Part shown: one piece after another, positions 1-40,034 of the stretch
Layout of the letters: the number at the start of each line of letters is the position of its first letter
Position numbering within the stretch: the first letter of the stretch is position 1
Source: Candidatus Hydrogenedens sp.
GTDB lineage: Bacteria; Hydrogenedentota; Hydrogenedentia; Hydrogenedentales; Hydrogenedentaceae
DNA length: 40,034 nucleotides
NCBI GenBank assembly: GCA_049968235.1
Contig: JBMFRC010000027.1
Span: 1-40,034, forward strand
Direction: 5' to 3'
Made by a program: the position numbers and the translations under genes
The notes under the pieces: generated by a model
Databases searched by the model: none
What the model was told of the DNA's origin: nothing
The model's input: the letters and a program-made list of their open reading frames with translations, nothing else

Positions 1-203
1 GCGTGCATGAAGGCATTAGGGAAGGTGGAAATGAAGGAATTGTTGAGGGTGAAGGAGAAGGGACGTCCGGTCCGGATAATAAGTGTGGTTGTAACGGGTC
101 CGGTGGGAATATCTTTGATAATTTATGGCAACGCTTATTAGATTTCATTACAATTGGGCTACTTTTATCTTTGATGAGTGGGATGTATCGTAAAAAGAAA
201 TAA
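1..203 (+). CDS. 3' end of a CDS that begins upstream of the window. It has a Gly-rich C-terminal region, then a hydrophobic helix, then basic RKKK at the terminus.
   Basis: The ORF is open to the window edge. Its tail reads ...GSGGNIFDNLWQRLLDFITIGLLLSLMSGMYRKKK-stop, a TM-like segment plus a basic cluster at the extreme C-terminus. Confidence 0.3.
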   Translation, partial: VHEGIREGGNEGIVEGEGEGTSGPDNKCGCNGSGGNIFDNLWQRLLDFITIGLLLSLMSGMYRKKK

Positions 204-294
204 AATAGTCTTTTGATTATAAGTTGTTGTTGGGAAAATCACAGAAAATATGTGTTCCAGCCAAGATTAATATCCCTAGGAAAGGAGTGGATTT

Positions 295-2397
295 ATGTTT
301 ACAAGTATTGTATTAGCACAAATAACAAGTTTCATCCTTTTACATGGTATAGAATTTCCTGAGGGATTTCGTCCTCCTGCCGTTCCTCTGGTGGTGCATG
401 ACCCTTATACGAGTATCTGGTCATTTTCGAACACTTTGACCGAGCAATGGTGTTCTCACTGGACGGGACGACAAAGAACCATGTCCGGCTTATTGTATCT
501 GGACAGGAAAGTATTTCGATTTATGGGTCCATCCGAATTAGGCGGAGAAGCCATGAAACAGGTAGTATGTAGAATTTATCCGACACGCACGGTTTACGAG
601 TTTGAAGGGGGTGGGGTAAAGTTATATTTGAAATTTACGACCCCAATGTTAACAGAGGATTTTCGCTGGTTGAGTACCCCATGCACTTATGTGGAGTTTG
701 AACTTGTATCTACAGATGGAGGGGAACATAATGCTATTGTATATTTTGATATAGGGACGGATTGGTGTGTGAATGTAGAGAAACAGATTGTAAAATGGGA
801 ACGGTTAAACAGCCCTGCGGGGTTAATATTGTTGAAAGCAGGAACAGTGGACCAGCCTATTCTTGAAAAATCGGGGGATAATATAAGAATTGATTGGGGG
901 TATGTATATTTAGTATGTTCGACGAGTTCCGCAAATCCAACAGGTCAAACAGTCCTTGCAGAGCGTAAAACCACTGTGGATACTTTTGTTCAAGGGGGGC
1001 TTCTTCCTGATAAAGATGATACAGGTTTTCCGCGTGCTGTGGAAGATAAACCCGTAGCCCTTGCGGTAACTATTCCTTTTCATGTGTCCTCTCAGGGTGG
1101 TGAAAGTAAATATGTAATTGTTGCGTATGATGATATTTATTCTATTGAGTTTATGCATGAAAAATTGCGTCCATGGTATTGGAAGGAATATGGAGATAAT
1201 TTTGTATCACTTCTGGATACGGTCTATCAAGAATATCCGGGGCTAAAACAGAAATGTGAAGAGTGGGATACCTTTTTATTAAATGAAGCGATGCAAAAGT
1301 TTGGTTTAGAATATTCTGCATTGGTAGGTTTGACTTATCGCCATGTATTGGGTAGTGGGAAAATCGTAGTAGGCAAAGATAATACACCCTGGTTTTTCCA
1401 TAAAGAGTGTTTTTCCAATGGGTGTATTGCGACAGTAGATGTAACATATCCTGCTTCACCTTTTTTTGCATTGTTCGCACCATCTTTATTACGCGGGATG
1501 TTAGAACCTGTGTATCTCTATGCAAAAATGCCTGAATGGATTTTTGAGTTTTCTCCGCATGATGTTGGCACATATCCGAAGGCGAATGGACAGGTTTATG
1601 GTAAAGATAAAAATGGGTTTAAATTGGAAAGTCAGATGCCTGTGGAAGAATGTGGAAACATGATTTTAGCAACTACTCTGTATGCAGAGGTTACAGGGAA
1701 GATAGACTATCCTCGTGAACACTGGGAGTTGATTGAACAATGGGCAAATTATTTAAAACAGCATGGTAGCGACCCGGAGAATCAATTATGCACGGATGAT
1801 TTTGCCGGGCATTTGGCGCATAATACAAATTTGTCCTTAAAAGCGATAGTTGCTCTGGGAGCATTTTCAAAAATGTGTCAACAAAGACATCTTGCAAGTG
1901 CAGGTGAATGGGAAAATCTGGCGCGTGATATGGCGAAAGATTGGATTGAGCGTGCGAAGGATGAGGACCATTTCCGTCTTACTTTTGATAAGCTCGGCTC
2001 ATGGAGTATGAAATATAATCTTGTATGGGATAGGATTTTGGACTTGAATCTGTTCCCACCGGAAGTTGCCCGAATGGAAATGGAGTATTACAAATCTCGC
2101 CAGAATCAATATGGCTTACCTCTGGATATTCGGAAGGATTATACCAAAACGGATTGGCTTATCTGGTGTGCGACTTTGACAAATAATAAAGGAGATTTTA
2201 ACACACTGTTTCAACCTTTTTATCGGTTTATGAACGAAACATCAGACCGTATTCCACTTACAGATTGGTATGACACAAAAACGGGGAAATGTGTTGGTTT
2301 TCGGGCTCGTCCGGTTATCGGGGGTGTTTATATTCCATTTTTATATTACAGAGATTTATGGTTCAGTATTGCCTCTAAAGAAGATAAAAGATTGTGA
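295..2397 (+). CDS. Glutaminase A-like protein (DUF4964/DUF5127/DUF4965/DUF1793 architecture); putative glycoside hydrolase
   Basis: A 700-aa ORF with an AAGGAG RBS before the ATG. The N-terminal motif RPPAVPLVVHDPYTSIWS matches the conserved start of glutaminase-A family proteins (fungal GtaA: RPPSIPLAVKSPYLSTW-like). Length and domain spacing are typical of this family. Confidence 0.55.
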   Translation: MFTSIVLAQITSFILLHGIEFPEGFRPPAVPLVVHDPYTSIWSFSNTLTEQWCSHWTGRQRTMSGLLYLDRKVFRFMGPSELGGEAMKQVVCRIYPTRTVYEFEGGGVKLYLKFTTPMLTEDFRWLSTPCTYVEFELVSTDGGEHNAIVYFDIGTDWCVNVEKQIVKWERLNSPAGLILLKAGTVDQPILEKSGDNIRIDWGYVYLVCSTSSANPTGQTVLAERKTTVDTFVQGGLLPDKDDTGFPRAVEDKPVALAVTIPFHVSSQGGESKYVIVAYDDIYSIEFMHEKLRPWYWKEYGDNFVSLLDTVYQEYPGLKQKCEEWDTFLLNEAMQKFGLEYSALVGLTYRHVLGSGKIVVGKDNTPWFFHKECFSNGCIATVDVTYPASPFFALFAPSLLRGMLEPVYLYAKMPEWIFEFSPHDVGTYPKANGQVYGKDKNGFKLESQMPVEECGNMILATTLYAEVTGKIDYPREHWELIEQWANYLKQHGSDPENQLCTDDFAGHLAHNTNLSLKAIVALGAFSKMCQQRHLASAGEWENLARDMAKDWIERAKDEDHFRLTFDKLGSWSMKYNLVWDRILDLNLFPPEVARMEMEYYKSRQNQYGLPLDIRKDYTKTDWLIWCATLTNNKGDFNTLFQPFYRFMNETSDRIPLTDWYDTKTGKCVGFRARPVIGGVYIPFLYYRDLWFSIASKEDKRL

Positions 2398-2423
2398 AAA
2401 AGGACAAATAAAAAATAAAATCT

Positions 2424-2795
2424 ATGCGAAAGTTTATGTATTGGACACCACGAATATTATCCATTCTTTTTATTCTGTTTCTGATGTTATTTTCGCTGGA
2501 TGTTTTTTCGGAGGAATTAGGTTTTTGGCAGACGCTGATAGGCTTGATAATGCATAATATGCCAGCATTTGTCCTTATAGTTGTTCTGATATTTGCATGG
2601 AAGTATGAGATGGTAGGAGGTGTGGCATTTATCCTTGCGGGTCTTCTGTATATATCCGTAATTTTACGAAACTCACTAATGGAAGGATTTCAATGGTATT
2701 ACATCTCCTGGATAGTAATTATATCGGGACCCGCATTTATGGTAGGTATTCTTTTCCTTTTTTCCTGGTTATATAAGAAGGTGGAAAAAACATAA
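2424..2795 (+). CDS. Small integral membrane protein (about 4 TM helices), hypothetical
   Basis: A 123-aa ORF made almost entirely of hydrophobic helices (ILSILFILFLMLF, AFVLIVVLIFAW, GVAFILAGLLYISVIL, YISWIVIISGPAFMVGILFLF). It lies 27 bp downstream of the preceding gene. Confidence 0.4.
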   Translation: MRKFMYWTPRILSILFILFLMLFSLDVFSEELGFWQTLIGLIMHNMPAFVLIVVLIFAWKYEMVGGVAFILAGLLYISVILRNSLMEGFQWYYISWIVIISGPAFMVGILFLFSWLYKKVEKT

Positions 2796-3043
2796 GTTTT
2801 TATTGTTTTTCAATTACTTCTTCAAATTTATCTTTAATCTATTCATATTTTTCAATAATATTTTGGTTTCTTTTAATTTATAGCAATGTTTTTTATGAAT
2901 ATAAAAACTTTTGTTTTAGTTTAACTAAAAAAGAGTATAGTACTTTCATGTAAAATATGTTATTAGCATTCAGATGTTTGATATAGTATTGAAGTAAGAT
3001 TTTATTGAATGTAATTTTTGTTTTAACAGAGGAAAGGGATACT

Positions 3044-4489
3044 ATGATAAAGAAAAATATATTTATGATTTTTATATTTGTGCTGGTTACGGCTTCGTTT
3101 TTATGTGGTATTTCTTATGGTGTCGAAGCGGGCATTGCTAAAGATAGGATGTTAATTGTTAACGGGCAAAGAACCTTTATTTTAGGATTGTATAGCCCAA
3201 AAATGGATAACCCTGACGAACTGCAAACATTAGCAGATGCCGGTTTTAATCTGATTTCAATCAGTCCCAACGAGGAACAACTTAATATTGCTAAAGAACA
3301 TAATTTGATGGTATGGTCAAATATCCATTCTGCAATTGCTTCTCCGGATGCAGAAACGCGAAAACAGGAACTTCTGAAAATGATAGACCTTTGTGCAAAG
3401 CATCCTTCTTTTTTGGTCTGGGAGATGCCCGATGAAGCGTTATGGAACATATTCTTTCGCAATAATGAGGCGAAACGGTATAAAGAACCGCAGGCAATAC
3501 AGGAGAAATTAAAACAAATTACAGATGAGAAATTGAAAGTAGAATTAAGCAGTAAGTTACAGAAAGCGGGGGAATATTACAATAGAGGTTTATGGGTAGA
3601 GGGGGAAGAAATTGTAAATCAAATCTGGCAGAAAATAGGTGAAACTTCACCGTTTGCAAATTATTCAATGGCAAATATAGAGAAATTTAAGGCGGAGGAA
3701 TTGGAGAGACTTCATCAAGCCTATCAGATTATCAAAGAAGTGGACCCGAAGCACCCGGTATGGGCAAATCATGCACCTCGTAACTCGATGGAGAGTTTAC
3801 GCGAATTTAGTAAGTGTGCGGATATTGTGGGATGTGATATTTATCCTGTGCCCATGCATCCCAAACTACGGCATTCAGACCTGATGGACCAAACGATGGC
3901 ATCTGTTGGTGCATACACGCGTCGTATGCAGAATATAGATCCACAAAAACCCGTGTGGATGGTTATTCAGGGTTTTGATTGGGGAATGTTGCAGGGCGAT
4001 GTGTATGAGCGTAGCGGTAGTGAACAAAAAGGATTCCGGTCTCCGACACTTAATGAAATTCGTTTTATGGGTTTTGATTGTATAGTCAATGGGGCAAGAG
4101 GTATTTTATTCTGGGGGACGTATTATGTTCCGCGGGATATGCAGTTGTGGTCTGATTTAGTAACCTTTGCAAAGGAAATCAAATCTCTTCAGTCTGTACT
4201 CTCTGCAGAAGATATTTTACAACCAGTAAATATAACGCAGGATGAAATATTTGGTTCAGGTGACCGGGGAGTACTTGCTCTGGTGAAAGTTTATCAACAG
4301 AAGCCATGGATTTTACTTGTTAATGAATGGCATGAATGTGGGATTCGTTATCATATAAATTCTCCCTGTCTATTCTCCGGTCAAAAATACCGTGAATATT
4401 ATACTCAAACGGAAGTGGTGGTGGAAGGCAGTACTCTTACTTATGGTATTGAACCTCACGGTGTACAAATCTGGCAACCTGTAGAATAG
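3044..4489 (+). CDS. Secreted TIM-barrel glycoside-hydrolase-like protein (clan GH-A-like, family unresolved)
   Basis: The likely true start is the internal ATG at 3044, preceded by GAGGAAAGGGA; the track ORF starts at 3005. It has a signal peptide, MIKKNIFMIFIFVLVTASFLCG. The protein has alternating beta/alpha character, with a WEMPDEALWN segment reminiscent of the acid/base region of GH-A enzymes. The family assignment is uncertain. Confidence 0.35.
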   Translation: MIKKNIFMIFIFVLVTASFLCGISYGVEAGIAKDRMLIVNGQRTFILGLYSPKMDNPDELQTLADAGFNLISISPNEEQLNIAKEHNLMVWSNIHSAIASPDAETRKQELLKMIDLCAKHPSFLVWEMPDEALWNIFFRNNEAKRYKEPQAIQEKLKQITDEKLKVELSSKLQKAGEYYNRGLWVEGEEIVNQIWQKIGETSPFANYSMANIEKFKAEELERLHQAYQIIKEVDPKHPVWANHAPRNSMESLREFSKCADIVGCDIYPVPMHPKLRHSDLMDQTMASVGAYTRRMQNIDPQKPVWMVIQGFDWGMLQGDVYERSGSEQKGFRSPTLNEIRFMGFDCIVNGARGILFWGTYYVPRDMQLWSDLVTFAKEIKSLQSVLSAEDILQPVNITQDEIFGSGDRGVLALVKVYQQKPWILLVNEWHECGIRYHINSPCLFSGQKYREYYTQTEVVVEGSTLTYGIEPHGVQIWQPVE

Positions 4490-4546
4490 GATGCATCAAA
4501 CGCGTCGGATAAATTTGCAGGTCCGACAAGTTCAGCAGGAAAAAGG

Positions 4547-5110
4547 TTATTTCTGTGTGATTTTTCCATCAGGGGTTTGATATTTATGTCCTTGCTGGAT
4601 GTATTGGATTCGTGCACGGTAAAAAGCGTCCTGAATAGCAGATAAGGATTTGGGTGGGTAATTGTTGGCTTTGATAATGCCTTCGTAAAGAGCCCAGCGG
4701 TCACTATTTTCCCCTATTACGACCAGTGCATTTTTATCGCGTTGTTGACGGTTTGTGCTTCTCTTATATACATTATTTCTCTGGATAGCAATTAGACCAC
4801 CATTTTGTTCGTAAACGAAGCCTTTATCAAGAAGGTCTTTTATTAATTCGTGACGGACTGCACGAGTACGAATTGCCTGTTTTATTTGAGGTGTATCCAG
4901 GTTTATCCCAAGATTTGACAAATCTGGTTCGCGTTCACCTGCCCAGATTTTTTCTTCGATGTATTGTGCGGTTTTTAACAGTTCCTCTTGAGGAAGTGCG
5001 GAGTAGTCCGGTGCAATACGGATAAATGAATGTAGTGTTCCACAAGAAGTTAATATTAGAGTGAACAGGCACGGGACAATAGTTATGATAGCAGATTTTC
5101 TTAAAAGCAT
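4547..5110 (-). CDS. DUF1318 (YdbL-like) lipoprotein
   Basis: Signal peptide with a lipobox, LILTSC. The C-terminal half (GFVYEQNGGLIAIQRNN...DKNALVVIGENSDRWALYEGIIKANN...AIQDAFYRARIQY) resembles the YdbL/DUF1318 periplasmic family. Confidence 0.45.
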   Translation of the reverse strand: MLLRKSAIITIVPCLFTLILTSCGTLHSFIRIAPDYSALPQEELLKTAQYIEEKIWAGEREPDLSNLGINLDTPQIKQAIRTRAVRHELIKDLLDKGFVYEQNGGLIAIQRNNVYKRSTNRQQRDKNALVVIGENSDRWALYEGIIKANNYPPKSLSAIQDAFYRARIQYIQQGHKYQTPDGKITQK

Positions 5111-5127
5111 TTTTCTTCTTCCTTCTT

Positions 5128-6759
5128 TTAGGACAGATTGAGTTTTTTTGATGTAATAACCATATTTTTACCTTTTCGTTTTGCCTGATAAAGAGATTGG
5201 TCTGCAATACGAAGTAAATCTTCCACGGTTAGTGTTTCCTTCTGCACAACTTCTGCAACGCCACCGCTTACTGTAATGTTAACACTTTTTCCCATATATT
5301 CAAAAGGTCGGTCTTCGATGACTTTCCGTATTCGTTCTGCCTGGATATATGCCCCATCAATAGAAGTTTGTGGCATGATGATTATAAATTCTTCACCACC
5401 ATACCTTGCCGCAATATCCGTGCGTCGGATTGTTTGTAACATTCGGGTTGCAATTTCTTTCAACACTGCATCACCGAATAAATGTCCATAGGTATCATTA
5501 CACTTTTTAAAGTCATCTATATCAAACAGGGCACAGGATAATGGGACATTATACCTTAAACTTCGGAGTAATTCTTCTTCCAATCGTTCACGAAAATAGC
5601 GGTGATTGTAGATTCCTGTCAAACCATCAGTAATTGCAAGTTTTTGTAGAGTTTTATTTGCCTGCTGGACGGAGTCAAATAATTGGGCACGCTCTAATGC
5701 ACTCCCTGCTGCATTGGTTACAATTTCAAAGAAATTTATCTCGCGTAGTGTAAACCCTGCCTCTTTACGAACAGCACGAAGTAGCAGTGAACCTACCTCC
5801 GGGTCGTTTAATACGATAGGTATTACCAATATAGAATTAATTCCTTTTTGAATGAGCGAATCCAGACAGGGTTTCATCAAGGGGTCATTCTGAACATTAT
5901 TAATCACTACTTTATCACCGATAGATAGAGCCTTTTTGATTTCCGGGTACTTGCTCAAAGGCACTGCCATATCATAAAGATTTGCATCGTCGTGGGAAGC
6001 CAGCACATGCACTATATCTTCCTGCCCCCAGATACGCACTATGGAACAACGGTCAGATTGGACTACTTTTGATATTTGTTCCACGAACACATACAGAACA
6101 TCATGAGCACGTTTTTTGGCAGAAATTACCTTTAATATTTCCAGCACAGTTGCCAGTTCACTCTTATCCATTTCTATCAGGGACTCATGTCCAGAGAGCA
6201 ATTCTGTTTGTACATGCATAATACGTGTAGTTATTTCGGTTATTTTATCGAAATCTTCTCTGTAAGAACTAAATTGTTGAAGAAGGGATGGAGCAAATAG
6301 ATGAAGTAAATGTTGAATATAAACGCGGTGATAGGACCAGCCCCCATCAAAATTGCCGTTACCGTTAGTTTCCATTCTTTTTATGACAGTTCCAATAAAG
6401 GAAATTGCAAGGGACGATGAAACGATGATAAAAAGTCGGTCTGCCCTCTGAAAGTATGGTGGAGGATTATGTATTTCTATAGGAATGTTCCAATGTGAAG
6501 GGGATAAGCCCAGAACTATCATTTTGCTAATATTCGGTAGAAAATTATCAATTTCTCGTAACTGCTGTATCGTTTCCGCATCACTGATAACAACAAGATT
6601 ATTTCCTCCAAAGCGACCAATCTGGTTTAGTGCTTCATCGCAAAGAGTATAAAAAAGGGTTGCATTTTTAATAGGAATAAGGGCATGATGAGGGGGTAAT
6701 GATTGAAATTTAGAAGAATAAATTCTCTCTTTCAGGGTCGTATTTTCTATATCATTCAT
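5128..6759 (-). CDS. GAF domain-containing diguanylate cyclase (GGDEF)
   Basis: The C-terminus carries the GGDEF-domain hallmarks: DGLTGIYNHRYF, an active-site GGEEF motif (RYGGEEFIIIMPQ), and the RXXD I-site region. A GAF-like segment lies upstream (VLYVFVEQ...CSIVRIWGQED...). An N-terminal sensory region and a hydrophobic segment are present. Confidence 0.8.
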   Translation of the reverse strand: MNDIENTTLKERIYSSKFQSLPPHHALIPIKNATLFYTLCDEALNQIGRFGGNNLVVISDAETIQQLREIDNFLPNISKMIVLGLSPSHWNIPIEIHNPPPYFQRADRLFIIVSSSLAISFIGTVIKRMETNGNGNFDGGWSYHRVYIQHLLHLFAPSLLQQFSSYREDFDKITEITTRIMHVQTELLSGHESLIEMDKSELATVLEILKVISAKKRAHDVLYVFVEQISKVVQSDRCSIVRIWGQEDIVHVLASHDDANLYDMAVPLSKYPEIKKALSIGDKVVINNVQNDPLMKPCLDSLIQKGINSILVIPIVLNDPEVGSLLLRAVRKEAGFTLREINFFEIVTNAAGSALERAQLFDSVQQANKTLQKLAITDGLTGIYNHRYFRERLEEELLRSLRYNVPLSCALFDIDDFKKCNDTYGHLFGDAVLKEIATRMLQTIRRTDIAARYGGEEFIIIMPQTSIDGAYIQAERIRKVIEDRPFEYMGKSVNITVSGGVAEVVQKETLTVEDLLRIADQSLYQAKRKGKNMVITSKKLNLS

Positions 6760-6803
6760 TTTCCTTAATATCCTATTACTACTATCATGTAATCGTTATA
6801 GTT

Positions 6804-8138
6804 CTATTTTTTGACCTCTGTGTTTGTATTTGTATTTGTGGAATTATCTGCAGGAACATTATCTACCTGTGCCAGGGGGTAAACATCTTCAAATTTTATT
6901 TCTTCTTTGATAATAACAGGGGTTGAGCGAACAATCAAATCGTATATTTCTTCTACCTCTTCCGGATAGAATCGAATGCACCCGTTTGAGGAGTAGGTTC
7001 CTATGGTTTCGGGTGCAATGGTTCCATGAAGTCCTAAATCTGTGGGAAGCCCCGGTTCAGATGGTACTAAAGGCATCCATCGTGTTCCTAATTCATTTCT
7101 CGGGTCTCCCGCGGGAATAGAACCTTCTCCGGGTTTGAACCATGTGGGATTTTTTTGTTTATTTCCAATTTTGTAAGAGCCTAAGGTTGTTTCATGTCCG
7201 GGTTTGCCAAGCCCAACTTTATATCGCTTGAATATTCCCTGTTCATCTACTAAAAAAGCCCGACATTTGGACCGCTCCACAAGGAGACGGAAATCTTTCG
7301 GTGTATATTTTAATGTTTGGTTTAGACGGAGTTTTATGTTTTCATCTAATTGATTGGCACGACAAAGCATACCCACCGGTGTGTTTAATTTTACCCCAAT
7401 ACTGATTAGAGAATCCCCCTGTTGAACGGTATAAACTTTACTTTCGGGGGTGGGAGTATTGGAAAAGATAAGTTCAACATTTAATTTCCCTAATAAGTCT
7501 AATGATTCATTCCAGAGGTCCGAATCCCATTCTGCATCCATTACAGCCTTCTGGGTGAGGTCGCGTGCTTTAATCTTTTCATTTGCTTGCTCTTCTATTC
7601 GGGCTAAACCGAAATATCCATAAGCACGATTTCCTCGAGAAGCACGGTCAATAATGTCTTGATAACTGGCACGGGCAATATCCCTTTTCCCTATTGCTTC
7701 TGCAACTTGAGCATAACGATATTTGAGATAAGGAAACCTGATACTATTTTCGCATTTCTGTAAGGCTTCTTCTGCTATCGTAAAAGCATCATTGGCTTTC
7801 TCTTTTTTTAGTTCCAGTTCTATCCATAGCAGATATGCTTCTGCTAAGTTGTCCACCTGTTTCTCTTTTTTTACATAATTTTTTAACTCAGAAATTAAAT
7901 CATCATAATGCCCATCATCAAACATTTTTTTGAAGCGTTCTAAATTATTTTCTATTGTTTCTGTAGATGAAGTTGGAAGAAGTTTTTCTACTATTTTTTC
8001 TCTGGAAATGAGATTGGAAGAAGTGTAGAAAAATCGGTAGATAATATATCCTGCTATAAGGAATAACATAACTCCGATAAAAATACGGAGTAAAGTTCTA
8101 TCTGCGTTCTTTTTTGATGAAAAATATTGTTTTGGCAT
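6804..8138 (-). CDS. L,D-transpeptidase (YkuD) with LysM domain and an N-terminal TM plus TPR-like region
   Basis: LysM motif YTVQQGDSLISIGVKLNTPVGMLCRANQL. The YkuD catalytic signature is HGTIAPETIGTYSSNGCIRF (His...Ser-x-Gly-Cys-x-Arg). There is an N-terminal TM helix and helical repeats. Confidence 0.8.
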   Translation of the reverse strand: MPKQYFSSKKNADRTLLRIFIGVMLFLIAGYIIYRFFYTSSNLISREKIVEKLLPTSSTETIENNLERFKKMFDDGHYDDLISELKNYVKKEKQVDNLAEAYLLWIELELKKEKANDAFTIAEEALQKCENSIRFPYLKYRYAQVAEAIGKRDIARASYQDIIDRASRGNRAYGYFGLARIEEQANEKIKARDLTQKAVMDAEWDSDLWNESLDLLGKLNVELIFSNTPTPESKVYTVQQGDSLISIGVKLNTPVGMLCRANQLDENIKLRLNQTLKYTPKDFRLLVERSKCRAFLVDEQGIFKRYKVGLGKPGHETTLGSYKIGNKQKNPTWFKPGEGSIPAGDPRNELGTRWMPLVPSEPGLPTDLGLHGTIAPETIGTYSSNGCIRFYPEEVEEIYDLIVRSTPVIIKEEIKFEDVYPLAQVDNVPADNSTNTNTNTEVKK

Positions 8139-8144
8139 AAGTAC

Positions 8145-9092
8145 CTAAATTCTCGATTCGGTTGCTCGTTTTAAATCTAATAATAATTCTGTTATGGATT
8201 GGTAACGATGTTCTATTTTACGGCGAAGTGATTTTAAGATAATACGGTCCATGGCAGGAGTAAGTTGCGGATTATGAGTTGAAGGTGGAACGAATTTATA
8301 ATTGGGGTCTATCAATTGACGGGTTATAATTTTTGTATCGTTCCCTTCACAGGGATGTTTACCGGAGAAGAGTTCATACATCGTTAAACCGAAGGAGAAA
8401 ATATCGGAGCGGGGGTCTAAATTTTTCTTTAATATTTGTTCGGGGGACATGTAAAGTCGTGTTCCCCCGGTTTCTTTCATGAGCCAACTTTTCCATGTTG
8501 CATTTGTTTTGGATAGCCCGAAATCCACAATTTTGACCTGTTTGCCGTCTTTGGAGAACAGGAAGTTGGCAGGCTTAACATCTCGATGTACTATCCCATG
8601 CTGATGAAGATAATCCAATCCATGGCATAATTTAATACATATATCTATCATCTGACGGATACTTAAGTCACGGTCTGTGATATGTTTTTTTAAGTTGTAG
8701 CCATCAATAAACTCCATCACGATGCAACGGCGTGTTCTGCCCTGGACATCAAGTGCTTCATGTATGGTTTTATCCATACGAATTATATTGGGGTGATTTA
8801 ATGAAGCGGCTATCATTACTTCTCTGCCTAAGAAATCTTGCTTTCGCCGTTTGGGGTCTTCATCGAAACGCGGGTCAAGCACCTTAATTGCCACCGTTAA
8901 ATCTTTACTTCGGTCTATGGCTTTATACACAGTTCCCATACCACCACTTCCGATAGGTGCAATAATTTCATATGGCCCTACCTGACGAATTTCGAGTTCC
9001 GACCGATTAGGGTCGTAAAACTCCGAAGCAACTGACTGTGATGATATATCTGTTTTCTTTTTCTTAAAAATCCAGAACATTACCCCTCTCAA
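8145..9092 (-). CDS. Serine/threonine protein kinase (Hanks-type)
   Basis: Gly-loop IGSGGMGTVYKA, a VAIK lysine, the catalytic loop HRDVKPANFLF, and DFGLS and SPE motifs. It lies 6 bp upstream of the L,D-transpeptidase gene. Confidence 0.85.
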   Translation of the reverse strand: MRGVMFWIFKKKKTDISSQSVASEFYDPNRSELEIRQVGPYEIIAPIGSGGMGTVYKAIDRSKDLTVAIKVLDPRFDEDPKRRKQDFLGREVMIAASLNHPNIIRMDKTIHEALDVQGRTRRCIVMEFIDGYNLKKHITDRDLSIRQMIDICIKLCHGLDYLHQHGIVHRDVKPANFLFSKDGKQVKIVDFGLSKTNATWKSWLMKETGGTRLYMSPEQILKKNLDPRSDIFSFGLTMYELFSGKHPCEGNDTKIITRQLIDPNYKFVPPSTHNPQLTPAMDRIILKSLRRKIEHRYQSITELLLDLKRATESRI

Positions 9093-9166
9093 CTCTTAAT
9101 ATATTTATATATTTGATATTTTCATATTAATCATATCACAATTCCCTGAATAAAGTTAAGTCAATT

Positions 9167-10132
9167 TTATGCTGTTTTCCATTGGTGAACTCCCGTAGCA
9201 GGGACAGGGACTTCGTTAAGAATTTCTTTCAATACTGAAGAAACGGTAACTTTCCTTAATCTGCTTTCGGGATTTAGAATAAGCCGATGTTCTAAAACGG
9301 GAAATACAAGGGATTTTACATCATCTGGAATGACATATCCTCTTCCCAATACCGCTACGTATCCCTGACAACAACGAAACAACATCAGGGATGCACGGGG
9401 ACTTGCCCCCAACATGAGATGTGTATGGTCGCGGGTTCTCGCAATAATACGCAACATGTATTCTCTTACTTTGGGGTGGATGAAAATATCCCGTACTTTT
9501 GCCTGCATTTGAATAATGGTCTGTGGGTCTGTTACAGGTTTTAAAGTTTCAATAGGATGAGTTAATCGTAACCGCTCTAACATATCCAGTTCTGCAATCA
9601 TGCCCGGGTAGCCCATGGATATTTTTATCATAAATCGGTCTAACTGGGCTTCGGGGAGGGGGAAGGTTCCTTCGTGTTCTATAGGATTTTGAGTTGCAAA
9701 CACGATAAAAGGTTTGTTCAATATATATGTTTTCCCATCTACGGATACCTGTCCTTCTGCCATTGCTTCCAATAAGGCGGATTGTGTTCGGGGTGTTGCC
9801 CGATTGATTTCGTCTGCAACGACCACTTGATTAAAAATAGGTCCCGGACGAAATTCGAAGTTCTGTGTGGATTGATTAAATATAGAAACACCGGTTACAT
9901 CCGTAGGTAATAAATCTGGCGTGCATTGTATCCGTGTATAGGAACAACCACTCGAGATGGCTAAAGAGCGAGCCAGCATAGTCTTGGCAACACCCGGAAC
10001 ATCTTCCAATAAAATATGTCCCCCTGCTAAAAAAGCACCCAGTGCTGTTCGAACAACATGACTTTTATCCAATATAACTGTCTCGATATTCTGAACTAAA
10101 TCTTTAACAACATCCCGAAATTGTCCCGCCAT
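9167..10132 (-). CDS. MoxR-family AAA+ ATPase
   Basis: Walker A-like LLEDVPGVAKT, Walker B/sensor ADEINRATPRTQSALLEAMAEGQVSV, and a C-terminal MoxR-type lid region. It is about 320 aa, typical of the MoxR/RavA subfamily. Confidence 0.9.
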   Translation of the reverse strand: MAGQFRDVVKDLVQNIETVILDKSHVVRTALGAFLAGGHILLEDVPGVAKTMLARSLAISSGCSYTRIQCTPDLLPTDVTGVSIFNQSTQNFEFRPGPIFNQVVVADEINRATPRTQSALLEAMAEGQVSVDGKTYILNKPFIVFATQNPIEHEGTFPLPEAQLDRFMIKISMGYPGMIAELDMLERLRLTHPIETLKPVTDPQTIIQMQAKVRDIFIHPKVREYMLRIIARTRDHTHLMLGASPRASLMLFRCCQGYVAVLGRGYVIPDDVKSLVFPVLEHRLILNPESRLRKVTVSSVLKEILNEVPVPATGVHQWKTA

Positions 10133-10222
10133 ACAAGTCCTATCTTTGATATTTTATTGCTGAGAATACGTTAAAATGATATTATATATAATATAAAGGT
10201 AAAATAAAAAGATAGGAAAATT

Positions 10223-10975
10223 GTGAACGTTGTTATGAAACGGAATGTTTGCACTATCAGTTTATTCTTTTATACCTCGTTTTGTTTGCTATCTATAGCG
10301 GATACTCTGGCTGCCCGAGGAAAAACCTACCGAGATGTGTATATCATGGAAGGTATTTATTCGTATTATATACTTCTACCGGAAACAGGTACTATCGAAA
10401 GTGTTTTGAAGAAAGATATTGACGGGAAAACGGTGATTTTTGATGAAGCTGAAAAGAGAATGGCTTTAAAAAAGCAGTGGGACATAAAAAAGACAATTCC
10501 TATGAAATTATCAGGAGAAGAAAAAGAAATATTGGATAAAAAAGTGTGTGAGGATTCTCTTATAAAATCTGAACCCAGACAGTCCGCGTTTGTTTTGAAA
10601 AAGAAAGGGAACGCTTCACAAAATTTTGCTTCGGATAGTATTTATTCTTTTCAAAGAGGAGATATAGCCTATACGATGCCCGGAACTCCTTATTATTCCA
10701 ATAGTTCTCCTCGCAGAACAGATAATCGTGCATATGGAGTTTATAGTTCACAAAATATGGATAATCTTCCGAAAGTGGTGTTGCGAAATCCGCCTGTTGC
10801 AGGTTTGGGAAGGATGCCTATGGGTTATGGTGGTGGAATGGGTATGTATAACGATGTAACAGTTATTAGTAATATATCGGACCTGTTTTCAACTATAGAT
10901 GACCGTCTTGTTGGGGAGTTCGGCCCCCTTCGATTAGTTCCTTCGTCTGTGAATTCATTGGATAGTCGTAGATAA
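10223..10975 (+). CDS. Secreted hypothetical protein with a Gly/Met-rich C-terminal region
   Basis: N-terminal signal-like hydrophobic segment. There is a low-complexity GLGRMPMGYGGGMGMYND tract. I recognise no family. Confidence 0.4.
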   Translation: MNVVMKRNVCTISLFFYTSFCLLSIADTLAARGKTYRDVYIMEGIYSYYILLPETGTIESVLKKDIDGKTVIFDEAEKRMALKKQWDIKKTIPMKLSGEEKEILDKKVCEDSLIKSEPRQSAFVLKKKGNASQNFASDSIYSFQRGDIAYTMPGTPYYSNSSPRRTDNRAYGVYSSQNMDNLPKVVLRNPPVAGLGRMPMGYGGGMGMYNDVTVISNISDLFSTIDDRLVGEFGPLRLVPSSVNSLDSRR

Positions 10976-11042
10976 TAAACTTAAGGGCTAAGACGGTTAT
11001 AACATTTTATTAGAGGCAACTTTGTTCAAAAAAAATTATCTG

Positions 11043-12827
11043 CTATTTGGGCGATGAACTGAATAGTTTGTTCAGTATGAAAGGCTCTTGAGGTGCGAGA
11101 CGGGTTTTCATTTGAATCTGGCTAACTGCGAACCCTATTTGTCGGTTGTCTTTTGAGTTAGGGTCATAATTTTTGGGTATCCATGTATGGGAACGAATAC
11201 CAATCATTATAAAATTTTGTTGTTGTGGAGGTATCTTTACGGAAATTTTCTGAAAACCCTCTTTATCTCCGATTGAGAGTAAAGGTTCATCGTTAATAAA
11301 GATAGTATTATCCGTATGCTTTGCTTGAGGAGGAATATATACATCTAAAATCAGAGTATATTCTTTATCTACCAGGACGGGAACTCTTATTAAGGATTGC
11401 TGTTTTGTCCAACGTTTAGATGTTCCTGGTTTTTTCCACTCGGGAGCGGATTCTGTCCCATGCCAATTTTTAAGGAAATTACGGTCTCCAATACTTCCAA
11501 TGTTCAGTATGTAATTTTTAAGGGCATCTTTTTTAGGTAAATCGGGTGCTGTTTCATTCAAAGCCATTTGTGTTTTTTTACCAGCATAATTGATTACATA
11601 GAGTCCCCCTTCAGCCTGGTTTCCGGTGATAATTGCGGAAGTAACATCTCGACTAATTACAGAGTGGAGCAAACCTAAAGAAAAAGTGTTTCCCTGTAGT
11701 ATCATTTTTCCGCGGTCAATCTGTACCGCAGGATGTCCTTTACTATTAATATCCCATTCCCAGAAGTTGGTTCCAATAACGGTCAATTGTGTCTGTCCAC
11801 TTCGATGCCAGATACAACGGTCTAAAGGACCCCAAAAAGCACAATTGTTTAGACTGATTTTCCCATGCCCTGCATCCGGAAGTATTTCTATGCCAGCAGA
11901 GTCTGTGCTTTCCCATCTTCCGACAAATTCTCCATTGGTTATTAATAAACCAAAAGGTTGTAAATCCTCAACCAGTACTGCACGGCGACAGCAATCCGCC
12001 CCAATCCCTAAAAAACTGCCATTACAGGCACCATTTTTCGTTTTTGAGAATTTATATCCTACACCATAACCGAAACAAAAAGTATGAGTGACATATTGCC
12101 AATCTGTTCGGGCAAATTCAAAAGCAGTACCATTCTCATTTATCCAGAGGCAATACGGGTCATTCGGTTGGTAGGTAACGCCAAAGGGCCAAAAATGGCA
12201 GTTTTCAACACGAGAAATATCATAACATGCGTCAATGTATAATCCGCGAAATGATGGGTAGCCAAAAACATTCCGAATCATCATTCGGGCAGAGTCTTGA
12301 AAATGGAGTGCTTCATAGGGATTTATAATACAGCAATCATAAACTGCTACATCCGTTGTCCCTTTTGAATAAACTGCAGGTGGATAAGGGATAGGAGGAA
12401 CCGTATCTTTCGACCATTCGGGGTAGGATATGATAAATCCCGCTAATGTAGCATTATTACCAGCAAGGGTAATAAAAGGTTCTGCCTCCGGTTGGTTTCT
12501 CCCTGCATATGCATGCAGAACAGAACCCACCAAATTAGGCTTATTAGGATAATGAGAAGTGGGAGGTGTCCGAAATGTCCCCTGTAATGTTACTCCTGCG
12601 GGAATGTGTAAATTGCCGAGTATCTTATATGTTCCTGCAGGAACGAGAACAACTCCACCCCCTATTTCACTGGCTTTATCTAACGCCTGTTGAAAAGCCT
12701 GTGTCGCATCTGTAGAATTATCAGTTCTTGCTCCAAAATCGGTTACACTAATAGCGTAGGAGGATTGTGTGTCTGCTTTTATATTTCCTGCTAAAAGAAG
12801 AAATAGGCATATTAAAAAAAATTGCAT
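11043..12827 (-). CDS. Secreted right-handed beta-helix protein of the pectate-lyase superfamily (putative polysaccharide hydrolase or lyase)
   Basis: Signal peptide. The N-terminal motif VTDFGARTDNSTDATQAFQQALDKASEIGGGVVLVPAGTYKI is the hallmark of the Pectate_lyase_3/GH28-GH55-like beta-helix family. The remainder is Cys-, Gly- and Asn-rich, consistent with parallel beta-helix coils. Confidence 0.65.
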   Translation of the reverse strand: MQFFLICLFLLLAGNIKADTQSSYAISVTDFGARTDNSTDATQAFQQALDKASEIGGGVVLVPAGTYKILGNLHIPAGVTLQGTFRTPPTSHYPNKPNLVGSVLHAYAGRNQPEAEPFITLAGNNATLAGFIISYPEWSKDTVPPIPYPPAVYSKGTTDVAVYDCCIINPYEALHFQDSARMMIRNVFGYPSFRGLYIDACYDISRVENCHFWPFGVTYQPNDPYCLWINENGTAFEFARTDWQYVTHTFCFGYGVGYKFSKTKNGACNGSFLGIGADCCRRAVLVEDLQPFGLLITNGEFVGRWESTDSAGIEILPDAGHGKISLNNCAFWGPLDRCIWHRSGQTQLTVIGTNFWEWDINSKGHPAVQIDRGKMILQGNTFSLGLLHSVISRDVTSAIITGNQAEGGLYVINYAGKKTQMALNETAPDLPKKDALKNYILNIGSIGDRNFLKNWHGTESAPEWKKPGTSKRWTKQQSLIRVPVLVDKEYTLILDVYIPPQAKHTDNTIFINDEPLLSIGDKEGFQKISVKIPPQQQNFIMIGIRSHTWIPKNYDPNSKDNRQIGFAVSQIQMKTRLAPQEPFILNKLFSSSPK

Positions 12828-12923
12828 AGTTTTATCCTGTGAATTTTAAGGTTATATTTTCATTTATAACTTACATGTATTATGGATGATATTTCAAATT
12901 TTGTAACAGATATAAAATTGTAT

Positions 12924-12960
12924 AAAAAAACTACGCCCTGCTTAAAAAGGCAGGGCGTAG
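12924..12960 (-). terminator. Rho-independent terminator for the minus-strand gene ending at 12987
   Basis: Perfect 11-bp inverted repeat ctacgccctgc / gcagggcgtag with an 8-nt loop. On the minus strand it is immediately followed by a run of 7 T (complement of aaaaaaa at 12924-12930). Confidence 0.75.
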
Positions 12961-12986
12961 TCCTTCATTAAAAGGCTTTAAATAGA

Positions 12987-15623
12987 TTATTTGACAGGAA
13001 TGGGTATATTTTGGGAATTAGTGGCTGATAACATGGTTTGTGCGTTAACTACAAATCTTCCATTACCGCCTTTTACTAATGGGACAAGAAATTCTTGTGC
13101 GGAACAACGAGAAATTGTCAGAGTGATATAAGCGTGGTGTTGTGTAATAGTCCCAACAGGCAGTTGTTGGAGTAAATCTTTTGGAATGACATGAGACCCA
13201 TCATCATTGAGGGTACAATTGATGACTACTACATTAACTACTGGCTCTTGTTCATTGAAAGTGTAACTTGTTCCGGAGAGAGACACTTCGATAAAACTTC
13301 CGGGAACAGGTGTTTGGGGGGCAGTCCATATTAAGTTCAAATCTTGACTGGGGTCGAAATCAAAAGTTGGTCCATAAACAGAGTTCTGTTTTATTTCTGG
13401 AGAGGTAACTTCTAATGGAGGAGGAATTTGTCCATTTACAGAAAATTCTCCTATATCGAACCCACCGGGCCAGGATGCGGTGAAATTAGGTTGTGTACTT
13501 GTTGTAGAAATTGGGTTTGTATAATCCAGAACAAAAATAGAATACATCCAAGGTTGAACCATACCTAATTCTTGAACATATGTGTCTGACATTCTCAGCA
13601 TATCCACCGATTTATCCACAGACTGGAACATGCCGGGGGCTCCGGGGTCAAGCCCTGACCAATTAATCTGCGGAAGGTTCTGATTTAACTCCTGTTCTTG
13701 TGAGAGGTCATACTGGAAGGTTTGAATAGAACACTGGTCGTTTATTGTGGATATTGGATTTCCCAAGAATGATGCAAAGATTGCTGAGGATGAAATTATG
13801 TATTGGGTTACTTTTGTTAGTAAGTTTTGTTTATTTAAAATTACATTCATAATCCCAACATATGAACCGTCTTTGGGATATTCTACTTTTATGTCTGCAA
13901 CCACACAATCTCCTGCAGGACAAGAAGTATTTACTTGTGTAACAACGGTTACCGGAGGACGACTAATTACATATACTGTAATGGGCATATTCCCAATCGC
14001 CTCAAGGCAATAATGCCCTGACCTGTCCGTAATGGCTTTTGTCCCTGCGGAAGAACGAACGGTCACATTTCCTAAGGGATTCCCATCGCTATCCGTAACT
14101 GTTCCCTGAACGCAGCTATCAAAGCCTGCTGTAATGTCACCTATATTAATACAGTTATCTGTTTCACACGAATTTCCGTTTGTATTTGCATCGACCTCTT
14201 TTTGATATACGGGAATTTGCGAGCCGGACAGATAGACTTCAATGGTGACTTTGGAATTCCCTTTGACATTGACGCAGAAGAAGCCTGTAATGTCGGAATA
14301 AACGACAGTAACCCCATTATAAGAGACACCAATTGCCTTAATGACTGCACCCACTACAGGTTTCCCTTCTTTATCTTTAATATAACCCTGAATACAGGTT
14401 TTATCTGTAATAGGTGCATCACAATTCCACCATGTCAAATGCTGGACAGATGCTTTATAGTATTTATTGCCACCATCATTATAGACCGTTCCTTTACCTG
14501 ACTCTACCCAGACACCCTTTTCTTCATCAAAATACCATAAAGGAACTTCTTCTCCGGCATTGAGGGGAGAATCATCGGGAAGGTCAAGGGTTATTTCACT
14601 CGGGTTATCTGCTTTTGCAGAAGTGTCCAATAAAACTTTTTTTCCGTTTTGTTTAATAGTAAAATCAGCGAGGGCAAAAGACTCTAAGTCAACGCGTTCT
14701 CCTTGTTTTGAGGTGGAGACTCCTTGAAATCCTCCCGGGAAAGCTAAAATATCATTAGGTTGTGAGAAATCCAGAGGAGTTATATATACATCAACAGGTC
14801 CAACTACAAGGTTGCCTAATTCATCAAATACTGAATTGGGGGGTATTTCTATACCGTTCCCTTGCGGGTCTTTAACAGTAGCACCATTTTCAATATTAGG
14901 AACCTCCTGAATTTTGATTTGCTTTACGAGGATAACATTTACGGTTACAGGTAAAATGTTCCCGACTTCAACTTCTACACTGTAAGGGGCATAGCCTTCT
15001 TTTGTAACGGAAAGAACATAGGTACCTTTGGGAACATTTTCTATTATATATAGTCCTGTTTGTTCAGAATATACCTTAAAACTTGTATTTACTAATTCAA
15101 CAGTTGCGTATGCTATAGGATTTGTATTTGTATCGTTTATCCATCCTGTAATGGAGATATTATTTTCGGGTTGTCCTTCAGTTTCTCCTTCAGCGGTTCC
15201 TTCTTGGGTTCCTTCGTGAGTTCCTTCTTGGGTTCCTTCCTGTTGACCTTCCTGTCCTCCACCTACAGTCATATTTACCGTAACAAGTTCCTCACCATCC
15301 TGTGGTGATTTTATTTTTAAAGTATCCGAGTATTGACCCGGTTGTAGTCCTGCACGAGAAACAGTAACAGTTATCGTTTTTTTGTCAGAGGGACCTGTAC
15401 TGGTTCCCGATACAGGGTCCACAGTTAACCAGTTTACTGTTTTGCTAATTTCAAAGTCCATCTTACCTGAAGATGTTTTATTCCAGACTTGAAAAGTCTT
15501 TTGTGTCTCTGTGCTACCAAAATCCAGCGATTTGCTACTAACAATGACCACAGGTTTACAACCTTGTGCTGAAATTAAAATAATGGTAGCCAATAAGATT
15601 ACGAACATTTTTTTGTAATACAT
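12987..15623 (-). CDS. Large secreted or surface protein with an N-terminal BACON-like domain and several CarboxypepD_reg-like beta-sandwich domains
   Basis: Signal peptide. The BACON-like region is FQVWNKTSSGKMDFEISKTVNWLTVDPVSG...ITVTVSRAGL. CarboxypepD_reg-like units include ITGWINDTNTNPIAYATVELVN...GLYIIENVPKGTYVLSVTKEGYAPY, IQGYIKDKEGKPVVGAVIKAIG and VQGTVTDSDGNPLGNVTVRS...SGHYCL. There is a low-complexity (EGTQ)n linker. Confidence 0.6.
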   Translation of the reverse strand: MYYKKMFVILLATIILISAQGCKPVVIVSSKSLDFGSTETQKTFQVWNKTSSGKMDFEISKTVNWLTVDPVSGTSTGPSDKKTITVTVSRAGLQPGQYSDTLKIKSPQDGEELVTVNMTVGGGQEGQQEGTQEGTHEGTQEGTAEGETEGQPENNISITGWINDTNTNPIAYATVELVNTSFKVYSEQTGLYIIENVPKGTYVLSVTKEGYAPYSVEVEVGNILPVTVNVILVKQIKIQEVPNIENGATVKDPQGNGIEIPPNSVFDELGNLVVGPVDVYITPLDFSQPNDILAFPGGFQGVSTSKQGERVDLESFALADFTIKQNGKKVLLDTSAKADNPSEITLDLPDDSPLNAGEEVPLWYFDEEKGVWVESGKGTVYNDGGNKYYKASVQHLTWWNCDAPITDKTCIQGYIKDKEGKPVVGAVIKAIGVSYNGVTVVYSDITGFFCVNVKGNSKVTIEVYLSGSQIPVYQKEVDANTNGNSCETDNCINIGDITAGFDSCVQGTVTDSDGNPLGNVTVRSSAGTKAITDRSGHYCLEAIGNMPITVYVISRPPVTVVTQVNTSCPAGDCVVADIKVEYPKDGSYVGIMNVILNKQNLLTKVTQYIISSSAIFASFLGNPISTINDQCSIQTFQYDLSQEQELNQNLPQINWSGLDPGAPGMFQSVDKSVDMLRMSDTYVQELGMVQPWMYSIFVLDYTNPISTTSTQPNFTASWPGGFDIGEFSVNGQIPPPLEVTSPEIKQNSVYGPTFDFDPSQDLNLIWTAPQTPVPGSFIEVSLSGTSYTFNEQEPVVNVVVINCTLNDDGSHVIPKDLLQQLPVGTITQHHAYITLTISRCSAQEFLVPLVKGGNGRFVVNAQTMLSATNSQNIPIPVK
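15184..15258 (-). repeat. In-frame 12-bp tandem repeat (about 6 units) encoding an (EGTx) acidic linker in the large surface protein
   Basis: Direct tandem units ggttccttcttg / ggttccttcgtg / agttccttcttg / ggttccttcctg / ttgaccttcctg on the plus strand. On the minus strand they encode QEGTQEGTHEGTQEGTAEGETEG. Confidence 0.7.
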
Positions 15624-15821
15624 AACCTTCCACCTAAATTAGAAATTTATAGTTTATGTTTTTTAACTTTCTATATATTACCATATTTTTTAACTTTTAC
15701 ATCCCTTTTTTTAATATTTATAATCGAAAAATGCCCATTATTTTTGTTCCTTTACTATAAATTATGTAAGATATAATAACAAGTTATAAGAAATTTATTA
15801 TGTTTTGCAGGAGTAATAAAT

Positions 15822-16376
15822 ATGATGATTTATTATGTATTTTTTTATGGGGGCGATGTGGTTATCTCGTTACTTGTATTTATTGTTTATATTCTTCTGA
15901 TTATAGGAGCGATAAAGGAATGTCGATGGGTCCGAGGGCGTATTTCACGGATGCAGTTAGAGGGAGCGGTTATAATGTTTTTAGGGACCGTTGCGAAGTG
16001 GATTGTGCTTAATCAATTTTTTGGTTTAGACCGATTGCAAAGTGAGGAATGGACATATTGGTTTAATCGTGGTGAACTTGGTTTGTATTTAGTTGGGCTT
16101 ATTTTGTTTGGCTTGGGTTTCTTTTTATCGCGCAGACCGCGATTGGGTCTTAAACCGTGGGACGCAGGAATAAAAAGGATGACCATGATGAGTTTCCTTA
16201 TAGCATTGGGTTTCGGTATACTATTATGGTTTTATTTATATGCACGCTGGTTTAATTTTTCATGGGAATATGTGCGAGTACTATTCAGTATCGCCTTATA
16301 TCCTTTTGCTATCGGCTACCTGAAACAGGAGCGAAATCCTTCGGTATTGCCTCCGGAGATTAAAGATTTAGTTTAA
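15822..16376 (+). CDS. Hypothetical integral membrane protein
   Basis: A 184-aa ORF with 5-6 predicted TM helices; the start codon is uncertain (several in-frame ATGs between 15800 and 15830). I recognise no family. Confidence 0.35.
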   Translation: MMIYYVFFYGGDVVISLLVFIVYILLIIGAIKECRWVRGRISRMQLEGAVIMFLGTVAKWIVLNQFFGLDRLQSEEWTYWFNRGELGLYLVGLILFGLGFFLSRRPRLGLKPWDAGIKRMTMMSFLIALGFGILLWFYLYARWFNFSWEYVRVLFSIALYPFAIGYLKQERNPSVLPPEIKDLV

Positions 16377-16431
16377 TGCAATTAATTTATTTTTACAACA
16401 AGATAAACTTAAAGGACTTAGGATTCAATAG

Positions 16432-17472
16432 ATGAATGATAAACTTATTATAGGTATGCCCGCAGGTTCTCTGGCAGACCCCAATCGCGGAGGAAATTTA
16501 GTTACTTTATTAAAAAATGCAGGATTTCCCACGAAGGGTTATGACCAGGGGGGACCCACATCCTTCCCTTTACATTCCTTTTTAATAGGTTGGGATGGTA
16601 GACCTCAGGAATTCGGAACGCAATTGTCCATAGGAGAAATAGATCTTGCTATTTCCGGAGATGATTGGGTTTTAGAACGGAAACTGGAATTGAAAACGGA
16701 ATATAATCAAGATTGCCCCTTAAAACGAATTTTATCTCTGGGTCGCGGTGCTGTCCGTCTGGTAATTATTTACAATCCACAATCAGTCTCGTATGATGAG
16801 TGGTTCAGAGATTTATTGAAACAGAAACAATTAGTTACCATGGTTGCAGAGATGCCGTATATTGCATTGGATTGGTTTCAGAAAAAAAGTAAATCATTGG
16901 GGTTGGAAGACAAATTTAAGAAATTTTCCATTCAGAAATTTAAGACACCGCCTCGGATTGACCAGGGAATTGTTATCTATGAAACCTGGGGAAAAACGGA
17001 AGCCAAAGTTTATCAAGGTTCGGTGGATTTTGGATTAGAGATAACACAGTCAGGTTCTGCAATTCGCAATTACGGACTTGAGATAGGAGAAGAGGTATTG
17101 CGTTCGGAATCCGCAGTTTATGTCCGTGAAGATTTGAGGGAACATAAGAATAAGTATGAAATAGCCCGTATGTTCCTGTTGAATTTGTATGGTGCTATGC
17201 ATGCGGAGCGAAGAGTTCTGCTTTTTTTTAATGCTCCTATTGAAGCGATAGAAAAGATAACACAATATCTGAAAGAGAAACATTTATTTGCAGATGAACC
17301 GACAATCAATCGGGGAACTAATTTTGCTGAATTTAGCATTCAGTTGTGTGTAGATGACAAAGAAACTCCTTTAGCACTTGTTCGGTATGAACTTATGTTG
17401 TTAGGTGCCCGTTCGCTGGAAACGGTTCCTCTGGAATCGAGTATCCCGAGTCTGGAAGTGATAGATATATAA
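16432..17472 (+). CDS. hisG: ATP phosphoribosyltransferase (HisG)-family protein, long form with divergent N-terminal half
   Basis: The PRPP-binding loop DFGLEITQSGSAIRNYGLEI aligns with the HisG signature DLVSTGATLEANGL. The N-terminal IIGMPAGSL resembles the HisG IA(L/M)PKGRL motif. The C-terminal roughly 120 aa align with the E. coli HisG regulatory domain (HAERRVLLFFNAPIE vs ARESKYIMMHAPTE). It is about 45 aa longer than canonical HisG. Confidence 0.45.
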   Translation: MNDKLIIGMPAGSLADPNRGGNLVTLLKNAGFPTKGYDQGGPTSFPLHSFLIGWDGRPQEFGTQLSIGEIDLAISGDDWVLERKLELKTEYNQDCPLKRILSLGRGAVRLVIIYNPQSVSYDEWFRDLLKQKQLVTMVAEMPYIALDWFQKKSKSLGLEDKFKKFSIQKFKTPPRIDQGIVIYETWGKTEAKVYQGSVDFGLEITQSGSAIRNYGLEIGEEVLRSESAVYVREDLREHKNKYEIARMFLLNLYGAMHAERRVLLFFNAPIEAIEKITQYLKEKHLFADEPTINRGTNFAEFSIQLCVDDKETPLALVRYELMLLGARSLETVPLESSIPSLEVIDI

Positions 17473-17493
17473 AAAGAGATTTGACATAGGGAA

Positions 17494-18225
17494 TTGCATG
17501 TGAATATATCTAAGATAGAAAGGCTTCCTTCCATTTCTGTGGTTATCCCATGTTACAATGAAGCAGAAAATATTCCATTACTGGTAGAGAGGATAGACCG
17601 TGTTTTTAAGGAAGGATTGATTGGAAACTATGAATGTATTCTGGTGGATGATGGTAGCAATGATTCAACACCTGAGGTTATTGAATCGTTAAAATTTTCT
17701 TATCCTTATCTCGTTTCTATTCGTTTGAAGAAAAATTCGGGGCAATCGTATGCGTTGTGGAAAGGATTAAAAGTTGCACGGGGAAAACATATTGTTATAT
17801 TAGATGGTGACCTACAAAATGACCCGAATGATATTCCCCAGTTGCTTGATAAATTGCAAACAGTAGATTTTGTTCAGGGATATCGGCAGGAACGCAAGGA
17901 TGAATGGCTTCGCACATGGATTAGTAGGCAGGCAAATCGTCTTATTCGTTGGCTTCTGGACAATCCTGTTCGTGATACAGGTTGTGCATTAAAAGCGATG
18001 CATAGAGATTGTATAGAATATATCATTCCGTTTAATGGTTCTCATCGTTATTATGCTTTTTTGGTGCATTCTGCGGGCTTTCATGTCGCTGAAATTCCTG
18101 TATCCCATAATCCACGTAAGTATGGGACCTCCAAATATACAATATCGGGTCGGCTTTTTAAGACATTGTTTGATATTTTAGGACTTTTCTGGTGGAAGAA
18201 AAGGGTGCTTCATAAAGGCGAATAA
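17494..18225 (+). CDS. GT2-family polyprenyl-phosphate glycosyltransferase (dolichyl/undecaprenyl-phosphate mannose or glucose synthase-like)
   Basis: ISVVIPCYNEAENI, ILVDDGSNDST and ILDGDLQNDP (DXD) motifs are typical of DPM1/ArnC/GtrB-like GT2 enzymes. The start is probably TTG at 17494 or GTG at 17500. It lies 21 bp downstream of the hisG-like gene. Confidence 0.8.
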   Translation: MHVNISKIERLPSISVVIPCYNEAENIPLLVERIDRVFKEGLIGNYECILVDDGSNDSTPEVIESLKFSYPYLVSIRLKKNSGQSYALWKGLKVARGKHIVILDGDLQNDPNDIPQLLDKLQTVDFVQGYRQERKDEWLRTWISRQANRLIRWLLDNPVRDTGCALKAMHRDCIEYIIPFNGSHRYYAFLVHSAGFHVAEIPVSHNPRKYGTSKYTISGRLFKTLFDILGLFWWKKRVLHKGE

Positions 18226-18243
18226 ACAGAACCTATCTACTTA

Positions 18244-19260
18244 CTATTCTCTTAGAAGCACATCACAAGCCAATCGTAATTTCTCCAGCCATCGACGGAA
18301 GAAAGCATGTTTTCGTGCCTGAGAACGAAGGAAAATAATAATTTTTCGTTCTAATAGGTAACGATTTAGTTTCTGTTTTTTCACTTGAATTTTCTTCCCC
18401 TGTGCTTCTTCCAACGGTTTCCATAAATTCTCTCTGGGATAGCCGAAAATAGCGAGGTCTTCATCTGCAATCTGGTTAATAATATCCTGCATCATTTTTA
18501 GTTTATTGGGGTCTGTGCTTAATTCTTCAACCCATTTTTTTAGTGAGGCAGTTGTAGGACGGGTATGTTGCTTTACTCCTAAGGGGTCCCCCAATCCTTG
18601 TTGACGATGTTCATCTCCCGATTTTCCATACTCGATAGCCTCCACCTCGAAAGGAATCTCAAGAAAGGAACATATTTTTTCAAATTGTTCTTCTGGCTTT
18701 TTTACGAGGTCTTCATAACGAATGTGAAATATAGCCACTTCCTTTTTGCGAAGGAAGTCAGCAATAGCAGGAATATAACGGTTTAATATGGGATTGTGTT
18801 CATTGGCGACTTTATAATCTCCGTCGAAAAAGGAATTGGCAAAAGAGGAAAATGTTGCTAAGGGATGTCGTGTAAGAATAATGTATTTTGCATCGGGATA
18901 CACTTTTGCGATAAAAGGCAGGACTAAAGAATATGCAGGGGTTTTATCCAGACAAATGGGTTTATTTCCTCGGGCAATGAGATATTGTCCATAAAGAACA
19001 TCGCAATAGGCACGACATGCTTTCCAATAGTCGTTTTCTTTGTTGGGCAATTGCTGTATAAAAAGTTTTTGTGCCTCTGCGGAGAGGATATGGTCATAAG
19101 GTGCTTTATCCACTTTTGCCCATACACCCAGATGGGCTAACGGTGTCAGGATATGCGGTTCGGGTCCTCCCTGTATGAGTGAGTGAGAAGAGAGCATGCG
19201 TTCTAACATTGTTGTGCCGGAACGCGGGGGACCGATTAAAAATATCATTTTATACACCAT
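18244..19260 (-). CDS. Sulfotransferase-family protein (PAPS-dependent, Sulfotransfer_3-like)
   Basis: 5'-PSB loop IFLIGPPRSGTTML. The 3'-PB-like region is ILTRHPLATFSS...; the size and layout fit bacterial carbohydrate or lipid sulfotransferases. Confidence 0.7.
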   Translation of the reverse strand: MVYKMIFLIGPPRSGTTMLERMLSSHSLIQGGPEPHILTPLAHLGVWAKVDKAPYDHILSAEAQKLFIQQLPNKENDYWKACRAYCDVLYGQYLIARGNKPICLDKTPAYSLVLPFIAKVYPDAKYIILTRHPLATFSSFANSFFDGDYKVANEHNPILNRYIPAIADFLRKKEVAIFHIRYEDLVKKPEEQFEKICSFLEIPFEVEAIEYGKSGDEHRQQGLGDPLGVKQHTRPTTASLKKWVEELSTDPNKLKMMQDIINQIADEDLAIFGYPRENLWKPLEEAQGKKIQVKKQKLNRYLLERKIIIFLRSQARKHAFFRRWLEKLRLACDVLLRE

Positions 19261-19347
19261 TGAGAAATTCTCCTACCATTCATAGAGATTAAAAGTTTAC
19301 AATATATAGCATTCGGATGTCATATCTATGAGAGGTGAATTAAAATT

Positions 19348-21279
19348 ATGAGATTGTATTATTATAAAAAATATATATTAGCACTCGTTTTTATATGCTT
19401 GCTCTGTAATGTTTCTGCAGAAGAGACAACGATAGAATCGCGAATAATTAATTTCCTTGATACACATGTACCACAATTATTAGACAAAAATCGTGTTTCA
19501 GGGGCAGTGATTGCCCTGGTGTGTGGGGATACAGTGGTTCTGAAAGGATATGGGATATTAGGTTTTGACCTTGACGAACCGATGGATGCAAAAAAAACGC
19601 CTGTCTTTGTTGCTTCATTGTCAAAACTTTTTACTGCAGTAGGGATTTTACAACTTTATGAGCAGGGAAAACTATCACTGGACATAGATGTCAATCACTA
19701 CCTGAACGATTTTCAAATTGTATACCCTTTTACAGAGCGGATTACCATTCATCATCTTCTTACACATACCGCTGGTTTTGATGACCGTTTTTTAGGTATG
19801 GGTGCGAAAACGAAAGATAGTGTTTTGCCTTTAGGAAAATATTTATCAAAAAGGTTGCCACCGATAGTATTTCCTCCCGGCAGTGCTATTAGTTATTCCA
19901 ATCATGGATTTGCCTTGTTAGGGCATATCATTGAAGAAGTTTCTGGAAAAAAGTTTTATGATTATATGAGAGAGCGCCTATTTGAGCCTCTTGAAATGAA
20001 GAATAGCCGATTTGATGGGACCTATCCTGAATATTTGAAACTTCCAGAACCGTATCTGGAATATCTGGGCAGAACCGAAAAGATTAGCATGGATTTTGCT
20101 CAGACGCCTCCGGCTTCCAGTCTTTGCACAACAGCGGAGGATTTCTCTCATTTTTTGATTGCTATGCTCAATGATGGAAGGTATAAAAATCATTCTTTAT
20201 TAAAACCTTCGACGGTTTTATTGATGCAAACGCCACGATACAAACTGCATCCCCTTCTCCCCGGTTATGCTTGTTGCTGGGAGGAAGGGTTTATTAATGG
20301 TAAGCGACTTTTACAGCATTCCGGTTTAACATGGGGGTTTAGTAGCCATACTTTGATTATTCCCGATGAGCGATTTGGACTGTTTATATCCATTAATAAA
20401 GGTGTGCATACCTTTATCAGTGAGTTAATTCATCTGCTTGTTGGAAAATTTTCTTTACCCGTAAAAAATATTGAAAATATCCGTAAACACCCATCATTTG
20501 TTGATGAGTCTTTTTACCAGCAAATCACAGGATTTTACCGGCATAACCGTTACTGTAGAAGTGATTATTTTAAGTTATCTACTTTTCTTCCGCAAATAAC
20601 CCATGAATATTACATCCGTGGAAATGCTTCTGAACACACTCTTTCTATGAAATATCTCGCCTTTCAATCGAGGGAATGGACAGTTGAGGAGATGGGGGAT
20701 ATGATATGGGGAAGAAAGAATAAAAATGGTGAAGTTGCAAGTTCTCCACGAATAAGTTTTATAAAGAGTTATCAGAAGAGACCTTATCAATTTACAATGG
20801 GTAATGATGTTTATGAACCGATTTACTTCTGGGAAACGAAACTTTTTCAATATGTTGTGTTTTTTGCATGTATGGCGGTTTGTTTGTTGAATTTGTGGAT
20901 AGTTGTTTTTCGTTTTTGGGTTATATGTATTGCTTTATGGGTAAGGAAAAGGTCTATTCGATTTAAAGTTAGTTGCTTTCAACTGTTAACTTTTTTATTC
21001 CTTATTTATACCTTCTGTTTTGGAGGATATATTTTTTTATTCTTAAAGCCACAAACATTAGGTTATGGGACACCCTCAGGACTTTTTATTCTTCTGATAA
21101 TTCCTTTCTTTTTATTACTACTGACAATTCTTGCGAGCATAAAGTTTCTTCTAACGCTAAAAGAGTGGAAAAGTCAGGTATTGTATGATTTGCTATCACT
21201 CCTTTCATGTTATGGGTTTCTGTTCCTTTTATATTACTGGAATATTTTAGATTTTCATTTAACGGGATGGTATGTATAA
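19348..21279 (+). CDS. Serine hydrolase of the beta-lactamase/PBP4-like fold with a C-terminal polytopic membrane domain
   Basis: Signal peptide. Active-site SxxK is ASLSKLF, the class-C YxN is ISYSNHGF, and an HTAGF motif is present. The last roughly 170 aa form 4-5 hydrophobic helices (FFACMAVCLLNLWIVVF..., LLTFLFLIYTFCFGGYIFLFL, GLFILLIIPFFLLLLTILA...). Confidence 0.75.
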   Translation: MRLYYYKKYILALVFICLLCNVSAEETTIESRIINFLDTHVPQLLDKNRVSGAVIALVCGDTVVLKGYGILGFDLDEPMDAKKTPVFVASLSKLFTAVGILQLYEQGKLSLDIDVNHYLNDFQIVYPFTERITIHHLLTHTAGFDDRFLGMGAKTKDSVLPLGKYLSKRLPPIVFPPGSAISYSNHGFALLGHIIEEVSGKKFYDYMRERLFEPLEMKNSRFDGTYPEYLKLPEPYLEYLGRTEKISMDFAQTPPASSLCTTAEDFSHFLIAMLNDGRYKNHSLLKPSTVLLMQTPRYKLHPLLPGYACCWEEGFINGKRLLQHSGLTWGFSSHTLIIPDERFGLFISINKGVHTFISELIHLLVGKFSLPVKNIENIRKHPSFVDESFYQQITGFYRHNRYCRSDYFKLSTFLPQITHEYYIRGNASEHTLSMKYLAFQSREWTVEEMGDMIWGRKNKNGEVASSPRISFIKSYQKRPYQFTMGNDVYEPIYFWETKLFQYVVFFACMAVCLLNLWIVVFRFWVICIALWVRKRSIRFKVSCFQLLTFLFLIYTFCFGGYIFLFLKPQTLGYGTPSGLFILLIIPFFLLLLTILASIKFLLTLKEWKSQVLYDLLSLLSCYGFLFLLYYWNILDFHLTGWYV

Positions 21280-21335
21280 AATAGAATTTGTGATTATGCA
21301 TGGGTATTGTTTTTACATTGAATCTACAGGATGTT

Positions 21336-21752
21336 TTATAGTAAATTTCTGCCTGTGGAGCTAATGGAAATACTTGCATGTAGAACACCTTTTTGTTTGC
21401 GGAGTGCAGAACACAATTCCTGTATTTTATGTGCTTTTCCCCGCACTAAGATGGTTTCTGCGCATAACTGATGGTCTAAATGAATATGTGTTGTGGTCAG
21501 GATAACATTTAGATATTTATGTTGAATATCCAAAATTTTATCATTGAGTTTTGGTATATGATGGTTATACACAAAGGTAATCGTTCCGATGGCTTCTTCG
21601 TTTTCTTCCCATTGTTTTTCTACCAGTTTATCACGAATAAGGTCGCGGATGAACTCGGAACGATTGGCATAACCTTCATGTGTAACAAGGTTTTGCAATT
21701 TTTCCCAGAGTGACCTTTCAATAGAAAAACTTAACCGAACAACTCCCGCCAT
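21336..21752 (-). CDS. nikR: Nickel-responsive transcriptional regulator NikR
   Basis: N-terminal ribbon-helix-helix RLSFSIERSLWEKLQNLVTHEGYANRSEFIRDLIR. The C-terminal ACT-like metal-binding domain has the conserved His/Cys cluster (TITFVYNHH...HIHLDHQLCAE). Confidence 0.8.
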   Translation of the reverse strand: MAGVVRLSFSIERSLWEKLQNLVTHEGYANRSEFIRDLIRDKLVEKQWEENEEAIGTITFVYNHHIPKLNDKILDIQHKYLNVILTTTHIHLDHQLCAETILVRGKAHKIQELCSALRKQKGVLHASISISSTGRNLL

Positions 21753-21811
21753 ATTTCCATTCCTTTTCTATCACTTTATTGTTAATACATCTATATCTGA
21801 ACTCATATTTA

Positions 21812-24229
21812 TTATTTCGAAGAAAGTATTTTCCATTCAAGAATACCTGCAGAGAAGTTAGGTTGAAGTTGAACAACAAGACGCAAAGCATTCGTAGAAA
21901 TGGTATTAAAAGTAACTTCGTTGTATTTGTCTCGCTCTGTGTTTTTTTTCGATGGTTTTGGAACGGGTAACCAGTGGTCGTCTTTTTGATAAAGTATTTC
22001 CCATGATTCAGGAACTCTGCATTCTCCGAAACCTGTATCATCAAACCAGAAGACCTGTACCCCTTTAATGGGATATTCTTTGTCAAAAGTGTATTGTACC
22101 CATTCTTTTGTTCCTTTGTGGTCCCACCATGTAAAACGAGGGATGTTCGTGTCGGATGATTTTTTCGGCTCTATCTGGTCGTTGAGAGCATAGAGACTGT
22201 CATTTGTCCAGATATGGGATGCATCCACACGGGCTTGTGTTTCTATGGTGGGGACGGTTACAAGGTCTGCATTTTCCGGCAACCATACACGCATAAATCC
22301 CTTTTTACGGTTTGCCCATGCGTAGTAAGGAATTAATTTCATGGGTTGGTCTATGCCGTTCGAATTTTCTAATGTTTTTAATTTTGCAGTGGTCTGTATT
22401 GTTATAACACCACCGAGCAAATCGGGTTCGAATTGGGACTGGAATGTAGAATTACGAGGGAGGAAAAGAAACCGCACCTGATTGGAATTATCCACATCTT
22501 CCGCACAAAAAACGATGGGACCTCTTTGAATAGCAACTTTACCGCGGTCGGCTTCTACTTTTTCATTCGCATAAACTCGCTGAACATCCATAGGTAAAGT
22601 AAGTGTGATTTCATTGCTCTGTTGCCACTCTCTCCGAATTTTTATGAACCCCTTTTCTAATGAGGTGATGGGGATACTTTCCCCATTTACTTTTATATGA
22701 ACCTTATCCAGTCCCGGACATTCGGGGTAATGATACAATCGTTCGATTGCTCCCTGTCCGCGATATGTCCAATCCGGGATTCGGATTGCAATGGTAAAAT
22801 TTTGTGGTTTGTCAGAATGGATTTGAATTTTGGTTTCGCCGTCCCAGGGATAATTCGTAGTTTGTTCTATCTGAATAAGATTTTTCTGTGAGGAATTGTT
22901 CGTTTTTACAAGAGTCAATTTTCCCTCGTCCCATGTGAGTTGTGTTTTTGTAGGGATATAGTGAAGGATGTAAAGGGTATCTTTCTCACAAGCATAGGTA
23001 TAACCCCCTATGGTGGGGATAAAACGAACTACATTGGTTGGACAGCAGGCACATTTTTGCCATGGGGGTCGTTGTTCCACACCTTCCAATCGATTACAAT
23101 AGAAAATGGTATCTGCGGTAAGGGAAAGACCGGACAGCGGGGTATTATAGAAAGCACGTTCTATAATATCCACATATTGAGCATCTTGATGTAGAAGGAA
23201 CATGCGTTGTGCCCAGAGGACCAATCCGATGGAAGCACATGTTTCACAATAGGCAGTATCATTGGGTAGATAATAAGGGTGGCTAAAACCTTCCAGACGC
23301 AGTAGAGAATCGCCAATGCCAGCGGTGATATACATTTTTCGCTCTGTCAGGTCATACCACAATCGGTCGAGAGCATTCGAATAACGAGTATCACCGGTTT
23401 TTGCAACGAGGTCTGTAACGGATGAATAGAGATACATAGCCCGAACTGCATGCCCTAAAATTTCATCCTGTTCGATGATAGGTTTATGGTCCTGACAGGT
23501 AAAATCCCAGCGACCGGTAGACTTGCCTTTATAAGGTTTCCCGCGTTGTTCTATGAACCAGCGTGCCATCTCTGCATACTTATTTTCCCCTGTGTAATCA
23601 GCAAGTTTGAACAATGCCAGCTCGATTTCTTCATGTTGAGGCACTTCTTCTACTTTACCCGTTCCAAAAGTTTCTACAATATGGTCTGCAAATTTTGTAG
23701 CCACATCCAGTAGTTTTGTTTTCCCGGTTGCTTGAGCGTATGCAATACCGGCTTCAATAAGATGTCCCGCACAATAGGTTTCATGTTCCGCATCATTTGT
23801 CCAGCGTTCCTTAGGTTTGACAAGCGTAAAATAAGTGTTCAGATAGCCATCCGGTTGTTGGGCTTTTGCAATCAAATCAATAATTTCATCTGCAGTTTTT
23901 TCAATATTCGGGTCTTTATGTAGAGCGAGCCAATATGCAGTTCCTTCGAGAACTTTATATACATCCGAATCCTCAAAACATGCTCCAATATGCTTCCCCT
24001 CTTTCACCCCTGCTGTTACACGGAAATTATCTATCTTCTTCTCTGTTTCGCAATATTCAAAATTATGAGGTAAAAACTTTTTGCCGACCCGCATAATCCA
24101 TTCGTCCCAGAAGCCCGGTTTAACTTCTACTTCGGTGAAGGGAACAGGAAACACGGGATAAATATTGGGCAATGTTGTAACGGTGTTAATCAAATATAGG
24201 GGACTAAGGCTTACGAGTAAAAGGGTCAT
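21812..24229 (-). CDS. GH127-family glycoside hydrolase (beta-L-arabinofuranosidase-like, DUF1680) with a C-terminal beta-sandwich domain
   Basis: Signal peptide. The GH127 catalytic/zinc-site motifs are CETCASIGL (Glu/Cys) and KCACCPTNVVRF (Cys-Cys-Pro), as in HypBA1. It is about 800 aa with an extra C-terminal domain. Confidence 0.75.
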   Translation of the reverse strand: MTLLLVSLSPLYLINTVTTLPNIYPVFPVPFTEVEVKPGFWDEWIMRVGKKFLPHNFEYCETEKKIDNFRVTAGVKEGKHIGACFEDSDVYKVLEGTAYWLALHKDPNIEKTADEIIDLIAKAQQPDGYLNTYFTLVKPKERWTNDAEHETYCAGHLIEAGIAYAQATGKTKLLDVATKFADHIVETFGTGKVEEVPQHEEIELALFKLADYTGENKYAEMARWFIEQRGKPYKGKSTGRWDFTCQDHKPIIEQDEILGHAVRAMYLYSSVTDLVAKTGDTRYSNALDRLWYDLTERKMYITAGIGDSLLRLEGFSHPYYLPNDTAYCETCASIGLVLWAQRMFLLHQDAQYVDIIERAFYNTPLSGLSLTADTIFYCNRLEGVEQRPPWQKCACCPTNVVRFIPTIGGYTYACEKDTLYILHYIPTKTQLTWDEGKLTLVKTNNSSQKNLIQIEQTTNYPWDGETKIQIHSDKPQNFTIAIRIPDWTYRGQGAIERLYHYPECPGLDKVHIKVNGESIPITSLEKGFIKIRREWQQSNEITLTLPMDVQRVYANEKVEADRGKVAIQRGPIVFCAEDVDNSNQVRFLFLPRNSTFQSQFEPDLLGGVITIQTTAKLKTLENSNGIDQPMKLIPYYAWANRKKGFMRVWLPENADLVTVPTIETQARVDASHIWTNDSLYALNDQIEPKKSSDTNIPRFTWWDHKGTKEWVQYTFDKEYPIKGVQVFWFDDTGFGECRVPESWEILYQKDDHWLPVPKPSKKNTERDKYNEVTFNTISTNALRLVVQLQPNFSAGILEWKILSSK

Positions 24230-24357
24230 GGTTGGTCTCCTTTTCAGAATTTTTCATTTACAACAAATTATAATTTGAGTCTTTTTTCAGTAAATTGTAT
24301 ACTACTAAAACGATTTATCAAATAACAATCTTATTGTTGGAGAATAAAAATATACAT

Positions 24358-25740
24358 ATGATAATTTCAGCGGAGAAAAAGAAATTAAGTGGTTGGGGAA
24401 GGTATTCTTCCCTTGAAAGTTATGTGTTCCGCCCTGAGAAATGGAAGACTTTAGATGCGGTATTGAAAGATGACCGTGTTCCCGATTTTCTTGCAAGGGG
24501 TTTGGGACGGAGTTATGGAGATACTGCCCTGAATGAAGGAGGGGCTTTGATCAATATGCTGAGATTAAACCGATTCCTTAACTGGAATGAAGAAGATGGG
24601 GTACTGGAATGTGAAGGAGGGGTTACATTAAAAGAAATTCTGGATGTCTTTTTGCCTCGAGGCTGGATGCCGTATGTGTGTCCGGGAACAAAATTTGTTA
24701 CGGTTGGAGGCGCTATTGCGAACGATATTCACGGGAAGAACCATCATGAAGAAGGGAGTTTTGGAAATCATGTTTTATCGTTTGATTTGATAGTAGGGGA
24801 CGGAAACGTTGTTTGTTGTAGTCGCGATGAGAATTCGGATTTGTTTTGGGCAACCATCGGTGGGATTGGAATGACAGGGATAATCCGAACAGCAAAGATT
24901 CGGCTGAAGAAAGTAAAAACCGCCTATTTCCATGTAGATTACTATCAAGCAAAAAATTTAGATGATTTACTTGAAAAGATGAAGGACTATGATGTCAAAT
25001 ATCCTTATACTGTAGCGTGGTTAGATTGCCTTGCCCAGAAAGAGAGTATGGGCAGAGGTGTGTTGATGGGAGGACGCATGGCAGAAGTAGAGGATTTGCC
25101 TCCTCGCTGGAAAAATGCCCCTTTGACACCAAAGAAAAAAAGAGATATAACCGTTCCGTTTGATGCTCCATCATGGGCTTTAAGTCAACGAACAGTGGGT
25201 ATTTTCAATTCGTGGTATTATGATTTGAACAAATCCGGATATGAAATTGTACCGTTGGAAAAGTTCTTTTTCCCATTAGACCGTGTTTTAGAATGGAACA
25301 GAATGTATGGGAAGACAGGATTTATACAATATCAGGTGGTTTTTCCGGGAAATGAAGTAAAAGGATTAAAAATATTATTAGAACAGTTAGTTTCTTCTCA
25401 ACGAGCGTCTTTCTTAACTGTTTTGAAACGGTTTGGTTCTGGAAATGAAGGGTTATTGTCATTTCCCAGAGAGGGATATACATTGGCGTTAGATATACCC
25501 AATCATGCGGGTCTGATAAATTTTGTGGAGGATTTGAATTTGATTGTCTTGAGATATGGAGGGAGGCTTTACCTTGCCAAAGACCAACTGATGTCAGAGA
25601 GTATGTTCCGGGAGACCTATCCCCACTGGATACAATTTCAGGAGATAAAGATGAAGTATGACCCTGGTATTCGTTTTTCATCGACAATGGCACGACGAAT
25701 AGGACTTATTCCGGAACGGAGGAGGGCTCCTATATGTTAA
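24358..25740 (+). CDS. dprE1: DprE1-like FAD-dependent decaprenylphosphoryl-beta-D-ribofuranose 2'-oxidase
   Basis: The likely start is ATG 24358 after GGAGA; the track ORF begins at 24295. LSGWGRY and ARGLGRSYGD match M. tuberculosis DprE1 (LTGWGRT, ARGLGRSYGD). An FAD-binding PCMH-type region (VTVGGAIANDIHGKNHH) and an ALO-like C-terminal domain are present. Confidence 0.8.
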   Translation: MIISAEKKKLSGWGRYSSLESYVFRPEKWKTLDAVLKDDRVPDFLARGLGRSYGDTALNEGGALINMLRLNRFLNWNEEDGVLECEGGVTLKEILDVFLPRGWMPYVCPGTKFVTVGGAIANDIHGKNHHEEGSFGNHVLSFDLIVGDGNVVCCSRDENSDLFWATIGGIGMTGIIRTAKIRLKKVKTAYFHVDYYQAKNLDDLLEKMKDYDVKYPYTVAWLDCLAQKESMGRGVLMGGRMAEVEDLPPRWKNAPLTPKKKRDITVPFDAPSWALSQRTVGIFNSWYYDLNKSGYEIVPLEKFFFPLDRVLEWNRMYGKTGFIQYQVVFPGNEVKGLKILLEQLVSSQRASFLTVLKRFGSGNEGLLSFPREGYTLALDIPNHAGLINFVEDLNLIVLRYGGRLYLAKDQLMSESMFRETYPHWIQFQEIKMKYDPGIRFSSTMARRIGLIPERRRAPIC

Positions 25741-26507
25741 ATTCAAATGAAATGAAACCGACATCGAAATCGGTACTTGTTTTAGGTAGTGTTTCCGCTG
25801 TAGGAAAAGCCATAGCACATGAGTTTGCAAAAGAAGGTTATTCGTTATTGCTGGCTGATATAGAAACAGAAGAAAATGAACGAATTGCAAAAGATATTCA
25901 AATCCGCTACCGGGTTTATTGCGATACTTTATATTTTGATGCAGGCGATATAGATTCTCATTCCGCTTTTTGGGACAGGGTTGTTAATAAGATAAATGGC
26001 TTGCCCGAAGGTCTGGTAATTTGTTTCGGATATATGCCGGTGCAGGAAGAAGCACAAAAAGATTTTAATCTTATCAAAAGGTCTATAGACATTAATTTTA
26101 CAGGTGTGGTATCTATTCTGGAACGGGTTATTGGTAGGTTTGAAGAAAGAAAACATGGTTTTGCCATAGTAATTTCCTCTGTCGCCGGTGATAGAGGTCG
26201 TAAGAGTAATTATATTTACGGCTCTACCAAGGGGGCATTAACACGATATGTGGAAGGATTGCAACATCGGTTAAGTTCCGCGAAAGTGCATATATTGCTT
26301 GTAAAACCGGGTTTTATGGACACCGCCATGACCTATGGGTTAAATTTACCTCAAAAACTTTTGGCAAGTCCCGAAGAAGCGGGGCGTATTATTCACAAAG
26401 CATGGAAACGAAAGAAACATGTTGTTTATGTTAAATGGTTCTGGCGATACATTATGCTTATTATTCAACATTTGCCCCGATTTGTATTTCATCGTACCCA
26501 ATTATAA
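25734..26507 (+). CDS. dprE2: DprE2-like short-chain dehydrogenase (decaprenylphospho-2'-keto-ribose reductase)
   Basis: Overlaps the dprE1 stop by 7 bp. VLVLGSVSAVG (Rossmann), VISSVAGDRGRKSNYIYGSTKGAL (Mtb DprE2: [24 protein letters not shown]) and the C-terminal WFWRYIMLIIQHLPRFVFHR (Mtb: AFRYVMMVLRHIPRSIFRK) all match. Confidence 0.8.
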   Translation: MLNSNEMKPTSKSVLVLGSVSAVGKAIAHEFAKEGYSLLLADIETEENERIAKDIQIRYRVYCDTLYFDAGDIDSHSAFWDRVVNKINGLPEGLVICFGYMPVQEEAQKDFNLIKRSIDINFTGVVSILERVIGRFEERKHGFAIVISSVAGDRGRKSNYIYGSTKGALTRYVEGLQHRLSSAKVHILLVKPGFMDTAMTYGLNLPQKLLASPEEAGRIIHKAWKRKKHVVYVKWFWRYIMLIIQHLPRFVFHRTQL

Positions 26508-26525
26508 TGGGGATGAAGGATACGC

Positions 26526-27428
26526 ATGAAAATTCTTGTCTCACTTATAAAAACATTGAGGGTATATCAATGGACAAAAAATTTATTAGTATTTGCTGCG
26601 ATTATCTTTGCAGGCGAATTACTGAACTTAACGGCTATTAAACTTTCAATAATCGCCTTTTTTTCTTTTTGTTTTTCGGCAAGTTCCGCTTATATCCTGA
26701 ATGATGTTATTGATGTGGAAAAGGACCGACTTCATCCGGAGAAATCACGACGACCCATTCCCAGTGGAGATGTAAGTATCCCGATGGCGTTTTTCCTTAC
26801 TTTTACCTTAATAATACTCTCTCTATCATTAGGTTATACATTGGGCATAAAATTTATCGCAATCCTTCTGGTGTATGTTTTTCTAACGGTCAGTTATTCG
26901 TTGTTGTGGAAAAAGTTTTTTCTGGTGGACGTATTAATTTTGGCGATGGGTTTTGTAACGAGGGCTATAGCAGGTGCGGTGGCAATAAATGTGGTGTTTT
27001 CAAACTGGTTAATTGTATGCACCTTATTTTTAGCGTTATTTTTAGGACTGGGAAAAAGAAGGGGCGAATTGCTTCTATTAAAAGACGATGCAGAAAATCA
27101 TCGATCCGTCCTTGTATTTTATACGGTTGAATATTTAGACCAATTACTCCTTATTGTATCCAGCGGTGCTTTAATTACTTTTACAATTTACACATGTTCG
27201 CCAGAGGTAATTGCTCGCTTGCATACCGATAAATTATATATGAGTTTGCCCTTTGTAATTTATGGTTTGTTTCGCTATCTTTATTTAGTTCGGTATCAAG
27301 GGGAAGGTTCAGACCCCAGCAAGGTGTTACTATCTGATAAGCCTATTATACTCTGCGTAATTTTATGGGCATTAACGAATGTTTGTATTATTTACGGAGA
27401 GCAGATTATTCATTTACTCTATACCTGA
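26526..27428 (+). CDS. UbiA-family polyprenyl-phosphate 5-phosphoribosyltransferase (Rv3806c/UbiA-like)
   Basis: A 300-aa polytopic membrane protein with the UbiA Asp-rich motif NDVIDVEKDRLH and a second Asp-rich region. The size and its position right after dprE1/dprE2 mirror mycobacterial decaprenyl-phosphate phosphoribosyltransferase. Confidence 0.7.
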   Translation: MKILVSLIKTLRVYQWTKNLLVFAAIIFAGELLNLTAIKLSIIAFFSFCFSASSAYILNDVIDVEKDRLHPEKSRRPIPSGDVSIPMAFFLTFTLIILSLSLGYTLGIKFIAILLVYVFLTVSYSLLWKKFFLVDVLILAMGFVTRAIAGAVAINVVFSNWLIVCTLFLALFLGLGKRRGELLLLKDDAENHRSVLVFYTVEYLDQLLLIVSSGALITFTIYTCSPEVIARLHTDKLYMSLPFVIYGLFRYLYLVRYQGEGSDPSKVLLSDKPIILCVILWALTNVCIIYGEQIIHLLYT

Positions 27429-27462
27429 AAAGTAGTATTCAAAATCACAGTAGGAGCAAACT

Positions 27463-28776
27463 ATGAGTTCTGTTCGAATCGATTTTCAGAGAATCAACAA
27501 AAAAGTTATGGCAGTTGTTTTGGGGGGTGGTAGAGGCACAAGGTTATATCCATTAACGAAACTTCGGTCCAAGCCTGCAGTCCCTTTATGTGGGAGATAT
27601 CGGCTCATCGATATACCGCTGAGTAATTGTATTAATTCCGGGTTCATGCGAATTGTTGTTTTAACTCAATTTAATAGTCATTCCTTAAACCGTCATATTA
27701 TGAATGCTTATCACTTTGATGAATTTCACAGTGGCGGTGTTACCATTCTTGCTGCGGAACAAACCAATGAGACAGGGGATTGGTTTCAGGGCACTGCGGA
27801 TGCGGTTCGAAAGCATATTACCCATATTTATGAACCGGATGTACAATATTATCTCATTCTTTCCGGTGATCAGTTATATCGTATGGATTATCGAGATTTA
27901 TTAAAAACACATATCTCTAAAAAAGCAGAAATAACGGTATCTGCGTTGCCTGTGGGACGCAGTTCTGCATCGCAGTTCGGTATTATGCAGGTAGATTCGG
28001 AAGGAGGTATACAACGATTTGTGGAAAAGCCCAAAGAGGATGAAGTATTAGAGCAATTAACTACTCCCCCATCCCTTTTTGAGGAATTTGGTATTTCTGC
28101 AGAAGGGAAACCTTACTTAGCATCCATGGGCGTTTATGTTTTTAATGCAGATGTGCTAATCCATTTGTTGAGAGAACATCTGGAGTGGATAGATTTTGGT
28201 AAGCAATTGATTCCCGGTGCATTAGCCCAACATAAAGTATATGCACATATGTTTGATGGGTTCTGGGAGGATATAGGAACGGTTCGTTCTTATTACGATG
28301 TAAGTATTGCTATGACTTATGACCATCCCCCTTTTGAATTTCACGACCCGGAACAACCGATATATACACATCGAAGAGCCTTACCCGGTGCTAAAATTAT
28401 TTGCTCCGAAATTGACCATGCGATTGTCTGCTCCGGTGTCCGCATAGAAACAGCACGAGTTTGTCATTCCATTATTGGGATTCGCAGTATGATTTGTGAA
28501 TCTACGGTGATTGACCATAGTATTATATGTGGTGCGGATTCGTTTGAGATGGGAGCTGTCCGGCATCCTTCGGGTATTCCTATGGGAATTGGTCCCGGAA
28601 CTGTAATAGAAAAAGCCATCATTGACCATAATGTTCGTATCGGGAGAAATGTGATTATTCGTGGCGGAGATGATTTGAAGGATGGAGACTACAAGGGTTA
28701 TTCCATTCGCGATGGTATTGTTGTTGTCCATAAAAATGCCATTATTCCTGATGAAACAAAAATAGGGAAAGTGTAA
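27463..28776 (+). CDS. glgC: Glucose-1-phosphate adenylyltransferase (GlgC)-family NDP-sugar pyrophosphorylase
   Basis: The N-terminus VLGGGRGTRLYPLTKLRSKPAVPLCGRYRLIDIPLSNCINSGF is near-identical to the GlgC signature (GG-GTRL...KPAV..GG.YR.ID..LSNC.NSG). It is full length, with a C-terminal left-handed beta-helix (hexapeptide repeats). Confidence 0.7.
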   Translation: MSSVRIDFQRINKKVMAVVLGGGRGTRLYPLTKLRSKPAVPLCGRYRLIDIPLSNCINSGFMRIVVLTQFNSHSLNRHIMNAYHFDEFHSGGVTILAAEQTNETGDWFQGTADAVRKHITHIYEPDVQYYLILSGDQLYRMDYRDLLKTHISKKAEITVSALPVGRSSASQFGIMQVDSEGGIQRFVEKPKEDEVLEQLTTPPSLFEEFGISAEGKPYLASMGVYVFNADVLIHLLREHLEWIDFGKQLIPGALAQHKVYAHMFDGFWEDIGTVRSYYDVSIAMTYDHPPFEFHDPEQPIYTHRRALPGAKIICSEIDHAIVCSGVRIETARVCHSIIGIRSMICESTVIDHSIICGADSFEMGAVRHPSGIPMGIGPGTVIEKAIIDHNVRIGRNVIIRGGDDLKDGDYKGYSIRDGIVVVHKNAIIPDETKIGKV

Positions 28777-30899
28777 TGGGTGATATACAAAATACTGATG
28801 AACAAAAAGGAACAATAAACTCCGCTTCGGGGGAATTTCATTGGTATGAAGGATTAGCGATTTGCCTTTCGATGATAGGTGTTCAGTTATGTAGCGAAGT
28901 GATTAACCAATGGGGTTTGTATTTTTATTCTCCCTCCGGAGGAGTTGGTCGAACGGTCTATGTTTCTATTGGACTTGTTGGATATATATTTATAATTGGA
29001 ACATTCTGGGATGCCTTCAGTAGTCCATTAGTAGGTGCCTTATCCGATAAAACTCCAACCAGACCGGGACGATGGCGGATTATCCCTATTTATGGTCGTA
29101 GAAGACCCTATATTTTTTTAGGTGCGTTATTTATGGTTTTTACTATGATTGGTTTTTGGTTTCCACCGACAGGACATACTTCTTTTTTGAATTTTATTTA
29201 CGGGACTATTCTGTTATGTACTCATTGGACATTATTTTCAGTCGCTGTAATACCGTTAAACGCCTTAGGACCTGAAATAGCCCGTTCTGAATCAGCACGA
29301 GTTGCCCTGGGAACATGGACAGCCATTGGAATGATTATCGGATTGGCAATGGCGAACGCTTTACCGGGGATATTGATTTCAAAATTGGACCCGGCACGAG
29401 TGGAGAACCATTTGAAAATTGTTCTTGATGAAGATAAAACTTCGGATATATCTCGTGAAAAGATTGAAACCTGGTTGCAGACGTGGAAATTAACATCGGA
29501 TAAAATGGAAGGAATCGTTGAAGGAAAACAAAAGTCAACATTTAACATTCAAAATAATCTGTTCGATGAATTGCAGGAGAAAAGTATTACAAAAACCACA
29601 GATACTATTTTCCGTAAATTAGGTATTGACAAATATAAACAATTGCCTCGAAAAGCATTCAGGGCATTACAGGTGTCAACAAATTTAACCACACAGGAAT
29701 TATCAGAAAGGTTACGGAAAGAAGTTTATGAGTATTTAAAGATATGGGGTTCTAAGTGTATAAATGTACAAAAAGAAAATTCGGGTAATAAGATATACTT
29801 ACATTCGAAACTTTTGGAGGGTATAGAAACAAAGGACTTTATGGGAGAAGAATTTAAAGATAAGGATTTTTCCTTACAGGGGGAAACTTTGTCCATTATT
29901 TCGTCAGAACCTTTATCCGAAGAGGAAATAAACAGGATTCGGGAAACTGTTCTTTCTGCTGTGTTGAAAAAGCATCTTATTGTCTCTTCTTCGGGAGAGA
30001 ACCAGAATGTTGTGGTTATTTATTCCAGAGCATTAACCCAGTCGCTTGCCTTAGCAGGAATTCAGAGTTCGCTTCCCGGTACTCCTATCGTAGATATAAA
30101 TTGGGTGGCAGAAAGTTTTTCTCCTACGGGCTATCGCAGGGTCGCAACAGTATTTGCACTCATTTCATTTGTGCTGTTTTTATTACCGGTAATTTTTATC
30201 CGGGAGCGGTATAATTCAGAAGCGGTACAAAGCGAACCATTGCCATGGGGACAGGGACTAAAAGATGCATTGCGAAACAAGCCGTTTATGATTTATGCCT
30301 GGTCGTTCTTCCTGTTTACTATTGGATTTTTGGCTGTTCAGCGTGTTCTACCGTATTGGGCGGAGTTAGGGCTGGATGGAGATGAAAGCACGATTACCTT
30401 CTTATTGATACCGTTCATACTGGTAGCCATAATATCTTATGCAGTGATACCCATTGTAGCAAAGTATTTACATATGAAATGGCTTATGTTTATTGCGTTA
30501 GGAATTATCGCTTCAGGGATGCCATTTTTGTATATGATTGGAAAATGGAATGTAGATTTTACTGTGCGAACAATTATGGGTATGGTTTTATTCGGTTATT
30601 GTGGTATAGGACAAGCCATAATTTATGTGATGATGATACCTATGCTGGGGGATATTATTGATTATGATGAAAAATTTTCCGGAGAGCGTCGTGAAGCAGT
30701 TTATAACGGTCTTAGTGCTTTTATCTGGAAAGCCTCCATGGCAGGTTCTATCTGGTTGGCTTCACAATCGATGAGTTTATGGGGCAATTCCGTTGAACGC
30801 TATACAGGTGTATTGCTCGTTGGACCCTTTGCGGGGATTTTTGGATTGTTAGGGATGATTTTGATTTCTTTTTATCCATCTCATTGGAGAGAGGGATAA
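28776..30899 (+). CDS. GPH-family (glycoside-pentoside-hexuronide:cation symporter-like) MFS membrane protein with a ~230-aa inserted soluble domain
   Basis: The start overlaps the GlgC stop (TAATG). The GPH signature is DAFSSPLVGALSDKT...GRRRPYI. Five N-terminal TM helices are followed by a long hydrophilic insertion (about residues 200-430), then about 7 more TM helices. Confidence 0.6.
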   Translation: MGDIQNTDEQKGTINSASGEFHWYEGLAICLSMIGVQLCSEVINQWGLYFYSPSGGVGRTVYVSIGLVGYIFIIGTFWDAFSSPLVGALSDKTPTRPGRWRIIPIYGRRRPYIFLGALFMVFTMIGFWFPPTGHTSFLNFIYGTILLCTHWTLFSVAVIPLNALGPEIARSESARVALGTWTAIGMIIGLAMANALPGILISKLDPARVENHLKIVLDEDKTSDISREKIETWLQTWKLTSDKMEGIVEGKQKSTFNIQNNLFDELQEKSITKTTDTIFRKLGIDKYKQLPRKAFRALQVSTNLTTQELSERLRKEVYEYLKIWGSKCINVQKENSGNKIYLHSKLLEGIETKDFMGEEFKDKDFSLQGETLSIISSEPLSEEEINRIRETVLSAVLKKHLIVSSSGENQNVVVIYSRALTQSLALAGIQSSLPGTPIVDINWVAESFSPTGYRRVATVFALISFVLFLLPVIFIRERYNSEAVQSEPLPWGQGLKDALRNKPFMIYAWSFFLFTIGFLAVQRVLPYWAELGLDGDESTITFLLIPFILVAIISYAVIPIVAKYLHMKWLMFIALGIIASGMPFLYMIGKWNVDFTVRTIMGMVLFGYCGIGQAIIYVMMIPMLGDIIDYDEKFSGERREAVYNGLSAFIWKASMAGSIWLASQSMSLWGNSVERYTGVLLVGPFAGIFGLLGMILISFYPSHWREG

Positions 30900-30937
30900 T
30901 GGTTGTTCTTTCAGATGGGTCAGACGAGGTAGACAGG

Positions 30938-32170
30938 TCAGACAGTCCTTCTCAGTTTTGAGAAAACACTTAAATATTTTTTTGCATTTTCTCTCCGTGT
31001 AAAATGAGCAAGGACATATTCCCTTCCCTTTTTCCCAAAGTTCTTTCGCAATTCTGGGTTTTGAATCATTTTGATTAAGCCCGAAGTATATTCCTCTACA
31101 TTTTCCGGTTCAACAGTAATTCCTGCATTGGCTTCTTCTAAAATGTCACGGGCTTGACCTTCCGCCCCCAGTAGAATGGGACGTTCACAAGCCATAATCT
31201 CAAACATTTTAGAGGGGATATTATAACGAAAAACATCACGTTTTTTTAAGGGAACAAGGCATATATCTGCAGAAGAATACCAGTCAGGCATAACCTGTTT
31301 TTTTACAGGCGGATAAAACTCGATATTGGTTAGTTCTTTCTCTTGTGCAATCGCAATTAGTCGTTCGCGGTCTGCCCCAGCACCGACAAAGACAAAAAGG
31401 ATATTAGGGTTATCTTTGAAATTTTCTGCTACCTGTAAGATTGTTTCTAACCCCTGAGAAAGACCCATAGTCCCGATATATAACACCACAATTTTAGAAG
31501 AGTCCCAATTCTTTTCCTGACGAATTTTTTCCCCACCCGGGCTCGGTTTAAAAAAATCCTCGTTTATTCCATTGGGAATGGTGAAAATTTTATTTCCATC
31601 AAAGCCGCGTCTTTCAATTTCATGAGACATAGCAGGGGCTATTGTAACAATTGCTTTTGCTCGATGGTAAAGAAAAGATTCTAAGGAAGAAAGCAAATAG
31701 ATAATAAAGCGATTTTTTATTACACCCAAATCAATAATCTGGGCAGGCCAGAGGTCGCGTATTTCGAGGACAAACGGTCTCCATTTAAACAGAGAAACGA
31801 TATATCCTGCCAGACCACATAACATTTGAGGAGAAGTGGCTACAACTACATCACATTTCTGGGTAAAGAAAATAGCAACCAGAATAGAAGAAATCATATA
31901 AGTGAGAAAGGCAAAACTTCGTTTCAATACACCGCGGTTCGGTGTCGCATAAAGCCATCCGCGGAGTACACGAATCCCATCCCAATTTTCACGAACAAGC
32001 CACCTGCCCCGATATCCGGGGGGAATAACGCCATCGGGATGATTGGGCAGTCCACATACCACTGTAACCTCATGCCCTTCTTGAACCCAATATTTAGCAT
32101 GCTCATAAGTTCGGGCAGACGGAGCCCCCATTTCAGGGGGGAAATATTGACACAAAAAGAGAATCTTCAT
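30938..32170 (-). CDS. GT4-family glycosyltransferase (WcaI/WbuB-like)
   Basis: The N-terminal KILFLCQYFPPEMGAPSARTYEHAKYW...GHEVTVV is typical of GT4 GT-B enzymes. C-terminal EX7E-like region (EIMACERPIL...). Convergent with the preceding operon. Confidence 0.8.
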   Translation of the reverse strand: MKILFLCQYFPPEMGAPSARTYEHAKYWVQEGHEVTVVCGLPNHPDGVIPPGYRGRWLVRENWDGIRVLRGWLYATPNRGVLKRSFAFLTYMISSILVAIFFTQKCDVVVATSPQMLCGLAGYIVSLFKWRPFVLEIRDLWPAQIIDLGVIKNRFIIYLLSSLESFLYHRAKAIVTIAPAMSHEIERRGFDGNKIFTIPNGINEDFFKPSPGGEKIRQEKNWDSSKIVVLYIGTMGLSQGLETILQVAENFKDNPNILFVFVGAGADRERLIAIAQEKELTNIEFYPPVKKQVMPDWYSSADICLVPLKKRDVFRYNIPSKMFEIMACERPILLGAEGQARDILEEANAGITVEPENVEEYTSGLIKMIQNPELRKNFGKKGREYVLAHFTRRENAKKYLSVFSKLRRTV

Positions 32171-32291
32171 GGAATTCTAACTTTCTACTTTGATGTTTTA
32201 TATCTAATTTATTTTACATCATTTTACCCATGAATTATTCATTTTATAAAAATACATGTCTCCTTAACGGGGGAGGATTTGCGTTTTTTCT

Positions 32292-32339
32292 TTTGATATA
32301 ATTATGGAACAACAATTTGATATAATTATGGAACAACAA
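32292..32339 (+). repeat. Perfect 24-bp tandem direct repeat (2 copies) immediately upstream of the FmdB gene; candidate operator or duplicated promoter element
   Basis: tttgatataattatggaacaacaa occurs at 32292-32315 and again at 32316-32339 with no mismatch. Each copy contains a TATAAT hexamer. The RBS GGAGTAAG and the ATG at 32351 follow directly. Confidence 0.85.
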
Positions 32340-32350
32340 GGAGTAAGAAA

Positions 32351-32590
32351 ATGCCATTATTTGAGTATGAATGCAAAAACTGTCAAAAAACTTTTGAGGT
32401 GCTGGTTAAAAATGTAGAAGAACAAATTTCGTGTCCCGAATGTGGTTCTAAAAAAGTAGAAAAGATGTTAAGTCATTTTGCTCCTATGGGTTCGAGTTCT
32501 AAGAAAAGGATAAATATGGGTTGCATCGAGGACACAGGTCCCCGCTGTTCCTTGAAAGATTCGGGTGGTTCTTGTGGATGTGGAATGTAA
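32351..32590 (+). CDS. FmdB-family zinc-ribbon protein
   Basis: MPLFEYECKNCQKTFEVLVKNVEEQISCPECGS, the canonical FmdB CxxC...CxxC zinc ribbon. The Cys/Gly-rich tail is GGSCGCGM. Confidence 0.75.
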   Translation: MPLFEYECKNCQKTFEVLVKNVEEQISCPECGSKKVEKMLSHFAPMGSSSKKRINMGCIEDTGPRCSLKDSGGSCGCGM

Positions 32591-33877
32591 TTATCCGTTG
32601 CGTTGTACCAGAACGGTTTGTTCGTATTTTTTAACCTCGTGTAGCCAATTAATGCCCACAGGAACATCCTTTTTAAGGCAATAATAATCCCAAACGGCGG
32701 ACCAGGGCAAATTCTTTATTTCCTCTAATAGAGCCAGTCGACTTGTATAATCGCCCGAATTTTCCAGTTCTTTTAAGAGGGTTACAGGTTCTAACAATGA
32801 TTTTAATAATGCGCGCAGTACGGCGCGTGTTCCCGTTACCCACGCTGAAATGCGGTTGATACTGGCATCGAAAAAGTCCAGTCCGATATGAACACGGGCA
32901 AATAAATTATTCCGTGCAATTTCGTCCATGAGTGCAGAAACATCATCATTTACAATGACGACATGGTCGCTATCCCACCGGACACCTCTGCTAATATGCA
33001 ATAGAACTTCGGGAATATATAACAAGACGGAAGATAGTTTATCAGCAACCAATTCGGTTGGGTGGAAATGTCCCATATCGAGGCAAAGGATTTTTTGCTT
33101 ACGGACAGCATATCCTAAATAAAATTCATGCGAACCGACAACATAACATTCAGACCCTATCCCAAACAATTTGCTTTCAATAGAGTCTTTGTTCCATGTT
33201 TCGTCTATGGGTTTTGCAAAGATTTCATCCAGCGATTCTTTCAGTCGTTGACGGGGTCCTAATCTATCCACGGGTAGGTCTTTGTATCCATCAGGTATCC
33301 AGATATTGGTAACACAAGTTTTTCCCAGTGTTTTCCCAAAATAAGCACCAATGTCCCTACAAATTATACAGTGCCGTATCCAGAATTCACGGATAGAGCG
33401 GTCATTATGAGAGAGTGTAAACCCCGAATCTGCTAATGGATGAGCAAAGCAGGTGGGGTTAAAATCTATACCCAATCCATTTTCCTTTGCCCAATCTGCC
33501 CAGCGAGAAAAATGTTCCGGGGTCAGGGCATCCCGTTCTACCTTTTTCCCCTGTGTTTCCGCATAAATTGCATGTAAATTGATACGATGTTTTCCGGGGA
33601 TTAAGGATAAGGCTTTTTCAATATCCTGGCGTAATTCATCTGCATTTCTTGCTTTACCGGGATAATTCCCTGTTGCTTGTATTCCACCACTGGAAGAGGT
33701 TTCTATATGTTCAAACCCACTGACATCATCTCCCTGCCAGCAATGTAAGGAGACAGGAATGCTCTCTAAGGATTTTAGAACGGTTTCTGTATCTACCTGG
33801 AAAGTAGAGAACATTTCTCGGGCAATTTCATACGATTTTTCTATCTGATTTGTGCGATATACTGGAATATTAGGCAT
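32591..33877 (-). CDS. rhaA: L-rhamnose isomerase
   Basis: Near-colinear match to E. coli RhaA motifs: [91 protein letters not shown]. Length 428 aa. Confidence 0.95.
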
Positions 33878-34070
33878 AAAATTTAACCTTATTGTTTATT
33901 AAAGTTATTTATTCTATAAAATGAATAAAGTCGTATATTTTATAATTCTACTTTATTTGTGAATTCAACTGCGAAAACGGGTTATTTGTCGTAAAATATG
34001 GATAGAGATTTCGTTATAATATAGTAATGGGATTATATAAATAACCAAATTACAGAAGGAATGATACACA

Positions 34071-34472
34071 ATGGCACACAACTCAGGTTTCACTCTCATA
34101 GAACTTATTCTGGTAACGATTATCATCGGTATTCTTGCGGGTATGGTGGTGATGAATTATGGAGGTAGAGTGCGTGAAACACAAATTCGAGCTGCAAAAG
34201 GCGATATAGCAACTTATTGTAATGCTGTAGACTTGTATGCATTAGACCATAATGATAAATATCCTGCCAGTTTAGAAGATTTAGTCAGCGGTGAGCGTCG
34301 TTATGTTCGTGAAGTCCGTCCTGACCCATGGGGCAATCCATATATTTATAAACCAGCTACTGACCCATTAAAAGCAGATTATCAAATTTTTTCGGCCGGA
34401 CCGGATGGTGTTCCCGGAAATGAAGATGATGTTACATCTTCATCAAAGACAGAACTTACATCGAAAAAATAA
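34071..34472 (+). CDS. gspG: Type II secretion major pseudopilin GspG
   Basis: Prepilin leader plus GFTLIELILVTIIIGILAGM (cleavage/methylation motif). The GspG-specific PDPWGNPYIY motif is present. 133 aa. Confidence 0.85.
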   Translation: MAHNSGFTLIELILVTIIIGILAGMVVMNYGGRVRETQIRAAKGDIATYCNAVDLYALDHNDKYPASLEDLVSGERRYVREVRPDPWGNPYIYKPATDPLKADYQIFSAGPDGVPGNEDDVTSSSKTELTSKK

Positions 34473-34500
34473 CTATATCAAGAATTAAGATACGAACAGG

Positions 34501-35022
34501 GTGCATATTATTTATTATGTAAAAAAAGCAAAATATGGATTTACTCTCCTTGAGTTAGTCGTTGTAGTAGCATTGATTTCCATACTGACAGGTATGATTA
34601 TCCCGATATATAACCGCACGATGTATTCACTCCGTATAAGAAATACCACGCAGGATATAACCTCGCTAATTCGGTATGCTCAGGAAAAAGCAGTAGCAGA
34701 ATCACGCGAATTTCGTGTGCTAATTGATGAGGAAAAGGGGACTTTTTCATTGTTTCGTTTGAAAAGCCAATCTTGGGATGGAGAAAAAGAGTTCGAACCT
34801 GTGGGAACCGCAGATGGAGGTGGAATGATTACCCTGCCCGAAACAATACAAATTTCACGAATAACAGCGGGTAAGGACCGAAAAACAGGTATCCGTTATA
34901 TTTCCTGCTATCCTAATGGTGCTTCCGACCCGGGGCAAATTGAGTTAGAGCCACAAATTCGAGGACAACAACGTATTCTTATTAAGTGGACAGGAGCATT
35001 GGGGAGGTTTGAAATAAAATGA
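34501..35022 (+). CDS. Minor pseudopilin (GspH-like)
   Basis: N-terminal prepilin-type motif GFTLLELVVVVALISILTGM. Size about 170 aa and position after gspG. Confidence 0.55.
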   Translation: MHIIYYVKKAKYGFTLLELVVVVALISILTGMIIPIYNRTMYSLRIRNTTQDITSLIRYAQEKAVAESREFRVLIDEEKGTFSLFRLKSQSWDGEKEFEPVGTADGGGMITLPETIQISRITAGKDRKTGIRYISCYPNGASDPGQIELEPQIRGQQRILIKWTGALGRFEIK

Positions 35023-35486
35023 GACGGACTGCACAAGAAATGGGTTATATATTATTTGAAGCAGTATTTTCTATGGCGATATTAAGTATTGCGGGTTTGA
35101 CCTTCCAGTCTGCCTTACACCAAGCCATTTTAACCCGTGGACAAGCCCTTGATTATACAACTGCTAAATTCCTGCTGGAGCAAATGAATGCAGAGATAGA
35201 ATTACAACCCCAACATGTAGAAGGTGAAAAATCGGGAACTTTTCCAGAACCATATAATCGCTTTTCATATCAATACCAAATTTCCAAATTACCCATACCC
35301 AAACCGGAGTTACCACCTGAATTACCGCCACAACTCCGTGAGAATTTAGAAAAAATGTTCCGTGACTATATTACAAAAGTAGACATCTGGATACGGTGGC
35401 AAAGGGCAGGAATGAAATTTGAAGTCCATGCCCAGAATTTATTTCAACCTGAGAAGTTATGGACACCCGAAGAATATCAACAATAA
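35019..35486 (+). CDS. Minor pseudopilin-like protein (GspI-like, divergent prepilin N-terminus)
   Basis: The start overlaps the previous stop. The N-terminal hydrophobic helix GYILFEAVFSMAILSIAG resembles the class III signal/pseudopilin helix but lacks the canonical F/E pattern. Operon position supports the call. Confidence 0.4.
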   Translation: MRRTAQEMGYILFEAVFSMAILSIAGLTFQSALHQAILTRGQALDYTTAKFLLEQMNAEIELQPQHVEGEKSGTFPEPYNRFSYQYQISKLPIPKPELPPELPPQLRENLEKMFRDYITKVDIWIRWQRAGMKFEVHAQNLFQPEKLWTPEEYQQ

Positions 35487-36223
35487 AAAATAGGTTATTA
35501 CTTTGTCCCCGACAGAGAGGCTTCACATTAATGGAACTTCTTGTCGCTACGACATTGTTAAGTATTGTCCTTTCTTCTGTTTATGTGCTTTTTCACTCAT
35601 CAATCCAGACATGGAAACGACTGGAGTCGGGTGTCAATCCTCAGCAAGATGCTCGCCTTGTAATGAATCTGATAGGCAGGGATATAAACAATCTTATTGC
35701 TTCTGCGGGACATTTATTTGAGGGAGATGACCAGCAGATGACTTTATTTGTTATTACGGAACCATTTGATAAGGATACAGGAGAAGGGGGACATCTTATG
35801 CGGATTGAGTATAAATATAATCGGGGGCAGAAACGATTGGAACGGGAAGAAGCATTGGTAGAGACTGCATTGCCCAAAGTACCTCCTGCCAATCGTGAAC
35901 TTGACCGTTCGCGGGTTAAGGTAACCAGAAAAAAGAAGGTAACCCTTGTAGAAAATGTACGGGAATTTGAAATAACTTATATCTGGATTCCCTATGATGA
36001 GAAAAGGAACTGGAAGGAACCTCCAAGCCCTGTTGAGCCTGTGCGTGTTCAGAAACATAAACTTTGTTGGTGGCTACCTCAGGGTATAGAGATTAAAATG
36101 GCTCTTTATGACCCTGACCAACCGGAAGGGGAAACAGTATATAAGGAAACTTTTCCAATTCGTGCTCCTTCTGCCCATTTAACGGAAGAACAACTTCAGA
36201 AATTGCTAAGGGATGAGTTATGA
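35459..36223 (+). CDS. Minor pseudopilin (GspJ-like)
   Basis: Prepilin motif RGFTLMELLVATTLLSIVLSSV. About 250 aa, as for GspJ. Confidence 0.55.
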   Translation: MDTRRISTIKNRLLLCPRQRGFTLMELLVATTLLSIVLSSVYVLFHSSIQTWKRLESGVNPQQDARLVMNLIGRDINNLIASAGHLFEGDDQQMTLFVITEPFDKDTGEGGHLMRIEYKYNRGQKRLEREEALVETALPKVPPANRELDRSRVKVTRKKKVTLVENVREFEITYIWIPYDEKRNWKEPPSPVEPVRVQKHKLCWWLPQGIEIKMALYDPDQPEGETVYKETFPIRAPSAHLTEEQLQKLLRDEL

Positions 36224-37152
36224 AAAAAGGTTTCGTGCTTGTCTCTGTCCTTTGGATGATTACCCTACTGAGTTTTGTTATTTTAGGTTTCGGCAGGCGG
36301 GTTATGTTAGACCGTCGTGCCTCTGCATACAGTCTGGATGTTAGTGAGGCACGGCTTCTTGCTCATTCCGCTGTCCAGCGGGGAATTTTAGAATTGCGAA
36401 ATAAAGCAATAATAGATGTGGCAAATCCAGAAGATTCGGGAGGAACACACTTAGGTCAACCATGGGCACAGCCAAAAAGTTTAATTAAAGACCTTAAAAT
36501 GTTAGATTGGAATGAGGATAGAAGTAAAGATGATGTATTTTTTGTAATTACTGATGAGGAGAGCAAAATCAATTTGAATTCAACTCCGAAAGAAATACTG
36601 GAAGAGGTTCAGGGAATAAATCGAGGGATTATTCGTCAAATTATGAAACGGAGGACAGAATCGGTGCATCAGGATGAAGGAATCTCCCCATTTCAGGTGG
36701 AGGAAGAATTACGCTACCTACGAGGTGTAAAGGATGAGGATTGGTTTGGCACAGACCGAACCCCTGCTTTGAAAGATATGTTTACGGTTCATGGATATGG
36801 AAAAATTAATATAAATACTGCCTCCGAAAAGGTATTAAAATGTATCCCTAAATTAGGAGACCGTGCTATAAGTGCTATTATGAAATATCGTGCCGGGCCC
36901 GATGGGCAAATTGGAACAAGCGATGATAAAGGTTTTAGCAATATACAGGAATTAATGGATAAAACAGGACTTTCTGGAGACCCTGTGGATGCCATCAAGC
37001 AATATTGCATATTTTATTCCACATGCTATAAGATTAAAGGATATGCTACTTTACGAAATGGTAAAATAAGGGTGGCTTGCACGGCGGTTGTGTATATCGA
37101 TAGTACAAATGCGAACCTAATCCGTTGGCAGGAGGAAACTTTTGGAAACTAA
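36220..37152 (+). CDS. Minor pseudopilin GspK-like
   Basis: The N-terminal KKGFVLVSVLWMITLLSFVILG matches the GspK-type helix (VLW...LL). A helix-hairpin-helix-like ININTASEKVLKCIP segment lies in the C-terminal half, as in GspK. Confidence 0.6.
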   Translation: MKKGFVLVSVLWMITLLSFVILGFGRRVMLDRRASAYSLDVSEARLLAHSAVQRGILELRNKAIIDVANPEDSGGTHLGQPWAQPKSLIKDLKMLDWNEDRSKDDVFFVITDEESKINLNSTPKEILEEVQGINRGIIRQIMKRRTESVHQDEGISPFQVEEELRYLRGVKDEDWFGTDRTPALKDMFTVHGYGKININTASEKVLKCIPKLGDRAISAIMKYRAGPDGQIGTSDDKGFSNIQELMDKTGLSGDPVDAIKQYCIFYSTCYKIKGYATLRNGKIRVACTAVVYIDSTNANLIRWQEETFGN

Positions 37153-38737
37153 AGGAAATAAATATATTTTTCTGACGATTGAAGGGGAACACTATACCCT
37201 ACTGCGTGTCCAAAAAACGCGGAAGGCATGGGAAGTATTAAACTATGAGACAAGTTTTGAACCGGACCATCCTGCGGGAGATGCTTTCTCTCAACTTATA
37301 AAAAGGGCGAGAGAGAACAGGTGGACTAATGAGCCATGTTATCTCGTTTTGCCAAGACATGAAATCACCTCACGAATTGTTACGCTTCCTTCTCAGGATA
37401 TTGAAGAAATCAAAAATATGGTATCGTTGAGTGCGGAAGAATTTGTCCCCTATTCATTAGAGGAAATACAAATATCTCAGTGCATTCTGGAAAAACTACC
37501 GGATTTTCAAAGCCGTGTATTTGTAGCAATAGCCCACCGCGACCTGATACAGGAAAAGATAAAAATATTACAGAAAGCAGGTTGGGAACCTCTGGGTATT
37601 TTAGTTAGCACCGGACTGTTGATAAATTCCGCTCCTGAAATTTTGAAGAAGTCAAGCCAAATACATGTCCTTTTTGTTCATCTCACAATAGCCGGTATCG
37701 AAGTGGCTATATTTGATAAGCATACATTACATTTTTCAAGAGGAGTGCGAATGGGCTGGGAAAGTGGGGAAACAACAAACCCTATAACTGCTCCCGAAAA
37801 AGAAGGGGTCGTTTTAGACCCATTTCGTAGTTCCATTGAATATACCGAAGAGAAACAAAGTATGGAAGAAACACCAACGGGAAATACTCTGGATATAACC
37901 CATGAGATACTCCGTGAGATAAGGACCTCCATTAATTCTTATCAAAGAGAAACAGAGACAGAGATTACAATTGGAGCAATTTATATTAGTTCTGATTTTC
38001 CTGTGAACACTCAATTAAAAGATGAACTATATAAATTTCTTGATATTCCCTGTATTCTCCTTTCTCCCAACGATTATTCTTTTATCCATACTACGGATGA
38101 TATAATGCCCCCTATTTCTATGCCTTTATTTGGGGGAGTATTCTCCTTATATCAGGATAAACCTATTTTATTAGATTTGTTACCCGAAAATTTGCTCATA
38201 ACCCACAAACTTCAAGAAGTTTCAAAACATATTATAAGGATAGGAACTCTGGTATCCCTTCTCATTCTTTCGCTCATAGGTTGGTTTGTAGAGAATATAT
38301 ATCAGCGTCAGAAATTTATCCGTGAATTGGAACAACAAGTAGCGGAATTGGAACCTAATGCGAGGGGAATTGCCGAAAAACGGCAACAACTACAAATATT
38401 AAGACGTGAAGTAGCCAAAAGTGGCTCTATTTTAGATTATCTTGCCCGAATTACAGAGGCAACACCTCCTCGGGTTAATATGAATATGATTAGTTATCGG
38501 CGAACAGAAGGAATTAATATCTGGGGACGTGCAAAATCAATTGATGATATACATACCTTTGCTGAAAACCTGAGGAGACAGGCAGTTTCCACTTCCTTGA
38601 AAGCCTTTCAACAAGCACGAAGTGTTTATGAACAACAGACGCGTGAGCAAAATGAAGTTATCTTTGATTATCAGATATCGATACCGTTTATCGAAGAGGA
38701 AGAAGTAAGTGGTTCAGGTACTCCTTCAAATCTATAA
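37142..38737 (+). CDS. GspL-like / PilM-PilN fusion-like inner-membrane assembly protein
   Basis: An N-terminal cytoplasmic domain of about 330 aa (actin-like fold expected), one TM (IIRIGTLVSLLILSLIGWFV), then a coiled-coil periplasmic region (ELEQQVAELE...). Operon position after gspK. Confidence 0.45.
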   Translation: METKGNKYIFLTIEGEHYTLLRVQKTRKAWEVLNYETSFEPDHPAGDAFSQLIKRARENRWTNEPCYLVLPRHEITSRIVTLPSQDIEEIKNMVSLSAEEFVPYSLEEIQISQCILEKLPDFQSRVFVAIAHRDLIQEKIKILQKAGWEPLGILVSTGLLINSAPEILKKSSQIHVLFVHLTIAGIEVAIFDKHTLHFSRGVRMGWESGETTNPITAPEKEGVVLDPFRSSIEYTEEKQSMEETPTGNTLDITHEILREIRTSINSYQRETETEITIGAIYISSDFPVNTQLKDELYKFLDIPCILLSPNDYSFIHTTDDIMPPISMPLFGGVFSLYQDKPILLDLLPENLLITHKLQEVSKHIIRIGTLVSLLILSLIGWFVENIYQRQKFIRELEQQVAELEPNARGIAEKRQQLQILRREVAKSGSILDYLARITEATPPRVNMNMISYRRTEGINIWGRAKSIDDIHTFAENLRRQAVSTSLKAFQQARSVYEQQTREQNEVIFDYQISIPFIEEEEVSGSGTPSNL

Positions 38738-39758
38738 TTTCTGGAAACAATTTTCCACACGAGAACAGAGGCTTATTCTGGGGGTTGTGCTGGTATGTTT
38801 TTTGTTCGCAATGAATATGATATACCGTTCTACTATGGGATATATAAATGAATTGGAAAATACATTGGACCGTTTACAACAAGATTTGATTAATTATACC
38901 CACCAGTTAACACTTAAACAGAGTGTTGAAACAGAATATGCTCAGGTTGCCCGTCAGCATTCAAGTAAGTGGACAGAGGCAGAAATTCATGACCGTTTAC
39001 GACAGGAATTGTATAGACTGGCACAGAAATATCCCCCCGAATTGAATGAAGAGGGTATCCCCATAAAGACATTGACAGATACGGGTGCTCTTGTTGAAAT
39101 TCCCTCCTTACAGCAGGGGATTCTGAGAACGACGGATAAGAACTATCGCGAATATACACTGAATGTAAAACTACCGCCCACAGATTTTACTTCAATGATT
39201 ATGTTCCTGCAACGTTTACAAAGCAGTCCACAGTCTTTGCGTATTGATAACATTGATTTGCGGAGACATCCTCTGGAAGAAAAAGTCAGTGCAGATATAG
39301 ATATAACACGGATTATTACCGCAGGTATGCCGTTAGAAGGAGTACCATCGGCTACCGCAATGAATTTAAGTCTTGACCCGGTAGACTGGAATTGTATTGG
39401 GGGAACACTTACGGTGCAAAAAGACCCACAAAAATCCGATTTTCTTATTGCGGAATCTTCCAGCCAAACAATGGAAATTTCTTTTGTTCGTTCTTTTCAT
39501 CCGGGTGAAAAATGGATACTCGAAATGGACTTATCAACCCGTGCAGAATCTTATCTTATGCTATCTTCACCGGATAATGTTGTTTTTGAAGGTAAAGAAA
39601 GTCTAAAAAATGATGGAAAAATCTATCGATATAGAATAAGTATGTCTTTACCTGATTCCAAACAAGAACGATTGCGGATACGAATCCCTCATATCATCGT
39701 TCAAGGTAATGGAAGCAAAATTTTTATCTATGATGGAAAATTGATGAAAGCAGGATGA
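38709..39758 (+). CDS. GspM/PilO-like bitopic protein (extended), hypothetical
   Basis: N-terminal TM (LILGVVLVCFLFAMNMIY) followed by a coiled-coil (LENTLDRLQQDLINY). It is twice the size of canonical GspM, and its start overlaps the previous gene by 29 bp, so the start is uncertain. Confidence 0.3.
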   Translation: MVQVLLQIYNFWKQFSTREQRLILGVVLVCFLFAMNMIYRSTMGYINELENTLDRLQQDLINYTHQLTLKQSVETEYAQVARQHSSKWTEAEIHDRLRQELYRLAQKYPPELNEEGIPIKTLTDTGALVEIPSLQQGILRTTDKNYREYTLNVKLPPTDFTSMIMFLQRLQSSPQSLRIDNIDLRRHPLEEKVSADIDITRIITAGMPLEGVPSATAMNLSLDPVDWNCIGGTLTVQKDPQKSDFLIAESSSQTMEISFVRSFHPGEKWILEMDLSTRAESYLMLSSPDNVVFEGKESLKNDGKIYRYRISMSLPDSKQERLRIRIPHIIVQGNGSKIFIYDGKLMKAG

Positions 39759-40034
39759 TGAAATCTTTTAATATGGAAAAAATAGGGTTTTGGAGTGAAT
39801 TTGTTATTGGGATACTTATTTTATTTGTTCTTTCACAAATTGTAATGAATTTTTTATTTGACCCAACTGAAGTGCGCAGACAAAACCTTAATAGAGATTT
39901 ACAATCTGTTCCCCCTTCATCACGATTATCAGACTCTTCCAATGTGGACATTGATGAATGGGGTCAGAAAATTATAGATAAAAGGGATTTGTGGAAACCC
40001 TTAGTTCCGCCACCCCCACCGCCACCCCCACCGC
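39755..40034 (+). CDS. 5' part of a CDS running off the window: N-terminal TM helix then a Pro-rich region (GspC/PilP-like?)
   Basis: ATGA overlap with the preceding stop. Translation: MMKSFNMEKIGFWSEFVIGILILFVLSQIVMNF...WKPLVPPPPPPPPP, with no stop before the window end. Confidence 0.3.
   Translation, partial: MMKSFNMEKIGFWSEFVIGILILFVLSQIVMNFLFDPTEVRRQNLNRDLQSVPPSSRLSDSSNVDIDEWGQKIIDKRDLWKPLVPPPPPPPPP

What the first reader, a model, noticed from the sequence alone, without database searches (positions are those of the whole stretch)
4547..10132. Minus-strand operon coupling a MoxR ATPase, a Hanks kinase, a LysM-L,D-transpeptidase, a GAF-GGDEF cyclase and a DUF1318 lipoprotein
Five genes run head-to-tail on the minus strand with gaps of 74, 6, 44 and 17 bp. 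MoxR ATPases normally pair with a VWA/DUF58 partner; none is present here. Instead MoxR is followed by a Ser/Thr kinase and a peptidoglycan cross-linking enzyme carrying the YkuD HG...SxGCxR motif. This arrangement suggests a cell-wall remodelling or c-di-GMP signalling module in which a chaperone-like ATPase and phosphorylation control an L,D-transpeptidase.
Basis: partly seen in the sequence, partly recalled or inferred. Interest (0 to 1): 0.55.

Follow-up and report, generated by a model that had tools for sequence, protein, structure and literature searches.

The report
Conserved Hydrogenedentota cell-wall signalling gene cluster
Five co-directional genes (a MoxR ATPase, a soluble PknB-like kinase, a membrane-anchored peptidoglycan L,D-transpeptidase, a c-di-GMP cyclase and a small lipoprotein) keep the same order across the uncultured phylum Hydrogenedentota, so they very probably work together to link cell-wall state to second-messenger signalling; how they do so is still inferred.

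Summary
Five minus-strand genes lie at 10132..4547 with gaps of 74 (86 from the likely ATG), 6, 44 and 17 bp, and every domain call is correct.

The source is a Candidatus Hydrogenedens MAG. In 80 loci from different Hydrogenedentota species the order and strand are the same, although LDT identity falls to about 45% and the flanking genes differ.
- Kinase: 58/61 loci.
- MoxR: 49/61.
- Cyclase: 61/72.
- Lipoprotein: 65/72.

All catalytic motifs are invariant. Two pairs are tightly coupled: kinase-LDT (median gap 6 bp) and cyclase-lipoprotein (about -10 bp). MoxR is the loosest member. It is absent from about 20% of loci, and it co-occurs with a divergently transcribed secreted protein of unknown function.

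No VWA or DUF58 gene lies in the window or within 8-10 kb in seven annotated contexts. The cyclase's unannotated N-terminal domain has a TrmB/PLD-like fold, not a VWA fold. An HDOD gene follows the cluster in 24/54 loci.

I read this as a phylum-specific envelope-to-c-di-GMP module made of known parts. The claim that MoxR and phosphorylation control the LDT remains inference. I found no prior description. Interest is moderate.

The parts
10223..10975 (+). Divergently transcribed secreted protein of unknown function (250 aa). It has a signal peptide, a Gly-rich stretch and a conserved C-terminal NISxLFSTIDDRLVGE motif. It is a possible sixth member, linked to MoxR.
   Evidence: No Pfam or NCBIfam hit. 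A homologue lies divergently next to MoxR in 27-28/46 MoxR+ loci and 0/10 MoxR- loci. The orthologue in L092 has a faint STN hit.
10133..10222 (.). AT-rich 90-bp divergent intergenic region, the likely promoter region for MoxR and the secreted protein.
   Evidence: Sequence. A promoter-like site TTTACC-16-TATCAT lies on the minus strand at 10203-10176. This is a consensus match only.
9167..10132 (-). MoxR-type AAA+ ATPase (321 aa), cytoplasmic.
   Evidence: AAA_3 4.6e-62 and AAA_lid_2. Nearest solved structure is 2R44, a Cytophaga MoxR, at 4.5e-69. Walker A GVAKT and Walker B DEINR are conserved in 54/54 orthologues. Present in 49/61 loci.
9081..9166 (.). MoxR-kinase intergenic gap (86 bp, AT-rich). 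A possible internal promoter.
   Evidence: Sequence. Promoter-like hexamers TTAACT-18-TATGAT with an upstream TG lie at 9159-9130. The median gap across loci is 99 bp.
8145..9080 (-). Soluble Hanks-type Ser/Thr kinase (311 aa). It is a kinase domain only, with no TM or sensor domain, and has an invariant C-terminal ESRI.
   Evidence: Pkinase 9.8e-54. Nearest solved structures are PknB 1e-41, StkP and PknA. G-loop, K70, HRDxKxxN, DFG and SPE are invariant. Present in 58/61 loci. The median gap to the LDT is 6 bp.
6804..8138 (-). Bitopic L,D-transpeptidase (444 aa): short basic cytoplasmic tail, TM helix, TPR, LysM, YkuD.
   Evidence: Pfam. AF2 model with pLDDT 88. Foldseek top hit is B. subtilis YkuD 1y7m at 8.8e-12. 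H371, C387 and R389 are invariant in 82/82.
8010..8099 (-). LDT transmembrane helix (aa 14-43). Residues 1-13 form the cytoplasmic tail (MxKRYF..K motif).
   Evidence: AF2 secondary structure. Tail conservation.
7467..7946 (-). LDT periplasmic TPR-like helical repeat region (aa 65-224).
   Evidence: AF2 helices 65-224, pLDDT above 95. Orthologues carry TPR Pfam hits.
7305..7439 (-). LDT LysM peptidoglycan-binding domain (aa 234-278).
   Evidence: Pfam LysM 9.3e-7. AF2 model.
6906..7289 (-). LDT YkuD catalytic domain (aa 284-411).
   Evidence: Pfam YkuD 2.3e-20. The HG...SxGCxR motif is invariant.
5128..6759 (-). Cytoplasmic diguanylate cyclase (543 aa): novel N-terminal sensor domain, coiled linker, GAF, GGDEF with I-site.
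   Evidence: GGDEF 2.9e-47 and GAF 6e-9. RxxD and GGEEF are conserved in 64/64. Present in 61/72 loci.
6295..6678 (-). Cyclase N-terminal alpha/beta domain (aa ~28-155) with a non-catalytic PLD-like / TrmB sugar-binding-domain-like fold. A putative ligand sensor.
5692..6105 (-). Cyclase GAF domain (aa 219-356).
   Evidence: Pfam GAF/GAF_2.
5164..5637 (-). Cyclase GGDEF catalytic domain (aa 375-532), with GGEEF active site and RRTD I-site.
   Evidence: Pfam. Motif conservation.
4547..5110 (-). Lipoprotein (187 aa) with a family-specific N-terminal part and a DUF1318 (YdbL-like) C-terminal domain (aa 87-187, nt 4550-4852).
   Evidence: DUF1318 at 30.7 bits, recurring in 24/37 orthologues. Lipobox Cys23 is conserved in 69/69. 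Present in 65/72 loci. The median gap to the cyclase is about -10 bp.

Best explanation
This is a vertically inherited, phylum-wide operon-like module of Hydrogenedentota that couples peptidoglycan L,D-transpeptidation at the envelope to cytoplasmic Ser/Thr phosphorylation and c-di-GMP synthesis.

Shown.
- The core is two tightly coupled gene pairs.
- Pair 1 is a soluble PknB-like kinase with a bitopic TPR-LysM-YkuD L,D-transpeptidase.
- Pair 2 is a cytoplasmic sensor cyclase (TrmB/PLD-like domain, GAF, GGDEF with I-site) with a DUF1318 lipoprotein.
- All catalytic residues are intact in every lineage.
- MoxR is a frequent (80%) but dispensable upstream member with no local VWA partner.

Inferred.
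- The kinase has no sensor or membrane domain of its own. I propose it is recruited by the conserved basic cytoplasmic tail of the LDT (MxKRYF..K).
- The two proteins together would then act like a split PASTA-type kinase. LysM, TPR and YkuD would report peptidoglycan state in the periplasm, and the kinase would signal inside the cell.
- The likeliest phosphorylation targets are the neighbouring cyclase or the LDT tail, changing c-di-GMP output or LDT activity.
- The periplasmic DUF1318 lipoprotein would act, like YdbL, as a protein-binding modulator of an envelope partner.
- MoxR, where present, would remodel or assemble one of these complexes, or serve the secreted protein encoded divergently beside it.
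For: - Same order and strand in 80 species-level loci, while the flanking genes differ.
- Presence: kinase 58/61, MoxR 49/61, cyclase 61/72, lipoprotein 65/72.
- Median gaps of 6 bp (kinase-LDT) and about -10 bp (cyclase-lipoprotein).
- Ribosome-binding sites at the junctions and no intergenic terminator-like hairpins.
- Invariant Walker A/B, kinase catalytic motifs, YkuD His/Cys/Arg, RxxD and GGEEF, and lipobox Cys.
- The kinase is closest to PknB, StkP and PknA and has no extra domain.
- LDT topology from a confident model.
- The cyclase's N-terminal domain has a ligand-binding-type fold.
- An HDOD gene follows on the same strand in 24/54 loci. HDOD is a signalling-associated domain.
- The phylum is diderm with mDAP-type peptidoglycan, the LDT substrate type (PMC11406978).
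- YdbL is a periplasmic protein-binding modulator (PMC13464000).
Against: - There is no experimental or transcript evidence, and no cultured member of the phylum exists.
- The cytoplasmic tail of the LDT is only about 13 residues, and its Ser/Thr residues are not invariant, so it is a weak candidate phospho-acceptor.
- The kinase's similarity to PknB is generic for bacterial Hanks kinases.
- The cluster holds no phosphatase or FHA partner.
- Eleven of 72 loci lack the cyclase and 12 of 61 lack MoxR, so neither is obligatory for the kinase-LDT pair.
- Gaps of about 80-100 bp at MoxR-kinase and LDT-cyclase allow separate promoters.
- All loci come from one phylum, so the counts are not phylogenetically independent.
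Confidence: 0.55

Rival explanations
1. MoxR is not part of the kinase-LDT-cyclase module. It forms its own unit with the divergently transcribed secreted Gly-rich protein, or with a VWA/DUF58 partner encoded elsewhere, and sits next to the module only through ancestral gene order.
For: - MoxR is absent from 12/61 loci while the other four genes persist.
- It has the largest median gap, 99 bp. The window's gap is AT-rich and holds promoter-like hexamers.
- The secreted protein lies beside MoxR in 27-28/46 MoxR+ loci and 0/10 MoxR- loci (naive Fisher p = 8e-4).
Against: - MoxR keeps the same position and strand in 49 lineages whose upstream genes differ.
- No VWA or DUF58 gene lies within 8-10 kb in seven annotated contexts.
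- The secreted protein has a signal peptide, whereas MoxR is cytoplasmic.
- The co-occurrence test is not corrected for phylogeny.
Confidence: 0.3
2. The LDT's job is to attach the co-encoded DUF1318 lipoprotein covalently to peptidoglycan, as E. coli LdtA-C attach Braun's lipoprotein through its C-terminal lysine. The kinase and cyclase would only regulate this tethering.
For: - The window lipoprotein ends in ...GKITQK.
- A Lys aligned with K187 is present in 48/58 orthologues within a conserved GQKYE-x3-G-x4-K tail.
- The LDT and the lipoprotein co-occur in 65/72 loci.
- LysM-YkuD enzymes include lipoprotein-anchoring transpeptidases (established knowledge; JGI names for homologues).
Against: - In many orthologues the Lys is followed by 1-10 more residues.
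- The whole tail is missing in several lineages (L007, L024, L060, L062, L081).
- The lipoprotein is translationally coupled to the cyclase, not to the LDT.
- DUF1318/YdbL is known as a non-covalent binder.
Confidence: 0.15
3. The arrangement is frozen ancestral synteny of unrelated housekeeping genes, with no functional coupling.
For: All loci come from a single phylum, so shared ancestry alone could keep neighbours together. Some lineages drop individual genes.
Against: - The flanks on both sides have been reshuffled repeatedly while the five-gene order survives to about 45% protein identity.
- Gaps of 6 bp and overlaps indicate co-translation.
- The gene functions are thematically coherent: cell wall, envelope lipoprotein and signalling.
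Confidence: 0.08
4. It is an anti-phage defence island built around a kinase and an AAA+ ATPase.
For: The kinase matches the PD-T4-6 and mad6 kinase models in PADLOC.
Against: - Those matches cover only the generic kinase domain. MoxR, the LDT, the cyclase and the lipoprotein have no PADLOC hit.
- The cluster is core, vertically inherited and phylum-wide rather than patchy.
- Its composition matches the rest of the window.
Confidence: 0.02

Closest known systems
PASTA-domain Hanks kinases (M. tuberculosis PknB, S. pneumoniae StkP, B. subtilis PrkC) and their cell-wall operons
   Same: The kinase domain is closest to PknB, StkP and PknA (NCBIfam PknB_PASTA_kin at 244 bits over the kinase domain). 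It is genetically linked to a peptidoglycan enzyme that carries a peptidoglycan-binding module.
   Different: The kinase has no TM segment and no PASTA repeats. The peptidoglycan-binding part (LysM, TPR, YkuD) is on a separate bitopic protein. No PP2C phosphatase or FHA partner is present. A functional link is inferred only.
MoxR-VWA chaperone pairs (MoxR-DUF58-BatA/B 'Bat' operons, RavA-ViaA, CbbQ-CbbO, NorQ-NorD)
   Same: AAA_3 plus AAA_lid_2 architecture with intact Walker motifs. The nearest solved structure is the Cytophaga MoxR 2R44.
   Different: No VWA or DUF58 gene lies in the 40-kb window or within 8-10 kb in seven related contexts. The neighbours are a kinase and a secreted Gly-rich protein instead. 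Genome-wide absence was not tested.
LysM-YkuD L,D-transpeptidases (B. subtilis YkuD; E. coli LdtA-E)
   Same: LysM followed by a YkuD domain with the catalytic His/Cys/Arg. Foldseek's best match is YkuD 1y7m.
   Different: It adds an N-terminal TM anchor and a ~160-residue TPR region. Sequence similarity to every characterised LDT is low (E 1e-6 to 1e-11). The substrate (3-3 cross-link, protein tethering or carboxypeptidase) is unknown.
YfiBNR (TpbB) envelope-stress c-di-GMP system of Pseudomonas and E. coli
   Same: An operon that combines a diguanylate cyclase with an outer-membrane lipoprotein and links envelope or peptidoglycan state to c-di-GMP (my own knowledge, not tested here).
   Different: YfiN is a membrane cyclase with a periplasmic sensor, and YfiB is an OmpA-like peptidoglycan binder. 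Here the cyclase is soluble with TrmB-like and GAF sensors, the lipoprotein is DUF1318, and a kinase and an LDT are present.
E. coli YdbH-YnbE-YdbL lipid-bridge operon (DUF1318 = YdbL)
   Same: The C-terminal half of the lipoprotein matches DUF1318. YdbL is a periplasmic protein-binding modulator (PMC13464000).
   Different: No YdbH (AsmA-like) or YnbE gene is adjacent. The protein here is lipidated and carries an extra ~60-residue N-terminal part and a C-terminal tail. The Pfam match is weak.

Membership tests
MoxR AAA+ ATPase (Pfam AAA_3) | AAA_3 ATPase core plus AAA_lid_2, with Walker A GxxGxAKT and Walker B DExNR | tested here: met
   AAA_3 4.6e-62 and AAA_lid_2 2.7e-18. GVAKT and DEINR are conserved in 54/54. 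2R44 matches at 4.5e-69.
MoxR-VWA two-component chaperone system | An adjacent gene encoding a VWA/MIDAS or DUF58 partner | tested here: not met
   None in any window ORF of at least 120 aa, nor within 8-10 kb in L001, L003, L005, L009, L090, L091 and L092. The cyclase N-terminal domain is PLD/TrmB-like, not VWA. The rest of the genome was not searchable.
Hanks-type Ser/Thr protein kinase | G-loop, VAIK Lys, HRDxKxxN catalytic loop, DFG and APE-like motifs | tested here: met
   Pkinase 9.8e-54. All motifs are invariant in 69-73 orthologues.
PASTA kinase (PknB/StkP/PrkC) | A transmembrane segment and extracellular PASTA repeats fused to the kinase | tested here: not met
   The 311-aa protein ends with ESRI just after the kinase domain. 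There is no TM or PASTA hit.
YkuD L,D-transpeptidase | YkuD fold with catalytic His and the SxGCxR cysteine motif | tested here: met
   YkuD 2.3e-20. H371, C387 and R389 are conserved in 82/82. Foldseek matches YkuD, LdtMt2 and Ldtfm.
YkuD L,D-transpeptidase | Demonstrated L,D-transpeptidase activity and a defined acceptor (3-3 cross-link versus protein tethering) | not testable with these tools
   This needs enzymology or muropeptide analysis.
Active diguanylate cyclase (GGDEF) | GG(D/E)EF active site. The RxxD I-site five residues upstream is optional. | tested here: met
   GGDEF 2.9e-47. GGEEF and RxxD are conserved in 64/64.
DUF1318 / YdbL | A match to PF07027 above the gathering score | tested here: met
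   30.7 bits against a cut-off of 27 for the window protein. 24/37 orthologues match at E<=0.01. The match is weak and covers the C-terminal half only.
DUF1318 / YdbL | Genomic association with YdbH (AsmA-like) and YnbE | tested here: not met
   No such genes are next to the cluster in the window or in the annotated contexts.
Braun-lipoprotein-like peptidoglycan-tethered lipoprotein | A strictly C-terminal Lys used as acceptor by the LDT | tested here: inconclusive
   Lys is conserved in 48/58 but is often not terminal, and the tail is absent from several lineages.
Phospholipase D superfamily enzyme (cyclase N-terminal domain) | The HxK(x)4D catalytic motif | tested here: not met
   The fold is PLD/TrmB-like, but the conserved residues are D60, T63, G84, P87, S114, F137, G139 and W141, with no HxK.

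The most novel reading that the evidence does not exclude
The kinase and the LDT form a new kind of split cell-wall sensor. A soluble Hanks kinase docks on the short cytoplasmic tail of a TPR-LysM-YkuD transpeptidase. It reports or controls L,D-cross-linking and drives c-di-GMP synthesis through the neighbouring TrmB-like/GAF cyclase. MoxR acts on this complex without any VWA adaptor, which would be a previously undescribed VWA-independent mode of MoxR action.
Probability: 0.15. Interest if true: 0.7.

Novelty: new variant of a known kind. Interest (0 to 1): 0.45.

Why it matters
Hydrogenedentota have no cultured representative, and almost nothing is known of their cell biology (PMC11406978). 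A gene cluster kept intact across the whole phylum marks a process these bacteria cannot easily do without.

If the inferred coupling is real, it would be one of the few cases where three things are wired together genetically: Ser/Thr phosphorylation, an L,D-transpeptidase and c-di-GMP synthesis. L,D-transpeptidases matter for beta-lactam tolerance and outer-membrane tethering.

It would also give a MoxR ATPase a context without the usual VWA adaptor. Separately, it defines a new, unannotated sensor domain on a diguanylate cyclase, and a conserved secreted protein family of unknown function.

Tried and rejected
- Defence system. Rejected: PADLOC matches only the generic kinase domain, and the cluster is core and phylum-wide.
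- Lpp-like tethering of the lipoprotein through a C-terminal Lys. Only partly supported, so kept as a minor rival.
- Homologue search with the cyclase N-terminal fragment alone. It returned nothing, not even the parent protein. This looks like an indexing limitation, and it cost one search.
- Pfam at E<=10 on nine N-terminal domains. No hit.
- AlphaFold-database fold search. The library was unavailable.
- PDB profile search with the lipoprotein alignment. No meaningful hit.
- Literature searches for the cluster, for MoxR combined with LDT or cyclase, and for Hydrogenedentota cell envelope or isolates. Nothing specific was found. Two searches failed on term syntax.
- tRNA and Rfam scans of the window. 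Empty.
- Promoter and terminator consensus scans. Not above shuffled expectation, so they give only weak support.

Full report
**Observation.** The kinase ORF as listed begins at a TTG. An ATG at 9080 follows a GAGAGGGG Shine-Dalgarno and is the more likely start. It gives the 311-aa product called in the NCBI records and an 86-bp gap. Pfam confirms every domain:
- MoxR: AAA_3 plus AAA_lid_2.
- Kinase: Pkinase.
- LDT: LysM plus YkuD.
- Cyclase: GAF plus GGDEF.
- Last gene: a weak DUF1318 match (30.7 bits against a cut-off of 27).

The HG...SxGCxR motif is present (H371, C387, R389). The last protein has a lipobox (LTSC, Cys23). No tRNA or Rfam element lies in the window, and base composition is uniform.

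**Source and context.** The same proteins occur in two NCBI MAG assemblies, and NCBI names the LDT as from Candidatus Hydrogenedens sp.. The rest of the window encodes glycoside hydrolases, sugar-metabolism enzymes, glycosyltransferases, a sulfotransferase and a type II secretion pseudopilin cluster. No ORF of at least 120 aa carries a VWA or DUF58 domain.

**Synteny.** I followed LDT homologues at 71%, 57%, 48% and 47% identity. The same order (MoxR, kinase, LDT, cyclase, small protein) appeared each time with unrelated flanking genes. One lineage lacked MoxR.

A scan of one genome per GTDB species with an LDT alignment found 156 loci. The 80 retained are almost all labelled Hydrogenedentota. 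A few carry 'uncultured Nitrospirales' or 'FCB group' labels, but their sequences group with Hydrogenedentota loci.

I ran tblastn with the five window proteins over all loci. Order and strand were always the same. Among loci with enough flanking sequence:

| Gene | Present | Loci with enough flank |
|---|---|---|
| Kinase | 58 (plus 9/9 loci with shorter flanks) | 61 |
| MoxR | 49 | 61 |
| Cyclase | 61 | 72 |
| Lipoprotein | 65 | 72 |

MoxR stays 65-75% identical in loci where the LDT is only about 45% identical. Three further annotated contexts agree.

**Operon structure.** Approximate intergenic distances across loci show two tight pairs and two looser junctions.

| Junction | Median gap (bp) |
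|---|---|
| MoxR to kinase | 99 |
| Kinase to LDT | 6 |
| LDT to cyclase | 81 |
| Cyclase to lipoprotein | about -10 |

In the window, the kinase stop and the LDT start are 6 nt apart. Good Shine-Dalgarno sequences precede the cyclase and lipoprotein genes. No terminator-like hairpin falls in any intergenic gap. Promoter-like hexamers occur in the AT-rich MoxR-kinase gap, but such matches are no more frequent than in shuffled sequence.

**Are the proteins functional?** All catalytic motifs are invariant across orthologues:
- MoxR: Walker A and Walker B.
- Kinase: G-loop, Lys70, HRDxKxxN, DFG and SPE.
- LDT: His, Cys and Arg of the YkuD motif.
- Cyclase: GGEEF and the RxxD I-site.
- Lipoprotein: the lipobox Cys.

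The kinase has no domain beyond the catalytic one and ends in an invariant ESRI. Its nearest solved relatives are PknB, StkP and PknA.

A confident LDT model (pLDDT 88) shows these regions:
- a disordered cytoplasmic tail;
- a TM helix (aa 14-43);
- a linker;
- a TPR-like region (aa 65-224);
- LysM (aa 234-278);
- YkuD (aa 284-411).

Foldseek's best match is B. subtilis YkuD. Sequence similarity to any characterised LDT is low.

**Extra members.** A secreted protein with no family assignment (window 10223-10975) is transcribed divergently from MoxR.
- Homologues occupy that position in 27-28 of 46 MoxR-containing loci and in none of 10 MoxR-less loci (naive Fisher p = 8e-4, not corrected for phylogeny).
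- The family has a conserved N-terminal module, a Gly-rich low-complexity region and a strongly conserved C-terminal NISxLFSTIDDRLVGE motif.
- Most lineages also have a central segment that gave a faint STN hit in L092.

Separately, an HDOD-HD gene follows the lipoprotein gene on the same strand within 3 kb in 24 of 54 loci, though not in the window's own clade.

**The lipoprotein.** DUF1318 is matched by 24 of 37 orthologues. In E. coli the DUF1318 protein YdbL is a periplasmic modulator that binds the C-terminal helix of the lipoprotein YnbE (PMC13464000). No YdbH or YnbE gene is adjacent here.

The window protein ends in Lys. The aligned Lys is conserved in 48/58 orthologues. It is often followed by further residues, and the whole tail is absent from several lineages. 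A Braun-lipoprotein-like tethering role is therefore possible but weakly supported.

**Interpretation.** It is shown that this is a conserved, co-directional, tightly spaced cluster of catalytically intact genes specific to Hydrogenedentota. The phylum is diderm, has mDAP-type peptidoglycan and has no cultured member (PMC11406978).

The following steps are inferred.
- The soluble kinase and the bitopic LDT act together. The periplasmic TPR-LysM-YkuD part would supply the peptidoglycan contact that PASTA repeats supply in PknB-type kinases.
- The cyclase, with two cytoplasmic sensor domains and an I-site, converts this and a small-molecule input into c-di-GMP.
- The lipoprotein modulates an envelope partner.
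- MoxR is accessory, and it may instead belong with the divergent secreted protein.

A defence-island reading is rejected. Simple frozen synteny is unlikely, given the repeatedly reshuffled flanks and the 6-bp and overlapping junctions.

**Novelty.** Full-text searches found no description of this cluster. Every component belongs to a known family. What is new is the conserved combination, the local absence of a VWA partner for MoxR, the new cyclase sensor domain and the secreted protein family. I rate it a new variant of known kinds, of moderate interest. The mechanism is unproven and cannot be tested in culture at present.

Noticed in passing
window 10223-10975 (+); homologues e.g. L092 5378-6448 (-), L060 4744-5739 (-): A secreted protein family with no Pfam or NCBIfam assignment. 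It has a conserved N-terminal module, a (GGFGG)n low-complexity region and an almost invariant C-terminal NISxLFSTIDDRLVGE motif. Most lineages also have a central STN-like segment. It is always divergent from MoxR and was never seen in MoxR-less loci.
   Followed up: partly
L007 11448-12317, L019 11464-12366, L092 12893-13753 and 21 other loci: An HDOD-HD domain gene follows the lipoprotein gene on the same strand in 24/54 Hydrogenedentota loci, both MoxR+ and MoxR-. It is missing from the window's own clade, where a convergent 481-aa gene of unknown function (window 3005-4489) takes its place.
   Followed up: partly
window 6295-6678 (-), cyclase aa ~28-155: An unannotated, fast-evolving domain with a TrmB sugar-binding / PLD-like fold, fused to GAF-GGDEF. 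There is no Pfam model for it, and only 7 representatives exist among 1.84 billion proteins. It is a candidate new sensor-domain family.
   Followed up: yes
window 24295-27428 (+): Three adjacent genes encode FAD_binding_4/ALO, a short-chain dehydrogenase and a UbiA prenyltransferase. The trio resembles the DprE1/DprE2/UbiA set that makes decaprenyl-phospho-arabinose in Corynebacteriales (resemblance recalled from memory). That would be unexpected in this phylum.
   Followed up: no
window 34071-39758 (+): A type II secretion / pseudopilin cluster: GspG- and GspH-like proteins, two further N-methyl prepilins, and GspK-, L/PilM-N- and M-like proteins.
   Followed up: no
window 3005-4489 (+) and 15822-16376 (+): ORFs of 481-494 aa and 184 aa with no Pfam or NCBIfam match. 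The first is conserved at the same convergent position, but only in close relatives (60-86% identity in L003, L005, L010, L012-L015).
   Followed up: partly
L015, L016, L017, L019, L028, L035 and others: Several MAGs labelled 'uncultured Nitrospirales/Nitrospiraceae' carry the full cluster. Their identities interleave with those of Hydrogenedentota MAGs. For example, L015 matches L014 in every gene. The labels are probably taxonomic mis-assignments.
   Followed up: partly
kinase orthologues, alignment A4: All kinase orthologues end in an invariant ...SRI immediately after the kinase domain. They also share a basic insert (D-x-D-x-K-R-R-K) after the VAIK strand. These may be docking elements.
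   Followed up: no
L025 9353-11665; L085, L042, L052, L066: Variant clusters. In L025-type loci, radical-SAM genes follow the LDT, and both the cyclase and the lipoprotein are absent. In four other loci the lipoprotein follows the LDT directly, with no cyclase.
   Followed up: partly

What the first reader, a model, noticed from the sequence alone, without database searches (positions are those of the whole stretch)
24358..30899. Complete DprE1-DprE2-UbiA (DPA-type) polyprenyl-phospho-pentose operon in a non-mycobacterial genome, fused to a GlgC-like enzyme and an unusual transporter
Three consecutive, translationally coupled genes encode close homologues of the mycobacterial decaprenyl-phospho-D-arabinofuranose pathway. 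The first, an FAD oxidase, carries GWGR and ARGLGRSYGD motifs identical to DprE1. The second, an SDR, has DprE2-specific blocks (SSxAGxRxRxxNxxYGSTK and the C-terminal FRYxM...HxPR). The third is a UbiA prenyl-phosphate phosphoribosyltransferase with NDxxDxxxD. In Mycobacterium these three make the lipid-linked arabinose donor for arabinogalactan and LAM. Here they sit in one operon with a GlgC-family nucleotidyltransferase and a GPH/MFS protein: the 7-bp dprE1/dprE2 overlap, the 18-bp and 34-bp gaps, and the TAATG overlap link them. This composition is not the mycobacterial one; there is no Rv3807c-type phosphatase and no GT-C arabinosyltransferase in the window. The operon predicts a lipid-linked epimerised pentose (Araf-like) donor used for an unknown glycoconjugate in this organism.
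Basis: partly seen in the sequence, partly recalled or inferred. Interest (0 to 1): 0.8.

Follow-up and report, generated by a model that had tools for sequence, protein, structure and literature searches.

The report
Lipid-linked arabinose operon with odd transporter
An uncultured Hydrogenedentota bacterium carries the three enzymes that make the membrane-lipid-linked arabinose donor known from tuberculosis bacteria, an already known and widespread pathway, but here they are locked in one operon with an ordinary glycogen-precursor enzyme and a lineage-specific lipid-transporter-like protein that may be a new kind of flippase.

Summary
Window 24358-30899 (+) holds five tightly coupled genes: a DprE1-like FAD oxidase, a DprE2-like SDR, a PRPP-dependent UbiA-type polyprenyl-phosphate phosphoribosyltransferase (PPPRS), GlgC and a 707-aa MFS_2 transporter. 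The first three have M. tuberculosis DprE1, DprE2 and Rv3806c as their best solved-structure matches, and catalytic and PRPP-binding residues are conserved. The benzothiazinone-target Cys387 is Ala.

This pathway outside mycobacteria is already known (P. aeruginosa pilin arabinosylation; the pentofuranose systems of Kelly et al. 2024), and DprE1 homologues are abundant across phyla. The triad alone is therefore a new member of a known kind.

Two things are new. UbiA-GlgC-MFS is a conserved cassette across deeply diverged Hydrogenedentota, and DprE1/DprE2 is present in only some of those lineages. The usual phosphatase, small flippase and GT-C are also missing.

GlgC looks like a canonical ADP-glucose pyrophosphorylase. 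The MFS family is small and folds most like the lysolipid flippase MFSD2A. Its paralogues sit in glycosphingolipid-catabolism-like operons. The window's copy also carries an orphan 240-aa periplasmic domain. I propose it flips the lipid-linked pentose; this is inferred, not shown. Why GlgC is locked in stays unexplained.

The parts
21812..24229 (-). GH127-family glycosidase (beta-L-arabinofuranosidase / aceric acid hydrolase family) with a C-terminal F5/8 type C domain. It is transcribed divergently from the operon. Its link to the operon is uncertain.
   Evidence: Pfam GH127 catalytic, middle and C-terminal domains. 488 bits to the Geobacillus GH127 structure 4qjy, with the CACCP and ETCAS motifs conserved. 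The divergent arrangement is conserved in L001, L002, L011, L012 and L013, but not in L045, L046 or L049.
24230..24357 (.). 128-bp AT-rich divergent intergenic region; presumed promoter region for the operon and for GH127.
   Evidence: Sequence. Several sigma-70-like matches lie here, but the count for the scanned region is not above shuffles. No Rfam family matched.
24358..25740 (+). DprE1-like FAD-dependent polyprenyl-phospho-ribofuranose 2'-oxidase (460 aa).
   Evidence: NCBIfam NF053785 471 bits (cutoff 500; next family 58 bits). PDB DprE1 322 bits over residues 9-451, about 40% identity. Tyr60, His132, Lys134, Gln334/336 and Lys418 equivalents are conserved; Cys387 is Ala and Asn385 is Thr.
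25734..26507 (+). DprE2-like SDR, the keto-pentose 2'-reductase (257 aa).
   Evidence: Best PDB match is DprE2 (21gq_C) at 90 bits; the next SDR scores 52 bits. The YxxxK motif and the C-terminal FRYxM..HxPR block are conserved. NCBIfam PRK07102 276 bits, above its cutoff of 267; DprE2 model 165 bits, below its cutoff of 250.
26526..27428 (+). UbiA-family polyprenyl-phosphate 5-phosphoribosyltransferase (PPPRS, Rv3806c type; 300 aa, 7 hydrophobic segments in a crude Kyte-Doolittle scan).
   Evidence: NF008977 268 bits, above its cutoff of 234. PDB 8j8j 106 bits. Equivalents of Rv3806c Arg22, Lys28, Tyr70, Asn73, Asp77, Lys87, Arg90, Tyr138 and Lys143 are conserved; Gln135 is Thr and Tyr157 is Phe (one search read against PMC10994848).
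27463..28776 (+). GlgC, glucose-1-phosphate adenylyltransferase (437 aa), of the cyanobacterial/plant type.
   Evidence: NF002772 576 bits, above its cutoff of 537; TIGR02091 435 bits, above 425. 388 bits to the potato small subunit 1yp2. The GGGxGTRL, GDxLYRMDY, EKPK and C-terminal Lys motifs are conserved.
28776..30899 (+). MFS_2 (GPH/MFSD2A-like) 12-TM transporter (707 aa); candidate flippase for the lipid-linked pentose.
   Evidence: Pfam MFS_2 134 bits. Only 79 homologues in 5.8 billion proteins. AF2 model pLDDT 88.8. The best Foldseek PDB matches are MFSD2A (E 4e-12, TMt 0.79), ahead of MelB. GlgC and/or UbiA lie immediately upstream in about 35 of about 68 species-level loci.
29388..30110 (+). 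Insert of about 240 aa (residues ~205-445) in the loop between TM5 and TM6 of the MFS. It is a predicted periplasmic alpha/beta domain with no relatives outside this family.
30938..32170 (-). GT4 (WcaI-like) glycosyltransferase, convergent with the operon. Possibly associated, with weak evidence.
   Evidence: Pfam and NCBIfam hits. Syntenic only in the closest relatives, L011 and L012.

Best explanation
This is a five-gene operon of a Candidatus Hydrogenedentota bacterium.

Genes 1-3 supply a polyprenyl-phosphate-linked D-arabinofuranose donor:
1. The UbiA-type PPPRS transfers 5-phosphoribose from PRPP to a polyprenyl phosphate. The family and the PRPP residues are shown.
2. An unlinked phosphatase removes the 5'-phosphate. 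This is inferred; no candidate lies in the window.
3. The DprE1-like flavoenzyme oxidises C2'.
4. The DprE2-like SDR reduces the ketone to give the arabino epimer. This is inferred from family membership and conserved residues.

Gene 4 is an ordinary ADP-glucose pyrophosphorylase.

Gene 5 is a lineage-restricted, MFSD2A-like MFS transporter with an orphan periplasmic domain. I propose that it flips the lipid-linked pentose to the periplasmic face, the role held by GtrA/SMR or MATE proteins in known systems. An unlinked GT-C transferase would then add Araf to an unknown envelope glycan. The flippase step is inference only.

DprE1/DprE2 behave as an optional add-on to an older UbiA-GlgC-MFS cassette. 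The reason GlgC is kept inside that cassette is not explained.

My sub-confidences: about 0.85 that the triad makes lipid-P-Araf, 0.9 for the enzymatic identity of GlgC, and 0.35-0.4 that the MFS is a flippase.
For: Identity of the triad:
- NCBIfam and PDB best hits are DprE1, DprE2 and Rv3806c, with catalytic and PRPP-binding residues conserved.
- The 5'-phosphate-binding residues Lys28, Tyr70 and Tyr157(Phe) distinguish phosphoribosyltransferases from prenyltransferases according to PMC10994848, and they are present.

Operon:
- Start/stop overlaps and gaps of 18-34 bp.
- The same five-gene order occurs in six other species-level loci in three deep branches of the MFS tree, including L045, L046 and L049 at only 45-48% DprE1 identity. 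The flanks annotated in L045 and L046 are unrelated.

Framework: Kelly et al. 2024 show PPPRS + flippase + GT-C systems, with DprE1/E2 as auxiliary epimerases for Araf.

MFS as a lipid transporter:
- Its fold is closest to the lysolipid flippase MFSD2A.
- Paralogues sit in operons with GH30, neutral ceramidase, AAT/acid-ceramidase-like and PIG-L genes.
- It lies directly downstream of UbiA, or of UbiA-GlgC, in 21 species-level loci.
- No GtrA/SMR/MATE gene is in the operon. In contrast, Kyrpidia has a small EamA/SMR-like protein next to DprE1/E2, and both the Kyrpidia and the Phycisphaerales loci have a multi-TM candidate GT-C alongside.

GlgC as canonical.
Against: - No phosphatase and no GT-C lie in the window or next to the operon in any relative, so the use of the product is unverified.
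- The tightest linkage of the MFS is to GlgC, not to UbiA. There are 14 GlgC-MFS loci with no UbiA adjacent (two of them cut too short upstream to tell, one with UbiA about 1 kb further up), often with translational coupling. A pentose flippase role does not explain this.
- The MFS belongs to the glycoside-pentoside-hexuronide superfamily, so a soluble glycoside substrate is equally compatible with its sequence.
- The DprE1 and DprE2 scores fall below NCBIfam's equivalog cutoffs (471 below 500; 165 below 250).
- No polyprenyl-phosphate-sugar flippase of the MFS type turned up in the one literature search I ran.
Confidence: 0.5

Rival explanations
1. Mosaic operon. The MFS is a glycoside (furanoside or oligosaccharide) importer of the GPH type that works with cytoplasmic glycosidases such as the adjacent GH127, and it feeds carbon to glycogen through GlgC. 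The DprE1-DprE2-UbiA module is only co-transcribed with this uptake-and-storage module, and the lipid-linked pentose is flipped by an unlinked protein.
For: - GlgC-MFS is the most frequent and tightest pair, and it occurs without UbiA.
- DprE1-DprE2-UbiA occurs alone in another Hydrogenedentes MAG (L091).
- Furanosidase genes lie divergently upstream in two lineages: GH127 in the window clade, and GH172/DUF2961 in L062 and, by clustering with it, L048.
- The MFS matches Pfam MFS_2 and TIGR00792 (gph).
- Archaeal and planctomycete homologues sit next to PIG-L deacetylases and GH30.
Against: - UbiA-MFS adjacency persists across deep branches and also occurs without GlgC (L029, L038).
- The fold is closer to MFSD2A than to MelB.
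- The genes upstream of the cassette are otherwise heterogeneous: SpoIIE, ThrRS, penicillin amidase and others. The glycosidase link is therefore weak.
- The periplasmic domain has no counterpart among the PDB transporters most similar in fold (MFSD2A, MelB; 450-475 aa).
Confidence: 0.3
2. Integrated pathway that needs ADP-glucose. The cassette builds or exports a glucose-containing envelope product (an alpha-glucan, glucolipid or glucoside made from ADP-glucose) that is then decorated with, or primed by, lipid-linked ribo- or arabinofuranose. GlgC, PPPRS and the MFS would then act in a single pathway.
For: - The strict order UbiA-GlgC-MFS, with translational coupling of glgC and the MFS gene, holds in many lineages down to about 45-50% MFS identity.
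- NUDIX or NUDIX-MBL genes, of a family that includes ADP-sugar pyrophosphatases (my knowledge, not tested here), follow the MFS in L004 and L006.
Against: - No glycosyltransferase that would use ADP-glucose is conserved in the cassette.
- GlgC shows no divergence from canonical ADP-Glc pyrophosphorylases, which fits a housekeeping gene.
- No such pathway is known to me.
Confidence: 0.12
3. The three enzymes are DprE1/DprE2/PPPRS-family members but act on a different lipid-linked sugar or give a product other than Araf. For example, they might stop at the 2'-keto intermediate or yield another epimer.
For: - DprE1 and DprE2 score below NCBIfam's equivalog cutoffs.
- Two active-site-region residues differ: Cys387 is Ala and Asn385 is Thr in DprE1, and Gln135 is Thr in the PPPRS.
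- Kelly et al. show that epimerase choice sets the pentose.
Against: - Full-length collinear alignments to the M. tuberculosis enzymes, with catalytic Lys418, His132 and the YxxxK motif intact.
- From my knowledge, not tested here: Cys387 is dispensable for catalysis, and natural Ala/Ser variants exist in mycobacteria.
- In all known cases where DprE1/E2 homologues accompany a PPPRS, the glycan contains D-Araf (PMC11127046).
Confidence: 0.06

Closest known systems
Mycobacterial decaprenyl-phospho-D-arabinofuranose (DPA) pathway: Rv3806c, Rv3807c, DprE1 (Rv3790), DprE2 (Rv3791), Rv3789, Emb/Aft GT-C enzymes
   Same: The same three enzyme families: PPPRS at about 29% identity, DprE1 at about 40% and DprE2 at about 27.5%, with catalytic and PRPP-binding residues conserved. 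dprE1 and dprE2 are adjacent and overlap.
   Different: - No PAP2 phosphatase, no GtrA/SMR-type Rv3789 and no GT-C nearby.
- Cys387 is Ala.
- The carrier lipid is unknown.
- The genes are coupled to glgC and an MFS_2 gene.
- By phylum, the organism is presumably a diderm with no arabinogalactan.
Three-component extracytoplasmic pentofuranose glycosylation systems (Kelly et al. 2024, C. youngae O1/O2 ORF15/14/12; P. aeruginosa group IV pilin D-Araf system with TfpW)
   Same: A PRPP-dependent PPPRS makes the lipid-linked donor. DprE1/E2 act as auxiliary, dispensable epimerases that set the pentose. The modular gain and loss of epimerases seen here (cassettes with and without DprE1/E2) matches that concept.
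   Different: - The PPPRS is not fused to a HAD phosphatase; the Phycisphaerales locus L003 does have that fusion.
- No MATE or SMR flippase, and no GT136 or other GT-C, lies in the locus.
- An MFS_2 protein and GlgC occupy those positions instead.
MFS lipid transporters MFSD2A (lysophosphatidylcholine), LplT and LtaA
   Same: The best structural matches of the MFS model are MFSD2A structures (E 4e-12, TM-score 0.79 on the target). It belongs to the same MFS_2/GPH-like superfamily. Paralogues lie in lipid-catabolism-like operons.
   Different: - Only 12-15% sequence identity.
- A 240-aa periplasmic domain is inserted between TM5 and TM6.
- The proposed substrate, polyprenyl-P-pentose, has no precedent for this family.
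GlgC (ADP-glucose pyrophosphorylase) of cyanobacteria and plants
   Same: Scores above NCBIfam's equivalog cutoffs. About 50% identical to the potato small subunit. The catalytic Asp motif, the G1P-binding Lys and one C-terminal regulatory Lys are conserved.
   Different: - It is embedded between a PPPRS gene and an MFS gene, not in a glg operon.
- One of the two 3-PGA-site lysines (potato Lys404 equivalent) is His. The mapping is read from the alignment; the role of that residue is from my own knowledge.

Membership tests
DprE1 (decaprenylphosphoryl-beta-D-ribose 2'-oxidase) | Full-length match to the DprE1 equivalog model above the curated cutoff | tested here: not met
   NF053785 scores 471.4 bits against a cutoff of 500, aligned 8-451 of 461. 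The score is just short of the cutoff. The next family scores only 58 bits, so the protein belongs to the DprE1 clade but not to the actinobacterial equivalog set.
DprE1 (decaprenylphosphoryl-beta-D-ribose 2'-oxidase) | FAD-binding PCMH domain and the catalytic/substrate residues (Mtb Tyr60, His132, Lys134, Gln334/336, Lys418) | tested here: met
   Pfam FAD_binding_4 scores 70 bits. All listed residues are conserved in the alignment to Mtb DprE1. The residue roles are from my own knowledge of the DprE1 structures.
DprE1 (decaprenylphosphoryl-beta-D-ribose 2'-oxidase) | Cys387, the site of covalent benzothiazinone inhibition (not required for catalysis) | tested here: not met
   Mtb ...GWNICVDFP... 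aligns with ...GYTLALDIP..., so Cys is replaced by Ala.
DprE2 (keto-pentose 2'-reductase, SDR) | Match to the DprE2 equivalog model above cutoff | tested here: not met
   NF053786 scores 165 bits against a cutoff of 250. The best model is PRK07102 'SDR family oxidoreductase' at 276 bits, above its cutoff of 267.
DprE2 (keto-pentose 2'-reductase, SDR) | SDR Rossmann motif, Ser/YxxxK catalytic residues and the DprE2-type C-terminal FRYxM...HxPR segment; best solved relative is DprE2; gene directly follows dprE1 | tested here: met
   Alignment to 21gq_C scores 90 bits against 52 for the next SDR, and the motifs are conserved. The gene overlaps dprE1 by 7 bp.
PPPRS / DPPRS (Rv3806c-type UbiA phosphoribosyltransferase) | Equivalog model above cutoff, plus the PRPP pyrophosphate-binding and 5'-phosphate-binding residues that set it apart from prenyltransferases | tested here: met
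   NF008977 scores 268 bits, above its cutoff of 234. Arg22, Lys28, Tyr70, Asn73, Asp77, Lys87, Arg90, Tyr138 and Lys143 are conserved, and Tyr157 is Phe as in some mycobacteria (with PMC10994848).
Complete DPA pathway / three-component pentofuranose system | 5'-phosphatase (PAP2 Rv3807c type, or HAD PRP domain) | tested here: not met
   No PAP2 or HAD hit among the 25 window ORFs scanned against Pfam (seven ORFs at 10223-10975 and 34501-39758 were not scanned), and none among the flanking genes annotated in the related loci. The rest of the genome could not be searched.
Complete DPA pathway / three-component pentofuranose system | Dedicated small flippase (GtrA/SMR) or MATE flippase | tested here: not met
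   None in the operon. The only transporter is the MFS_2 protein.
Complete DPA pathway / three-component pentofuranose system | GT-C glycosyltransferase that uses the lipid-linked pentose | tested here: not met
   No protein in the window other than UbiA and the MFS has 8 or more TM segments, and none was found next to the operon in the relatives whose flanks were annotated. Whether one lies elsewhere in the genome cannot be tested with these tools.
Complete DPA pathway / three-component pentofuranose system | Product is polyprenyl-phospho-D-arabinofuranose | not testable with these tools
   Needs biochemistry: PRPP labelling, and LC-MS/NMR of lipid extracts.
GlgC (glucose-1-phosphate adenylyltransferase) | Equivalog models above cutoff; catalytic Asp and the G1P-binding Lys | tested here: met
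   NF002772 scores 575.6 bits (cutoff 537) and TIGR02091 scores 434.9 (cutoff 424.9). The GDQLYRMDY and EKPK motifs align to potato Asp145 and Lys198 (residue roles are from my own knowledge).
GPH (glycoside-pentoside-hexuronide:cation symporter) family | Match to the TIGR00792 gph model above cutoff | tested here: not met
   111.7 bits against a cutoff of 231. The Pfam MFS_2 superfamily-level model is met: 134 bits against a cutoff of 27.
MFS lipid flippases (MFSD2A-like) | Transport or flipping of an amphipathic lipid | not testable with these tools
   There is only structural similarity and the genomic context of paralogues.

The most novel reading that the evidence does not exclude
UbiA-GlgC-MFS_2 is a previously unrecognised, Hydrogenedentota-wide envelope-glycosylation cassette. 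In it, an MFSD2A-like MFS transporter, in one clade equipped with an orphan periplasmic docking domain, is a new class of flippase for polyprenyl-phospho-pentofuranoses. ADP-glucose synthesis is mechanistically tied to the same pathway, for example through a surface glucan or glucolipid decorated with Ribf or Araf. DprE1/DprE2 act as a swappable epimerase module.
Probability: 0.2. Interest if true: 0.7.

Novelty: new variant of a known kind. Interest (0 to 1): 0.45.

Why it matters
The enzymes that make lipid-linked D-arabinofuranose are major tuberculosis drug targets. How the lipid-linked donor crosses the membrane is still unsettled, even in M. tuberculosis (Rv3789) and in the Gram-negative systems (PMC11127046).

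A conserved genetic coupling of the PPPRS to an MFSD2A-like transporter gives a concrete and testable flippase candidate of a new type. It also extends the 'swappable epimerase' logic of pentofuranose glycosylation to an uncultured phylum.

The unexplained locking of a canonical glgC between the two genes is a small but real puzzle about how storage-glucan and envelope-glycan precursor supply are coordinated.

If the MFS turns out to be a plain sugar importer, the locus is just one more member of a known pathway.

Tried and rejected
1. Riboswitch or other RNA in the 5' region: no Rfam match and no tRNA anywhere in the window.

2. The MFS insert as the missing phosphatase or another enzyme: rejected.
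- No Pfam hit.
- By topology the insert is periplasmic.
- It has no relatives outside this MFS family.

3. GlgC as a neofunctionalised nucleotidyltransferase: not supported. It passes the equivalog cutoffs and keeps the catalytic and G1P residues.

4. Pseudopilins as Araf acceptors, by analogy with P. aeruginosa: the pseudopilin cluster at 34-39.7 kb is not syntenic with the operon in any relative.

5. GH127 as an obligatory partner: it is conserved only in the window's own clade. Other lineages have GH172, a GalE-like SDR, GH3-LysM, SpoIIE, ThrRS and others upstream.

6. The ArnC-like GT2 / HisG-like cluster at 15.8-18.2 kb as part of the system: no synteny in relatives. I left it as a side note.

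7. Whether this glgC is the only copy in the genome could not be determined.

8. My crude ORF caller mis-called genes in the high-GC loci by picking antisense shadow ORFs. The context counts therefore rest on tblastn, not.

Full report
**1. What is there**

The window has about 39% G+C. Its DprE1-like protein has its closest relatives (93%, 85% and 82% identity) in metagenomic proteins; the 82% hit and several lower ones are named Candidatus Hydrogenedens or Hydrogenedentes.

On the + strand, 24358-30899 holds five ORFs:
- a 460-aa FAD oxidase
- a 257-aa SDR
- a 300-aa UbiA protein with seven predicted TM segments
- a 437-aa nucleotidyltransferase
- a 707-aa MFS protein

Promoter-like and terminator-like sites across the scanned 24100-31100 are not above shuffle expectation.

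**2. Identity of the first three genes**

*DprE1-like protein*
- The NCBIfam DprE1 model scores 471 bits, just under the 500-bit equivalog cutoff. The next family scores 58 bits.
- Its best solved relatives are all DprE1 (322 bits, E 7e-95, residues 9-451, about 40% identity). Cytokinin dehydrogenases follow at 57 bits.
- In that alignment the FAD and substrate residues I checked are conserved: Tyr60 in GLGRSYGD, His132 and Lys134 in DIHGKNHH, Gln334/336 in QYQ, and Lys418 in LYxAKD.
- The benzothiazinone-target Cys387 is Ala and Asn385 is Thr.

*DprE2-like protein*
- The SDR's best solved relative is DprE2 (90 bits against 52 for the next SDR, about 27.5% identity).
- The YxxxK motif and the C-terminal FRYxM..HxPR segment are conserved.
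- In NCBIfam it passes PRK07102 (276 bits against a cutoff of 267) but not the DprE2 equivalog model (165 against 250).

*UbiA protein*
- It passes a decaprenyl-phosphate phosphoribosyltransferase model (NF008977, 268 bits against a cutoff of 234), and its best solved relative is Rv3806c.
- I read the alignment against the Rv3806c structure paper (PMC10994848). The pyrophosphate-binding residues (Arg22, Lys87, Arg90, Lys143, Tyr138), the Mg/ribose residues (Asn73, Asp77) and the 5'-phosphate residues (Lys28, Tyr70) are conserved. Tyr157 is Phe, as in some mycobacteria. Only Gln135 differs (Thr).
- That paper states that the phosphoribose-binding residues are not shared with prenyltransferase UbiA enzymes, so this is a PRPP-dependent PPPRS.

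**3. Genes four and five**

*GlgC.* The nucleotidyltransferase is not merely GlgC-like.
- It passes two GlgC equivalog models: NF002772 at 576 bits (cutoff 537) and TIGR02091 at 435 (cutoff 425).
- It scores 388 bits against the potato small subunit.
- The catalytic and glucose-1-phosphate motifs are intact.

*The MFS.*
- It matches Pfam MFS_2 but falls below the gph model cutoff.
- The family is small: 79 hits among 5.8 billion proteins, almost all from Hydrogenedentota and Planctomycetota.
- About 30 members carry an insert of about 240 aa; the others are 460-550 aa.

An AlphaFold model built from 72 family members is confident (pLDDT 88.8). It shows 12 TM helices with the insert between TM5 and TM6. 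Given the cytoplasmic GRRRP motif between TM2 and TM3, that loop is periplasmic.

For the whole model, the best PDB matches are the lysolipid flippase MFSD2A (E 4e-12, TM-score 0.79). MelB follows at about 1e-6.

**4. Surroundings**

- A GH127-family glycosidase with a C-terminal F5/8 type C domain is transcribed divergently (21812-24229). It scores 488 bits to Geobacillus GH127, and the CACCP and ETCAS motifs are conserved.
- A WcaI-like GT4 is convergent downstream.
- No HAD or PAP2 phosphatase family was hit among the 25 window ORFs scanned against Pfam; seven ORFs (10223-10975 and 34501-39758) were not scanned.
- No protein other than UbiA and the MFS has 8 or more hydrophobic segments, so there is no GT-C candidate.
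- No Rfam family or tRNA is present.

**5. Comparative evidence**

*Conservation of the block.* The five-gene block plus the divergent GH127 is conserved in other Hydrogenedentota MAGs at 66-67% DprE1 identity, with different outer flanks.

*Architectures.* I scanned one genome per species for the MFS family and ran tblastn with the window proteins. The species-level loci fall into these classes:

| Architecture | Loci |
|---|---|
| DprE1-DprE2-UbiA-GlgC-MFS | 6, plus the window |
| UbiA-GlgC-MFS | 13 |
| GlgC-MFS | 14 |
| UbiA-MFS | 2 |
| MFS alone | about 33 |

A few of the shorter classes sit on contigs cut close upstream, so their architecture is a minimum.

*Flanks.* Of the full five-gene operons at only 45-48% DprE1 identity (L045, L046, L049), the flanks annotated in L045 and L046 are unrelated to the window's: SpoIIE phosphatase, Mla, ThrRS, T2SS-F and ThuA. 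The block is therefore a self-contained unit.

*Age of the association.* In a neighbour-joining tree of the MFS family, the GlgC-linked and UbiA-linked members are spread over several deep branches. The association is old and has been maintained.

*Modularity.* DprE1-DprE2-UbiA also occurs alone in another Hydrogenedentes MAG (L091). The picture is modular: an old UbiA-GlgC-MFS cassette, with DprE1/DprE2 as an optional add-on.

*MFS paralogues.* The MFS-alone paralogues often lie in operons with GH30, neutral ceramidase, an AAT/acid-ceramidase-like protein, PIG-L and Fe-ADH_2. That is a glycosphingolipid-catabolism-like context.

*Other phyla.* There the locus has the expected composition:
- A Phycisphaerales locus has a 9-TM protein, a HAD-UbiA fusion, DprE1 and DprE2.
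- A Kyrpidia locus has Wzy, Wzz, a multi-TM protein, DprE1, DprE2 and a small EamA/SMR-like protein.

**6. Mechanism**

Shown by sequence: a PRPP-dependent PPPRS, a DprE1-type flavoenzyme, a DprE2-type reductase, a canonical GlgC and an MFS.

Inferred from the established pathway (Mikusova/Wolucka scheme as summarised in PMC11127046 and PMC10994848):
1. Polyprenyl-P + PRPP gives polyprenyl-P-ribose-5-P.
2. Dephosphorylation by an unlinked enzyme.
3. 2'-oxidation.
4. 2'-reduction to polyprenyl-P-D-Araf.

This fits the framework of Kelly et al. 2024: PPPRS + flippase + GT-C, with DprE1/E2 as auxiliary epimerases that set the pentose. The cassettes here with and without DprE1/E2 mirror that logic.

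I propose that the MFS takes the flippase slot, for four reasons:
- It is the only transporter in the operon.
- It is persistently adjacent to the PPPRS.
- Its fold is closest to a lipid-flipping MFS.
- Its paralogues sit with lipid-catabolic enzymes.

This step is inference, at roughly 35-40%.

The main rival, at about 30%, is that the MFS is a glycoside importer functionally paired with GlgC and nearby glycosidases, and that the operon is a mosaic. In favour of the rival:
- GlgC-MFS is the tightest pair and occurs without UbiA.
- Furanosidase genes (GH127 here; GH172 in L062 and, by clustering, L048) sit divergently upstream in two lineages.

Against it:
- Upstream genes are otherwise heterogeneous.
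- UbiA-MFS adjacency also occurs without GlgC.

No explanation I could test accounts for a canonical glgC being held between the PPPRS and MFS genes. I record this as unexplained.

**7. Comparison with what is known, and novelty**

The DPA-type triad outside mycobacteria is known. Examples are P. aeruginosa pilin D-Araf (bioRxiv 10.1101/2020.04.19.049825) and the Gram-negative O-antigen systems (PMC11127046). On that count this is a new member of a known kind.

Four things are new:
- the conserved UbiA-GlgC-MFS_2 cassette
- the absence of the usual phosphatase, small flippase and GT-C
- the MFSD2A-like transporter family itself
- its orphan periplasmic domain

Overall I rate it a new variant of a known kind, with interest about 0.45. 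It is not low either, because the cassette offers a testable new flippase candidate and a genuine puzzle.

Noticed in passing
window 21812-24229 (-): A GH127-family glycosidase with a C-terminal F5/8 type C domain and no obvious signal peptide sits divergently from the operon. It scores 488 bits to Geobacillus beta-L-arabinofuranosidase and 398 bits to the aceric acid hydrolase model, and the CACCP and ETCAS motifs are intact. It is syntenic with the operon only in the window's own clade.
   Followed up: partly
L062 5535-7586 (-), and L048 5558-7609 (-) by clustering; L001 2639-4198 and L002 2966-4516: GH172/DUF2961 genes recur next to the cassette. This family includes exo-alpha-D-arabinofuranosidases. 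They lie directly divergent from UbiA-GlgC-MFS in L062 (and L048, same cluster), which lack DprE1/E2, and about 5 kb upstream in L001 and L002. They could trim the organism's own furanoside glycan, or the proximity could be coincidence.
   Followed up: partly
L050 6320-7351 (-), L073 1442-2383 (-): A GalE-like NAD-dependent epimerase/dehydratase lies divergently upstream of UbiA-GlgC-MFS cassettes that lack DprE1/E2. This recalls the SDR epimerase ORF13, which converts undP-Ribf to undP-Xylf in C. youngae O2.
   Followed up: no
L010 4650-11434; also L008, L027, L032, L035, L053: Paralogues of the MFS that lack the insert sit in operons with GH30, neutral ceramidase, an AAT/acid-ceramidase-like protein, PIG-L deacetylase and Fe-ADH_2. 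This looks like a glycosphingolipid or glycolipid catabolic locus in Hydrogenedentota and Planctomycetota.
   Followed up: partly
L004 11382-11918; L006 12162-13661: A NUDIX hydrolase (L004) or a NUDIX-metallo-beta-lactamase fusion (L006) follows the MFS gene in some GlgC-MFS cassettes. It may be an ADP-sugar pyrophosphatase linked to GlgC.
   Followed up: no
window 15822-18225 (+): A three-gene cluster: a 184-aa membrane protein with no family, a 346-aa protein with weak HisG (ATP phosphoribosyltransferase) similarity, and a 243-aa ArnC-like GT2 (polyprenyl-phosphate sugar synthase type) that lacks the C-terminal TM region. It is not syntenic with the operon in relatives.
   Followed up: partly
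window 18244-19260 (-): A sulfotransferase with partial similarity to the nodulation protein NoeE (96 bits), which hints at sulfated glycans.
   Followed up: no
window 34071-39758 (+): A type II secretion / pseudopilin-like cluster: GspG-like, with at least one prepilin N-methylation motif. I checked it as a possible Araf acceptor by analogy with P. aeruginosa pilins. It is not syntenic with the operon in any relative.
   Followed up: yes
window 19348-21279 (+): A serine beta-lactamase-fold protein of 643 aa. A crude hydropathy scan gives two N-terminal and four C-terminal hydrophobic segments, an unusual architecture.
   Followed up: no
L014, L030, L032, L035, L038, L050 and others: Contigs carrying the Hydrogenedentota-type MFS family, some with the cassette (L014, L038, L050), are labelled Nitrospirales, Nitrospiraceae or Bathyarchaeia in their MAG records. 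This is probably mis-binning or mis-classification.
   Followed up: no
window 3005-4489 (+), 10223-10975 (+): Predicted secreted proteins of 494 and 250 aa with an N-terminal hydrophobic segment. Neither has an NCBIfam match, and the 494-aa one has no Pfam match either.
   Followed up: no

What the first reader, a model, noticed from the sequence alone, without database searches (positions are those of the whole stretch)
28776..30899. GPH-family MFS protein with a ~230-aa soluble domain inserted between TM5 and TM6, translationally coupled to the GlgC-like gene
The protein has the GPH signature (DAFSSPLVGALSDKT, GRRRPYI). It is interrupted after about five helices by a long hydrophilic insertion (about LDPARVENH... 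to ...GYRRV) with no recognisable motif, after which the MFS helices resume. Canonical GPH/MFS transporters have only short loops. Its start codon overlaps the stop of the upstream gene (TAATG), so it is co-translated with the DPA-like operon. It is a candidate transporter or flippase-like component for the lipid-linked sugar or its precursor, with an inserted regulatory or binding domain.
Basis: seen in the sequence. Interest (0 to 1): 0.55.

Follow-up and report, generated by a model that had tools for sequence, protein, structure and literature searches.

The report
MFS transporter with orphan periplasmic insert
A membrane transporter of an uncultured Hydrogenedentota bacterium carries a family-specific ~245-residue folded domain, built from three small repeated modules, in an outward-facing loop; it sits in a conserved operon with enzymes that make a lipid-linked pentose, so it may flip that lipid, but this is not shown.

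Summary
ORF 28776-30899 (+, 707 aa) is one intact 12-helix MFS_2/GPH-type transporter. A 247-aa hydrophilic stretch (aa 204-450) lies between TM5 and TM6, and the start codon overlaps the glgC stop (TAATG).

By canonical MFS topology the insert is periplasmic. AlphaFold2 folds it confidently (pLDDT about 89) into three tandem ferredoxin-like alpha/beta modules. It has no Pfam or PDB relative. A search of 1.84 billion representative proteins found it only in this transporter family.

Orthologues show a length series for this loop: 16 aa, then one, two or three modules. The insert diverges far faster than the core (11% vs 76% identity) but is under purifying selection (dN/dS about 0.2 vs 0.03).

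The conserved gene neighbourhood is UbiA-type polyprenyl-phosphate phosphoribosyltransferase, then GlgC, then the MFS. DprE1/DprE2-like genes are added in some clades, and the order holds with or without the insert.

The core is closest in sequence and fold to the lysolipid transporter MFSD2A, not to MelB. My best reading (about 0.4) is a flippase for the polyprenyl-phosphate pentose, with an accessory periplasmic scaffold. A glycoside symporter feeding GlgC is a serious rival. GlgC's place in the operon is unexplained. Novelty: new variant of a known kind.

The parts
28776..30899 (+). MFS_2/GPH-type, MFSD2A-like transporter gene (707 aa) with inserted domain
28774..28778 (+). TAATG stop/start overlap between glgC and the MFS gene
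   Evidence: Read directly from the sequence. Tight spacing is conserved in relatives.
28842..29384 (+). N-terminal half, TM1-TM5 (aa 23-203). Includes the TM2 motif WDAFSSPLVG (aa 78-87) and the loop 2-3 motif GRRRP (aa 107-111).
   Evidence: Hydropathy, AF2 helices, Pfam profile positions 6-159.
29385..30125 (+). Periplasmic TM5-TM6 loop (aa 204-450). Conserved loop bases are LDPAR (N-terminal side) and ESFSPTGYRR (C-terminal side; its GYRR residues, aa 452-455, lie in TM6, just past this part), with the orphan insert between them.
   Evidence: The insert profile finds only this family among 1.84e9 proteins.
29403..29624 (+). Insert module 1 (aa 210-283): beta-alpha-beta-beta-alpha
   Evidence: AF2 secondary structure. 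hhalign M1 vs M2 P=2e-4.
29625..29861 (+). Insert module 2 (aa 284-362), with the clade-conserved PRKAF motif. Largely absent from the ~200-aa-loop variants.
29862..30113 (+). Insert module 3 (aa 363-446): beta-beta-alpha-beta-beta-alpha-beta
30126..30866 (+). C-terminal half, TM6-TM12 (aa 451-697). Includes GDIIDYDEKFSGERREA in the TM10 to loop 10-11 region.
27463..28776 (+). glgC (glucose-1-phosphate adenylyltransferase), the most conserved upstream neighbour
   Evidence: NF002772 575.6 bits (cut-off 537) and TIGR02091 434.9 (cut-off 424.9). Sits upstream on the same strand in 29 or more loci.
26526..27428 (+). UbiA-type polyprenyl-phosphate phosphoribosyltransferase (DPPR-synthase type)
   Evidence: NF008977 268.4 bits (cut-off 234). 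105.9 bits to Rv3806c (8j8j), with the PRPP and 5'-phosphate residues conserved.
25734..26507 (+). DprE2-like SDR
   Evidence: NF053786 165 bits (below cut-off 250); PRK07102 275.7 (cut-off 267).
24295..25740 (+). DprE1-like FAD oxidase. The true start is probably downstream of the TTG at 24295.
   Evidence: NF053785 471.2 bits (cut-off 500). Homologues are 460-467 aa.

Best explanation
The gene encodes a 12-helix secondary transporter of the GPH/MFS_2 lineage. Its core resembles the lysolipid transporter MFSD2A more than the sugar symporter MelB.

Proposed function (inferred, not shown): it belongs to a conserved Hydrogenedentota module, UbiA-type polyprenyl-phosphate phosphoribosyltransferase, then GlgC, then the MFS. 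In the window's clade this module is preceded by DprE1/DprE2-like epimerase genes. I propose that the transporter moves the amphipathic product of that pathway, a polyprenyl-phosphate ribofuranose or arabinofuranose, from the cytoplasmic to the periplasmic leaflet. That would make it the flippase component of a 'three-component'-type pentofuranosylation route.

The insert (anatomy shown, role inferred): the 247-aa stretch is a lineage-specific periplasmic elaboration of the TM5-TM6 loop. It grew in place by loop expansion and tandem duplication into three ferredoxin-like modules. It is not required for transport, because orthologues in the same operon lack it. Its most likely role is a protein-protein docking or spacer platform on the periplasmic face. 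This follows from the GspL/GspM/PilO-like fold of the modules and from sequence that evolves fast under purifying selection.
For: Shown:
- Architecture: split MFS_2 match, 12 TM helices and a confident AF2 model.
- Topology: the K/R-rich loops 2-3, 6-7 and 10-11 are cytoplasmic, which places loop 5-6 outside. The aligned MFSD2A TM5-TM6 loop carries NGS and NRT sequons.
- The insert is an orphan: no Pfam or PDB relative, and only 5 hits among 1.84e9 representative proteins, all from this family or its frameshifted fragments.
- Loop-length series of 16, about 90-118, about 200 and 242-282 aa, with the conserved bases LDPAR and SFSPTGYRR.
- Tandem duplication: P0080 repeat 1 vs repeat 2 gives z=11.9, with 0 of 300 shuffles as high. 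In the window's clade the signal is weak (P about 2e-4).
- Selection: dN/dS 0.17-0.23 in the insert against 0.02-0.03 in the core. Insert identity is 11-71% where core identity is 76-97%.
- Context: UbiA and GlgC sit upstream on the same strand across deep clades, with and without the insert. UbiA lies directly next to the MFS in L027 and L036.
- The UbiA gene keeps the Rv3806c residues for Mg2+, pyrophosphate and the 5'-phosphate.

Supporting inference:
- Paralogues sit beside GH30, ceramidase-like, AAT, PIG-L and acyltransferase genes, which are lipid or glycolipid enzyme families.
- The MFS core is more conserved than GlgC between the same loci, and periplasmic loops are as conserved as the helices. 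Both fit an envelope-biogenesis role.
- Flippases of such systems belong to different families (MATE, GtrA/SMR-like), and none has been shown directly (PMC11127046).
Against: - No transport or flipping activity was tested.
- No GT-C glycosyltransferase, 5'-phosphatase, MATE or GtrA gene lies in the 40-kb window, so a complete three-component system is not co-located.
- The most constant neighbour is GlgC, a cytoplasmic sugar-nucleotide enzyme with no role in the DPA pathway. This fits a sugar-uptake reading at least as well.
- Pfam and NCBIfam place the protein with glycoside transporters, although below every NCBIfam cut-off.
- Glycoside hydrolases and rhaA flank the operon.
Confidence: 0.4

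Rival explanations
1. It is a conventional glycoside or oligosaccharide:cation symporter. Its import feeds glucose-1-phosphate to the co-translated GlgC for glycogen storage. The periplasmic insert acts as a lid or a substrate-capture domain.
For: - MFS_2/GPH is the best Pfam and NCBIfam family, and the GPH-type motifs WDAxxxPxxG and DYDExxSGxRRE are present.
- GlgC is the most constant neighbour and is translationally coupled.
- A NUDIX gene lies downstream in some loci. This would fit ADP-sugar turnover, which is my own knowledge of E. coli AspP.
- GH127, GH2, GH30, GH31 and rhaA genes are nearby.
Against: - Every NCBIfam sugar-transporter model scores far below its cut-off: gph 111.7 against 231, and MelB 43.5 against 456.
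- The second TM2 Asp of the MelB/MFSD2A cation site is Ser in this clade.
- The UbiA linkage, including direct UbiA-MFS adjacency without GlgC, is left unexplained.
- The core is more conserved than the metabolic enzymes beside it, which is unusual for a facultative sugar importer.
- The insert has almost no conserved residues that could form a binding site.
Confidence: 0.3
2. It is an MFSD2A/LplT-like importer that retrieves a lysolipid or glycolipid from the outer leaflet of the inner membrane for re-acylation or catabolism. The direction is opposite to that of a flippase for a biosynthetic donor.
For: - MFSD2A is the closest solved relative.
- A PF01553 acyltransferase lies downstream of UbiA-GlgC-MFS in 5-6 loci.
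- Paralogues are clustered with ceramidase-like, AAT, GH30 and PIG-L genes.
- Ca. [quoted passage not shown] 2015, as cited in PMC6121073).
Against: - The window's own operon is biosynthetic (PPPRS, DprE1/2-like, GlgC), not catabolic.
- The acyltransferase is absent from the window and from its clade.
- The lipid-enzyme contexts belong to paralogous clades.
Confidence: 0.12
3. Concerning the insert only: it is a tolerated, essentially functionless loop expansion, a structural passenger with no role of its own.
For: - Orthologues in the same operon work with a 12-16 aa loop.
- The loop is a hotspot that also holds low-complexity 36-66 aa expansions.
- Insert identity falls to about 10% while the core stays at 76%.
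- Almost no columns in the insert are invariant.
Against: - dN/dS of 0.17-0.23 indicates purifying selection.
- The length and the three-module fold are kept across a clade whose cores have diverged to 74-76% identity.
- The fold is predicted confidently and is compact (pLDDT 88.8, pTM 0.86).
Confidence: 0.15
4. The long ORF is an artefact: a frameshift, an assembly error or two fused ORFs.
For: None found.
Against: - The reading frame is continuous.
- The same architecture appears in about 30 independent clusters from NCBI, ENA, JGI and Logan assemblies.
- The alignment is collinear.
- The insert is under purifying selection.
- AF2 gives a confident single-chain model.
Confidence: 0.01

Closest known systems
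MFSD2A (sodium-dependent lysophosphatidylcholine symporter; PDB 7n98, 7mjs, 7oix, 8d2s)
   Different: Identity is only 16%. MFSD2A is eukaryotic. The second TM2 Asp is Ser in the window's clade. The MFSD2A loop is about 35 aa and is not a folded three-module domain. The substrate here is unknown.
MelB and other bacterial GPH (TC 2.A.2) glycoside:cation symporters
   Same: Same Pfam family (MFS_2). The first TM2 Asp is conserved. The loop 10-11 motif DYDE..SG.RRE is present.
   Different: The profile match is much weaker (33 bits). Scores are below every NCBIfam cut-off. The equivalents of the MelB cation-site residues Asn58 and Asp59 are Ser-Ser here. No MelB-type transporter is known, to my knowledge, with a folded periplasmic domain.
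Flippases of three-component pentofuranose glycosylation systems (Citrobacter ORF14, MATE family; M. tuberculosis Rv3789, GtrA/SMR-like). Source: PMC11127046.
   Same: The gene is encoded next to a PRPP-dependent polyprenyl-phosphate phosphoribosyltransferase and, in this clade, next to DprE1/DprE2-like epimerases. The proposed role is the same: moving polyprenyl-phosphate pentofuranose to the periplasm.
   Different: The protein superfamily is different (MFS). No GT-C partner lies in the locus. GlgC is interposed. The role is inferred here and has not been shown directly for the known systems either.
LtaA and LplT (bacterial MFS glycolipid and lysolipid transporters)
   Same: They are MFS transporters that move amphipathic lipids and are encoded beside the enzymes that make or re-acylate the lipid. 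This is a mechanistic analogy, drawn from PMC8866510 (title and abstract) and my own knowledge.
   Different: No detectable sequence similarity in the PDB searches. They belong to the MFS_1 lineage and have no periplasmic domain.
Periplasmic ferredoxin-like domains of GspL/XcpY, PulL, GspM/EpsM and PilO
   Different: There is no sequence similarity. The match is at fold level only. Here three modules sit in tandem inside a transporter loop.
MFS transporters with extra domains: PepT1/2 extracellular domain (TM9-10), SV2 luminal domain (TM7-8), SLC22 (TM1-2), LacS IIA domain, YajR YAM domain
   Same: They set the precedent that MFS loops or termini can host folded accessory domains. The YajR YAM domain is also ferredoxin-like (my own knowledge).
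   Different: The host loop differs (TM5-6), the folds differ or the domain is on the other side of the membrane, and there is no homology. None of them is a tandem array that arose within the loop.

Membership tests
Major facilitator superfamily, MFS_2 / GPH lineage (Pfam PF13347; TC 2.A.2) | Twelve transmembrane helices in two six-helix halves | tested here: met
Major facilitator superfamily, MFS_2 / GPH lineage (Pfam PF13347; TC 2.A.2) | Pfam MFS_2 score above the gathering threshold | tested here: met
   133.9 bits against 27, in two stretches.
Major facilitator superfamily, MFS_2 / GPH lineage (Pfam PF13347; TC 2.A.2) | NCBIfam TIGR00792 'gph' (glycoside-pentoside-hexuronide:cation symporter) above its curated cut-off | tested here: not met
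   111.7 bits against a cut-off of 231.35. MelB, GusB and YagG models score 30-50 bits against cut-offs of 456-836.
Major facilitator superfamily, MFS_2 / GPH lineage (Pfam PF13347; TC 2.A.2) | TM2 cation-site motif D-x-x-(N/T)-D-P (MelB Asp55, Asn58, Asp59; MFSD2A Asp93, Asp97) | tested here: not met
   The window has W-D79-A-F-S82-S83-P. The first Asp is kept and the second is Ser. The wider family consensus is WDAvtDP. Residue numbers for MelB and MFSD2A are from my own knowledge.
Major facilitator superfamily, MFS_2 / GPH lineage (Pfam PF13347; TC 2.A.2) | Transport of a glycoside, pentoside or hexuronide | not testable with these tools
   Needs uptake assays.
MFSD2-type lysolipid transporters | Closest relative by sequence and by fold among solved structures | tested here: met
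MFSD2-type lysolipid transporters | Amphipathic cavity with lateral lipid access; lysolipid transport | not testable with these tools
Three-component extracytoplasmic pentofuranosylation system (PMC11127046) | Polyprenyl-phosphate phosphoribosyltransferase that uses PRPP | tested here: met
   NF008977 268.4 bits against 234. Rv3806c residues R22, K28, Y70, N73, D77, K87, R90, Y138 and K143 are conserved.
Three-component extracytoplasmic pentofuranosylation system (PMC11127046) | DprE1/DprE2 epimerase pair, for Araf systems | tested here: inconclusive
   DprE1 model 471.2 bits against cut-off 500. DprE2 model 165.1 against 250. Both are the best specific hits but fall below the cut-offs.
Three-component extracytoplasmic pentofuranosylation system (PMC11127046) | Flippase of the MATE or GtrA/SMR-like type in the locus | tested here: not met
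   No such gene in the window. The MFS is the only transporter in the operon.
Three-component extracytoplasmic pentofuranosylation system (PMC11127046) | GT-C glycosyltransferase in the locus | tested here: not met
   No GT-C Pfam hit, and no polytopic ORF of 400 aa or more other than the MFS, in the 40-kb window. The rest of the genome was not available.
GspL/GspM/PilO-type periplasmic ferredoxin-like domain | Fold similarity of single modules | tested here: inconclusive

The most novel reading that the evidence does not exclude
The UbiA(PPPRS)-GlgC-MFS triad of Hydrogenedentota is an undescribed envelope-glycosylation route. In it, an MFSD2A-like MFS is the flippase for polyprenyl-phosphate ribo- or arabinofuranose. 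That would be a third, unrelated flippase family for such donors, and the first from the MFS. In one clade the transporter evolved a three-module periplasmic domain from its own TM5-TM6 loop, and this domain hands the donor to, or docks, the periplasmic transferase or the acceptor glycan. GlgC would supply the ADP-glucose-derived acceptor.
Probability: 0.2. Interest if true: 0.75.

Novelty: new variant of a known kind. Interest (0 to 1): 0.5.

Why it matters
If the flippase reading holds, it adds an MFS to the small and experimentally unproven set of candidate polyprenyl-phosphate pentofuranose flippases (MATE, GtrA/SMR-like). It would also provide a tractable, highly conserved protein for testing how such donors cross the membrane. 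That question is still open even for mycobacterial DPA.

Independently of function, the loop series of 16 aa, then one, two and three modules is a clean natural example of a folded periplasmic domain arising and growing inside a transporter loop. No donor domain was found anywhere else among 1.84 billion representative proteins.

The analysis also shows that DPA-like genes are embedded in a conserved operon in an uncultured phylum, and that glgC is unexpectedly part of it.

Tried and rejected
- Frameshift or fused ORFs: rejected.
- Domain capture from another protein: rejected. The insert profile finds nothing outside the family, there is no Pfam or PDB hit, and the best fold matches are generic ferredoxin-like modules.
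- Foreign DNA insertion: not supported. Insert GC is 0.36 against 0.40 for the core and 0.39 for the window, and the insert is collinear in all relatives.
- ADP-glucose as the donor of the UbiA-type enzyme, which would have explained GlgC: rejected as unsupported. The Rv3806c residues that bind the PRPP 5'-phosphate and pyrophosphate are conserved.
- Strict linkage of the MFS to DprE1/DprE2: rejected. Many GlgC-MFS and UbiA-GlgC-MFS loci lack them nearby.
- Promoter and terminator scan of the operon: counts equal those in shuffled sequence, so it was uninformative.
- The afdb50 fold library was unavailable.
- Literature searches for Hydrogenedentes plus decaprenylphosphoryl, and for MFS polyprenyl flippases, found nothing relevant.
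- My ORF-cluster 'unk559' was an antisense ORF over glgC in high-GC loci, not a real gene. Those loci are GlgC loci by tblastn.


Full report
**1. The observation**

The window has an ATG-initiated ORF at 28776..30899 on the + strand, encoding 707 aa. The upstream ORF (27463..28776) ends in TAA. The last A of that stop is the first base of the ATG (gtgTAATGg).

Pfam MFS_2 matches the protein in two collinear pieces. Residues 33-202 match profile positions 6-159, and residues 443-670 match positions 162-382, with E 7.5e-39 for the whole protein. NCBIfam TIGR00792 'gph' gives the same split.

Hydropathy shows five hydrophobic helices, then a 248-aa hydrophilic stretch with no 19-residue window above 1.2, then seven more helices. 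So the description is correct. The only adjustment is that the insert is about 245 aa (204-450), not about 230.

**2. It is one real protein, not an artefact**

A search of 5.8 billion clustered proteins returned 79 relatives. About 30 clusters of 649-729 aa share the same architecture at 47-86% identity. They come from independent NCBI, ENA, JGI and Logan assemblies.

AlphaFold2 with a 78-sequence alignment gives a confident model (mean pLDDT 89.1, pTM 0.86). It has 12 TM helices, with TM5 at 172-203 and TM6 at 451-474, and an alpha/beta domain at 212-444.

Between the window and two close relatives (L085, L086), Nei-Gojobori dN/dS is 0.02-0.03 for the membrane core and 0.17-0.23 for the insert. 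The insert is therefore translated and under purifying selection, though about 7-10 times more relaxed than the core.

**3. Topology**

Lys and Arg are concentrated in loops 2-3 (7), 6-7 (4) and 10-11 (3). Loops 1-2, 3-4, 7-8, 9-10 and 11-12 have 0-1 each. This is the canonical N-in MFS topology, with the GRRRP motif in the cytoplasmic loop 2-3.

The TM5-TM6 loop therefore faces the periplasm. In the profile alignment, the corresponding loop of MFSD2A is also extended and carries NGS and NRT sequons. That is consistent with an outward-facing position. The insert is thus an extracytoplasmic domain, which rules out a cytoplasmic regulatory role.

**4. What the insert is**

Modelled alone with 23 sequences, the insert is compact and confident (pLDDT 88.8, pTM 0.86). 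Its secondary structure reads as three consecutive beta/alpha modules, at about aa 210-283, 284-362 and 363-446.

No close relative was found by any route:
- Foldseek finds nothing at E<=1e-3.
- A profile search of PDB sequences finds nothing.
- Pfam finds nothing.
- An exhaustive HMM search of 1.84 billion representative proteins with the insert profile returned five hits. All are members of this same MFS family or frameshifted fragments of it.

The domain is therefore an orphan confined to this transporter lineage.

**5. How the insert arose**

In orthologues, the TM5-TM6 loop forms a length series:

| Loop length | Content | Notes |
|---|---|---|
| 16 aa | no insert | many proteins of 460-490 aa; consensus LDPAR-x3-5-(F/Y)SPTGYRR |
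| 36-66 aa | low-complexity Pro/Ala/Glu-rich linkers | |
| 90-118 aa | one module | |
| about 200 aa | two modules | |
| 242-282 aa | three modules | |

The conserved loop bases flank every version.

In P0080, a 729-aa relative, two modules are clearly duplicates: SVVFHGALLGALDFAHIEEAVSGLLP and SFVFSGGLVGKLDVKCVELAVSALLP. The local alignment z-score is 11.9, and 0 of 300 shuffles score as high. In the window's clade the repeat signal has decayed to hhalign P of about 2e-4 to 5e-4.

An NJ tree of the membrane core puts the 242-282-aa forms in one clade. A second clade carries 100-282-aa loops, and shorter expansions are scattered across the tree.

The simplest reading is expansion of the loop in place, followed by tandem duplication, rather than capture of a pre-existing domain. 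GC content gives no sign of foreign origin: 0.36 for the insert against 0.40 for the core and 0.39 for the window.

**6. Rate contrast**

Core and insert identities to the window are:

| Relative | Core identity | Insert identity |
|---|---|---|
| P0001 | 97% | 71% |
| P0004 | 93% | 56% |
| P0014 | 83% | 17% |
| P0024 | 76% | 11% |

Almost no insert column is invariant apart from the loop bases. A conserved ligand-binding or catalytic site in the insert is therefore unlikely. A fold-level scaffold or a co-evolving protein interface fits better.

Orthologues with a 12-16 aa loop sit in the same DprE1-DprE2-UbiA-GlgC-MFS arrangement (L044, L045, L048). The insert is therefore accessory to whatever the transporter does.

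**7. Genomic context**

In the window, five co-directional genes are packed with gaps of 34 nt or less:
- DprE1-like FAD oxidase (471 bits against cut-off 500).
- DprE2-like SDR.
- UbiA-type decaprenyl-phosphate phosphoribosyltransferase (268 bits against cut-off 234).
- GlgC (575.6 bits against 537, and 434.9 against 424.9).
- The MFS.

I examined 86 related loci by tblastn and ORF clustering. They are mostly Hydrogenedentota MAGs, with some Planctomycetota. The findings were:
- GlgC lies immediately upstream on the same strand in about 40 loci.
- UbiA lies upstream of GlgC in about 25 loci.
- The DprE1/DprE2-like pair is present only in the window's clade and in one insert-less clade.
- UbiA abuts the MFS directly in L027 and L036.

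Mapped on the core tree, the UbiA+GlgC context is spread over deep branches, so it appears ancestral. GlgC-to-MFS spacing is -4 to +49 nt in the loci with called genes.

Paralogous insert-less clades sit in different clusters containing PIG-L, GH30, Fe-ADH_2, AAT and ceramidase-like genes. Several UbiA-GlgC-MFS loci have a PF01553 acyltransferase and a TauE gene downstream.

The UbiA gene keeps the Rv3806c residues that bind Mg2+ (N73, D77), the pyrophosphate (R22, K87, R90, Y138, K143) and the 5'-phosphate of PRPP (K28, Y70). This comes from the alignment and the residue roles in PMC10994848. It should therefore make polyprenyl-phosphate 5-phosphoribose. I considered and dropped the idea that it uses GlgC's ADP-glucose.

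**8. What the core resembles**

A profile of the family scores 77 bits (E 1e-20) against MFSD2A lysolipid transporters and 33 bits against MelB. The single sequence hits only MFSD2A entries in the PDB.

All NCBIfam sugar-transporter models fall far below their cut-offs. In the TM2 motif, the first Asp is kept (D79) but the second is Ser83 in this clade. A MelB/MFSD2A-type Na+ site is therefore unlikely.

Two further features are unusual for a facultative sugar importer:
- Periplasmic loops L1-2, L3-4 and L7-8 are as conserved as the helices.
- The core is more conserved than GlgC between the same loci: 93, 83 and 76% for the core against 88, 76 and 64% for GlgC.

**9. Interpretation**

Known 'three-component' pentofuranosylation systems combine a PRPP-dependent polyprenyl-phosphate phosphoribosyltransferase, a flippase and a periplasmic GT-C enzyme. 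Araf systems also have DprE1/E2 homologues. The flippase is a MATE protein in Citrobacter and a GtrA/SMR-like protein (Rv3789) in M. tuberculosis. Neither has been shown directly to flip (PMC11127046).

In the Hydrogenedentota operon the only membrane transporter is this MFSD2A-like MFS. I therefore favour, at about 0.4, the view that it translocates the polyprenyl-phosphate pentose, and that the insert is an accessory periplasmic platform.

The main weaknesses are:
- No GT-C, phosphatase, MATE or GtrA gene lies in the 40-kb window.
- GlgC, the most faithful partner, has no place in that pathway.
- The family is formally a glycoside-transporter family.

A glycoside symporter that feeds GlgC is therefore a strong rival (about 0.3). 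An MFSD2A/LplT-like lipid importer is a weaker one (about 0.12). Whether the insert has any function of its own is a separate question. Purifying selection argues that it does.

**10. Comparison with known systems, and verdict**

Membership in the MFS and in Pfam MFS_2 is met. Membership in the curated GPH symporter family (TIGR00792), and possession of its cation site, is not met. The three-component system is only partly present. The insert modules resemble GspL/GspM/PilO domains at fold level only.

MFS transporters with accessory domains are known: PepT1/2, SV2, SLC22, LacS and YajR (my own knowledge). None has a tandem ferredoxin-like array in the TM5-TM6 loop.

This is a new variant of a known kind. 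Interest is moderate at 0.5. It would be higher if the MFS proves to be a polyprenyl-phosphate pentose flippase.

Noticed in passing
window 27463-28776 (+), and loci L001-L086: A bona fide glgC sits between the PRPP-type UbiA gene and the MFS in a gene order conserved across deep Hydrogenedentota clades. No known pathway links ADP-glucose synthesis with polyprenyl-phosphate pentose synthesis.
   Followed up: partly
window 21812-24229 (-); L047:5558-7609 (-), L061:5535-7586 (-): A GH127 protein (beta-L-arabinofuranosidase or aceric-acid-hydrolase type, with a C-terminal F5/8 type C domain) is encoded divergently from dprE1 in the window, L001, L008, L010 and L085. In L047 and L061 a DUF2961 protein occupies the equivalent position upstream of UbiA. 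From my own knowledge, DUF2961 corresponds to GH172, a family that contains alpha-D-arabinofuranosidases. These may be remodelling enzymes for an arabinofuranose-containing glycan.
   Followed up: partly
L025, L030, L032, L033, L040, L052, L006, L065, L069: Insert-less paralogues of the MFS lie in clusters with GH30 (the glucosylceramidase family), neutral-ceramidase-like, AAT (acid-ceramidase/penicillin-acylase-like), PIG-L deacetylase and Fe-ADH_2 genes. This looks like a glycolipid or glycoside catabolic module in Hydrogenedentota and Planctomycetota.
   Followed up: partly
window 28776-30899 compared with 27463-28776 across L001, L008, L003: The membrane core of the transporter is more conserved than GlgC between the same pairs of loci (93/83/76% against 88/76/64%). 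UbiA and DprE1/2 identities, where those genes are present, are likewise lower.
   Followed up: yes
window 24295-25740 (+): The mechanical ORF for the DprE1-like gene starts at a TTG and gives 481 aa, whereas called homologues are 460-467 aa. The true start is probably an internal codon about 14-21 codons downstream.
   Followed up: no
window 30938-32170 (-): A WcaI-like GT4 glycosyltransferase converges on the MFS gene with a 38-nt gap. It is conserved only in the closest relatives (L001, L010, L085, L086).
   Followed up: partly
window 34071-39758 (+): An operon of prepilin-type N-terminal-methylation proteins (T2SS G/H/K-like pseudopilins) follows rhaA (32591-33877, -). It is syntenic in L085 and L086.
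   Followed up: no
window 16432-19260: A HisG-like ATP phosphoribosyltransferase (346 aa, a weak PF01634 hit), a GT2 glycosyltransferase (243 aa) and, on the opposite strand, a sulfotransferase form a small group about 5-8 kb upstream of the operon. HisG-type enzymes also use PRPP.
   Followed up: no
L012, L028, L030, L033, L036, L039, L041, L042, L044, L047, L049, L056, L069, L070, L075: Contigs carrying this Hydrogenedentota-type gene or cluster belong to MAGs labelled Nitrospirales, Nitrospiraceae, Pseudomonadales or Bathyarchaeia. This probably reflects mis-binning or mislabelling of those MAGs.
   Followed up: no
L003:12162-13661, L005:9382-9918, L018: A NUDIX hydrolase, fused to a Lactamase_B domain in L003 and L018, lies directly downstream of the MFS in some GlgC-MFS loci.
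   Followed up: no
window 295-2397 (+), 11043-15623 (-): Other glycan-related genes are present in the window: a GtaA six-hairpin protein with DUF4964 and DUF5127, a pectate-lyase-fold protein, and an 878-aa BACON/CarboxypepD_reg protein. These are consistent with a glycan-degrading lifestyle.
   Followed up: no
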